Under the pieces are notes generated by a model. That model was not told the DNA's origin. It was given only the letters and a program-made list of their open reading frames with translations, and made no database searches. Position numbers and translations under genes: made by a program. 64,000 nucleotides of DNA from Phoronis australis. Lineage: Eukaryota; Animalia; Phoronida. Location: assembly GCA_002633005.1 (NCBI GenBank), contig NMRA01000686.1, forward strand, positions 1-64,000, read 5' to 3'. Of this stretch, positions 1 through 64,000 are shown one piece after another. Each line of letters starts with the position of its first letter. Position 1 is the first letter of the stretch.

Positions 1-616
1 ACAAACACTTCAATCTGATTGGCTACCCAGAAGGAGAGGGACAACATATATGTCCACACGTACAACACACTGAGATTCGGTAACCATATCAATCAATAAA
101 GTTTAAATTTCATTCAAATATCAATATCACCAAAATTTCATTTTTTTTGGAAATTTACCCGGTTAACTTAAAGCTATTGTGCTTTTATTCACATACCGTT
201 CACCAATACGGTGGACCGCGTTGCACGCGCTGTCTGGCTTGCGTAAAACATGAAGACTTCTTAAATTATATTTTCATATTTTTTTCCTGCAACAATATAA
301 CACTTTCATAAATAAACATACATTTGTAATCTCCAACTTGATTTTCTGTTTCTGACTCTATTGAGAAAGGATGTGATTATGTTCGAAAATTTCACACACA
401 CGAATAAGTGAAATTTTGTCTTCAGACGCACTCAGTTTTACCGTTAAATAGTGATTTTTGATAAGTCGTACACACCCAGGCTTCGAACGAACATATGGAT
501 ATATCTGTGTGTGCGTGTACGGACACCTGACAGGGCGTGCCTATGATTCAAATCCAAAGTGGCACCCATTAAATCGCGTTTGTTATTGTCTAATCTTGAT
601 ATTTATTGCCGCTAAG

Positions 617-837
617 GGAATGTACATGAACTCCTTGCCAGTGGACGATTTGGTAGCATTGGGCAAAGACATGCAAAAGTTATACTCCATGTTTCATCTG
701 ATGCCGTTGGACGGTAAAGGCCCCCTCGGCAGCATGGGAATAGATTTAAAGCTCATGCATGAATTGGATCGCAATTATCGACTTCCTCTCAATTACGTGA
801 TGGATCGCCTTTCAAGCGTAAGCTTGGATTATACAAG
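617..837 (+). CDS. Host gene exon A (phase 0 to 2), uncharacterised helical repeat protein
   Basis: TAAG| acceptor and AAG|GTAACG donor. Reads GMYMNSLPVDDLVALGKDMQKLYSMF...SLDYT, and its terminal AG joins the first base of exon B to give AGC (Ser). Confidence 0.7.
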
Positions 838-1029
838 GTAACGTCCTACCACTTATCACAGCGTAGTTTTATAGAGAGGGACAGGTGCTGGCACAACGGT
901 TGGCGCGATGATTGCGAATTTACGAGACGTCTCTACTCGGCCACTTAATGTATTTGAGCATTGAAAAAGTCTCATAGCCTAGTGATGCCGCTTTTCTGGA
1001 AACACCAAATTTTACTCCACCAAAAGTAA

Positions 1030-2763
1030 CTAGAAAGATTATTGTCACGGCGTGACAATAATGGACTCTGCGCGTGCGTATTTTTGGAATTGTTATGGGA
1101 ATTTACTGACAGCAACCCGTTTACTAATATGAGAAGGAATTCTTCAAAATTGTAGGAGAACTTACATGTTAATATTTTGATGACCTTTCCACTAATTGAC
1201 CTCTCCCGGTGCATTATAAGCCCCGATGATGGAAAAATTCTAAACTCAATTAAACGTTTATTGATGCTAAGAATCACAGGTGTTTTACTTTAAGCACTTC
1301 AGAGTACAAGATGAATGAATTAGTCAACATTTCTGAAGAAAAACGCACCTAATGACCCCATGAACGCACCAAATGACCTGAAAACTTAGAATTCAAACTC
1401 AATCGCATTTATTAAACAGAGATGTAATTTTAAAGTATCAATCATAGAATTTTAGTTTGTACTCAATGACCTTCGACCATTTTTTTTTCTGATTGAATAA
1501 GCCTATTGCGTAGTAAAGTAGGGTGTTCAATTGGCATGTTGACTTACACCAGTGTGCTGAAATCGAAAAGAATTCCTTGAAAAATGAAGGAGATATAACA
1601 ATTTGAACGTTAGATGATCTTTGCACCAACTGACCCTATCCGGTGCATTATAAGCATCCTTAAGAGAACTATTGCAAAGCCCTATAAAAGTGTGCTTAAT
1701 GCTGAGAATCACAGTTGTCTACCGGATTAGACATCAGAATACTTGATGAATGAAAAGGACAGACATTCAGAAGGAAAATGCACCTAATGACCCCATGGTT
1801 GCACTAAATGACCTGAAACTTCGTAGTAGAACTATTTCGAAGTCCGTGAAAAGTGTATTTAATTCTGTGAACCACAGCTGTCTAACGGTTGACACATCAG
1901 ACTACTTGGTGAATGAAAAAGACGAATTTTCAGAAGATAAATGCACCTAATGACCTCATGGATGCACTAAATGATCTCAAACTTCCTATTTCAAATTGAA
2001 TTTGACGTACCAATCAGACTTGTGAATTTGAAGTGTCGAGCTCAAAATTTTAAGTTGCACGCAATCACCTTTGACCTATTTTTTCTAATTGGTTAGGCTT
2101 ATTGCGTAGTAAAGTAGGGTGTTCAATTGGCATGTTGACCTACCCCAGTGTGCTGAAATTGAAAAGAATTCCTTGAAAAACGTGACATATAACATTTTGA
2201 ACGTTAGATGACCTTTGCACTAATTGACCCTATCCGGTGCATTAAAAGCGTGTTGAGGAGAATTGTTGCAAATCCCATGAAAAAATGTGTTTGATGATGA
2301 GAATCGCAGTTGTCTAACATCAGAATATTTGGTGAATGAATAGGTCAAATTTCCAGAAGAAAAGTGCACCTAATGACCCCATAATTGCATTAACGGACTT
2401 GAAACTTTGGATTCCCAATTGAATTACCTGTGCCAATCAGACTTGTGAATTTGAAGTGTCTAGCTCAAAGTTTTAGTTTGCACCCAATGACCTTTGACCT
2501 GTTTAACCTGATTGGATGACCCGATTACTTAGAAAATGAAATTCTTATATTGCTTAATGACGTATACCTGTGTACCGAATTTAAAAAGAATAGCTTTTAA
2601 AATAAAGAAGGATAGCATTTTGAAAATTATATGACCTTTACACTAAATGACCTCTTCCGGTGCAATATGGAGTATGGTTATATAACGAATCAAAATTGAT
2701 GTACTGTCAAAACTGATATGCTGAATTTAAAGAAGGTAGTTGCATCCAATTTGGAGTTATTAA
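1030..2763 (-). mobile_element. Helentron/HINE-like non-autonomous element (family A), split by the Sola3-like insertion and resuming at 11328
   Basis: The minus-strand 3' end reads CACGCGCAGAGT subterminal repeat, then the hairpin TTATTGTCACGCCGTGACAATAA, then CTAG|TT. The interior is made of GCAC(C/T)AA.TGACC sub-repeats. Confidence 0.7.
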
Positions 2764-4145
2764 GAGCCATTATCTGAGAAAACTTGCAGAGGTCGGCGGA
2801 GGCATGTTAAAATTCATGGATTTTGTCAAGGGGTTTTATTAAGGATTCCAAACAATAAAATAAAAAGTTATTTTAAAAATCAAAAAAATGTTTTTGTATG
2901 GATTACAGCACATCCAATATTTCCATGTATTCCAATAGGGAAATGGGTAGTAAGTGTGGAATTTCAAAAGGCTTTTATTAGAAAGTAGTTCCTAACTATT
3001 TAAAGTGAGGTATTTTTTTCTACCAAAATAAGGTAAATTAAAAATATTCCATCGTCAAATCCGTGGGGGTTTTTCACAATTCCTGTGAAATGCCGCCAAA
3101 TACGCAGAATTTTGGGCAATTCTATGAAGCTCTCCAGCATTGGAGGTAAAATTGAACAGTTTACCAAAACCGGAAAAGTCGATAGCGTCCGTTTGTACAG
3201 CGATTTCCTTCGAAATTTGGCTCTTATTTATGTACGGATACATGGTATTTATGTAATAATTAGCAGAACAATGTTTATTTGTTGTTTTTACTTCGCGTAG
3301 AATCGGTTGCTGTTAATGCAATAGCACCAAGCAGTGTTTAGTGATCATTAGCAGGCCCCGCCAGACTCGATTTCCTAGTTGCGATTGTGTTTGAAATTCT
3401 TGCTACATGTAATTTGATAATGTATTAAGCAATTTCTAATATTCACTTCTTCAACTGGCTATCATTTCAAGAACTGGGTCGTGTACGGCGATTCCCTCAT
3501 AAGTCGACGTAACGTAGGCTTAACGAAAGCTAGCCTTGGTACAAAGCCAGCTGGCTAGGCTGGCTAAACAAAAGCCAACGGTTCAGTCAATGTGACGTTT
3601 TGATATACGTCTTTGGATAATGGAGTAGAATTTTTGACAATATTCAGTACAAAATTGGCAAAAGAATAAAATTGCTAAAGGGGAGGGGGGCATATTTTTG
3701 CCAATTAGATTTGTTGCCACAACGTGTGCAAAATACAAATATTTCTTTACAAAATATCCAAATATCAAGGAATTTGTATCACAACTACACACTTCAGTGC
3801 AAGTTGTCGAATGTAGAATATTCACTTTCTGTGCAGAGGATTAAGTTACACAAGTTATGAAATCTACAGACAGTTTTGAAAAAGCGGCCGACTGTGAAAA
3901 AGTGTTCTATGAACAATTAAATCATTGTATACCATATATGCACAACCCCCAAAAATCGCACCAGAGTTAATTCTTATTTAATAGTAAGACACTGGAGTAC
4001 CCACAATAAAAATCGTCAATGTCAATTCAAAGCTGCACGCCACCAAGAACAACGTGCTTTCGGTTTCAATTTTATAGAACACCTCAATTTATAATCACTA
4101 TTGCCCATCAACAGGAACTCCACATTATTTTTTAAAGGTTACTTT

Positions 4146-4447
4146 CATTGGCGGATCTAGTATACCATAATTAAGGGGGGGGCAAGATGTTGCCTCGGAG
4201 AATTGGGCATAGCACAATCATATGCACAGGCGGCCCGAAAAGAAGTTGCAGGGACTGGCGATGTGTACCCTGGTGTACCCAAATTCTATCGGACTAAAAA
4301 AAACGGGAACACGGTTCCGCCGCGCTCTACCCCCCCTGCCATTCCAAATTGGTGCACTCGATATTTCTTCACCCTGCCGCTGTTTAATTTTCCTTGCACC
4401 AGCCAGGGGGCTGGGCCCCCCTGACCCTCCCCCAAAATCCGCCTATG
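4146..4447. mobile_element. MITE nested in the Sola3-like element
   Basis: Termini CATTGGCGGAT and ATCCGCCTATG, flanked by the direct repeat ACTTT (4141-4145 and 4448-4452). Confidence 0.55.
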
Positions 4448-4904
4448 ACTTTAATGCCTGAAACATTTGAGTTTTCCATCTCATATCAGATTATAATTTT
4501 CTATAATCCTTTTTTGTTTTCCAGTTTCACCGGGCAGAAAATAATCGTACATGCCATTCATTTTGAGTCTCTAAGTTCAGTAATGGGCAATGGTTTTGTA
4601 ATAAAATGAATGTTGAAAAGGTCTCTTAATATTGGTATCGAACAAACATGACTGTGTGTTTATTTTGCGATAACTCTCAATACATTGTTGAAATGGAGTT
4701 ACAAAGGAAAGATTCAATGTATTTTAGAATTGTGATGACAGAACAGAAACAATAAGTTTCCTCACATGTTAAATAGTCTATGGTGACCTTCGTACCATGA
4801 AACGTGGTCCAGTTACGCATATCATTGTTTAACTCGTGGATTGTCTGTCTAGTAGTCATTATGTCCTTAATAGAACAACATCTAACTCTGAACAGAGCAT
4901 GCAA

Positions 4905-6565
4905 TTCTATGAAAACAGGTCATTAAACTGCAAGAATCTAAAGACAATGAATGCAAATAATAAATGAATAAAAAAATTGTTCATATGCAAAAGAACTCGA
5001 ATGTCTATTAGTATATTATGATCTTCAAGTAATGTAAAAACAAACATAACTAGCTTCTAAAACCCATACTTTCAACAATAAATTAGATGAAAACAGGAAT
5101 ACTTCAGAGTTGCACCATCATGAAATACTAGATAATGTATACATAACATCTTATCTAGAAAGGCAACACCTAGGTGCAATAACTTTACATAAAGCTGACA
5201 AAATTTCTATATTTCATGGACACAGGAGTTCCACTAATCTGTCAAATAATTTTGGAGAAAGTTTATCCCAGTTTAGCTGAGTCTGACAGAATTCTCTTGA
5301 AGTCTGCTCAATGTTACATAGAAAACTAAATGTACTGTGTGAAACAAAATTTGGATCAAAATCCAAAAACCAAACTAAAGCAAATCATTTCCAACACACA
5401 GGAAGTCTAAATCAAAGGCGCACAGAAATCTGTAAATCAATCAAAACTCCATAAAATAACCTTATTTTGTGTCATCCACCAACAGTTAAGAATAAACGAG
5501 GCTAATATTATGCAACAAGGCTTTTCAAGGCAATGGTTAAGTAGGTAGAAAATGCACCAATATTGGTTCCACCGACTGGAAGTGTTCAAGAGTGGCACAC
5601 CCTAAATCATGTAAAATCACTTCACTCGTANNNNNNNNNNNNNNNNNNNNNNNNNNNNNNNNNNNNNNNNNNNNNNNNNNNNNNNNNNNNNNNNNNNNNN
5701 NNNNNNNNNNNNNNNNNNNNNNNNNNNNNNNNNNNNNNNNNNNNNNNNNNNNNNNNNNNNNNNNNNNNNNNNNNNNNNNNNNNNNNNNNNNNNNNNNNNN
5801 NNNNNNNNNNNNNNNNNNNNNNNNNNNNNNNNNNNNNNNNNNNNTCTATGAAAAGAGGTCATTAAACTGCAAGAATCTAAAGACAATGAATGCAAATAAT
5901 AAATAAAAAAATTGTTCATATGCAAAAGAACTCGAATGTCTATTAGTATATTATGATCTTCAAGTAATGTAAAAACAAACATAACTAGCTTCTAAAACCC
6001 ATACTTTCAACAATAAATTAGATGAAAACAGGAATACTTCAGAGTTGCACCATCATGAAATACTAGATAATGTATACATAACATCTTATCTAGAAAGGCA
6101 ACACCTAGGTGCAATAACTTTACATAAAGCTGACAAAATTTCTATATTTCATGGACACAGGAGTTCCACTAATCTGTCAAATAATTTTGGAGAAAGTTTA
6201 TCCCAGTTTAGCTGAGTCTGACAGAATTCTCTTGAAGTCTGCTCAATGTTACATAGAAAACTAAATGTACTGTGTGAAACAAAATTTGGATCAAAATCCA
6301 AAAACCAAACTAAAGCAAATCATTTCCAACACACAGGAAGTCTAAATCAAAGGCGCACAGAAATCTGTAAATCAATCAAAACTCCATAAAATAACCTTAT
6401 TTTGTGTCATCCACCAACAGTTAAGAATAAACGAGGCTAATATTATGCAACAAGGCTTTTCAAGGCAATGGTTAAGTAGGTAGAAAATGCACCAATATTG
6501 GTTCCACCGACTGGAAGTGTTCAAGAGTGGCACACCCTAAATCATGTAAAATCACTTCACTCGTA
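4905..6565. other. Assembly gap (N 5631-5843) flanked by a ~720-bp near-identical duplication
   Basis: 4905-5630 matches 5844-6565, and both copies end or start exactly at the gap. Confidence 0.85.
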
Positions 6566-6859
6566 TCACCAGCAGTTTACACCTTTCAGCATTTATAGAA
6601 AACCATAAAACTCTCAGAAAGACATTGACTCTTTCAAGGGTTCAGCAACAGAAGTAAGCCACTGCGATGAGACTAAGCATTGCAACTGGAATATATTTCA
6701 ATAGGTTTGAGTCCTAATCAAGTAGCTTGGAAATACAATGGCATATGTTATCACCAATTTCCCATTCATGCAAACATCACAATGCCTATCCACAACCCCA
6801 GCTTCGGTCAGCACCCGCTGATGAAGGGGTGAACACATATATCCTTTAAAAAATCTATT

Positions 6860-7420
6860 CTAGACATCAGCATGGCAAGCGCACATCTTTAAGTAACCTG
6901 TAACAGTATTTAAAAATTCAGATTTACGCTTACATAGCTTAATGTCTATGTTCAGCAGCTTATAAATTTCTTTCAAATTCACAATTTTCAGATTGCTCAA
7001 CTTTTTGTCCCTCAACATCTCACACAATTCTTCTCCTCCATACATAATCGGGTGCATTACCCCTACTTCACGAAATACTGCGTCCCTATTTCTCCTCCCA
7101 GATACGTCGACCATTTGCAACATCATCTTTGTCTTCATCTTCGAAAACTGCTTTGCGTTTTATTTGAAGTGCAAGTCGTGAAAAAAGCTAGATTTCTGTT
7201 TGGCTGTACGCCACTCATTGGAAGGAAACTTTGATCTGATGAACTGAACACACTGTCCTGGGTCTGCTTTTTGGCCACTTTTCTCGCCATCGTTAAACAT
7301 ATTTGTAAGGAAATGCATCACACCTTCGGACATTCTTGGGGCTTTGTGACCGATTTCAATGCCCAACCTTCCTCTAATGCTGAAAATCCAAATACTTCCT
7401 CAGCCATTTGCTTGTAATCA
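6860..7420 (-). pseudogene. C-terminal remnant of the Sola3-like transposase
   Basis: Frameshifted (GW)..KAPRMSEGVMHFLTNMFNDGEKSGQKADP...KFPSNEWRTAKQKSSFF motif inside the TIR-bounded element. The family link is recalled, not searched. Confidence 0.55.
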
Positions 7421-8292
7421 TCTGAAAAAAATTAGAGTAAAACACCTCAACAGGAGGGAGATTACAGTTCATTCGGTGATATGAATTGCCATTTAGAAAA
7501 CTTTCTTGCACTTGATTTCTCAACTGCACACACAGGCACTGCAAATGCTCCATTCGCGATTACCTAAGTTCAGTATCAGGAACCAGGTTTCATATCTGCG
7601 CTCNATATGAATTGCCATTTAGAAAACTTTCTTGCACTTGATTTCTCAACTACACACACAGGCACTGCAAATGCTCCATTAGCGATTACCTAAGTTCAGT
7701 ATCAGGAACCAGGTTTCATATCTGCGCTCTGAAGTCCTGACACTGACTTTAGGTGTGTCCATGAAAACGAAATTACCAATGAGTTACGGATGGACGACCA
7801 AGTGTACATCGTGACTTAACGCGACAAACCGGCAATTTCCGTACCGTCCTTGATCTCAAACTATCAAAGTGTGACGTGTGTTTGGGCTTTTTGGGAACAT
7901 TTTTCCGCTTTGACTGCGAATTTCTAGCGAATTTACTGTAGAGCAAGACACCGTGAATGCTAAGAAAGAACAATTGCTCATGGTTTGTTGAACCCCTGTT
8001 TTGTGTAAATTTATTGAGTTATGTGTTTGATATGGGTGGCTGAATCGAAGCACCCGTGAAATTTCTAGTCCCGAGTGTCATACCTTGTAGTATTATATAG
8101 TGTATTGGGGACCATCAGAAGCTGATGTCGCTCGTGGTAATGCACAGGTCTTTTTCTTAATGTACTACATGTATAAGAAAAGACATTTGCCTTAAGAAAT
8201 AAATAAATGCAAACTAGTGACTACCAAAAATGATGCTTTTTATTCAGCAGTAACTGGTTATCATGTTAATTTAGAAGGCAGAATTCCAACAG

Positions 8293-10073
8293 TGGCAGGA
8301 TATAAGGAATAGTGAAAACGCGCATTTTAAAATGTGTCAATTATTTAGGGTGAAATCGACACATTTCGTTTCGCGACCTAAACCCGCGCAAACTTCCTAA
8401 TCATGAGCGGAGAAACAAAAGTCAGCAAACCTCGAATCTGTCCCGGCTCAGTTCCGCCAATGAGAACGTACCCGTGCGCCCCCTGTCTTCCACTGGCCTC
8501 TACGGAAGCGCGCCCCCTGTTTTCCACTGGCCAGGCTCTGACCCGACGGCTACCGTGATTCCGCGCTCCGGCGCCGAAAGTCATAAACACATTTCTTTGT
8601 ACTCGCAACGTTTCTGAAAAGAAAACAAATGGCCAATAATCAACACATTTCTTGGGACTTAGTAAATTTTGCACATACGCCGGGACAGACCGGCCTGCAG
8701 CGCTCCGCTTTCCGTTCTGCGGCACCGTAGACCCAGCAGGATGTCAGACTTTATCCCCTGGACCACCGTCTGGGGAGTTTTCACACTGAGATACCCGAGA
8801 CACAACTATGGACTGTATCCAGGCCTGCCAATTTTCAAAGCACCTTTGCCAGAAAGCGACACAAATGGCCAATAATGGACACATTTCAACGCAACGTTTC
8901 TGAAACCGACACACATTGTCAATAATCGATACACATTTTCTCGGAATTTAAAAAAATTGCACATTTACGCAGGGGACAGACCTGAGCAGCTGCGCTCCAG
9001 CCTCGGCGGCGAAGACCCCGCAAGCGTCGGCTGGAGACTTTCCACAAATATTGCTGGGACACGACAATGGACTGTATACCGGCCAGCCGCTGGATCCCGA
9101 TACGTGTCCACAGACGGCGGTCCACGAGGTCAAGTCCGGCATCCTGCGGGGTCTGCGGTGCCGAGGGCGGAGCGCTGCAGGCCGGTCTGTCCCTGCGTAT
9201 GTGCAAAATTTTCTAAGTTCCATGAAATGTGTCGATTATTCGCCATTTCTGTCGCTTTCTCAAAGGTGCTTTGAAAATGTAACAAAAAGCAAACGTATCG
9301 GGGTCAAGCAGCTGGCCGGTATACAGTCCATTGTTGTGTCCCGGCAATATCTGTGAAAGTCCTCAGCCGGCGCTTGCGGGGTCTGCGCTGCCGAGGTTGG
9401 AGCGCGGCTGCTCAAGTCTGTCCCCTGCGTAAATGTGCGAAATTTTCTAAGTTCCGAGAAAATGTGTCGATTATTGGTCATTTGTGTCGGTTTCAGAAAC
9501 GTTTTGTTGAAATAATTATAAGTTCCGAGAAATGTGTCGATTATTGGCCATTTGTGTCGCTTTCTCAAAGGAGCCTTGAAAATATAACAAAAGTAAGCAA
9601 ACAGCGGGGTCTATTGGCAGGCCCGGATACAGTCCCTAGTCGTGTCCCAAGTGTCTGTGAAAACTCCCCAGACGGTGGTCCACGCGGTCAAGTTCGGCAG
9701 CTTGCAGGGTCTGCGCTGCCGAGGCCGGAGCGCGGCTGCAGTTCTGGCACCTGCTTTTATGTGCGGACTTTCCTAGAAAATGTGTCGATTATTGGCCATT
9801 TGTGTCGGTTTCAGAAACGTTTTGTTGAAATAATAATAAGTTCCGAGAAAATGTGTCGATTATTGACCATTTGTGTCTTCAAAACAATGTGTTTAAAATG
9901 TAACATAATAAAGGAAACGTAGCCTGGGGGTCCAGAGTGGCGGGCCGGTGTACAGTCCCTACTCGTCTCCCAGCTATCTATAAAAAGTCTCCAGGCGCGG
10001 CGGTCCATGTGGTCACCATCAAAAACCGACACATTTTAAAACGCACGTTTTCACTCTACCCTATATCTTGCCA
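8293..10073. mobile_element. Foldback-type GC-rich element with mirror-image internal repeat arrays
   Basis: About 45-bp imperfect TIRs (TGGCAGGATATAAGGAATAGTGAAAACGCGCATTTTAAAATGTGTC and its inverse at 10028-10073). Units of AAATGGCCAATAATCGACACATTT face one way left of ~9100 and the other way right of it. No TSD was identified. Confidence 0.65.
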
Positions 10074-10181
10074 TATATCCAGAATTAAACAATGCATACC
10101 TGATCCAACGGGCAGGATCACATTTCTCTCAGTTCTTATCTTCTCTAACAATAACATAGCTAAATTCATTGCGCGTCAACC

Positions 10182-10535
10182 TCACGGAGCTTTAGGACGC
10201 CTCTTCTTCTTCCCTCCATGATCTGGGTAGGCACAGAGTTTAGATGGGAAGAACTCTACACCAAACTTGTTCCTATGAAGGGGAAACACCGTCAGTTCAT
10301 CAGCCGAGCCCTCGTCAAACACAGCTCTGTTCAACAGAAGTTTCCACTTCGTTACGTCCTCCGATATGTTTATGTACCGCAGATATTTGGAAACATCTCT
10401 GCCACAGCTCATAACACTCGTCAGATTCTTTTCACCCCCGACTTCAGAACAATTTACTGTGGATTTTGTAGAGAATGAACAACAAGTACCCACAAGGGTC
10501 GCCATTCTTGTGTCTTCCTTCCCTTGTACTCTCAA
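10182..10535 (-). pseudogene. N-terminal Cys/His-rich remnant of the Sola3-like transposase
   Basis: CSFS...VGGE...SCGRDVSKYL...LLLNRA...TV(F)PLHRNKFG...CAYPDH, located near the element's 5' end on the same strand as the C-terminal remnant. Confidence 0.5.
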
Positions 10536-11358
10536 AACTAAAATTCTTGTTGTAATTTCAGTTAAACTCTTATCATTTTATTCGAATATAACTTTATTCT
10601 ATACATAATTCATTATGAAGAATGATAAAGAGACAAATTGTAATTTTATGCTCTGTTTCTGTTAAAATACGCAATTTGATGAGTTTCGGTATGTCACGTG
10701 ACAACGACCTTCGCTGATTATTGCCAAGGCAATTATGCGAAAGTGCCTCGGAATAAAGTCGGATTGTCGAAAAAGGATGAATTATCCCACAGTTCAAATA
10801 GTATTACGGTGAACAATAAAGTTTTTTCTGTACTAAGACACCATTTTTAAATATAATTTGGAACCACTTTTTCATAATCGGACTTCTACTATCGGAAAAC
10901 TTCGGGATTTACTGAGCCTAACCAAGGCCTAACTGAAGTGACGTTCGGTCAATATTAGTGCGTCAACAAAAGGTCGAGATGAAATACAAATTCACACAGA
11001 TGCTCAACGAAATCAATTCCCAAGCACATCAATGGCTTCAATTCCACTAATTATGATCATTCAAAGTCACAAACTGGCTTCCAGCTCTGTGAGTGTTGGC
11101 ATTCTTTTTGTCTTTTTGGACATTCTTGTCCTGTGTGTGAAAAAGCCACGACGGAAAGTATTTATTATTTTTTATAGAATGACTCCAGATAAAAAACAGA
11201 CGTGATTTAGTTATTCATACATGTGTATGTGAGTACAAATTGGTGTGCAAAGTATCAACTTAATTGATGAAAGTGCCTCCGCCAACATTTTGCAATTTTG
11301 CAGGTTTTCTCAGATAATGCCTCTTAAGCCTCAAATTTGGTCGGAAGAACTATAAGAA

Positions 11359-14300
11359 CTAGAGAGATTATAGTCACGGCGTGATAATAATGGACTCTGC
11401 GCGTGCGTATTACTGGAATCGTTATGGAAAGTTATTGACAATAACATGTTTACTGATATGAAAAGGAATTCTTTGAAATTGTAGGAGAAATTACATCTTA
11501 ATAATTTGAAGACCTTTGCACTTATTGACCCCTTCTGGTGAATTATGAGCTCTGACGAGGGAATAAGTGTAAACTCGATTAAAAGTGTGGTTAATGCTAA
11601 GAATCACAGATGTCTTACTTAAAGCACTTTAGAATACAAGATGAAGGAATTGGTCAAATTTTCAGAAGAAAAATGCACCTTATGACACCGTGGGTGCACC
11701 AAAAGACCTGAAAATTTAGAATTCAACTCAATCGCATTTACTTAACAGATATGTAATTTTAAAGTCTCTGGCTAAAAATTTTAGTTTGCACTCAATGACC
11801 TTCGACCTATTTTTTTCTGATTGGTTGGGTCTATTGCGTAGAAAAATAGGGTGATCGATTGGCATATTGTCTTACACCAGTGTGCTGAAATTGTTAACAA
11901 TTCCTTAAAAAGTGTGGGAGATATAACATTTTGAACGTTAGATGACCTTTGCACTAATTGACCCTATCCGGTGCATTATAAGCGTCTTTAGAATAATTAT
12001 TGCAAAGACCGTGGAAAGTGTCCTTAATGATGAGAATTACAGTGGTCTGACAGTTGACATATCAGAATACTTGGTGAATGAAAAGGACAAATTTTCAGAA
12101 GAAAAATGCACCTAATGACCCCATAGTTGCACTAAATGACCTGAAACTTCGTATGCCAAATTTAATTAGACATACCAATCAGACTTGTGAATTCGAAGTG
12201 TCTAGCTCAAAATTTTAGTTTCCACTCATTGACCTTTGTCCTATTTTCTCTGATTGGATGACCCTATTGCTTAATAAAGTAGGGTCTTTCATTGGCATGT
12301 AAGTTTAAACCAATGTGCTGGAATTGAAGTGAATTTCTTGAAAAATGTAGAAGAATCAAAACTTTCAAAAGTAGATGACCTTTGCACTAATTGACTGTAT
12401 CCAGTGCATTACAATTGAAAAGTATATTTAATACTGTGAATAGCAGTTGTTTTTACGGTTGACGTATTAGACTACTTGGTGAAAGAAAAGGACAAATTTT
12501 CAGAAGAAAAATGCACCTAGTAACCCCATGAATGCACTGAATGACCTGAAACTTCGTATTTCAAATTGAATTAAGCGTACCAATCAGACTTGTGAATTTG
12601 AAGTGTCTACCTCAATATTTTAGTTTGCACTCAATGACCTTTGACCTATTTTTTCTGATTGATTGGACCGGTTGTGTTGGAAAGTAGGTTGTTCAATTGG
12701 CATGGTTGACTTACCCCAATGGTTTGAAATTGAAAAGACTTCCTTGAAAAACGTGAGGTATAACATTTTGAACGTAATGTGACCTTTTTCACTAATTGAC
12801 CCTACCCGGTGCATTTTAAGCATCTTGAGGAGAATTATTGCAAAGCCCATGGAAAATGTGCTTAATGCTGAGAATCACAGTTGTCTAACGTTTGACACTT
12901 CTGAATACTTTCTGATTGAAAAGGTCAAATTTTCAGAAGAAAATTGCACCTAATGACCCCATGTTTGCACTAAATGACCTGAAACTTTGGATTCCGATTT
13001 GATTTACCTTTGGTAATCAAACCTGTCAATTTGAAGTGTCTAGCTCAAAATTTTAGTTTGCACCTAATGACCTTTGACCTATTCACCTGATTGGATGACC
13101 CCATTAGTTAGAAAAATATTTTTTAAATTGTAATGTTGACTTATACCTGTGCACCGAGCTAGATAGCTTTAAAACTGAATGAGGGGTAGCATTTTGAAAA
13201 ATATATAACCTTTGCACCAAACGACCACTTCCGGTGCAATATAGAATATGATTATATAACCAATCAAAATTTATATACTGTCAAAAGTCATATGCTGAAT
13301 TTAAAGACCGTACCTGCACCCAATTTGGCGTTATTAAGCCTCAAAGTTGGTCCGAAGAAGAATAAGAAGAACTAGAAAGATTATTGTCACAGCGTGACAA
13401 TAACGGACTCTGTGCGTGCGTATTACTGGAATTAATATGGAAAGTTACTGACAGCAACCCGTTTACCAATATGAAAAGGAGTTCTTTAAAATTGTAGGAG
13501 AAATTACACATTAATTTTTTGGTGACCTTTCCTCTAATTGACCTCTTCCGGTGCATTATGAGCCCCGATGAGGGAGTAAATGTTAACTCGATTAAAAGTG
13601 TGGTTAATACTAATAATCACTGATGTTTTACTTTGGAAAATGTGTTTAACACTGCGAATCACAGTTGTCTTACGGTTGACACATCAGAATACTTGCTGAT
13701 TGAAAAGGTCAAATTTTCAGAAGAAAAATGCATCTATTGACCCCATGTTTGCACTAAATGACCTGACACTTTGGATTCCGATTTGATTTACCTGTGGCAA
13801 TCAGACCTGTCAATTCTTGCTCAAAATTTTAGTTTGCACCTAATGACCTTTGAGCTATTTCACCTGATTAGATGATCCGATTACTTAGAAAAGTAATTTT
13901 TCAAATGCCATTTTGACTTATACCTGTGCACCGAATTTGAAAAAGATAGCTTTAAAACTAAAGGAGGAATAGCATTTTGAAAATTATATGACCTTTGCAC
14001 TAAACGACCTCTTCCGGTGCAATATGGAATATCATTATATAACCAGTCAAAATTTATATACTGTCAAAAGTCATATGCTGAATTTGAAGACCGTACCTGC
14101 ACCCAATTTGGAGTTAATAAGCCTCAAATTTTGTCGGAAGAAGAATAAGAAGAATAAGAATATGAATAAGAACAAAATTGAAGGAGACCCTGGAACAACA
14201 GCACTCTGCGCTTACATGCGCAGAGTAACAAGAATAAAATTGAAGAAAATCCAGGAACAACAGTAGTCTGCGCTTATGTGCGCAGAGTAATAAGAATAAA

Positions 14301-15300
14301 AATAAGAATAAGAATAAAATTGAAGAAAACCCAGGAACAACAGTACTCTGCGCTTACACGCGCAGAGTAACTAGAAATATATTGTCACGGCGTGACAATA
14401 GTGGACTGTGCGCGTGCGTATTACTGGAATTGTTATGTCAAGTTATGGATCACAAGTCGTTTATCAATATGGGAATTCTTCAAAACTGTAAGAAAAGCTA
14501 CAGGTTGATGCTGTGATCACCTTTGCACTAATTGACCCCTTCCGGTACATTATGAGCCCCGATGAGGGAATAAGTGTAATCTGGACGAAAGTTGTGGTTA
14601 AAGCTCACAATCACAGATGTCTTACTTTAAACACTTTAGAACACAAGATGAATGAATTGGTCAAACTTGCAAAAGAGAAATGCACCTAATGACTCACGGT
14701 TGCACTAAATGACCTAAAACTTTGGATTTCGAATTGAATTATATGTACAAAGTAAACTTGCGAATTTGAAGTGTATAGCTCAAAATTTTAGTTTGCACCT
14801 AATGACTTTGACCTGTTTCATCTGATTGGACGACTCAGTCACTTAGAAAAGTATTTTTTAAATTGTGTTGTTGGCTTATCCCTGTGCACCTAATTTGAAA
14901 AAGACAGCTTTAAAACTTAAGGAGTTGCATTTTAAAAATTATATGACCTTTGCACCCAACAACCCCTTCCTGTGAAATATGGAATATGATTATATAACGA
15001 ATCAAAATCTGTATACTGTCAAAATTCATATGCTAAATTTAAAGAACATACATGTACCTGCACCCATTCTGAAGTTATTAAGCCTCGAAGTTAGTCGGAA
15101 GAATAATAATAAGAAGAAGAAAACTTAAGAAAACCCAGGAACAACAGTACTCTGCGCTTGCACGAGCAGAGTAAGAATATGAAGATACAATACGTAGAAC
15201 ACTAAAACTCTGAGCTTGATCGCGCAGAGTAATAAGAATAAGAAGATAAAATACGTAGAACAACAAAACTCTGCGGTTGAACACGCAGAGTAATAAGAAG
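11359..15300 (-). mobile_element. Head-to-tail array of Helentron/HINE-like elements (units start at 11359, 13372 and 14371) with tandem hairpin modules
   Basis: Each unit begins (on +) with A|CTAGA.A.AT..T.GTCACGGCGTGACAATA and ends in (AAGAAT)n. CTCTGCGC....GCGCAGAG hairpins are repeated at 14190-14370 and 15140-15300. Confidence 0.72.
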
Positions 15301-15832
15301 ACTAGACTCAGCTTTCTTTGGAAACAGATGTAGAAGCCAGCCAATTCAAAATTTAATCTTGTGTCTCAGCAAGTTCCATTCATATAAGTAACGTCTCAAG
15401 GGTAAACCTCCAAATTTAATTGTATTAACAAAAGAGATTAACAGTTATTACTCCAGTGAAAAACATATTTATTCAAAAAATTTACAAATGGAAAAATTTA
15501 CAAACAGGTGGTCACAAATGCATAATTTGATAGCAATGTAAGGATATTTTATCATTCCAAAATACTCTCCCCCCTCCTTTTTTTCAGAGCCATATACAAC
15601 TATACTGTCTTGTATGTTTTTGTTTTTTTTGTTAAATGTATTTCAAAATCCGGTTCACGTATACTTTTAACTTAGTAAACTTTATTTTCATTGAATTGTA
15701 AAGTAAGGCAAGGGAACCCCAGACTTTTGTCCTTACTTATGTTGAACTGGGAGAATAAAAAAAAAAGAATAAGAAGATAAAATACGTAGAACAACAAAAC
15801 TCTGCGGTTGAACACGCAGAGTAATAAGAAGA

Positions 15833-16580
15833 CTAGAACGCAATTGCGTATATGCACTTACAACACTGCGCGTGGCGTATGCATGTGCATAGTGAAGTAT
15901 AGGGCATTACATTGCATAGAAATGGCATCCTTTGTGTTAATGCTGAGATGTCCCCGCTAACTATGAAACAGCAAGAGTGAAGAGTAAGAATATCAACGGA
16001 AAAATGCACCTTATGATCCCAAAGTTTGTGACTGAATATTGTTTACAAATGAAAACTACATAAGTGATTATGTAAGGTGTAGCTCAAAAATCACTTTTGC
16101 GCTTAATGACATTTGACCCGGAAACTCGGTACCCTTGATCCAATAAGAATTACACACAAATTTCGGATGCAGATCTTCAGTGCGTGCTTGTTATCAAAAT
16201 TCGGAGAGTCTATCTAAAAACCTGTAGGAGAAGAAGCAATTTGATGGAATGCACCCCTTGACCCATTTCGGGTCAATCCGGTGCATTTTGAGTCATATCC
16301 ATGTGACCAATAGGATTTGATCGGCAATTAGTTGAACCACCATGACTACAAATGCTCCATCTAATGCCTCATTTAAGTACAAGCTGATTGAGAATGTCTT
16401 AAATTTAACAGAAAACTGCCTTTAATGACCCCAAATTTGCACCTAGTGAACCCAGAGTTTGTAACTGAGCTTCCTTTATGAATGGTACCCATATGCATGA
16501 TTATGAAAGGTCTAAGTCAAAAATCACTTTTGCACTTAATGACCTTTGACCCGGAAACTAGGTTTCCTTAATCCGCACTA
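15833..16580 (-). mobile_element. Helentron/HINE-like element, family B, partial
   Basis: Begins CTAGAACGCAATTGCGTATATGCACTTACAACACTGCGCGTG, the reverse complement of the ends at 53560-53606 and 54990-55037. Confidence 0.65.
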
Positions 16581-17188
16581 GATCTAAATTGAAAGTTGTT
16601 CTTAGGACGGAAAGCGGTACGTGGCCAATATGACTTAAGATGTGTACAAGAGTTTTTTCACAGCGAGGATATTTGTATCATTTCAGAGAAGCCTGTTGCT
16701 AATCCGTCCTTGCAAACTTGATATATACTTGAAATACTTTTTAATTTTGCTTTCAACATCGATTTTATGTTTTTAGAATATCTTAGCTCAAAAGCTAACA
16801 TGAATTTGGCCAATTGTTTTTATAACAACCAATCAACAATTCTTTAAAATGCAAATATTAAAACATTTTCGTAGAAGTACTAAAACATTCATTTAACTTT
16901 ATTTTGGTGGAAAACGGCGATAATATTTCGATATATAATTGAGGAAACAGTGTCTTTTGTTGCGTTAATGCTCTGGCCAAACCTATCCAATTCACCAATC
17001 TCAAAATTCGTGTATCGGCTCTAACGCCAATTACTAAACCTGATCTTTACACTAGAACTTCATCACTCGTACCGCACTATATTGTAGTCCCGAAAGTTCA
17101 CCACAAGTTTATACGTGAAGTATATGCCAAGTGTTTGTCTCTTTTACTTTTTGGCATTTTGATATACAACTCTGTAAACTGTTTTCAG

Positions 17189-17310
17189 CAACTCAACGAC
17201 ACTGTCCAACTGGCTTGCGTTGCAAAGTTCGAATTATAAGATAAGGATTTATCTGAGTTTAATCCAAGAATGCCTGTCTGCATTGAATCACTTTTACGGA
17301 AAGTTGAGGG
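17189..17310 (+). CDS. Host gene exon B (phase 2 to 1)
   Basis: TTTTCAG| acceptor and GGG|GTAAGT donor. Open frame NSTTLSNWLALQSSNYKIRIYLSLIQECLSALNHFYGKLR, with phases matching exons A and C. Confidence 0.75.
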
Positions 17311-17560
17311 GTAAGTGCAGACTTTGTTTGCTAAACTCCCGTGCATGTTCAATACGGGAGACTTAAAATATGAATTTCTTACACAGAATTCCTTCCTTTA
17401 TCCACTTCCATAAATTTTTGTTCAACACCATCTATAACCATGAACATTATGATGTTCCACAACATTGAATACGATCTACACGATCTATAACCATGGACAA
17501 CATGTTGTTCAGGAACATTAACATGATCTATAAAGATTGACAACACGTTAATACTTTCAG

Positions 17561-17691
17561 AACACCTCAAAGATTCTGATATACTAGGAAGTTTTCGGAA
17601 AACCACCGAGTTGGTCAAGATCACAAAGCTCTTAGACGCCTTGCCAAATATCGTAGGAGCCTTAGCACAGGCGGCATTTGATCCAGTAAAG
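17561..17691 (+). CDS. Host gene exon C (phase 1 to 0)
   Basis: CTTTCAG| acceptor and AAG|GTAAAC donor. Reads (E)HLKDSDILGSFRKTTELVKITKLLDALPNIVGALAQAAFDPVK. Confidence 0.75.
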
Positions 17692-17760
17692 GTAAACCAC
17701 GTTCAGTCATATAATCAAGGGTTTGCATAAACTGTAGTGTTCAAACGTACAGTACATGTA

Positions 17761-18990
17761 TGTGATACGACGTAAAGTGTGACTATTTCATAAAATGTAA
17801 CAAACGTAACATTTTACGTTATGTTTACATTTCACATTGCTAAGCATCTCCTAATATGTTACAAATTGTTACATTTTACGTCAAATGCGCATGCAAGAAA
17901 TGTACAATTGCGACATTTTACGAAACCGATGTCATATCACGAAGTACCTGACCAAAATCTCGAACAAGAGGTATTTGGCACGATCATTTTGGACGAGGGA
18001 TGCCGCCCAAAAGTTCCGATACCTACACATTTAGAGAGTGGGGTTGGACAAAAATTGGCCTATTTAGAGAGTAACTTTTGTAAAAACTCACGTTTTACAA
18101 AGTTCTGTCCTAGAAATTCAGAAAAATCCCTTTAGATAATATTTAATCTACAATGGCACCACTTTGAAGAATATTTTTGCTGTGATGAAACACTCATTTG
18201 GAATAAGCTTTGCGCATGCCACTTCTATATGAATACCCTCCGGGCTGACACGACTTGAATTTGGCAATCGATATCTGTTTCATTAGCAACATTACAAATA
18301 CTGTTGTTACTACTAGTATTACTGTTATCATTATTATTGCTTCTATTAATCGTTACTACTTTTAGTATTGTAATCGTTATTGCCATCGCTATAATTATTG
18401 TTATTATTGTTATTGTCATTATCATTATTACGCTCATCATTACTATAATTGAATATGTTTAAAAATGACATAGTTAGTATTCCAAATTCCCTTTTCTGCC
18501 TACGTGTACAACCACGTGTGTTCTTGATAGTGTCACTGAAACACAGAACGTTGCACGTCGTGGAGACACCTGCCTTCACGTCAAATCCTTAGCCTTATGT
18601 ATTTGAGCTTTGGACTAACGGATATTGAAAAAATAGCCATTTAATTGATATTTTATTGTAATAGATTACTGACACAACTATAAAATCGAGCCGGCACGTT
18701 TGACAGAACCTCATTCAAACGAACCAAGAAAGAAGCCGTTAAGTGTGTGAACCGTTTTCCTGCGTGCGATAAATACCATGCTGACTCATGAAATGTGAAT
18801 CCGCTTTCGTAAAATGTAACAAAGATGATACATTTCTCGCATACATGTATGCATTAGACGTAACTTGTAACAACTACGTAAGATACAAGAACTTGTTGCA
18901 CTTTAGAAGAGGCCTAGCAACGTAAAAAATGACGTGAAATGTAGCAGTTGCTACATTTTACGAAAGTGTTACAATTTACGAGGTATCGCG
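17761..18990. mobile_element. MITE with ~43-bp imperfect TIRs filling intron C-D
   Basis: Left end TGTGATACGACGTAAAGTGTGACTATTTCATAAAATGTAACAA versus right-end reverse complement CGCGATACCTCGTAAATTGTAACACTTTCGTAAAATGTAGCAA. TA lies on both flanks, and ACATTTTACG is repeated subterminally. Confidence 0.6.
18290..18450. repeat. Degenerate (ATT/GTT) trinucleotide microsatellite
   Basis: Runs of TTA/TTG/CTA triplets. Confidence 0.7.
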
Positions 18991-19072
18991 TATCCATTTG
19001 TTAAAATTGTGGCATGGCTAGCAGATCGTTGTCTAAAATTAAAACCTCTCACGAGCCACATTGTTTTTGCAG

Positions 19073-19258
19073 CTGGAGATGCTAATACGAGAATTGATCA
19101 AAGTACCTTACCCTTGTGAATGGTCCGCGTTGTTTAGAGTTTTGGATGTAAGAGGCGTGGATTTTTCACAGTTAGTGAAAAGTATTTGCGACATTCACTT
19201 GGGCAGATTGGTCACGGAGGTGGGTTACGACGCCATGGTGTCGTTTTTGAACAAGATG
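19073..19258 (+). CDS. Host gene exon D (phase 0 to 0), two-Cys module
   Basis: TTTTTGCAG| acceptor and ATG|GTAAGT donor. Reads LEMLIRELIKVPYPCEWSALFRVLDVRGVDFSQLVKSICDIHLGRLVTEVGYDAMVSFLNKM. Confidence 0.78.
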
Positions 19259-22235
19259 GTAAGTCATGTTGGCAGGTTTTTGTTTAAATGTTTTCTCGAA
19301 TGTTCGCAGATGAGCGGCAATAAGTGTATGCGAGGGAGTGAGTGAATGAGAACCTGGCATGCGTTCTGTAACGCTATTACATAGCTAAAATCTAGCCAAA
19401 GTCACGTGTCTTTATTTAAAATGCAAGGAAGTATATCACGTAATCTCGTGAAGTATTGGTTTTTAGTGAGGTCCTAGTGTTAGTGAACGGGAGGCTGGAT
19501 TTGATGCAAAAGCGATTTCCGGGTCTGTGCTCGTACATGTATCTAGAAAAAACAAAAGTGGCAATTTCGTAGACGTTCTAATTTGTTTACCGTGTCAAAT
19601 AATACAACTACATTTGCACATGAAGAACCGTTAGGTTTACCGAAAGTCGGTGTCCTCTATTCTCGGGTGTTGTTCGTCATTTTATTTCTGATGCGTTATA
19701 ACTGCTTGGCTTACCGCAACATTCCCATCTTTGCCCTAAGATTGATACAAGGAATTTCTGTTCAAGTCTGTGCGTTAAGCTAAATACATGCAAGACTGAG
19801 GAAAGATGTGTTTTACTGTATACCACTCTGCAACCACTTGGGTAGGCGAACATGTCTTCTTATGAACATTTGACGAAAAGGAGGCAAAGTCAATGTCCAA
19901 TAATGACGCCAATAACATGACAGAATTTTGTTTGATGCCCAAGATAAAACTTTAAAAGATTTCTAAATTTATTTCTTTTTTATTTCTTCAACTTTTCGTT
20001 TTTCATTGAGATCATTAAAAAGAAGTGGGTACCTAAAATCCCAAATTAATTTTGAAGAAGATTGCATTAACACATACAATTTGGAAGTTTCGTATGTATC
20101 CGATCAGTCATTTCTGATACACTTGTGCCAAACGCAACTAATTTAACCTACCGATTGTTAAAATTATTTAGTTATTGAATATTACATATCTTTCGTTCAG
20201 AACCTTGCCAGATTATCATGTACACACGTAGAGCATGACACAAGAAGCGTGTTGTCCTTCCTTCCTGCGCTGTGATGTACATTCATAAACTAAACCCTTC
20301 CCCTGACGAACAATAGCACAATGTATGCTATGGAGTGATAATAAAGATATATTTCAGGCTGTTGTCAATACCTCTGATGAAAGGTGTATCAAATTGGATT
20401 AAAGTTTTGATCATTCCTGATCACTTCCTCCTGAGTAAAACCTCAAACTATAAACACAGAAGTGAAATTATCTAAAAACTATTGCAAAGGAAAACAGAGT
20501 AGCTTAGTGTGGTCTTAGTGGTTATTTGCTATCAGTATCCACACAAGTTGACTAGGTCTTCGTATAGCAACAATGTCAAGCATGTATTGTGAAAAATAGG
20601 CAAGTGCAACTTCAAAACACATCAACACCAATACACACAAATTCTGACATCACAGGTGAACACAAACATTGGTGCTTCTCTTAGGAAGAGTACAGCAGAA
20701 AAACAAAATCTGTCTTGACAGCAGCAAACGGGCGACCTTAGAGTATATCAGAATGTGAAATGATCCAATGACTAGAGAGAATTTGTATCGTGTTGGTACA
20801 TACAGTACACAATCAGTGTTTTCTATCTACTCCCATTACTTAGTCTACGCATCCATCTAACTCGGGCAGTTGTGCTTTTATATACATGTACTTGTAGCAT
20901 TATAGCATAAACAAATGTCAGGTACACGCCTTCAAAAAACAAACATATACAAACGTTCAACAACCACAGGTAAATGTGTGTGACAGAGGCACCCATAAGA
21001 ACAATATCACGTGATGAAAGTATGTTAAAATATCTTGCACTGACAAACACAAGAAATGTTTGAATGCAAACAGCAACAATTTTTATTTATAGCGACATGT
21101 TTCCTCAGTAAAACCTCCGCCATTATCAAGGTGTATTCAGAGTATGAATATCAAGGCAAGAGGCAAAAACCGCACAGAATTCCAATACGTGCAAAAGCTC
21201 CTGAACACGATTGGCTAGCGAATTACAAGTCGGTCAACATTCCGATTATCAATGAGTACATCCGAAAACGGAAGATGCTAGTCGTTCTCAGTCTCAATGG
21301 TGAATTTTTGTGTCTAGTATTCAAAAATTCAAAACCGAGTGAGCATCGTCTTGATTAATGAGCATACACAAAACGACGATGAGCATCATATTTAATAAAT
21401 GATTTATCTTCAGCGTGACTCACAAGCAGATTAGTCAACGCATTTTGCAACATTTCAGACTGAAATAAAATTCTCAATCTAAGTACGTTTTCAATAATTT
21501 AGACACCAATATTTAGAGTTGTTCGTGGCCAAATCTGCCAGAATGGTGCCGCACCGTGACGCCGAGACTCGGAGGAGGAGCAGGCTGCGATGCAATGTTG
21601 GGCTGAAGTGGCTCAACTTCCAGACGAGACTCTAAGCTTTTGTATCTGACAGTAGGGTTCATACATCGTTGAATCGCACGTTTAAAAATCTCATAAGCGT
21701 ACACGTTGGTTTTGCCTTCGTACTCTTTCTCGAGTAACCACTCCGCTGCTTGACTGGAGTACGTTTTGGCAAAGCGAGGAATACCTGGAAGTTTGCATTT
21801 TATCTTTTAGCATGAACAGTATACCACACTGAACCAATATGAAACAAAGCATCAAACTATTTTTCTCTCAATTCTGGGGACAATAATAACTAATGCTGTT
21901 TGGGACGACACTGCCCAGACACAAACATCACCACAAGGTGCCATAACATCGATACCGCATGGTACCTGCTTTTTGGGAGAACAAGGTGCAACCATTCATT
22001 TCTGTTGACAGGTTAAACAGAAATTCTGTCTAGCAAAGCAATCATCTGTCAAAGGAACTAGACAATCCACTGTTGTAGCATTTATGTTCAACATTCCCCT
22101 CCTCAGCAGTTTCTGAGCAGGCAGCACAATTACTTGTTTCAAGCGACCCCCTTCTTCCACGTCATTATGTGAAGCATCAAAATCAATAAGACCACATATT
22201 ACTAACAAGTTCTAAGTTAGTTCTTGGAAGATGGG

Positions 22236-23232
22236 CGTCACAGTTCTCGACTTTTTACCATTTATCAACATAGCACAATTCACTAAAATTTTACCACACT
22301 GTAGCCTATAACTGTTATTTATTTTCAAAATACCAACTCCAATTGTATACCACGTACACCTTTATATGGCCACATGTCACATGACATTGCAACACTGTCG
22401 AGTGACACCATTATTGCGTAGTGGCCAAATGGAAGGAAAACATTTGGCAAAGAAAAGAGTTTACATCTCACCGTCACGCGTGCGAGCCTGTTTCCTACAC
22501 ACAATTTCGTTGTCAAGCACAGCAAGCCTAGTGTTTTGTTGCAACAGCTACATGTATAATCTGGGCCGGGGATTCTCTCATTGTCACGTTTCCCCCGTGT
22601 TTGGGTGGGCGCAGGCTGTTGCCGACCGGTGCTAATAGCTTTTGGTGCGACGATATACTGAAGACTGGCTCGATTTAATCCTTTATTCAGCTCGACCATA
22701 CGTTCACTAGCCTACTTAAACAAAACGTCTGACGTAATGTCTGTTCTATGCTCCAGCCAGTGCTGCGAATCCTTGACTTGTGGTGAACTTTGAGATACTT
22801 CGTTGATTCAATAACCTCCTGGCTCTATAGCTGGCTCTCTATTGACTATCGCTGTAACTGCTGATTCTCTTTAGTGCGACTCAACTGTAACTCCAACAAC
22901 TTTTTTCCGATTTACTACTGGTTAAATTTCTCACAAATCTGTGCTTGTGTTTTTATAGAGTAATGCATTGTTCTAGAACTTTTCACAAGTTCAAGCACGT
23001 TCTAGAACTTTCCGATTGTACTTAATCATTCTACAAACGAACGCGTACTAATCTCTAGAATATTCTAAACTGCAATAATCACTGCCACGCTAGTCTTCTA
23101 CAAAGTTCCACACTATACTTAAGTAAACAAACTACATCATTACGGTTCTGACCTCAGTCTTCTAGAAATTTCCATACTAATCTGTAGTAAACAAATTACA
23201 TCATCAGTGTACTTAACTCAAGGGTCATGACA
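22236..23232 (-). mobile_element. Possible solo LTR remnant (Gypsy-like)
   Basis: The minus strand starts TGTCATGAC and contains repeated TTCTAGAA motifs, a TATAAAA at ~22955 and AATAAA at ~22320, ending CTGTGAC(G). No TSD or PBS was found. A related degenerate segment lies at ~26560-26960. Confidence 0.35.
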
Positions 23233-23379
23233 ATCAAAAAGAACAACAATACAAAACAATACAACCAAAAACAGTGTCAGTCTATATTTTGACACACATG
23301 AACGCACTGGCCTACTGTGTATACCCTAAATTGCATATGGTCAGCCAAAAAGGAGCTAGGAGCAACCTTTATAATCAAC

Positions 23380-24390
23380 CAGATATACATTTCGAGGTCT
23401 GTTTGAGCTCAATACACAGTGGCACCTTGGTGTAATTTGAAAATAGTCTTCATACGGCTAACTGGCTAGATAGGAAGGCTCTAGCTTCGAAACCATTTTT
23501 ACTGCGAAAGTGACAACTAATTCAAAATGATGATGGATGATGGATGATACTATAAACCGATCACAGTTCTTCCGTTTTCATGCGCCCATGATCTTAATAT
23601 CCGCTCTATGTTCAAACCATTGTTTATGTTGTTCCTAAAATAAACTTGGGTTATATTGCTGTACCAACATATTAAGAAATTGTACAGAAATAAACCGTCG
23701 TTATCTGTGGTAAAGCGCAATATACAGCGTGATGAAGTGATAATCAAGAGCAATATCGGATGAGCGCAAATGCGTGCTGCTTTTTGAGCATTCCGCGGCA
23801 TGAAAACACTTGAGGTCGTAAAACATCCAGCGTTGTATTTTGATTTTTATACAATTTTACTGTAAAATTTCAAATTTCGTGCTTGTTTTTACGCATAATG
23901 TACTGCATAAAAAGTATCATATCTAAAGTTAGAAATCATGCTTTTGCGATATCATTTAACGATTGATTTTACCACGCCGTCATTAATTCAACATAAAGAT
24001 TTAGGCTGGTGTAATGTCAGTCACGCATTTCGTATGTGAAGGTTGATTCGATTTTACCTCCTTTCAATAGTTGAACAAAAGTTAATAAACCGATGTCAAG
24101 ACCGGAGTTGCCACAAGTGAACGAACAGCGAACAGCTAAATGTTTGTTTGGCCTAAGTTCACCCGCTAAGTCATAAAATGGTAATTGCCGACCAATGACA
24201 CGCCTAATCCGAATTAGTCGTCTACGCTACGCAACCACTTAGCCGACCCAAGTGCCGACCACAGAGGCGACTCAGCAGACGGCTCCTAGCCGACCGTTGT
24301 TGGTCGGCTGCTGGTCGGCTAGACGACCGGTCGACAGCCGGTCGCCGACCAATTTCCGACCGGTCAGACAAAAATTCGTGATGTGTGCTG
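23380..24390. mobile_element. Partial copy of the CAGCACACATCACG-terminated element
   Basis: Ends GACAAAAATTCGTGATGTGTGCTG|TA. Segments 24290-24390 and 23390-23560 are reverse-complement matches to 56307-56590. The other terminus was not found. Confidence 0.6.
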
Positions 24391-27300
24391 TACGCACGAG
24401 CAGACACATCGATCTGCACCTTTCAAAATGACTATGATAGGCTCACAAAACGGCTTCATGGCAACAGAGAAGTGGGAACACTTTGCCAAAAAAGGAAGGG
24501 TGATAACGCAAAATTAACTGAGTGTTCACGACTGAGGTTTTACTTTTAAATAACAAGGAGTTGCATGGCACATTCGTACCCTGTAGGTAACACTTGTTCC
24601 AGTAACTGCGTAGTTTCTCCCAAATGTCCAAAAATTTCAAAAATGTCCGTTGCGTTTCAGGGAACTAGGTAGCTGTGCTAGGGTGCCGGAAAAGGGCATA
24701 GGCGCGGGGAATAGGCGGCAGTTGGGAAAGAGTAAAGACGGCGACAAAGGGAGGGTGTTAAATGTACGACCGAGATGACAACACCGCATTCTGCCACCCG
24801 CAGGGAAAAATCAATATCACAATAATCAAAATTTTTAGTCGTCATTTTTACTGATACTTTCACGTTTTCAATGTTAATGGGTGGGAACAGGTTTTTACTG
24901 GCTAGATCCAGGTCCAATTTCAATTGTCCGATTCAGAGCAATCGTAACGGTGACTATAGCTAAGAAATGCCCCTCCCAGTCGATATGCGGGTGATAACCT
25001 AGGCGATCGGCATTGGCGCTGCGCACTACCACTCCGTGGCCCTCGTTTGCTCCTCTGTGCAGTAAAGAAAACTACTCCATTTCTTCAAAGAAAATGCAAG
25101 CTGTGTGACGATAAGGAAATAGAAGCTGGTAGTAAGATGTAAGATTTTGATCGAAGCCTGAATGAATCACTCAGAAACGCTTAGTTCTCTCTTTGTCAAG
25201 CAATAAAATTAAGACGATTTGCTAAGAAAGTGCGTCGTGGACAACTTAAGACTGTATAACACACAGTGACTATTGCTACAACTGGTTGTATAAAATATAA
25301 AGCGAATAATAGTCATTACGGAAAGAAGCAGATTTGCGTTTAAACGCTGTGGATCATTAGCAATTACATGTGTATTTCTCTAACCATGCCGTTTTCTTGC
25401 GTTCGTTTTTGCGCAATGGAAGAGCACAATCATTCTGAGCAATTGGTCGTGTGTTCAAGAATTTGGAATTTTACGAATTTTCTTTTTTTACATCACGAGC
25501 GGCAATAGTGCAGTTAAATTGTTTAAGAGCACGTCCACGAATAAACCAGACAACAAGCGATAAAGGCTATGTCACAGATTTCCTCGATTGTTTGCAAGAT
25601 GGTAGGGGTAGATGCCCAAACGTGAGCCATTTCATTTTCTAATAGCGTCTGCAATTGCTTACAATGTCACAAAAACTGTGATTCTGGAGTAAGTTCTGGT
25701 AGTGATTTTCATAGAAAACTAAGGTATCCAATTTTGAAGCTACCTAACGTGATAGAATTTATTTAAAAGACATTTTGGTAATTACCATAAGAAAGTATAC
25801 AAAAATGCATATGATCCAAATCCGTCGCATAGGGTATATCACCCCGGTATGGATTTTTGCGTGGTCAGAAGTGTACTGCACTCTTCAATCTTTTAAAACA
25901 ATAATTGTCAATTTGTTTATTTAAAATCTTGTTTTGGGTGACCAATAAATGATCTTAATACTCTCAGAATTTTGTCATACAGCACATGTACGTGTACATG
26001 TAAATGTATATGACTAAGTCATTTGAGGATAGAATTCTATGATTTGAGTACGCATCATGTACACAAAAATAAATGCCTGCGTGTATATCTGTTCACCATC
26101 GGGACAAAAAAACACGTAAAGCCGGTGAAAGTCTAGAATAGAGGCTGCTTTTCAGTGGCTGGGACTGCGGACTCCTGAATGCAACCTGTGCGGTGGGATT
26201 TTTGCTGCGCTAGTCACAGATAGCGAACTGTCCAACATATAACCATCGATTGCTGTTTACAGCTGAGAAATCAAGGAAGATCCTTGTGTTTCTGAGACCA
26301 TACCAAACTTTCTTCCCTGTGCGTAATAAGCCCCTCCTGACCTCCCTGTTCGGTGGTACGCGCCCCTAAAATCGCACTTTTGTTTGCCGACAAGACGAAA
26401 TGTTGTACCCCTCCCTAAAATATCCTAGATCCGCCCCTGCAGTGATAATAGCTTTTGGTACCACGATAAACCGAAGATTGAGTTGGCCGTAGGCTCACGA
26501 GCTTACTCAAACAAAGCATCCGAGGTGCGGAATGATGTGTGCCGGCCAGCCAGTGCTGTGAAGCCTAGACTTGTGATATTCTTCTGCGACCATAAAGCAG
26601 CTGTTACACTCGTTTACTGAATTATCTGCTGTCTGTATACATGTAGCTGTCTACTTAATGACTGCAGTTTCTGTGCACAAAACACATCTATAACTTCAAC
26701 TGACTTTAAATGAATTTCAACACTAACTAACTTGGGCTTGGGTATTTCTCTTTTCATCCAATGTTCCAGAACTTTTGCCTATTGAAACATATCGTACAAC
26801 TTTCTGGAAACTACCCAATCACTCTGCAAACGTAAACGAGGCACAAGAGTGTTCCAGACTGTATTATCAATATCATACTATAATTTTCTAGAATGTTCCC
26901 ATGTTTTCTAATGTAAACAATTTAAATCATCACTGTCCTGGCCTCATAGGTCATTTCAGTTAAGTGGTGTTTGCCAGTACACAGACAAAACATTAAAATA
27001 AAACTTATTTAACTGAGACCAGTCTCTTTACTGACCCCGAAATTTGAATGGGTTTTCACGACCCTTTACGATAAATTAGCAACAACATTTCACGTTGCCC
27101 ACTTAGTGAGATCCATTGTCTTAGCGTTGTTACCGTGCGTGTGCCTGATAAGACTAACATCGAAAAGTAAGGTAAAAATTGTTACGTAATATGCATAGAC
27201 TGCCTTATTTACATGTACACGTTTGTGTTTAACATGTAGCCGAACATCCCTGAAGATTGTGAAGCGCCAAAGGGTACCTTTCCGCGCGTAGAATTGTCCT

Positions 27301-27577
27301 TAATGTACTCGTATTTTAATCAGATCATATAGTCCTATCACGCACGTGCTCTCAAATTAAATGATTAAGAGCAGAACCATGATAGTTAAAGAGGTAAAAG
27401 TAGTCGAGGATTAGAAAAAAATACCGTAATTAAAAATATGCGTGGATTAGGCAAAATGATGCATAAATGAAGCAAAAGTCTGTGTAGATTAGGCAAAAGT
27501 AAAATAAGCAAAAACACGGGTAAACTATGTACAAGTACACGTATATGTAGATTAAGCCAAATTGTGCGAAGATGAAG

Positions 27578-27958
27578 CACATTTTAATCAGTAGAATATA
27601 CATGTTCTAGTTTAAGATTCCTTTGGCGCGTCACAGGAGACATATGCCTAACACACATTTTAATCAGTAGAATATACATGTTCTCGTTTAAGATTCCTTT
27701 GGCGCTCCACAGGAGACATATGCCTAACACACATTTTAATCAGTAGAATATACATGTTCTCGTTTAAGATTCCTTTGGCGCTCCACAGGAGACATATGCC
27801 TAACACACATTTTAATCAGTAGAATATACATGTTCTCGTTTAAGATTCCTTTGGCGCTCCACAGGAGACATATGCCGAACACACATTTTAATCAGTAGAA
27901 TATACATGTTCTCGATTAAGATTCCTTTGGCGCGTCACAGGAGACATATGCCTAACAC
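27578..27958. repeat. 76-bp minisatellite, 5 near-identical copies
   Basis: ATTTTAATCAGTAGAATATACATGTTCT recurs at 27581, 27657, 27733, 27809 and 27885. Confidence 0.95.
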
Positions 27959-28125
27959 GTGCAACCACAGAGTGCGTTGACACTTAGTTTCTTTGACAAA
28001 TTAAGATCGGTGGAATATTCAACATTTCAATTGCGAAAGCAGTTTAACTCGTGAAACATGATTTTCACTGTACACGTATATGGTTTCTAGTCACGTGCTG
28101 TGTTATGCATTTATTTGGCTCTCAG

Positions 28126-28309
28126 ATTCTGCCTACGCATCTCTACAACGACGTATACGACACCGGTTACTTCACCAAAAACGTGACGAAGCTGACCAAC
28201 AACTTCAACGAGATTGCAAAGTTAATGGGACTGATGATCGAAAAGTATGCTCGGGGGGAACTTCCTCTTCCGGCATTTGCGGATATTAAGAATTGGCAAA
28301 GTAATGTAG
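28126..28309 (+). CDS. Host gene exon E (phase 0 to 1; alternative donor after 28300)
   Basis: CTCTCAG| acceptor. Reads ILPTHLYNDVYDTGYFTKNVTKLTNNFNEIAKLMGLMIEKYARGELPLPAFADIKNWQ. There are two candidate GT donors, at 28301 and 28310, both phase 1. Confidence 0.68.
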
Positions 28310-28469
28310 GTAAACCAGCACACGATCAAGTCATTCGGTTCTCCAAGCTTGACATGAGGTTTGTAATTTGCTCTACTTTTTCTTGTTATTAGTAGCTTTT
28401 CAGACGTGGTTCTGTCATTATTCAAAATCTAATCTCATACCTATAGCTAAAAATCCGCTTTCTTTTCTC

Positions 28470-28525
28470 GAGGTCGTGGGTTCGAGTCCCACCAGGTCAC
28501 ACTGCTAATCTCTTGAGCCAGGTTT
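28470..28525 (+). mobile_element. tRNA-derived SINE fragment
   Basis: B-box/T-arm GAGGTCGTGGGTTCGAGTCCCACC with no A-box or cloverleaf 5' half. Confidence 0.45.
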
Positions 28526-29320
28526 CTAGCTCCTCAGCTCGGTTTTAACCATATATATAGTAAAGCATAAATATAGTTCCAGGTGATCAGTGCCATGGGC
28601 CCACCTGCAAGGCCTGCGCACGTCATGTACAACGTGCATCAGACCGCCTGCAATTGTTTTTTATGGCCAAAAATCAGGGTAAAACAATACCACCGGTATA
28701 AAACAGATATTCTAGATTCAAAAACAGACTTTGGTGCCTTCAAACAGCCCGAAAAGCACGAACCCCGACATATTAAACAGTCATCTCGGAGATCACACTG
28801 GAAACCGTGGAAACTGTCTGTGGGCAACTCTCAACATAATCTGTATTCACGACACGTTTTATCTCCGTTAATATTTACTTTAAGATTATTTGATTTTTGG
28901 CAATAGAATTGTGAACTGGTCTGAGGGCGATTTTTAACGTTAACTATAGTCTCCACCTGTTGTTATCTCGGAGAATAATTAGTTAATTTTAGTTTATCCA
29001 GTATTTTCTTCAAAACAATTTCAAAAAACGAAAAACCATTATTTCGGCCTTCTAGTGCCATTATCCGTTATATATGTCTACATCTGTAGCATTTTGGCGT
29101 TCCTCAGTTGATTTGTCGAGGTCACGTTGAATCATTTTACGGATTTAGTAATAGCTGTCGAGAATTTTTCACCCAGAAGACCTGAACCTTTTTCCCTCAA
29201 AAATATACTTCAACTCTTCATCCAAAGTCAATACAGAAATTGGATTCAGAATGTCTGAACTCAACGCTTTCACTCTCCTTTTTGGCGGATCACTGCAGCA
29301 ATTTTTCGTGAAGTTTGTAA

Positions 29321-32300
29321 TAGTCTAGACGCATTTCTGGAAAATGTGCATGTTAGAGGCATTTTTTAGTAAAAGTGGAGAACCTATCTTTTTAGCATAA
29401 TTATGGTATGCTGATTTCGATTACGCCTGTTCCCAAGCTGGATTTTGAGTTTTTGACCATCTAATTTGCATAAACAAAATGGCCGCCAAACCAACAGGAT
29501 AAGAAACATTCGTAAGACCAGGAGTACAATATGTGACGAATAATTAGGAAATTTTTGCTTCAAAAACATAATGTAAGTGTGTTTAGATCACTCAAATTTA
29601 AGAGCATATTAATGAACGTCATTAAATTCCCCAATTATGCTAATTAGCTTCCGCCATTACCAAAAAATTCAAATTTCGGTGTAACTTTATCAATTTGCAG
29701 GCAAACATGACAACTAAGGTGTCTATACCTATGTTTTGAAGGTCTAGAAAAATCATTATGACACATGTGAAGCTTTTTATTTCATCTTCACTAAGTCACA
29801 AATGTTCATTAATAAGGTCTGAAAATTAAATTAGAAATCGCTTTTTGCGAACATCTCACTATTTAGATAGGACATAAAAGTATTGTAAACATAACAACAT
29901 GACTTTTAAATACTGTTGTAAAGAGATGCGTGGCCATATCGTCCCATTTTGGACAGGAACATACCGTCCTCACAGTCGACCAAGCGCTCTGCTGCAGATT
30001 AATGGAGCTTACGTGGTCGGTCCCAGAATACCAAAATATGTTAATACAGTACCTCGTTTAGTGGCTCTTCACGTATCAATGAACTTTATCAAGGCCACAG
30101 AAGATCACCTGAGTGATTCCGGAATAGCTGAGGTGTGTATAGAGAGTGCAGTACTTGGAACTGGTCCTCAGAGGAAAGTCGTACAGCAAAGCTACAGTAT
30201 GAGGGCACACAAACTGTCTTTGCAAGCTCTGTGGCATCTCCTGCGAGTGTCAAGCCTTCTCTCGTTTATTGCAGAAGCGACTGTCATGCTTGTATTACCA
30301 GTATGTCTGCAGATGATGATCCACAGAAAATTCCGGAGTTTTTAACATTTCTTAATTAGGATAAGTTCAGGAAACTCCTGGGCATTTTGTCAACAGTAGT
30401 TCTGATGATGTGAATTTCAGCTTCTGGTGGAGTTACGTGTACATCGTTCCAATATTGTAAAAGTACACATGCTCTCAACGGAATGGTATTTTGGAACTGC
30501 ATCTCTATTCATTTACTCTCGTACTGCCTCACCGAATTATGCTCGAGTGTGGTGCGGTCTTTTTAGCGGAGATACATCAGCTTCCACTGCAGTCTGTTTG
30601 GTCAGAGTTTCAAGCAGGAAATTTTGTAGTCAAACGCTCTCCTCATTTGCTCTGTCAGGTAGATGCTGACCAATGGGTAAATGGGGCAGGCAAAAAGGAG
30701 GGGGTATCATCGGTAATACCAAAACCTCGTCAGCTCTATAGAGGTGGACACTCTCATTTAATCTGAAATCTCATATAGCTGAACAAACTTACTGCTGTGG
30801 GAGTACATAGTTTCATAACGAAGCCACGAGGCAACTGTTGAGAGTTCCCTTCTTTACGCATTCCATGGATTGAAGGTCTTCTCATCCGCAAGGCCTTAGC
30901 TGCTACAAAGCCTTGCAACAAAAGACCTAGCAACAGCACTAATCCAAGAGTCACTTTTACATGCTAAGGAACTTGGACACGAACAAACTAAGAAATTTGT
31001 TCGAGACCGATTATCACTGAGCAATGCGATAATTCAGACATGTCAATTCACGCGCCTATGCGCAAAAATAATACCCCAACATTTGCCAACTTACATGATG
31101 TGGTGAAACAATCCAAAGACAAAGACAAGAAAATAGTTCTTAAGGCACAGAGAGATATACTTCACTGCCTAGCTATGGCTTATGAGGTGGGTCGGCCAGT
31201 TGATTTGCCGTCTGTGCTCAAACGCGAGCTTCTTCCCGTCCATGTTTTCTTACAGAAACGAGTGGCACATTGCGCACTGGAGATAAATCTTCACTTGCCG
31301 AAGTATTAATAGTCAACACATCGAGTGTCCTACAACAATTCAACTTCATGGCATGCCCGCTTGCCTCATTATTGATGGCGAAGCATTGATGGTAGCTCTT
31401 GGGAAGCTTCATGGTGATGTGACCTTTGAGAACCTGACTGATTCATTCATGAAAACAGTGCTAAACACAGGATTTCGATATCATAAAATTGACATTGTAT
31501 TTGACAGATACAGACAAGAAACTATGAAATACACAAATTACAGGAAAACAGCGTAGTAAAGGAATACAGAAAATCAGGTGATTTTTGGAAGGCCGTGGTG
31601 TACCTCTTCCTCAAAACTGGTCAAATTTTCAGGCACTGGCTGAGAATAAAGAAGACCTAGCACATTTCCTGTCAGAGGAATTGTGTTTGTAGACGCCTGA
31701 AGATAAAGAGTTTATGGTTGCAGGAGGGTTCAAAGATGAGCTGGAAGTAAATTAAATCATCTAAGGTTATGACTGACTTGAGGACTCTGAAATCCACACA
31801 TGAAGAAGCAGATGCTAGACTGGTACTGCATGCTGTCCACATTCAATCGTATTTCCAGAGACACCCGATGTTCTACTGCTTCTGGTATCGCACTTCCAAC
31901 AAATGCAAAGTGAGCATATCTGTATGATGTCAGGCACATCAAAGAAATGACGATATATACATACTGAAGCACTTTTCAACAAACTACTAAGAGACTCAAC
32001 AACATCCTTTTTTGCTTTTCATGCCGTGACCGGGTTTGGCACCAACTCGTACTTTGCCAATCACATGAAACTATCATCATGGAAGGTGTTCCTAGAGCAT
32101 CACAGATTGCTTAAGAACCCCTGCATTGGTGAAATCACTGAGCAAATTACGATGGCTTCAGAAGTATTTGTCTGCAGAATATACAACACGACCTGTAGAT
32201 GTAGCACGCCATTTACTATTCTCCAACCCCGTGAACCCAGAAGTCCTTCCCCCTCACCCATAATGCCCGCCGTTTCCATCTGATGAGAGTGCACTATCAG

Positions 32301-33278
32301 GTCAAGGTATGGCGAAATGATCATTGTTCCATACCTGAACTCCCAGCACCCTCTGATATGGGGGGACACACACTAACTTATGCTTGCAGTCCATACTGAT
32401 GACACAGAGTTCTATCCCAGACAGGTGCCTAGAGATGGTATTTTGTGCATGCCAGAAACAACGCAACAGTAGACAATGCATATCATTATGCTCATGCCAG
32501 CAGCACATTCCTTGTATGCAAACAGTTTGATTTGCCTGGCTTTAGGCATGTTAAAAAGTACAAAAAAGTGAATGCTAAAACTGTGTTCAGCAGGCCTGAA
32601 AATAATTCATGCAAATGAGAATTTAATGTCTTCAATAACAATAACTATATTGATTTTTTATGAATGGAAGATAACGGGATAGTGTGAACATTTGTCCTAT
32701 ATTCCATCAAACTAGTGACACCTTGCTTGACGAGCATTGCAGATTAATGACTATTTTCCCCATTCTGAAAGTATACATCTGTAACCCAATAAATATGAAA
32801 TAAATTGCTCCAAAAATGTCTTTAGCATGTTTGTTGACCATGAAAATATTAGTATAAACAACTCATTTTTCAAGTTAGCCTGCAGGAACACAAACTTTAG
32901 ACGCAAATTACATTGTATGGTATTGGCGGCACCTAATTTGCATAATTAGTTTTCAGACTTGCATTTTTTAGTTTTTTTTTGTATTCATAAGTGATTTATT
33001 GCTCAAGAAGTATTTATAAGAAGTGAACAGGTGAGACATTTCACCATTTTAAATGGTATATGGTGATTTCTATTACAAAAATACATCTGAGCTTGACAAT
33101 TTGGCCGCCATTTTGTTTATGCAAATTAGATGGTCAAAAATGCAAAATTCGGCTTGGGAACAGGGTTAGTTGAATTCGCCATACCTTGATTGTGTAAAAA
33201 AGTCTTGTTCCCAACTTTTACTAAAAAATGCTTCTAGAACCTTATACAGGGCTCTTTTCAGGAAATGCGTCTAGACTA
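29321..33278 (+). mobile_element. Academ (AcademX-type) DNA transposon, decayed
   Basis: TIR TAGTCTAGACGCATTTC / GAAATGCGTCTAGACTA, extending imperfectly for a few hundred bp. 3-bp TSD TAA (29318-29320 and 33279-33281). TAG termini with a 3-bp TSD fit Academ. Confidence 0.85.
29930..32520 (+). pseudogene. Academ transposase/XPG-like nuclease pseudogene, 5' part deleted
   Basis: Frameshifted motifs GQEHTVLTVDQAL, PRLVALHVSMNF, HKLSLQALW, CLIIDGEAL, DIVFDRY, HEEADARLVLHA, FHAVTG and a Cys-rich tail. Confidence 0.75.
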
Positions 33279-33549
33279 TAATGAAATGAAACCAGTTCCA
33301 ATAATTTGCTGTGACATGTAAACAATGTACATGCACGACATCTCAAACTGGAAGAACAAAAGTGGATTGAGCATGATGAAAATGGCCAAAAGGTGGCGCA
33401 ATTCATTCATTTTTTACAGAAACAGGTACATATACAAATATACACAACACATCCACCGTACAGACCTGTACAAAAATCAAGAAAGCATTTGATTGTTACT
33501 TCCAAGTCATGTGCATTTAAAAGGTATTACTTCAATTTCTGTTCCGTCA

Positions 33550-36500
33550 TCTGGTCAACTATCTGGCACCCTTTATGATTCAAAAACATATTTCCAATTC
33601 TCCCATTTGTTTGTATCGCTAAAGTTCCGTGCGTTTAAAGAACCACTGACTTCTTCATAATAGAACACCCTTAAAATTTGTACATATTGAATTAGGTTTG
33701 ACATGAGCATATTTCATTTTCAAAAGGAAAGTTTTTGTTTAAAAAAGGAACCAGTTCAAAATTCTCTTCTGTTCATTTTAACGATCAAATATAATGGTGG
33801 TTTTGTCTATTTCAAAATTTACTTGCATTGCAGTAATCAACCAGAGACGTACCCCATTACAGAAAGAGTTAGTGTGTTCACATTCAAAGATTAAATGTTT
33901 TATGCCATTGATGTTATGTCATTTTTGCACAGATTACATTAAAAACTCCGAAATCCCCTTTTCCTCAAAATAATGTTCTTAGAGAAAAAAGGGGAAAGGG
34001 GTCCATATACCTTTTTAGAATGAAATACTTGGAAAACAAATTCAAATATATTTCATTGCACGAAAATTTGAAAGCTGACATTAATTTGACGATTCGTCTG
34101 AAAACTTTCAAAGGTAAAAAAGTTGCAATCCCACAACTAAAAATCGTTTACAAATATACCTTTAAAAACGAATGACTCATAAATACAAAGGCTCTATTCC
34201 ACCGTAATGTTACTGTTGGCGCACCCATTAATTGACGCCGCATGTTTGTGTCCAGAAATAGTTCGTTTGTGAACTAAAAGGCTCCAATGCTGGAAGCATT
34301 CTTTCCAAAAATTGTTACAGTTATTTTAACTAATAAACTTGTACTCGCCGTACATGTAGCTCAACATTCAATCTCTAGTAAGCCCGATAACTTTTTGCAA
34401 AAAACCTTCTAATCTATGAAATTTCTAAAGACATATGACATTTTCTGACACAATCGTCTTCAATCCACCCTCTTCATTCTTCATTGGATGTCATGAGTAC
34501 TCCTCTTTTTATCAGGTTTACCGTCCCATACGTTAATCAGATTCTTCATTTCCATTATTTTTGCATCAAAGTTTCCAAGTTCACATTTAAATTAATAACC
34601 AAAAGCCTAAAGTGAAACACTTCTTGAGAGAATTTTCTTCTTCCAATCCACACTACTTTTCTCTTAGCATATTTTATCTTCAGCCCAGACATCATAGTTA
34701 TTTATAAGTGCTGCCAAGGATCATGGAGTTCCGGCTAATGTGAAAGTTGTGTCGTCTGCGTGTTGTGTTTTTAAATCGTAATTTTCGTTGTCGATTTTAA
34801 TAGATTTCATTTCAGGATCTTATTTAACATACACAGACAAAATGTCAGCTTATATAATAATATAATTGGATAGAGGATTACCTTGTCGACATCAGCGTTT
34901 CAGTATGAAAGTGTCTGACAGAAGTCCATTTCGTATTACACGGGCAATTGGTTTATTATAAAATGCTCTTAAATTTCAAAAAATATTGGCCTTGAAATTG
35001 AAATTATTCAGGACTCTGAATACAAACTCCCAGGAGGCACTGTCAAAAGCCTTTTCAAAATGTACCAACGCACGTACTTCTGTAATGTTGCGTTTGCCCA
35101 TATGACTCATAATATCATACATTATTCTTATGTTCTCAGACATAAAAATCCCTTTAAGAAATCCGGTTTGGATATTGTCACGCAACATTTCATAGCGCCA
35201 AAAGCTGACGCAAATATGCACAACATTGTTAGGCGAACTTAGGGGGCCCAGGGTACCCCCCCCCCTTGGCTGTGGCAACCAAAATAAAGCGGCAACAGCG
35301 TCAAGCGTCAGTAAATATTGATTTCAGTAACTAGGAACGGTAACAAATGTGAGAGGGGGCTCAGAGCCTCGACACAAGTCATCTACGGCACCTTCAACTT
35401 CCTGTCAGCCTGCGCACATGTAATCGCGCTTTGCCCAATTCCCCGAGGCACCATGTTGCCCTAGTCCTTATGGAGTGTTGGATCCGCTACTCGATTTTAT
35501 AGCAGAATAGCTGCGGTGGAACGCCACTCGGTCTTTAAGTTGTTCAACATTTCCATGTAGTAAACCAACATACCATAACGCCTATTTAAAGTAGGAAAAT
35601 TATTTATCAAAATGTGACATTGATGTATGTCGCATAAACAGAAAGTGCTGGAGTGACGTTAGTTCCCATGTGTCCTTCTGATCCCCGGGAGCTGTCTGAA
35701 GGTCGTTTTTTCGGGCTGGTTAGTTGTTTTGAAGGTGTTTTTGACTCCGGCATACATGTATCTGTTTTACACTGACACACCTGTTTCGATGAAACACCAT
35801 GGAAATGACTGAAGTTGGTGGATACGTTTCCACGATGTCCCTTGGTCACTTCAGTCCGACTGGTATCTCTGCCGTTTGGACGAGTCCACTCTGTCTCTGA
35901 GTAGGTGGTTTGAGACACGTGGCAGCTGGTAAATCTACCAAACCTTGAAGAAAAACTGTATTATTTCATTCCCTTGCATCCTCAGCTAACAAATTTAAAT
36001 CGTTATCAATAAGTTTGACTACCCCATGGTTTACGAATGCACACCATTGTAAGATTTATGTAACTGGTGCTTATTCCATCAACTTTGTTAGATCACATTA
36101 TGATCAATACATGTAGAGATATTGGGAACCAGTTGTATTGTTTTCTTCTTCAGACAAATCCATGAAAAGGCGAAAGAATACGTTAACCTGCTTGGAATTG
36201 TGAAAGATGAATATTTGCCCGCTTATGTCAAACCGCTAATGGCCATATTCAACGATTTCCTCAGTCTTCTCGTGGCAGTTCTCAACAGCTTTAAGTGTTC
36301 GTCTGATGATTGCTCCGTGTTCACAAGTAATTTTTGCTTGAGCACTGAAACAGCATTGTTTGTTTACTATACATTTCCTTTGTCTAGTGAAGATTTCTTC
36401 CCCATCTTAATTTTGTTTTAACGTTCCTTTTCCCTGCACATTCAAAAGGAATTGACGCGCAATTGTTTTAACTTCTTGAACGTCGGCACCACCTTTTCCA

Positions 36501-36800
36501 TTCGGTTTTGTTTACCTCAACGGCTTATCAAGACGTCATCAAATTTTGTTTACTGTTGTATTACGGTCAAGGTGAACTGTGCTCTTACATTCGTAGTCAT
36601 GACTGTTGTGTCCTGAGTAATATCGGTACTTTCTTTCAAGCTCCATTCACGGCTTTCGACAATCTGCCAAATGCACAGATACTGGCCAGAGCTTTTAAGT
36701 TCTTCTTCGAGGTTTTTAACAGCTTCGAGACAGAGGTAAGACACAATGATAATATACTGCTTGTTTGTTGTTAGACGCAAAACGCGGTGAACAGTGTGTA
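33550..36800 (-). mobile_element. L1/Tx1-like LINE remnant (ORF1 pieces plus RT fragment)
   Basis: 34976-35190 reads QTGFLKGIFMSENIRIMYDIM...VHFEKAFDSASWEFVFRVL (RT motifs). Degenerate QG.PLS and ADDTT motifs follow at 34750-34890. Boundaries are approximate. Confidence 0.65.
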
Positions 36801-36859
36801 TTTGCATATTCTAATAACTTAGCTTATGAATACCATATTCATACAGCTATTAATATCGT

Positions 36860-36923
36860 TATTATTATTATTGTTACTGTTATTATTATTGTTATTATTA
36901 TTGTTATTATTATTATTATTATC

Positions 36924-36957
<34 letters not shown>

Positions 36958-37090
36958 CCATTAATATCAATATCGTCATCATCATCATCATTATTAGTAT
37001 TAACGTTACTACAATTGTTATCATTATACTTTTCACCTTCATCATTATCATTGGTGTCGTTGTCGTAATCGTCATAGTCATCGTCACGTA
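36860..37090. repeat. (ATT/ATC)n compound microsatellite
   Basis: Long runs of ATT, ATC and GTC triplets, which produce the poly-I/L/M ORFs in the track. Confidence 0.95.
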
Positions 37091-37274
37091 CATTGCTGTA
37101 ATTTTATTGCAAATTCTTCTTTCTTTCCTTGTTGTTTTTAAGTGAGTTACGCTGCGGTATTCTCTCAGTTTTATTGCCACTAGCATTGTGTTGCCCACAC
37201 TTGTACCATTGGTAGGGGATTGTGGAAAAGATCGTATGGAAATTAAACATTAGATATGCAAATGCAGTTCATTG

Positions 37275-37307
<33 letters not shown>

Positions 37308-40300
37308 GATTTTTGACCCTCCCTGCGACTTTAACCCGCAATGCTGTTTGGAGCAAGTCAACTATATTCGTTCAGATCTAATATTACTTCAAATATGTAC
37401 ATGCTTATATAATCATTGTCACAATAATAGCATCTCCGACCGAGCGACAGAATGCATGTACAATAATTACAATACCGATCCAAGAAAGGATTAATAAAAA
37501 TAACAGAAACAGCAACTTCGTATAGTGCGTATGCAATGACGATGGCTTAAATCAACACACAAAGTGTGGTGTTTTACAAACGAACGACATGTATCTCACG
37601 AAACGCTCGAGTCCTATTTTTGGTTGCAGTTTTTCGAATACTTGTTTGTGGAAGTTAAGCTCCGCGGTTATAATATAACAACAAAATAGCATAGTAGTGA
37701 AGAATCGGTCATCGCATCATGGCCCAATGCTTGGTGGTATAAACCAGTCCCAAGTAGGGACTAAACATAGTTTCCTAAATCTACTACGTATTTGTGGGCC
37801 TGTAAAACAACGATTGCTCTGTTTTGTGTCACTTGAGTCTCATTACTAAGTCAATTTTAGGATTTGCCTGTAGTGTGAACTCTATATTGAATTTCTCTGT
37901 CAGAAGATAGTATTTGAATGTTTAAAGAGGTTTACGTTAACCTTCACTGAAGTGCCAAAATTTTGTAAATTTTGCCAATTTTGTGTATTTGATTTTTAAC
38001 TATTTTGAGATGCTCTTGGGCCAGTTTGTGTGGTGCTGGTGGTTTCCGTTGATATGTTTCTTCAGATTGCTGTCTGACTAAGAAAATAAAATAATATGTG
38101 GATTTTTTGTTTTCATGCAACCGCCGAATAAAAGACGTTCCATTACGATTCTTACGGTGCCTGACTAATGGCAGTTTGTAACAGTGTCTTATAAGCGTAC
38201 TAAAGGGGCGTCGTTAACTTTGGAAGTTGTTTCTATGGTGATCCAATCAGTCGATGTCAGTTTTTAGATACTTCGAATACTGCTGGCCCCCAGGTGGCAA
38301 TTTATATAACTAGACTTTTGGTTAAGTTTCATGATACTTGCCAAAACATTTCCATCGCTGAAACGATGGCATAGCACGTCTGTGAACGATGCTTCAATCT
38401 TAATATAATTCTGTTACATTTTTTTTCTGTCTACTAGCTACTGTACCTGAGGTTGAATTCTGATTGATATCGAAATGTTGTTTACATGCTGCACTCTAGC
38501 ACCCTTTTTGTTTTCCACTTCTTATTTCTTATTTGCCCAAAAACTAATATTATTTACATGATGATGCATGTTTTGGAATGAAACTAACCTGTGCTGCCAT
38601 ACCAGTGATAGTTTTAGACTTTCGGAAGCCGTCCATGCGCCTTACCTGTGCCCATCCCCGTCAACTGCTAACTGGTGCCTTGGTAACGTCCACATTATTG
38701 ACGGATAATCATTACATAAAAGTGTACAAAGTTACTTTAATCCGAGTTTTGTTATTTTTACAGAATTGTAATTGTTTAACCTATTCCCCCCAAATCTGAT
38801 GCTGTCACTTGTCACACTCCCACAAGAGATACATGTAAAATGATACGTCTTAAAAATTGGACGCACAGCTTTCAAATTTTTAATTGTAGCTAAGGATTAT
38901 ACCTGGTTATAGGATGTGTTCAAATCAGTGCGCAAACTTAAATGATCATAACAGCCTTTTGCCATATAGATTAACTTAGGAGGTACTATGGAAATTTTAC
39001 GAATACGGAATGAACAAAGCTCACCTCAACCACCAAAGTAGACATGTATAATTGTTGCCATGGCGATTGAGTACCATAAAAGCTTCCTACTTAAACTTTA
39101 ATTTGACAAGCACGATGTTAACTAATATGAAACTATAATGCAGCAGGATTCGAGTAAGTTTCACACTTCATTATCCCTTTCTGTGAATCAAGTAACAATA
39201 TCACACGTTGCCGCTTTGAAATAGAAAGTAACTATGGATCAAACTCACATTTTACGCATGGAATTTAGAAAAAAATATGTGTCCTATAGTGAAACATAAT
39301 CATACTTTGAACAGAAGTTGACTTTTAAGCAAAAAACTAGTTTAAAACAATTTAAACAGAATTTTGCAGAGCGTACGGTCAACTGAATGGACAATTCACA
39401 TTGAAAGAAATATGAGATGTCTAATAGTAAGGGCACAAGCACCGGAACATTGTACAAAACCTCTTGGCGTAGCAGTATGTCTACAAATATGTGATAGTTA
39501 AATCTTCACCGATGACGATGTAGCCGGTTTATCATGCCTTTCAGTTCAGAAAAGTGCTCACGTTGTCCAACGTGAATTGTGAGCATATTAACTATTACAT
39601 AGTTTACACCAGCGTTATTAAATTCTGTTGTTAAACATATGAATGCAGAAAATGGTAGGTAAGGACATGTGTTACTAAGTTTTACAGCTAGAAAATTTGT
39701 GAAAATGACTCTCACGAACTTTTAATCTGTAACCTATTCTTTTAACACCGCAAAATTGCCGACCCGAAAATTTGACACATAAACTTAGATAACTTTTGAA
39801 TGCACCGGGTGATTTTGATAAATTTTCATCTTTGTATTTCGAACATCACCACCTTTCTTGTGATGTAGGCATCTGTCTTCAAACCGAAAACATAATTTTC
39901 GGTTCAATCGATTCATACTGTGCCGAACCCTTACTTCAAAAGATTTTTTCAAAAGTAAAAACTAAATTACTTTGATATCTGGCACAAGTTGGAAAAGTTC
40001 CTTACAAATCACGTGAATTATTCATGTCAGCTTAAAAAGTGCATCTAAGGTCGCCAACCGTTTTGGGTATTGGCACCAGGCAATTATGCCATCACTCGTA
40101 CCTGGCAAAAAGGTCAGTTATGAACGCTCAAAGCGCGGTGAAATGACAGTAGGGATATGTCAAACATCATTATGGTCCCTAAAAGGGTGGTTCCCATTAA
40201 TTATTTTTCTTAAAACCATTTTAAGTGTAGGAAAGCTACAAAATATTCTTTTAAAAAGTTTACGCAATATCGGAGCATTTTTCAGAACAAAAAACGAAGA

Positions 40301-40984
40301 AAAACATCCATGAAATTAATTCACATATCGAAGATCTATCCAAAAACTTATAATTACATGTCCACAGCACCGCAAGCTAGCTTATAGAAGCACTTGAATG
40401 ACCCCCACTATCAACACTAAAAAAGTGCTTACGGATTTTACTCCCATTCCACGTGGTGAATGCTGCAAAACCATTAAACATTCATAATTGATAGTTATCA
40501 TGTCCCACTTGTTGATCCCACTACCGGTATATGTATGCAACTATTTGCCATTTATATTGGAAAATTTCTGTTTTCGGTATACAAAAACGTGTCATTTTCT
40601 TCATATACCTTTGAAGGCATATAGGTAAAACAGGATTGTTCGAAAAATTGTGATTGTTTTGCTTCAGCCCAGCTTCTCCACATCATATTCCTGGTCTGCA
40701 AGCCGTTCAGTACTTTCACTCCCTAATTGGGGCATATATTGAACAATCAAGATTTCCCTTGCCGCGCGTGACTCAGGTGACCCCCAGACCTAAACACCCA
40801 CTTACTGAACATTGTTGAAAGATCGCCAATTGCGGATACCTTGTCTGCTTATCCCAACCCCCTGTTGCCAAAAAACCCAGTGAGTGATTAAGAGGCGGGG
40901 GAACAAAGACCCCCCTAAAATTCTCCCCTATTCCAGTTCGGGAATTCGAAAGTCCGACGGGCGAAATCCTGCCTAATAGATCTA

Positions 40985-41285
40985 CACTCGCGCACCCAGG
41001 GGGGAGGGCTCGAATGAGCCCCCTCCCCTTTTTTACGAAGTGGCAAAAAGGTCCTTCATTGAGAAAACAAAAAGGCCGAGGAAACGAGACAAAAATCCAC
41101 AGGAATTCGTTGCGAATGCACAATGCACGGGGTTTAACCTACATTGTAGTACCCCACTTTTTAATACTCGTCTTTTTGTTCCTGTAAAAGGTCCCCATTA
41201 CCGCGAAATTCAAGCGCCCCGTCTATATTTTAGTCTGGGTGCGCGCATGTGATCCTTTGCCTCAAAATTCTGGATCCGCCCCTGG
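40985..41285. mobile_element. Short MITE-like fragments
   Basis: Inverted ends CACTCGCGCACCCAG and CTGGGTGCGCGCATG, followed by the terminus GGATCCGCCCCTG (also seen at ~26428-26440). No clean TSD. Confidence 0.4.
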
Positions 41286-43699
41286 AACCCTTGAATAATG
41301 ACAGGAAGGGATTTCATGTATATGAGGTCATTTTTTCATGGGCTAAAACTCTTCACATTAAATTTAGACCCTGTGAAAAAACTAGCCCGGGTCATTTTTC
41401 GCGGGGTCATTAATTAATGCTACACCAGCTCGGTTGGGTACATATTTCCACTCGGTTTAGAGTGAGAAATTCTGTATTTTGGGTATAGGTCGGATGAGCA
41501 TTTCTGTCATACAGATTTGATATTTTGGTTACTATGCACTTTACTTTTTGCGCAAGTTTTGAATCACAAAAGAAAGAGCAAGCAGTGCAAATCCACAAAA
41601 TTTCCAATATCAATTTTAACATAAGTACAAATTTTGCAGGGATCTGATTGTTTTAATGCAACAGAAGAAATCTGATTTCGAATTACTTGGTTAAGAAATG
41701 AGTTTTCAAAGCAGAGTCTGTTTCAACAGAAGATATATTATTGACTCAGATGTATTGATTTTGATGGCTAACGAGTGGGTTCGCGGATGTTATTTTTCAG
41801 AACAGGTAAAAATACATATGATTGTCATTGATACCAAATATTTACTTAAGTACAATTAACAAACAGCAGCAGCATTGAATAACAGCATATGCTGGTCAAT
41901 AAGTGTCTTTTAAATTGAGGTTATATATAATTTCAATCACCAAGACTGATGCGCAAACAACGCATAATCGCTCCGCTAAAACTATTTTGGCAGAACTTAA
42001 AAACCCAGTGGCAGCACATCTAAACTCCATGATCGAACCAAACAAACCCATGACTCAGAGGCAGGACCAAAGTACTTAACTCTTTGGCTACAAGCATAGC
42101 ACTGCGAGCCCGCCGATTTTTTGTCAGATGCCGTAGGTCTCCCAGTGTTTTCAGCCATTTTTGTCCTGTGTAATACTCTCCAATGGGGCGTCATATTGAT
42201 AACGCGAGCTGCATGTATCTAAGTGGCGCGCGCCCCGTCTATGTGCTGCTGTGGCTTCCACAAATGCATATTTTCATGTCCGAAAAAGGCGTATATATGT
42301 GGACTTTCCTCACAACTCCTCAATATAGCACTATTAAAAAAAAACACAAAAAACAACGGCAAATGCGGTCTTCCATCCATTGCGTACAAATCTGATAACA
42401 TAAAAAACATTTGTGTTTGATTGTGGCTCGTTTCTTGGTATCTGGTGTATCAAAGGCTTTTTATATCTCTTAAGATGTATAAATAAAATTCCTGTTGCGA
42501 CACAGGGTCGTGGTGGGTCCTCTTTTCCTGGGAAACGCGTGCCGCATGAACGGGGCACGGAGCATCGAGCAATCTGCCACTAAAAGCGCGGTCATCAGAT
42601 CAGTAAATCGCAAATGCTTCGAAAACGTTAAGTGTGAACCAGGAACTTATAGATCAGTACAGATAGATGTATAGATTGGTGTGTATACCCCTCAAATTTC
42701 ACCCAATGGATTCGTGAATGACTGGATGCACTGTAGTCCAGTGATTCTAGGGCTCCAGAGGGCCCAACCTAGAAAAAACGACAACAGGAGGTTTTTTTTT
42801 TGCATGAACGGCATCTTCAAACATCCCTTGGTGGCAGAAAAAAAATCTACCGTAAAATAAAACCAATATGGCCGACAAAATGGCGGCCGAAACGGGAATT
42901 TGGTACATGTTGCAAGATTTCTTTTTATATTTTGCCCTGAAAATGGCAAAAGTGTGATTCTTTTGTAAGTTAGGCAAATGAAAATATCTGAACATTACAA
43001 TTAGTCACTGGTTCACGAGAAAAAAAAAAACAAGATGGCTGACAAAATGGCCGCCAAAATAGCTGACAATTCAAAAACCCCAATTTACCGCATTTACGTT
43101 CTGCAAACTTTGTTTGTAACCTGATACGCATTTACACAAAAGCATTTTACAATCTATCATCAGGGTTAATGAGTTGATTATTTCTATTATTTGTTTTTAA
43201 GATTTATATACAAAAAGTGGAATTTTAATCATATTTAGATTATATAACATAAAAGTTAGCGTGTTTTTCAGAAAAGGCTTTAGTTATATTTTCACAATAC
43301 ATTTCACAAACTCAATTATTTTTCTGTAAAATATATTGATTTGAGGTATCAAAATAATATTTGTAAGAAAAATATTTTATTCTGGTGGAGTCATTGGCTT
43401 ATTCATTACACAAACCCTTAATAAAATTGGGCAGAAAGTGGCTTTTTTCTCTGCTACTGGAGATATTGTTAGTTGTTTCCAAGCATCGATTTCGTCTGCT
43501 GCTGGCATGTATTGAGAATTTGGCTGCTGATTTCACCTGAGTTTGATGAAAAGCAAACAGGATTGTGTAACGAAAAGTTATTAATTAAACTTTAATAGTT
43601 AGGACCCAAAATTTGTTTAATATGCATGCTTTTTATGAACATAAGTAACTGCTTTTGGAGGAAATTAGTGCCTGCAAACAAAACGACAGTGGTCTGCAG

Positions 43700-46600
43700 T
43701 CACTTCTTCTTAGCCAGGCTTGGAAGATTTCATACTGAGATGAGCTTTCTGGGATGCGTTGGATACGTAATGTCAAGCACAGGGCTTCAAGGAGTTCTTG
43801 AGACGGTGTATGCATCAAACAGTGTGATCCTTGTGTTAAATGGAAAAAGTGTGGATAGAGCAGTGAGGGGCCATATGTTGGTAGACTCAGCACTGAATGC
43901 TATCATAAAAACCAGAGCATTCAACATCCCACTTCCAAATTTTGACAGATCAAGTAATGCCAATCCAAAACCAATGAAGAAAGAAATTCAGGTTCTTCCG
44001 AAATTCCAGGAGCCCGGAATGTCACCAACACAGAACACACAGATTCCATGCCAAGAGGTGGAGCACTTCAATGCTTGTACACAAATTTTGGCTCGTCAGA
44101 ATATGTAGACAGGTTCTTCAGACATCTCAGACATCCCAACTGATCACATAACAGGATGTATACTATGGGGCATGCCATACTCAGCCAGTGTCTTCCAATT
44201 CTGAACCTTGGATTATAGTGGAATGCCCTCACGAGAGTTCACTTCTGGCCTACTGCCATTGGTATATTCAAACACGACTGAATCAAAGTATAGGTCTTCA
44301 GAATTCGCGGTGACAGAGAATAATTCGTCAGAAGAATCGATGGCCAATGATGATTTAAGAGATGGTCTGAAGTGGTATGATGATCTTATTGCTGGCATGA
44401 CTGCTGTGTGCGACGATGTATGCTAGTAGGAGTGTCTTTTGTGTATCCATAAAAATCGAAGCACATAAATCAGACTTGTCCTTGCAAAGTCGATTCATTA
44501 GTCTTTAGCTGCAGTATATGAAGATGACTGACATCCTTCGACTTTTTTAAAAGCAGAAATAACGCCAGATTGGGAGTTTCCCTTAAAAGCAGTTTCTGAA
44601 GTGCTGTCTTACTTTGCAGCTGCTGGTCACAACTCTTATGCAAATCTTCATACATATACTTGAAGCAGACGTAGCAACTCAAAGACACCCGTCCACACGT
44701 CTACGGCCAACACACCATAAGACAATTAAAGAGACAGATTCTGGGCAGGCCTGTCATAATGAGCTATGATGAACAAACGCTCATGAAACGTATTAAAACA
44801 ACAGGAGGTTTAACTAGAGTTTGCGAAATGGGAGATACACAGAGTGCACCGTGGCTGCTTTCCTTGCCGGCATGCTCAAGTACAAATGGTGCCATGCAGA
44901 CTGCGACAAACCTGAGTTGTGAAACAAGTCAGCAGCATGACGTACCCAGGCAAGACAGTCGCGTGACGACAAAGACCCATTTTAAAGAGAAACATTACAG
45001 AACATCACCACTGATGTGACTGCAGGCACATGCCTCAGTGCCAAAAATGCCAGAGAAGTGGGGAAGGCGGTTCACTTGTCTATGGAGATGTCAAGTGTGA
45101 AAGACTTCACATTCAGAATAAAGACAATGTTGTGGCAATGACAAGTCAATCAACTCATGCTGCTAATAGTAATTTTACACAAGTGGATCCGCGACTGCTA
45201 TTTCAGTGAATCTTGACAGCAGCAAAAGACAACAGTGAAAGTTCATAAAGCCTTTTGAAGTTTGAGGTGTGTGTTGGTTTCCCTGCTCTTTTGATATAAC
45301 TGTGCCCGGTCTCTAATCTTTGTACTCGAAACGAACTCGATACTATTTTGGCAATTTCCCTGCTCCTTTTGTGCAAACTTAAGATAATTGGTTATCAGAC
45401 TGTGCTCGAATACATTATAGTTTATGCACTGGAGTTTCTAGTTCAAGTTTGCCCTTGAAGACCCTTATATTTGTGCTACAAACTCGAGTAAAAACTCGAA
45501 ATTCCGAGTTCAAACTCGAACTTTTTGCTTTAATATTAGGTTTACAAACTGTGAACTAAGGGCAATACATTATCTACGTAAGTTACACTGTATTGTGTAC
45601 TCGAGCATAGAATAATAGACACTTATTTTGAGTTCGCCCAAAAGTAGAGTAGAAAATGCCAAACCTAATTTCGAGTTCCATTTCGAGTAAAAGATTGGAG
45701 ACGGGCCCTGGTCTTCTGAGAGTCGCTAATGAATCAATATGAGCTGATGCACTCTGGACCAGTGGGGGACTACCTGAGGATTTCAATTGACAGAAAACAC
45801 GGTGATGCATGTAATCGACAGCAGATCTTTCCTTCACGGTATTCCATGGCCAAGAGGTGCAAAGTTTCAGTCATTTGGTAGAGCTTATGTGGATTACATC
45901 AGCAAGTGCACCCAGCTACTGATGTTTTTGATGGTTACTGAGATGGACCATCAGCTAAAGATGTCTCTCATGTTTGAAGACTGGGTGGGGTGGTTGGAAC
46001 TGAAATCACTTCAATGATGACATGGTGATCAAGTAAAAAAGGAACATTTTTGGCAAAAAGCAAAAACAAACAACGATTCACTCACTTCTTGTCAAGTTTG
46101 CTAGGAAATTCTGATTGCACAGTGGTACAAGCTCGAGGTGACGCAGATATTTTAATTGTAGAAACAGCAGTAGAGAACGCAGCACAAGGTCCTACTACCC
46201 TCATTGCAGAAGATAAAGATTTGTTGGTTCTTTTGCGTTACCATGCTACTTCACAACAAATTCCATTGTTCATGGAATTTGACAAGTGGCACCAAAGCAA
46301 GAGGAGAGTCTGAGACATCAAGAAACTACAGTTGTCTCTTGATTCCGAAACTTGCGCAGTTTTTTTCATTTGTGCATGCAACACAACATTACAGCTGTTC
46401 AGTATCAGGAAAGGCTCTCCCATTCAAGAAACTGCGTGATCGACAATTCTGCAAAAACCCTAGTAAGAATATTCACTAGACACATGCAACTGAAGCAAGA
46501 CATATTTAAAGCTGGTAAGAGTTGTATCTGTGCTTCATGGCGGTACTAGCTCTAGAAATTTGGATGACTTGCAATACAGGTAACGTGTGGGGGAGGTGTC

Positions 46601-46945
46601 AGACTGGCCACAGTCCAAATACAGTCATTATCACCAACTTTCTTCAGTAGCTAAATTCCATGCTGCCGGGACATGTTATCAAGAGCAAAAGCGGTTTAAG
46701 TTTCCGTGGCAGTGGCTTAGACTCGGTGTATTGGGGATGGATGCTGGCAGGTGGAAATTTCATTCCCACGACGACGGACCAGTTAGCAGCACCAGAGAAC
46801 CTGATGGAAGTAGTGAGATGCTCATGTAAGACCAACTGCAGTTCCAAGTGATGTACTTGCAAGAAGTAAGGAGTGCCATACTCGGTTGCGTGTGGAGCAG
46901 GCCGTGGTTTTAGTTGCAACAATTCATTCTCAGGTGACAGAGACT
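43700..46945 (+). pseudogene. Academ transposase/XPG/Cys-finger pseudogene
   Basis: Motifs RLGRFHTEMSFLGCVG, NGKSVDRAVRGHMLVDSAL, IKTTGGLTR, VQARGDADILIVETA and RCSCKTNCSSK*CTC, with many stops and frameshifts. Confidence 0.78.
45303..45707. mobile_element. PIF/Harbinger-like MITE inserted in the Academ ORF
   Basis: TIR (T)GCCCGGTCTCTAATCTTTGTACTCGAAA / TTTCGAGTAAAAGATTGGAGACGGGCC with TSD CTG. Removing it restores the reading FDITGLLRVAN. Confidence 0.7.
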
Positions 46946-49900
46946 AGCTCTGTAAATACTGGTTGACTGTGTATAGAATCACTAGCATTTACATCTAACT
47001 GGAAGTGACACAGACAGTGTGGATACTAGGTCACTGAATTAATTGCAGAGTTATTTTCATTACAGCACATTTTTAGGAGATGAATGATCCTTCAGTCCAG
47101 GCAAACCTGATGCTTTTGACCCAAATAAGTCATTCGTTAAACCATCTGGAAAATGGTAGTCATAATCATCAACAGTTCGACAAAAAGTTATTGTAATGGA
47201 CGTGCTGACCTAAAAAACTCAGGATATGGCGTGTCTCTTGAATCTGAAGTTCTTACAGGAAGCAACTATTTGGTGGTCATATTAGAAAATGGTGGAAGTA
47301 ATCATTAGAACCAAACGCGCAATGAGTCTAAATGGATTAGTCGACCCAGAAAACCTATGATACAATGCTTGAAGCAAGACGACATCTGTCTGTGCGAAAT
47401 TGTGTGATTCAAAATAGTTTTGGAGGCCATCTTGGAAAATGGCTGATGTTGACCCACAAAAGATAGGTAAACATTTTTTGAATTTTTACTTTATAACATT
47501 CCACTCTCGAGTTATAATGATCATCTGCAAATCTGGCGGCCATTTTGTCCGCCATCTTGGAAACGGTGAAGGTAATCATTAGTGCCAAATGCAACGAGTC
47601 TTAATGGATTAGTCGACCCGGAAAACCTACGATGCGATGTTTGAAGCAAGACGACACACTAACCTGTTCATGCGAGGTTGTGCGACTAAAGTTGGCCTAC
47701 ATGTAGCGGCCATCTTGGAAAATGGCGGACGGTGTCACCACAACCATGCAAAACCATTTCCAATGGATTTGTTGACCCAAAAAACATGGGTAAACCTCTC
47801 GAGCCATTTTGTCCGCCATCTTGAAAAAACAAATTCCGCCACTCCGATTCCGGTAGCTTTTTTTCCCACTAAGGGGTGTGAAAGGATACGATTTATTCAA
47901 TAAAACCTTCTGTTGCAATTTTTCCCGGGTTATCCGTAGAATGACTGGACTACTGGGAGTCCTTCAATTAAAGAGAAGTCATCGGAAAATATCGGAGAAC
48001 GTTTACATGTTTAAGAAAGGTACATTCATTGCAAAATAGCGCCTCTTTCGACTGTAATGAAGTCTTCTTTAAATGCAAAAAATCTTCAGTCCTTGGGAAT
48101 AGTAAATTAGTTTTTTCGTTTGATTTATATGAAAAATGAACGTAAGGTATTCATAAGTAGAAGTCATATTACTCACATTACTCAAAAACTGTGTGGTTAT
48201 ATTGGAAATCTGAAGTGAAATTGAACAAAGAAAAAATAAATATTACGTTTGGACAGTTTCAGAGAAATTCATTCTGCTGTCTTTGCGAAGTCGTGTTCCT
48301 AAGTGCAAATTAAGTCGGTTTGCCAAAGCCGAGATCAAGCCGATTTTGTTGCGAGACGTGAAAATCTCAAACACATCGGTTAATTGTTCAGAGGAAACGT
48401 TTTCACTCAGTGTAAACTGCGCATGCCCTAACCATGTTCGCTATTTCAACATCCACGCGCATTGTCAACTGAATTTGCCGAGCGTAATTAACTTAATCTC
48501 GCAGAAACATTTTATGATCATAGTCGATTAACAATGCATCCAATCCAACTAAATTATGTGGCTGTAAACCAATAAGTGGGTTAACCTGATGCATTCTGGT
48601 CGACTACAAAGTACATGTAGGTCAACTGTGCATTGTAATACACATAGAGGGACTTGAATTGTTAAAAGAAATCGAGTTGATGGTTAAAGCGCGTCGTGAG
48701 CATGAGATCGAAACGACAAAATTGGAAATTACCGATCAAATTAGGGAATTAGTGTGAGAATTCATCTCTTATCACAACTTGCTTTATTCGTGAAAACAAT
48801 GTCGCAGAGACGTGAAGTGACTTCAGCTCCCTCTCATCGGTCGTATGCATTTAGACGCCCAACTCCCTCATGATCAAACTTATGTTTTATTTCCATTTCT
48901 CAATATGGTGGTTACTCGGTAAATGAAAGGACTGAGGGTACATAGTTAGCTGAATGCAATCGAAAAACTCGATAAACTTAAGCACATTAATCTATAAAGA
49001 GTAACAAATTACACCTCGATATACAATCCGAAGAGCGGTGTTCCCACTCCAAATTGTAAAAGAATCCCTGAAACTGCGTAAAGCGAACCTCCGGGAAACG
49101 ACTGTGACTGTACATGTATACAAGATTTAGTACTAATACATCCAAAGACAACAAGCCTGGAACTTTAAATAAATACGTGTTGAATGCAAGTTATGTTGAT
49201 GAAACAAAAATGTGTCCTGAAGAGTGGGAATGATAGACCAAAATAAGAGCAATCGGAGGATATCGCTAAATCTCGAGAATGGTTGGCTAGAATTACAAGC
49301 GAATGGTGTCTGGTGATAGCCCTTTTAAAGTCGACCGGCATGACATATTCACGTAAAATTCGATGACGGTCAACGGAGATATGGCACACAGAACTAATGA
49401 CGATTTATTGGAATAAAGACTGAATTAACCAAGAACTTGTGTAAAGATGCCAGCAAATCAAACGGAACGACACATGAAATTTTTGATGACATGTAAGCGC
49501 ATAGAAATTTTTGGAAAAAGCCTCGGAAGACCTTGAACCTAGAGCTCTGCAAAGCAAGCATCATCCTTGGGAAAACCATGGGCTCAGATAAGTAACCGAT
49601 ATGAAAATTGTGTGGTAATTTCGAATGCATCGAAATGCGCCTTGGGAGACGAGCCTTTCAATGAATATCGGGACCATGTTTATTACCGACTGGTTCCCTT
49701 GAAAGAAATACGTGGTGGTTTTGAATTCAGTCATAATTGCCTAGCAGGCGCGTGGAATTAGGAAGTTGAACGAAACCCCTTTTTCAGTTCCTCTGCATTA
49801 ACATCGAAAAAATACATGCAAATATCTTGTGCTTCCCCATTTCATAAGATTTGATGGCGTTGATTGAAAATCTGTAACGTACCTATTATGGCAATTCGAT

Positions 49901-51496
49901 AACGATCCTCTCGTTATCAACAGCTTGTGCTGGCTGAAATAAAAAAGTGTGTAGATTTGACCCAAGAGGATCTTGACTAATTTGACANGCGCGTGGAATT
50001 AGGAAGTTGAACGAAACCCCTTTTTCAGTTCCTCTGCATTAACATCGAAAAAATACATGCAAATATCTTGTGCTTCCCCATTTCATAAGATTTGATGGCG
50101 TTGATTGAAAATCTGTATCGTACCTATTATGGCAATTCGATAACGATCTTCTCGTTATCAACAGCTTGTGCTGGCTGAAATAAAAAAGTGTGTAGATTTG
50201 ACCCAAGAGGATCTTGACTAATTTGACAAATTGACATAAATTGCCAAAAACTAATGTACTCTTGAGGGGGGTTATAAAATGGGCAAAACTGTACCTGCAG
50301 ATTTTCTGTGCCTAATGAACAGCCCGGCGATTCAAATGGACCGTGGAAATACGCCCGACACTCAGTTTACGACACTAAATGAGCACTGTCCAGCCAACCT
50401 TTGGAATATGATTCCGGTAAATTGAATATTTCATAAACAAACAACTTCCAGACATGTTTTGATATCAGTAAAACGCAAGTATTTAACATCTATTCATTAA
50501 TATTTTATTTTGGAACAACTACATTTTTCTTTGTTAAGGAGGAAAAAATTAAAACAAAAGGTCGCAAAAAGAACGGGCTAGGGTATGTATATCGCCAATG
50601 CACTGTTTTTAGAATCAAAAAGATACTGGATGAGTGAATGTCTGCCTATATGAACGCAACAAACTCAAGGTCATGGACAAAGCATCTTGTCAGATGTTCA
50701 ACACGCTTGACGGAAAGACTGTTATCGTAGTGTTTGAAATAGAAAAGTGCTTTAGTTATACACATCATTTTAATCAATTTCAACCGTGTCTTCTAAAGTC
50801 ACTGAAACGGTTATACGTGTAGCTGCACAGACATGCCATACTTTTTGGAAGCGGCAGTTCCAGTCAAAGGTATTGCACAGAATTTATAATAGTTGGTAAT
50901 TCAGATAGAATACAGTACTATACTGTCTGTTTAGTGCAATAACTTATTTAAGAAAGAACAATGATTTTCCGTGAATGTTTGCTTTAACTGCACCCTCACC
51001 TACTGCAATTATTGTATTTAGTGCATATACGTGTATAGTACTGTTAATCATGTTTTCACTACATTACTGCTGTATTTATCTTCATTTTGCTCGTGTGTTC
51101 TTTGTTCATTTATTTTGCGGTTTGTTAATTTTAAATCGATGTATTCTCCCATGTATTATTTGTATGTGGCTATGTGACAAATGGTCGGGAATTCTTCTTC
51201 TCGTGGCCTAGCACGATAGGCAGTGTCGGGGTATCCATTAAGCTTGCTTAGCTACACAACAGGTCACCTGTTTCACTTCCTAGGCAAAGGGGGCAACTAT
51301 GGCGAGGGAGGCGTGAATCTTGGAAGCTGTGGCAAGATAAAATGCTTGGGTGACCGGAGGGCAGGCGGAAAGTACAACGGTGATGGGAGTTAAAATCAGG
51401 ATGTAACAGTGCCCCAGCTTTGTTTTATATTACCGGTAGAGATCGGAGAAACCTTTATTCGGAATTGGCGATATAGTGAATCCTGGTCTGTTTCAG

Positions 51497-51688
51497 AGCT
51501 TGCGTGTATTCACCACAAGTGTTGCTCGTGGAAAAAGGCTGTGTGAATTGTTTCCTGAAATGTTTAGCGGTGTCAATGTGGGTACCTACAACACCACCTT
51601 TCGACACCTGTGCGATATCGACGTTTTTGATCTTGAAGAAGAATTACTAACGTCAAATCATAGAGTGGCGAAACCACTTCACCGTTTG
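51497..51688 (+). CDS. Host gene exon F (phase 0 to 0), two-Cys module homologous to exon D
   Basis: GTTTCAG| acceptor and TTG|GTATGT donor. Reads SLRVFTTSVARGKRLCELFPEMFSGVNVGTYNTTFRHLCDIDVFDLEEELLTSNHRVAKPLHRL, with the same C-E...[IL]CDI...L..E pattern, phase and similar size as exon D. Confidence 0.68.
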
Positions 51689-52867
51689 GTATGTACTGTA
51701 TTGACTTGATGTGGCGTAAACTCTCAGGATATCTTATGATATTATGCTCAACATTTTGTTTTTGCGTCAATTAATATTGCTCCGACTTTAAAAGCGAATT
51801 CATAACGCACCTTCTAAACAAATCGACCTCTAAGTACATCAAAACTCAAACTAGAAAATTAAAATTTCCCTTCCTAACCGGAAGTTGTATTGCCAATTTC
51901 CTTCATTAGGCTCAAACTTTTAACGATTTATGTGGCTTGGTCTGTTTTAGATCTTGAGCATGGCTGTTCAAAACTGCAAATATTCTACAATAAATATTTG
52001 CTAAAGCAGTAGCCTGTACGTTCTGATTGGTGCTCTTTTGTTCATAAGGATGCGGAGGGAGTAGAGTCATACTCCAAGGGCATGCTGAATGTTGTATGCA
52101 TTAATAAGGGGGGAGTACGGTTAGGCTTAAGGCCACAAGTTGCATTCGGCTGTAGCATCACGAGGTGAACAGGATTTAAGGAACTAGTAAAAAATTCGCA
52201 GAAATAAATAACTGTAACCCTGCTTATATTTGGGCTGGATAGAGTACAATGGAATGCGGAGACAGCATCGAAAAATATGCTGAATTATGTTCAGAAAAAC
52301 GAATGGCTGTGACAGGTAAGTGATGTAGAACAAATCAATGGCGTTTGCAATAGTTGAACCTATGGCACTGGGGCGAGCGATACGAGCAATATGACTTTTG
52401 TCTTCACAAAAGCGAACAAAAAATTAAGACCAACGTCTAGTTCCAAAATACCATCTGTGGTATTGAAGTAAGCCAACTACTTCGAAGATTCACTTTTCTG
52501 AAACAAAGCGTAGTCTTAGCTATAGTTGAATATCGCCAAGACCTTGCCAGAAAGCCAAAATTTCACGGGATTACTAGAGATGATGCCGTGTACTTTAAAT
52601 GAGAAAACACAGATCTTTCTACATGTTATTGCTATTGCACTCTACCCTGACGGATACTTATGGAGGGAATTGTTGGAGACGTTTAACTCGCAAAAACATC
52701 TGGAAATCACAAAATACTTGGTGGTTTGTAACCAATATGGCGGACCACAGTGGTTGTGGCCAGAGATCATTGCAAACACGTCAATAGTCTTACAATACGG
52801 CTAAAAAGCAATCATAGCAGACTGTTGCTTTGAATGTCAAGAGGAAAACTTGGCCACACTATCTTTA

Positions 52868-55800
52868 CTTGTTACTCTGCGCGAGCAAGCGCAGAGTACT
52901 GTTGTTCCTGGGTTTTCTTCAATATTATTCTTATTACTCTGCGCGTGCATGCGCAGAGTACTGTTGTTCCTGGGTTTTCTTCAATTTTATTCTTATTCTT
53001 ATTCTTATTACTCTGCGTGTGCAAGCGCAGACTTTTACTGTTCTACGTATTTTATCTCCTTATTACTCTGCGCGTGCAAGCGCAGAGTTTTACTGTTCAA
53101 ATTCTACTGATCCCTTTGATGTGACTCAAAATGCACCGGATTGACCCGAAATGGGTCAACGGGTGCATTCCATCAAAGTGCATCTTCTCCTACAGGTTCT
53201 TAGATAGACTCTCCGAATTTTGTTAACAAAAAGGCACTATAAATCTGAATCCGAAATTTACGTGGCATTGAAATCGGATCAAGGGTACCGCGTTTCCGGG
53301 ACAAAGGTCATTAGGTGTAGAAGTGATTTTTGAGCTAGACCTCACATAACCACGTATATAGTTTTCATTCGTAAAGAAAATTCAGTCACAAACTTTTGGG
53401 TCATTAAGTGTAACTGTGTGGCCATTATTTGCAGTTTAACGCTGATATTCTTTCTCTTCACTCTTGCTCTTGGATAGTTCCCAGGGACATCTCCCCTTTT
53501 CACATAAAGGATTCAACATCTATGCAATGTAATGCCCTATACTTCACTATGCACATGCATACACCACGCGCAGAGTTGTAAGTGCGTATATGCAATTGCG
53601 TTCTAGTTATTATTCTTCTTCTTCCTTCCTTTTCATATTGTTATTTCTCTGACATTCATTCATTTAGAATAATAATAGTCATTGTTATTCATAAGATAGT
53701 TAAGGGATTTATATTGAGAATATTTTTTCGACCCTAAATGCACTAGGATGACCTGAAACGGGTCAATTAGTGCAATTTTTCAAAATGTTTTTACAGTTTT
53801 TTAGATAGACCCTTCGAATTTTGTTAACATGGATTTCCAATCGGACCAAGGGAACCGAGTTTCCGGGTCAAAAGTCATTAAGTGCAAAAGTGAGTTTTGA
53901 GCTAGACCTTTCATAACCATGCATATGATTACCACTCATAAAGGAATTTCAGTCAAAAACTTTTGGGTCACTGGGTGCAATTTTGGGGTCATTAAGTGAA
54001 CTTTTCTGTTAAGTTTAAAGTTTTTCAATCAGCTAGTACTTAATTGATGCATTAGTGAGGGCGTTCAAATTCATTGTGGTTCAACCGATTGCCGATCAAA
54101 TTCTATTGATCCCATGGATTTGACTCAAAATGCATCGGATTGCCCCAAAAAGAGTCATGGATTGCATTCCGTCGAATTGCTTCTCCTTCTAAAATTTTTA
54201 GATAGACTCTTCGAATTTTGATAGCAAGAAGGCACTAGAGATCTGCATCCCAAATTTACTTGGAGTTCCAATCAGATCGAAGAAATCGAGTTTCCGGATC
54301 AAAGTTCATTAAGTGCAAAAGTGATTTTTGAGCTTCAGGTTTCATAATCATGCATATGATTACCATTCATAAAGGAAGTTTAGTCACAAACTTTTGTGTC
54401 AATAGGTGCAACTTTGGGGTCACTAAGTGCAGTTATTTTGTAAAATTTAAGACTTTTTAATCAGCTTGTATTTAATTGATGCATTAGGAAGAGCGTTCAA
54501 ATTCATAATGGTTCCACCAATTGCCCATCAAATTCTATTGATAGTACGTGTAATGACCCAAAATGCACTATAGGACCGCAACAGGGTCGACCAGTATAAT
54601 TCTTTGAAGTGCTTCTCCTTCTGCGATTTTTGAGATTGCCTTTCAAATTTCGTGAACATCTTGGTACCATATAAGAGCACCTACAACTTACATGGAATTT
54701 CGATCTGATCAACTGAACCGAATTTCTGGGAGAAAGGTCAGTAATTGCAAAAGAGATTTTTGAGCTAGACTTTTCATAATCATGAATATCATTTTCATTG
54801 GCAAAGGAAATCCATTCAAAAATTTTAGGGTCATTAGGTGCAACTGTGGGGTCATTAAGTGCATTTTACTATTGATATTCTAACTTTTCACTCTTGCTCT
54901 TTCATAGTTACCAGGGACATCTCTCTCTTTCACACAAAAGATGCAACTTCTATGCAATGTAATGCACCTGTACTCCATTCTGCATGTGCGTACACCACGC
55001 GCAGAGTTGTAAGTGCGCATACGCAATTAGGTTCTAGTTCTTATTCTTATTCTTCTTCCGACCAACATTGACACTTAATAACTCCAAAATGTTTGCAGGT
55101 ATGTTCTTCAAAATTAAAATATGAAGTTAGGCAGTATATCAATTTTGATTCATTATATAATCATATTCCATAATGCACCGGAAGAGGCCATTTGGTGCAA
55201 AGGACATGTAATTTTCAAAACGCTACTCTTATAATTTAAAAGCTATTCCTCTCAAATTCGGTACACAGGCATAAGTCAATAAGGCAATTAAAAAAATACT
55301 TTTCTAAGTAATCGGGCCATCCAATCAGGTTAAACAGGCCTAAGGTCATTGGGTGCTAGACACTTCAAATTCACAGGTCTGATTAGCACAGGTAATTCAA
55401 TTCGGAATCCAAACTTCAGGTCACTTAGTGCAAACATGGGATCATTAGGAGCATTTTTATGAAAATTTGACCTTTTCGTTCACCAAGTATTCTGATGTGT
55501 CAACTGTTAGACAACTGTGATTCTCAGCATTAAAGACATTTTTCACGGGTTTTGTAATAATTCTCCTCAAAACGCTTATAACGCACTGGGTAGGGTCAAT
55601 TAGTGCAAAGGTCATCTAACGCTCAAAATGTTATATCTCACGTTCTTCAAGGAATTCTTTTCAATTTCAGCACATTGGTGTAAGTCAACATGCCAATTGA
55701 ACAACCTACATTATTACGCAATAGGCCTAGCCAATCAGAAAAATAGGTCAAAGGTCATCGAGTGCAAAATAAATTGTTGAGCTTGAGACTTCAATATTAC

Positions 55801-56306
55801 ATATCTGTTTACTAAATGCGATTGAGTTTGAATTCTAAATTTTCAGTTCATTTGGTGCACCCATGGGGTCATTAGGTGCATTTTTCTTCTGAAAGTTTGA
55901 CCAATTCATTCATTTTGTATTGTGTAGTGCGTGAAGTAAAACCTCTGGGATTCTTAGCATTAACCACATATTAAGTCGAGTTTACAATTGTTCCCTGATC
56001 AGGGTTCATAATGCACCGGAAGATGTCAATTAGTGGAAAGGTCATCAAAATATTAACATGTAACTTCGCCTAAAATTTTAAAGAATTCCTTTTTTAGATT
56101 GGTAAACAGGTTGCTAACGGGTCAGTAACGTCCCAAAGCAATTCCAGTAATGCGCACGCGTAGAGACCATTATTGTCACGCCGTGACAATAATCTTTCTA
56201 GTTCTTATTTTTATTCTTATTCTTCTTCCGACAAACTTTGACACTTAATAACTGCAAAATGGTTGCAGTTATGCTCTTCAAATTTATTATATGATTTTAG
56301 GCAGTA
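52868..56306 (+). mobile_element. Head-to-tail Helentron/HINE-like array (3' CTAG ends at 53606, 55037 and 56201)
   Basis: 5' tandem ACTCTGCGCGTGCAAGCGCAGAGT hairpins at 52873-53090. Each unit ends with a CACGCG(C/T)AGAG repeat, a hairpin and CTAG|TT. Same families as at 1-16.6 kb but in the opposite orientation. Confidence 0.75.
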
Positions 56307-59300
56307 CAGCACACATCACGAATTTTTGTCCGCACGGTCGGAAATTGGTCGACGACCGGCCGTCGACCGGTCGTCTAGCCGACCAGCAGCCGACCCACAA
56401 CGCATGAAAACGGAAGACTGTGATTGGTTTATAGTGTCATCCATCATCATTCTGAAATTGTTGTCACTTTCACTGTAAAGAATCGTTTCGAAACTAGAGC
56501 ATTCCTATCTAGCCAGCTAGTTGTATAAAGACTATTTTCAAAATACAGCAAGGTGCCACTGCTTATTGAGATCCATCATACCTCGAAACTTCACACAGCC
56601 CAGATAGTTACGCTTGTCACCTCGTCGAAAAGCTTGTATCAACATGAGCTCAAGACCGGCGGGTGTGCAAGCAAAATCTAGAAGTCAATTGGCATTCAAG
56701 TTGCCCGTTATGGCCGTTTAAGCGAAAAACATCCGACGTCATCTTCCTGCGTAATTCTCTGCCTTTTTTAACGAAAAAACGTATGCCGTCGTTTAGAAAA
56801 AAGTTCATTCGTGACACGTACCACTTCCAAAATGTTTTCAACATCTCTCATTAGATGATGACAACATCTCAGCAAAATTTGTTCTAAAATTCGGTTCACT
56901 GATATCAAAATTCCAAAAACATATAATGAAGTGAAACCAATTCTTATCATTTGTTGTGACGTTTACGCAACCTCTTTGGAGAACGTTTGATTGAAGAATC
57001 TGTGAAAAAGAAACTGGCTAAAAGGTGACGCAATATTTCATTGGGTCGAAAGTCGACGCATAAGATCACACCATAACTTAAGCAGCAGAATAATTGTAAA
57101 AAAACATTTTTGCAACGCTGGTAAATAATTTAGATTACTCTAGGAAGATTTTATTCGGTCAGTTTTTACCCACAATGGCACAAATTTGTATATTTAATTT
57201 AATAAACAGCTTCGCACCAAGGCTAGAGCCTTCCGAGCCCTTTGGCGTAAGAACACAATACTTGGTGTTTTGCGTATACTTCAAGGGTTAAAACTTTGAA
57301 AATAATATTTTTGGGGTAACCTGGTACATGTAATCCTAAAAAAGTAATTTGTGTTTTCATGTAGAGCGTAAAAATGATTAACCCATTGATTCAAAAAGAA
57401 CACTGTCGCAAACGAAAACGCACACAATTTTCAGCTATATTACACTGGTTAAAAACAACTTCTATAAGTTTATTGCCTCGGATTCTAGTGATCACCAGGG
57501 CAAGTCAAAACTCTTAAGGGGGCGCAATTTCAAACCTTTGGCATGAATCAGTGATATAAAAATGGAAATAGACCGACTAAAGTTCATCAGCAATGTAGAC
57601 ACAACAGTTACGGACACTGACTGCGTTTGTTAACGTCTTGTGGCAATGATAAAAATATTTTTTTTCTACTATGATTGATAACAAGTTTTACTCTGATGAG
57701 GTATGATGCAATATGAATGTCTAATATGCAGATCGGCAGTTGCAAAAATTTTTACTGGGTTTAATGAATCCGTTTGTTATGAACCACTGTAAAGTATGAT
57801 TACTTATTGTACATTCGAAGCACGCCTCCTTAGAATAAAAACATACTGGTGCTTGTTGATCCTGGGTGTACTTCTGTTACAGGCATGAATGAAGATATAT
57901 AGTTGTTAAGCCATAGAGGATAATAAAGCTTACATAACATCACACTGAGCCATCTACACCAGGCATATACAAAGGATACAGTATTTCAAAAGAAGCCTCA
58001 ACTACTCATTTTTCATAGTCATAACTACTCATTTTTCATAGTATTACTAAATCACGAACACCTAGATTTATATAAGAAGTTACATAGTACGATGCTACAC
58101 AACCTGCTCTCCCACATTTATGGGAGGCCTAATTTGAAACATTTAACGACATATCTTTTTTATGCAAGATTAAAACCAAGCAAAACATGTGAAACTCTCC
58201 AGAACTAAAAATAAATATCTCAAAACCAGAAATTTTACTTAAGCAGGAATTAAAACTATTCAATACATTGAGATTGTTTTCACCCAGTAGACCACAGAGC
58301 AAATAAAGACCAAAAATCACCACGTCAAATTCTTCACTTCAGGATCAAAATAAAATACGACCGAACTGAAAATTTAATAAGTCAGGTTCAAAAACTTACC
58401 GTGTCAGTAACTTTCACGCCAGAACACCACGTCACCATCCCCAAGCATGGATCTTTCAAAGTGATAATGTCCATACTGCATGTATACATATAAACAAAGG
58501 CTATATGTTCAACCTCTCGCCGACAACAGACCTCTTATCTTGGAAATGCAGTTGAATTTTTGTTGTCTATTCCACGTTTTACAATAGATGCCAATGTATA
58601 AGTACACACTGGATTGTAACCATTGCATAATGGGTGATCAGGTAGCCTCCGGGCTTGAAAACAACTCTCTCTCCTGGCGTGATAAGTTTTCTGACACAAT
58701 GAATCCTGGTTGCCAATTGTTTTTGATTCTACAGAGATTTCAATTCCTGAATAGAAAATGTGTGTTCTGGATGTTTTCGCATCAGCTTTCCATTCAGCTA
58801 ACTAGTGTACAGCACAGTGTTTTACTATCCCGTGGCTGCTCCACTGCAACGAATCACTTCTAATACAACCTTCCGTAAATGACGTTCGTATTTTGCACAT
58901 TTCTTCTTGGTAACAATTTTCCAAGAGCTATATATTCATTGGATAAGAATACCAGTCTCAGGTAGTCCTTGAGCTCATGCTCTGAATGTTTTGAACACAC
59001 AACTCTTTCTTTACGCAGATACCGTTTTCTGCCCGTGGACACCGACTAGCTGAATTCATCAACCAAACATTTATTTTTAAAGTGTACTTTTTTAAAACAC
59101 CGAGTTGACCATAGTCGTCAGTGTAGAAAAGCGAAATGAACATTTTGTACACAGTGCTCAAAGCATACGGACATACGGAAACGCCAACGCCTCTCTGTCT
59201 TACAACGCTGCGTGTACTTGGCATTTCATTTCATGCTGGAAACTTTTTTAAGACTGAGCACCGTTTCAAAAAATAGTATTTTTTCTTACAGCTGAGAAAA

Positions 59301-59691
59301 GAAGAATTATTCTGCGATTTTAGGACTGAAATAGAACAAAATCTCGAGTGGTGACTCATTAGAATGTGCAAACCTCGGGGGGGGGGGGATGGCGATTTAT
59401 ATACAAGCATGATTTATTTATTTTTTATTTTTATTTTGGAGTTGCCACTTCTCATTCTACCTAAGGTGGCCAGATCATACGCTATCAATATCACCAGACG
59501 CTTTGCTACTCAAAAGTGCACCTTTGTGTATTTTCTATCATTTTTGCCATTGCAATCGCTTTACCAAAGGTTTGCGCACATATGCCGCGTAGTGAATACT
59601 TCTTCATCACATATTCACATCTTGCCGTTCACAATTATTTTATTTTGCATAATTTNCCGACCGGGCGGACAAAAATTCGTGATGTGTGCTG
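56307..59691. mobile_element. TA-flanked TIR element (Tc1/mariner-like termini), non-autonomous
   Basis: TA|CAGCACACATCACGAATTTTTGTCCGC ... GCGGACAAAAATTCGTGATGTGTGCTG|TA. Removing it restores the host repeat GCAGTATAT.AATTT.GATTC. Caveat: there is a contig join (N) at 59656 inside it. Confidence 0.62.
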
Positions 59692-60485
59692 TATATAAAT
59701 TTGGATTCATTGTATATTCATATTCCATAATGCACCGGGAGAGGTCATTTGGTGCAAAGGTCATGTAATTTTCAAAGTTCTACTTCTTCTTTATTTTAAA
59801 AGCTATTCTTTTCAAATTCGGTACATAGGTATAAGTCAGTAAGGCAATTTTAAAAATTACTTTTCTAAATAATCGGGTAATCCAATCAGGTTGAACCGGT
59901 CAAAGGACAATAGGTGCAAACTAAGATTTTAAGCTAGACACTTCAAATTCGCAGGTCTGATTGGCACAGGTAATTCAATTTGGAATCCAAAGTTTCAGTT
60001 CATTTAGTGCAAACATGGGGTCATTAGATGCATTTTCGTCTAAAAATTTGTCCTTTACATTCATCAAGTTTTCTGATGTGTTAACCGTTAGACAACTGTG
60101 ATTCTCAGCATTAAACACATTTTTCATGGGCTTTGCAATAATTCTCCTTAAAGGCGAAGGCAACCTTTTTCCATGTCATTTTGAGCTAAAATAAGGTTGG
60201 TTGGTTATCCTAGACATATTTTTCACTTAATTACAGCTTTTCGTAATTTTATTAATTACTCGTCCGCTTTTCCGGAAGTGACGTTTTAGGAGGCAAGCGC
60301 TTCCCGCCACTTGGTTTTGCGTTGAGCTTACTGTGCGAATCTGTTCTATTCTACTTTTGTTTTGCGCTATTTTTCACCAATTGTCGCCACCACTTTCCAT
60401 CGGCGAGTATTCTGCGGCAAGATAGGTTAGTAGAGAACTCAACTGCGTTGGATTTAGGGATTGTTTAGTGTGTTGTAAGCTGAAA

Positions 60486-60760
60486 ATGGCTGGAGTCGGT
60501 GACCCGTATCACAGTGACAGTAGTGTGAGTGACGGAGACCTTGTTCACAGCAGTGGTGACGAGGAATTTTTTCACGGACATTCAGTGGGTGGGTACATGT
60601 TTGAGCCCGAGTACAACGAGGCAGAGTACACACAGGCACAGGCAGCTGTTGAGAGAAACGAGGCGGCTACTGAAGACAGACGTGGTGACACATCTTGGTG
60701 CAAATGCACTGTGTGCGTTGTTATGCCTACCTCAATTGAATGCTTGTGCTGTTCCGAGTT
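60486..60760 (+). pseudogene. KolX-like protein (P2X7 cytoplasmic ballast-like, Cys-rich), 3' truncated
   Basis: An acidic N-terminus, then YMFEPE...WCKCTVCVVMPTSIECLCCSE. The sequence after 60760 is antisense transposase. Confidence 0.8.
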
Positions 60761-61827
60761 CCACATCAATTATCTTTTTGGTCTCTTCCTCCATTAGAGT
60801 GTATGTGGTATACTTGGCGGACCGCCCTGGTGAGTCAGACAAGTTCTCCTTCTCCATGAATTCCGCCACCAACTCGAGATGTTGTGACATGTATGCGTCA
60901 TTGACAACTGGTATTAAATAGGAATTCTGAATGTTGTTGAATGTTGTTTTCGAAAAAAAACTTGACTTTTCCAAAGTCCATCATTGTCTTCACCGACTGA
61001 AACGTGTTTCCAGTGAAGAGCACACCACTGGACATGGTTAAGTGGACCTCCGGCATACCACGGACAGAGGAACAACTGTCCCACTTGCCAGAGTGTCCCG
61101 TGACACACTCCCACTGGATGGTGACCTGAGCACCCAAACTGCTTACATTGTGTCGTGTGACTCCCTCGCCACACACCTGGCACCTTCTAAATAGCTCCAA
61201 CACTTTAGACAAGTCCACAATAAACTTATCAAAGTTTGGCTCACCGATCTGTTCACTGGACGACGAACTGTCCTCTTCACTGGGTGTCGAACTGGGCCTG
61301 TAATCACTCCCACTACTCAATATCGCTGCAGGGCTGCTTAGAGGCTCTGGGCTGGAGAAAACAGCACAGGGCGAATCACTACTGGTTCCAGGAATTGCAC
61401 GCTCTGGGGTACGTTCGGAGGCACGGGTGACAGTAGATGAAGTGCCTCCACTGGCTCCAGTCACTGTACTGGCCACAGCTCGCGAGGCTTCTCGCTTCAA
61501 AAACGCACTTCTCGGGGGTGGCGACGGGGCACTGCCGGGAATCAACACAGACGGAATGGCATCCTTCTTCAAGCGTTGTTTCGCGGGGACCTTCATCAGT
61601 TCAGCGTACAAATCCCTTTCGTAATCGGACGGCAGAAAGTGCTTGCCACACACACGGTAATTCTCCACTGCTTTGTACGTTGCGTGGACGGGTAACGCTG
61701 CGTTCTTCACACGAACGAGCCAAGTACGGCGAAGTGTGTCATCCATCGGAAAGCGATGCAAAGGCACTCCCAAAGCGCGCGTGAGCCGATAATTACTACA
61801 TCCCGGTACGCAGCAACAGTGTGGCAT
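60756..61827 (-). pseudogene. Kolobok THAP-domain DDE transposase, frameshifted and truncated
   Basis: THAP domain MPHCCCVPGC...LHRFP...W...VCGKHF...DAIPS, a Ser-rich linker and a CQVC...C..GH zinc motif. After a frameshift in the A8 run at 60953-60960 it continues ...DSPGRSAKYTTYTLM...KIIDVEL and then breaks off. Confidence 0.85.
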
Positions 61828-63435
61828 GTTGACTGACTAGTAAATGAAAGCGAACGACGACGGAACTTAACACAACCGAGGTAGAACAATGACTGACTCG
61901 GCAGCTCTCACAGTCAGACTATGTGAAAAGAAATTGGCGGGAAGCGCTTGCCTCCTAAAACGTCACTTCCGGAAAAGCGGACGAATAATTAATAAAATTA
62001 CGAAAAGCTGTAATTAAGTGAAAAATATGTCTAGGATAACCAACCAACCTTATTTTAGCTCAAAATGATATGGAAAAAGGTTGCCTTCGCCTTTAAGACG
62101 CTTATAATGCACCGGATAGGGTCAATTAGTGCAAAGGTCATCTAACGTTCAAAATGTTATATCTCTTACGTTTTTTAAGGAATTCTTTTCAATTTCAGCA
62201 CACTAGTGTAAGTCAATATGCCAATTGAACAACATAAATTACTACGCAATAGGCCTAACCAATCCGAAAAAAAACAGGTCAAAGGTCATTGAGTGCAAAC
62301 TAAAATTTTGAGCTAGAGATTTCAAAATTTCATATCTGCTTAGTGAATGAGATTGAGTTTGAATTCTAAATGTTCAGGTCTATTGGTGCACCCATAGGGT
62401 CATTAGGTACATTTTTCTTTTGAAAGTTTGACCAATTCATTCATCTTGTATTCTGAAGTAAAACATCTATGATTCTTAGCATTAACCACACTTTAAATTG
62501 ATTTTATAATTATTCCCTCATCGCAGTTCATAATGCACCGAAAGAGGTCAATTTGTGGAAAGGTCATCAAAATATTAACATGTAATTTCTCCTACAATTT
62601 GAAAGAATTCCTTTTCATATTGCTAAACGGGTTGCTGTCAGTAACTTCCCATAACAATTCCTTTAATACGCACGCGCAGAGTCCATGTCACGTACGAAAA
62701 AGGGAGCATGTATTATTTGACGAAGTTTAAGAACTTATAAGACCAACAGGTAAGCTGTACGCAAAAAAAAACCCGGAAAATGTAGGATCGGGCCTACACA
62801 CAAATTGGCACGGGAAGTCTTCCAAAACCAAACGTTCAATCGATGTTGTAATGAGATAATGAATGACATAACTACTATCTAATTCATAAATAGTGTATTT
62901 GATTCCCGGTAATGGAACTTCGTGTCGGTAGCAATGAGGTTTCACAATACTGGAGGTACCCAAAGCACACTGCAGTGGCAATTTATGAAGCGGGTGAGTG
63001 GCAAACAGCAGTTACCCTTCTTCCGCCCTTGGTAAGGGACAACTTAGGTATTGTCGGCTACAAGTAAACTTACACAAAGTCAAACACTGATTATGATAGA
63101 GTGCCCCAAAACTCAACGTTTACTGGGTTCAAAGCAAGGTTTGGCTATAGCCAGTGACCGGAGCGCTTAGTGTTGAGATGTAGTTTCAAGCGCGCCAAAT
63201 CATTCTTCCGGCTTTGAAATAACATCATTCTATATGGACAAAGGTATGTATGTAAACGCGAAGTTATTCCCATGAATATGCATCAGATACATTATGCGTT
63301 ACGCAGATGTTTTACACAACGGCGTAGCCTGTGTAGTTTTGTCTTAACTCGTTTTACAGTTTCGAGTCATATGTTTCAGCTATTTGGAGAAGGCTCTGAA
63401 TTCTCGATATTTGATTTCGTGAACAACTTGAAAGN

Positions 63436-64000
63436 CCGACCGGGCGGACAAAAATTCGTGATGTGTGCTGTATATAAATTTGGATTCATTGTATATTCAT
63501 ATTCCATAATGTACCGGGAGAGGTCATTTGGTGCAAAGGTCATGTAATTTTCAAAGTTCTACTTCTTCTTTATTTTAAAAGGTATTCTTTTCAAATTCGG
63601 TACATAGGTATAAGTCAGTAAGGCAATTATAAAAATTACTTTTCTAAATAATCGGGTAATCCAATCAGGTTGAACCGGTCAAAGGACAATAGGTGCAAAC
63701 TAAGATTTTAAGCTAGACACTTCAAATTCACAGGTCTGATTGGCACAGGTAATTCAATTTGGAATCCAAAGTTTCAGTTCATTTAGTGCAAAAATGGGTT
63801 CATTAGGTGCATTTTCACACTGATTATGTTAGAGTGCCCCAAAACTCAACGTTTACTGGGTTCAAAGCAAGGTTTGGCTATAGCCAGTGACTAAGCGCTT
63901 AGTGTTGAGATGTAGTTTCAAGCGCGCCAAATCATTCTTCCGGCTTTGAAATAACATCATTCTATATGGACAAAGGTATGTATGTAAACGCGTGGTTATT
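63436..64000 (+). other. Second copy (probable alternate haplotype) of 59657-60037 joined directly to a copy of 63084-63270
   Basis: Both copies start CCGACCGGGCGGACAAAAATTCG immediately after a single N (59656 and 63435) and differ by scattered SNPs. Confidence 0.8.

What the first reader, a model, noticed from the sequence alone, without database searches (positions are those of the whole stretch)
60152..62092. Two-gene Kolobok transposon with convergent THAP-transposase and P2X7-ballast-like (KolX) genes
Seen: near-perfect 158-bp TIRs, a TTAA TSD and two inward-facing ORFs. One is THAP plus zinc finger plus the start of a DDE core (DSPG.SAKY). The other is acidic with a YMFEPE...WCxCxxC..MPT..ECxCC cluster. 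Established: Kolobok elements carry a THAP-DDE transposase and a second protein (KolX) related to the cytoplasmic ballast domain of P2X7, whose role in transposition is unresolved. Inference: this is a recently mobile, non-autonomous derivative, so an intact two-component autonomous partner probably exists in this genome and could be used to test KolX function.
Basis: partly seen in the sequence, partly recalled or inferred. Interest (0 to 1): 0.8.

Follow-up and report, generated by a model that had tools for sequence, protein, structure and literature searches.

The report
Gutted Kolobok transposon with KolX stub
This is a young but broken copy of a known two-gene jumping element (Kolobok): its ends are intact, the middle of both genes is deleted, and the working parent that likely moved it was not found, so it is ordinary and cannot itself test what the second gene does.

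Summary
The anatomy is confirmed: a 1,941-bp element with 158-bp TIRs (156/158 identical), AG…CT ends and a true TTAA duplication, shown by empty sites in paralogous host repeats. The two inward-facing genes are a THAP transposase (Pfam 4e-15) and KolX (P2RX7_C, at its cut-off). Neither is whole. One internal deletion (about 1 kb, inferred) removes the second Asp, DxxH and Glu of the transposase and the second half of KolX. Public reads show a repeated family with at least three deletion forms. Two are non-nested, so a longer parent existed recently, but no listed read or contig continues into the missing middle (tables cut, no genome held). Convergent transposase plus KolX also occurs in 3 of 3 distant loci fetched. 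The KolX–P2X7 link was published in 2022. Verdict: a non-autonomous Kol0 Kolobok derivative, a new member of a known kind. Side leads: an ETS-CRE plus E2F-like motif in each TIR, and a possible THAP-only repressor. Interest 0.2.

The parts
60148..60151 (.). Left TTAA target-site duplication
60152..60309 (+). Left terminal inverted repeat, 158 bp, starts AG
   Evidence: 156 of 158 identical to the right TIR
60272..60284 (+). ETS plus half-CRE composite motif in the left TIR, facing inward; an E2F-like site follows at 60301-60308
   Evidence: only copies in the window are the two TIRs; motif defined in PMC4555227; promoter function inferred
60486..60761 (+). KolX 5' remnant, 92 codons: acidic stretch, YMFEPE, CxCxxC and CC; the frame runs on through antisense transposase DNA to a stop at 60797
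   Evidence: PF20478 profile positions 54-100 of 192; ESM Atlas first hit 0.94 P2RX7_C cluster; tblastn to L003 5e-10 and L001 7e-6
60756..60762 (.). Internal-deletion junction (60761|60762); the six bases coding E-F of KolX read E-L of the transposase on the other strand, a likely microhomology
   Evidence: microhomology inferred
60762..60960 (-). Transposase remnant in the second frame, ending 30 residues after the first catalytic Asp position
   Evidence: 58% identity to P0005 248-325 with a 7-residue gap
60837..60838 (-). Site of a 21-bp in-frame deletion (7 codons, LLGDGRS) that removes the first catalytic Asp
   Evidence: an X5 contig with the same large junction keeps the 21 bases (tables 4 and 8); gap in BLASTP; Asp invariant in alignment A2
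60953..60960 (-). A8 run with one extra base: frameshift of the transposase
   Evidence: the shorter allele is in a minority of contigs and in 8 of 48 and 6 of 45 RNA reads
60898..61827 (-). Transposase 5' ORF, 309 aa: THAP (residues 5-94, about 61546-61815), Ser-rich linker, C-x2-C..C-x3-H cluster (216-245), then out of frame
61935..62092 (-). Right terminal inverted repeat, with the same ETS/half-CRE (61960-61972) and E2F-like (61936-61943) motifs
62093..62096 (.). Right TTAA target-site duplication
59656..60147 (.). Host repeat (about 430-bp period family) into which the element is inserted; continues at 62097 to about 62620

Best explanation
It is a non-autonomous internal-deletion derivative of a Kol0 (Kolobok0) DNA transposon, with intact ends and broken genes, likely moved in trans by a full-length parent's transposase. 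Shown: TIRs, TTAA duplication, insertion into an older repeat, truncation of both genes, loss of all three catalytic positions, many similar copies, and two sister deletion forms. Inferred: the parent was about 3 kb, with a THAP-DDE transposase read from the right end and KolX read from the left, each likely driven by the promoter-like motif in its TIR. A microhomology-mediated deletion, likely during gap repair after excision, removed about 1 kb from the middle. The shortened copy then multiplied by cut-and-paste at TTAA while collecting a frameshift and a 21-bp deletion. The copy makes no working transposase. Its KolX stub lacks the half with the predicted GDP-binding arginines, so it is likely inert.
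For: Ends and TSD. THAP and P2RX7_C hits; Atlas 0.94, 212 of 256 features shared. The remnant aligns to full transposases with GDGRxDSPG, TDR, DxWH and TGxLE motifs (6 of 150 hits have all four in order), and by eye to Kolobok_1_XT and Kolobok_1_BF in Data S5 of PMC9587614. Same convergent layout in 3 of 3 fetched loci; L001 has TTAA|AG...CT|TTAA ends and about 177-bp TIRs. The window's junction is bridged by contigs of X5 and X6 (55 letters on the short side; 0 differences over 197 nt in X6), and the exact 103-aa product is on a separate 1,480-nt record. 86 X1 contigs leave the alignment at the TTAA with unlike flanks (agreement 0.33). Form B (KolX plus 13 nt, joined to 61023) is in 8 of 8 runs laid and in P0172; its extra residues begin with the Asp also seen in L001 and L002, so it did not arise from the window form.
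Against: The Pfam KolX hit is only 0.5 bit above cut-off (the sister form P0172 falls 0.1 bit below); the Atlas recognition score (1478) is under its 2300 mark; phmmer against the PDB found nothing at E up to 10. No tree placement in Kol0 was made. The parent was not seen, so deletion size, microhomology and mobilisation in trans are inferred. Contig depths are not copy numbers.
Confidence: 0.92

Rival explanations
1. On the partner question: the autonomous parent is already lost or very rare, so the family is orphaned or moved by another Kolobok transposase. This is compatible with the best explanation and opposes the first reader's 'intact partner probably exists'.
For: Loose ends behind 60761 (52 reads in each of two RNA runs, agreement 0.97 and 0.95) run into form B; no listed loose end lies before 60762 in any of 8 runs. 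Searches for proteins of 542-2000 aa and 164-2000 aa found 0 hits. The closest core-bearing protein among 150 hits is 52% identical.
Against: TIRs differ at only 2 of 158 sites, and forms A and B differ at about 6 sites in 360 bases, so a parent was active recently. One or two parent copies would be swamped by derivatives; tables were cut; only 18-19% of each RNA run was read; the word-index searches are weak for long proteins.
Confidence: 0.4
2. The derivatives are not inert: they make a THAP-only protein that binds the element's ends and represses transposition, like the P-element KP protein.
For: All three forms keep the THAP frame's 5' part; it is open for 309 aa here; the family is in RNA reads. 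10 of 23 listed variants in this frame are synonymous, against 0.23 expected at equal rates. PMC6004289 proposes such suppression for catalytically dead Xenopus Kolobok proteins; KP is described in PMC7776569.
Against: Internal deletions keep 5' ends by geometry. Other copies have frameshifting indels inside the THAP coding part (61715, 61717, 61762, 61767). The variant list holds only the best-supported rows and mixes subfamilies that diverged while still coding; transition bias was not modelled. RNA strand is unresolved and may be read-through.
Confidence: 0.12
3. The fusion of the two gene halves is an assembly error in a repeat-rich window.
For: The window has N gaps and duplicated blocks.
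Against: The same junction is bridged in X5 and X6 contigs and on a separate protein record; RNA reads cover the form-A-specific segment.
Confidence: 0.02
4. It is a compact but functional two-gene transposon as it stands, for example through splicing or frameshifting.
For: Both start codons and both ends are intact.
Against: The second Asp, DxxH and Glu are physically absent and the first Asp is deleted; no splice-like joint could supply them.
Confidence: 0.01

Closest known systems
Kolobok superfamily, Kol0 (Kolobok0) lineage, type Kolobok-1_XT (PMC9587614; parts 1 and 3 of 6, KolX passages, supplement 3 parts 105-106 seen)
   Same: TTAA duplication, RR...YY ends, THAP transposase whose first-Asp region matches Kolobok_1_XT and Kolobok_1_BF, second gene KolX with the ballast cysteine cluster.
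   Different: Non-autonomous: catalytic triad gone, KolX halved. Its TIR motif was not found in that paper's 4 supplementary files; Repbase itself was not searchable.
T2-MITEs and truncated XKol copies of Xenopus (PMC6004289; part 1 of 7 and passages seen)
   Same: Non-autonomous TTAA elements presumed to be moved by Kolobok transposases.
   Different: Keeps 1.3 kb of gene remnants; the terminus is AGGCG, not the AGGRR of T2-MITEs.
P2X7 cytoplasmic ballast, Nanor and ZCD proteins (PF20478; PMC7016195 and PMC8410900, passages seen)
   Same: N-terminal zinc-cysteine cluster.
   Different: No channel domain; the C-terminal half with the conserved R546, R578 and C572 equivalents is deleted.
P-element KP derivative (PMC7776569, passages seen)
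   Same: Internally deleted, amplified element that keeps an open THAP frame.
   Different: Different superfamily; repressor activity is untested here.

Membership tests
Kolobok superfamily (non-autonomous members included) | TTAA target-site duplication | tested here: met
Kolobok superfamily (non-autonomous members included) | Terminal inverted repeats with 5'-RR and YY-3' ends | tested here: met
   AG...CT, 156 of 158 identical; definition
Kolobok superfamily (non-autonomous members included) | Sequence derived from a THAP-bearing Kolobok DDE transposase | tested here: met
   PF05485 4e-15; 58% to P0005 around the first Asp; DSPG region matches Kolobok_1_XT, BF, AP, NV by eye
Kol0 (Kolobok0) lineage | Second gene KolX homologous to the P2X7 ballast | tested here: met
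   PF20478 24.0 vs 23.5 bits on a half-length stub; Atlas 0.94; homologs beside transposases in L001-L003
Kol0 (Kolobok0) lineage | Placement in the Kol0 clade on a tree of the DDE core | not tested
   The copy lacks the core and the reference alignment was only read, not loaded
Autonomous Kol0 element | Intact D-D-E triad with DxxH signature in one frame | tested here: not met
   first Asp deleted, the rest absent, frameshift upstream
Autonomous Kol0 element | Full KolX with 7 conserved zinc cysteines | tested here: not met
   profile positions 101-192 missing; CxCxxC and CC kept, which is 5 of 7 by recalled P2X7 numbering; Figure S6 is an image and was not seen
KolobokP | Long terminal direct repeats and His-Me finger nuclease | tested here: not met
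   only inverted ends; first-Asp motif differs
piggyBac with KolX-like gene | Non-RR termini, and a KolX-like protein lacking most of the seven cysteines | tested here: not met
   ends are AG...CT and the cysteine cluster is present (definitions)

The most novel reading that the evidence does not exclude
The long TIRs are twin promoters: each holds an ETS/half-CRE composite and an E2F-like site that fire the transposase and KolX genes head-on under one host programme. After the middle is deleted they keep producing a THAP-only, KP-like repressor, which would explain why all three amplified forms keep the transposase 5' part while KolX is halved or dropped.
Probability: 0.12. Interest if true: 0.5.

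Novelty: new member of a known kind. Interest (0 to 1): 0.2.

Why it matters
KolX function is still open: my searches of the held library found one paper naming KolX and 3 papers with both 'Kolobok' and 'transposition assay', each naming Kolobok once (listing only). A young family with an intact parent would allow a test with and without KolX. This copy gives the cis ends for such an assay and shows the family moved recently, but supplies neither protein. The KolX-less fold-back form suggests KolX DNA is not needed in cis. Otherwise it is an ordinary decaying transposon.

Tried and rejected
No whole genome is held, so the genome-wide search could not be run. Protein searches for longer relatives gave 0 of 5,625 and 0 of 83 candidates; the near-length KolX search gave 2 of 2, both copies of this family. 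Locus searches with P0001 found nothing in metagenome or viral contigs; a 22-base TIR pattern found 0 metagenome matches; alignment A2 found nothing in viral contigs; P0005 had no phage match. PDB searches: none for KolX, only weak THAP hits (E 0.04 and 0.3) and chance hits for A2. No run on record as RNA was listed as a holder; X5 is only guessed RNA and carries host-repeat joints, so it was treated as DNA-like. RNA runs X13 and X14 have similar counts for both mate directions and an unspecified library, so direction of transcription could not be read. Rfam found 0 matches in 53000-64000. The sigma-70 scan is irrelevant to an animal sequence and gave chance levels. One search was translated in the wrong frame and redone. 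The ETS-CRE composite is not kept in L001's TIRs; only the half-CRE is, 159 bases in from both ends. In L003 the composite sits in a separate nested inverted repeat, facing outward. No fold or complex prediction was run, because no intact KolX was available (L001 and L002 are frameshifted, L003 gives one exon). Earlier findings by sequence: 0 look-alikes; by six words: 0.

Full report
Observation. The element spans 60152-62092 (1,941 bp). Its first 158 bases match the reverse complement of its last 158 at 156 positions, and it reads TTAA|AG...CT|TTAA. Only one other inverted pair of 95% identity or more exists in the window, and it is 43 bp long; TTAA on both sides has a chance of about 5e-5. 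The element sits inside an older repeat of about 430-bp period that recurs across the window. The flanks joined over one TTAA align at 89-93% to the 5 best paralogous copies with no gap at the site, and these carry a single 4-mer there. One X1 contig skips exactly element plus one TTAA. The duplication is therefore a true target-site duplication.

The transposase. The minus-strand ORF 61827-60898 (309 aa) has a THAP domain (PF05485, 4e-15), a Ser-rich linker and a C-x2-C..C-x3-H cluster. It leaves its frame at an A8 run (60953-60960). The other frame continues to DSPGRSAKYTTYT and stops being transposase at 60762. A search of 1.84 billion representatives gave 1,668 hits at E up to 0.001; the best core-bearing one, P0005, is 52% identical. 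BLASTP of the second-frame piece against P0005 gives 58% identity with a 7-residue gap over LLGDGR. An X5 contig with the same large junction carries 21 more bases at 60837, which by hand translation give those codons. That Asp is invariant in 7 aligned relatives and lies where the published alignment 'from the first D' begins for Kolobok_1_XT and Kolobok_1_BF (PMC9587614, Data S5). In 6 of 150 hits all four motifs occur in order, with a median 331 residues from first Asp to end; this copy keeps 30. No catalytic residue is left.

KolX. The plus-strand ORF from 60486 hits PF20478 P2RX7_C at 24.0 bits (cut-off 23.5) over profile positions 54-100 of 192. The ESM Atlas ranks a P2RX7_C cluster first (0.94; 212 of 256 features; family on 26% of members; recognition score under the tool's mark). 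Two overlapping alternative frames hit no Pfam family. The PDB search found nothing. KolX DNA ends at 60761; the last 11 residues come from antisense transposase. The missing half holds the equivalents of R546, R578 and C572, which PMC7016195 reports as conserved in invertebrate ballast proteins. KolX as a Kol0 accessory protein and source of the P2X7 ballast is stated in PMC9587614.

Layout in relatives. An alignment search of prokaryote genome bins returned 3 loci, evidently animal DNA in the bins (inferred from introns and microsatellites). All 3 have the transposase on one strand and a KolX homolog facing it (E 5e-10, 7e-6, and 0.07 for a frameshifted one). L001 is bounded by TTAA|AG...CT|TTAA with about 177-bp TIRs, 4.0 kb including a long CA tract. 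The points that are joined in the window lie about 1.0 kb apart in L001, so the parent was likely near 3 kb.

The family. Ten runs from 5 studies hold part of the element, 5 of them half or more of its words. I laid 8 of the 15 listed runs. In X1, 86 contigs leave the alignment at the TTAA with unlike flanks; both ends and all forms count here. Form A (window) is bridged by contigs in X5 and X6; its specific segment has far lower depth than the rest in X1 and X4 and none in X7 and X8. Form B keeps 13 more KolX bases and joins at 61023; it is in 8 of 8 runs and in protein P0172. Its extra residues start with the Asp also seen in L001 and L002, so A and B are non-nested and both come from a longer parent. 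Form C joins 61059 to an inverted copy of the transposase start (61784-61813, 27 of 30 letters; 192 and 201 RNA reads) and likely lacks KolX; its far end is inferred. Within form A the frameshift is absent from a minority (8 of 48 and 6 of 45 RNA reads) and the 21 bases are present in X5 but absent in X6, so copies kept spreading while decaying.

The partner. No listed loose end continues either gene into the missing middle. The 52 loose reads behind 60761 in each RNA run agree with form B at 0.97 and 0.95. This is weak evidence: 628 and 123 rows were not shown, 18-19% of each RNA run was read, and rare parents hide among many derivatives. No genome is held. I put the odds that an intact parent remains at roughly even.

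Expression. About 2,000 reads per RNA run lie on 60400-61120, with both mate directions similar and the library type unspecified. They carry many frameshifting indels and a stop in KolX, as expected from many decayed copies. Among the best-supported variants, 5 of 18 in KolX and 10 of 23 in the transposase frame are synonymous, against 0.20 and 0.23 at equal rates; 303 and 154 variant rows were not shown, so this is no selection test.

TIR motifs. Prompted by earlier scan notes, I looked inside the TIR. It holds CCGGAAGTGACGT at positions 121-133, the first 13 bases of the ETS-CRE promoter motif of PMC4555227, and an E2F-like octamer (label recalled) at its inner edge. In 200,000 base shuffles, 2 held the 12-mer and 2,635 an E2F-like site; the motifs were picked by eye first, so these numbers overstate. 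L001 keeps only the half-CRE, 159 bases in from each end. Twin inward promoters are a plausible, untested reason for the long TIRs.

Mechanism. Shown: ends, duplication, truncations, copy family. From established knowledge of DDE elements (PMC6004289): such copies move only with transposase supplied in trans. Inferred: microhomology-mediated deletion after excision, mobilisation by the parent, promoter role of the TIRs. KolX's own role cannot be read from this copy.

Literature seen. PMC9587614: parts 1 and 3 of 6, KolX passages, supplement list, passages and parts 105-106 of file 3; Figure S6 is an image and was not seen. PMC6004289: part 1 of 7 and passages. PMC7016195, PMC8410900, PMC7776569: passages. 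PMC4555227: abstract and opening. PMC3464117: listing only. The original Repbase description of Kolobok was not seen, so whether it already reports the convergent layout is not checked. Searches for KolX or Kolobok papers.

Verdict. Observation confirmed, interpretation partly supported. A young non-autonomous Kol0 Kolobok derivative in an animal genome (taxon not determined; the nearest named protein hit is a limpet protein at 41%). New member of a known kind; interest 0.2.

Noticed in passing
window 1028-2764, 11324-15122, 53827-56306, 59656-60151, 62093-62686, 63435-63828: A repeat family with about 430-bp internal tandem units (roughly 65-85% alike) occurs in several blocks on both strands, some bordered by 61-62-bp tandem units; the Kolobok copy is inserted in one block. 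Family not identified; no Rfam match in 53000-64000.
   Followed up: partly
window 61059 and 61784-61813: A fold-back sister form (C) joins 61059 to an inverted copy of the transposase start; it is abundant in RNA reads and likely has no KolX.
   Followed up: partly
window 61023-61033: Form B reads differ from the window at 61026 in a way that continues the KolX frame (K-P-L-L-D), hinting at an imperfect 11-base microhomology at that junction too.
   Followed up: no
L001:4619-8617: Near full-length Kol0 element (TTAA, about 177-bp TIRs, THAP exon plus 549-aa core ORF, spliced but frameshifted KolX) inside a bacterial genome bin; likely animal contamination, as are L002 and L003. Its TIRs hold a half-CRE and a YY1-like site (label recalled).
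   Followed up: partly
L003:7957-8630: A small element with 75-bp inverted arms lies between transposase and KolX, with an ETS-CRE decamer in each arm facing outward.
   Followed up: no
proteins P0008, P0009, P0028: Fish proteins keep the THAP-like and zinc-cluster parts of this transposase type but lack the catalytic core; many annotated isoforms in groupers and clownfish suggest a domesticated Kolobok gene.
   Followed up: no
window 4906-6565, 7479-7729, 49748-50228, 59656-59955 with 63435-63734: Near-identical direct duplications beside N characters look like assembly artefacts.
   Followed up: no
window 29878-30345 and 43599-44108: Two stop-free frames of 155 and 169 aa that look like fragments of another decayed mobile-element protein (impression only).
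   Followed up: no
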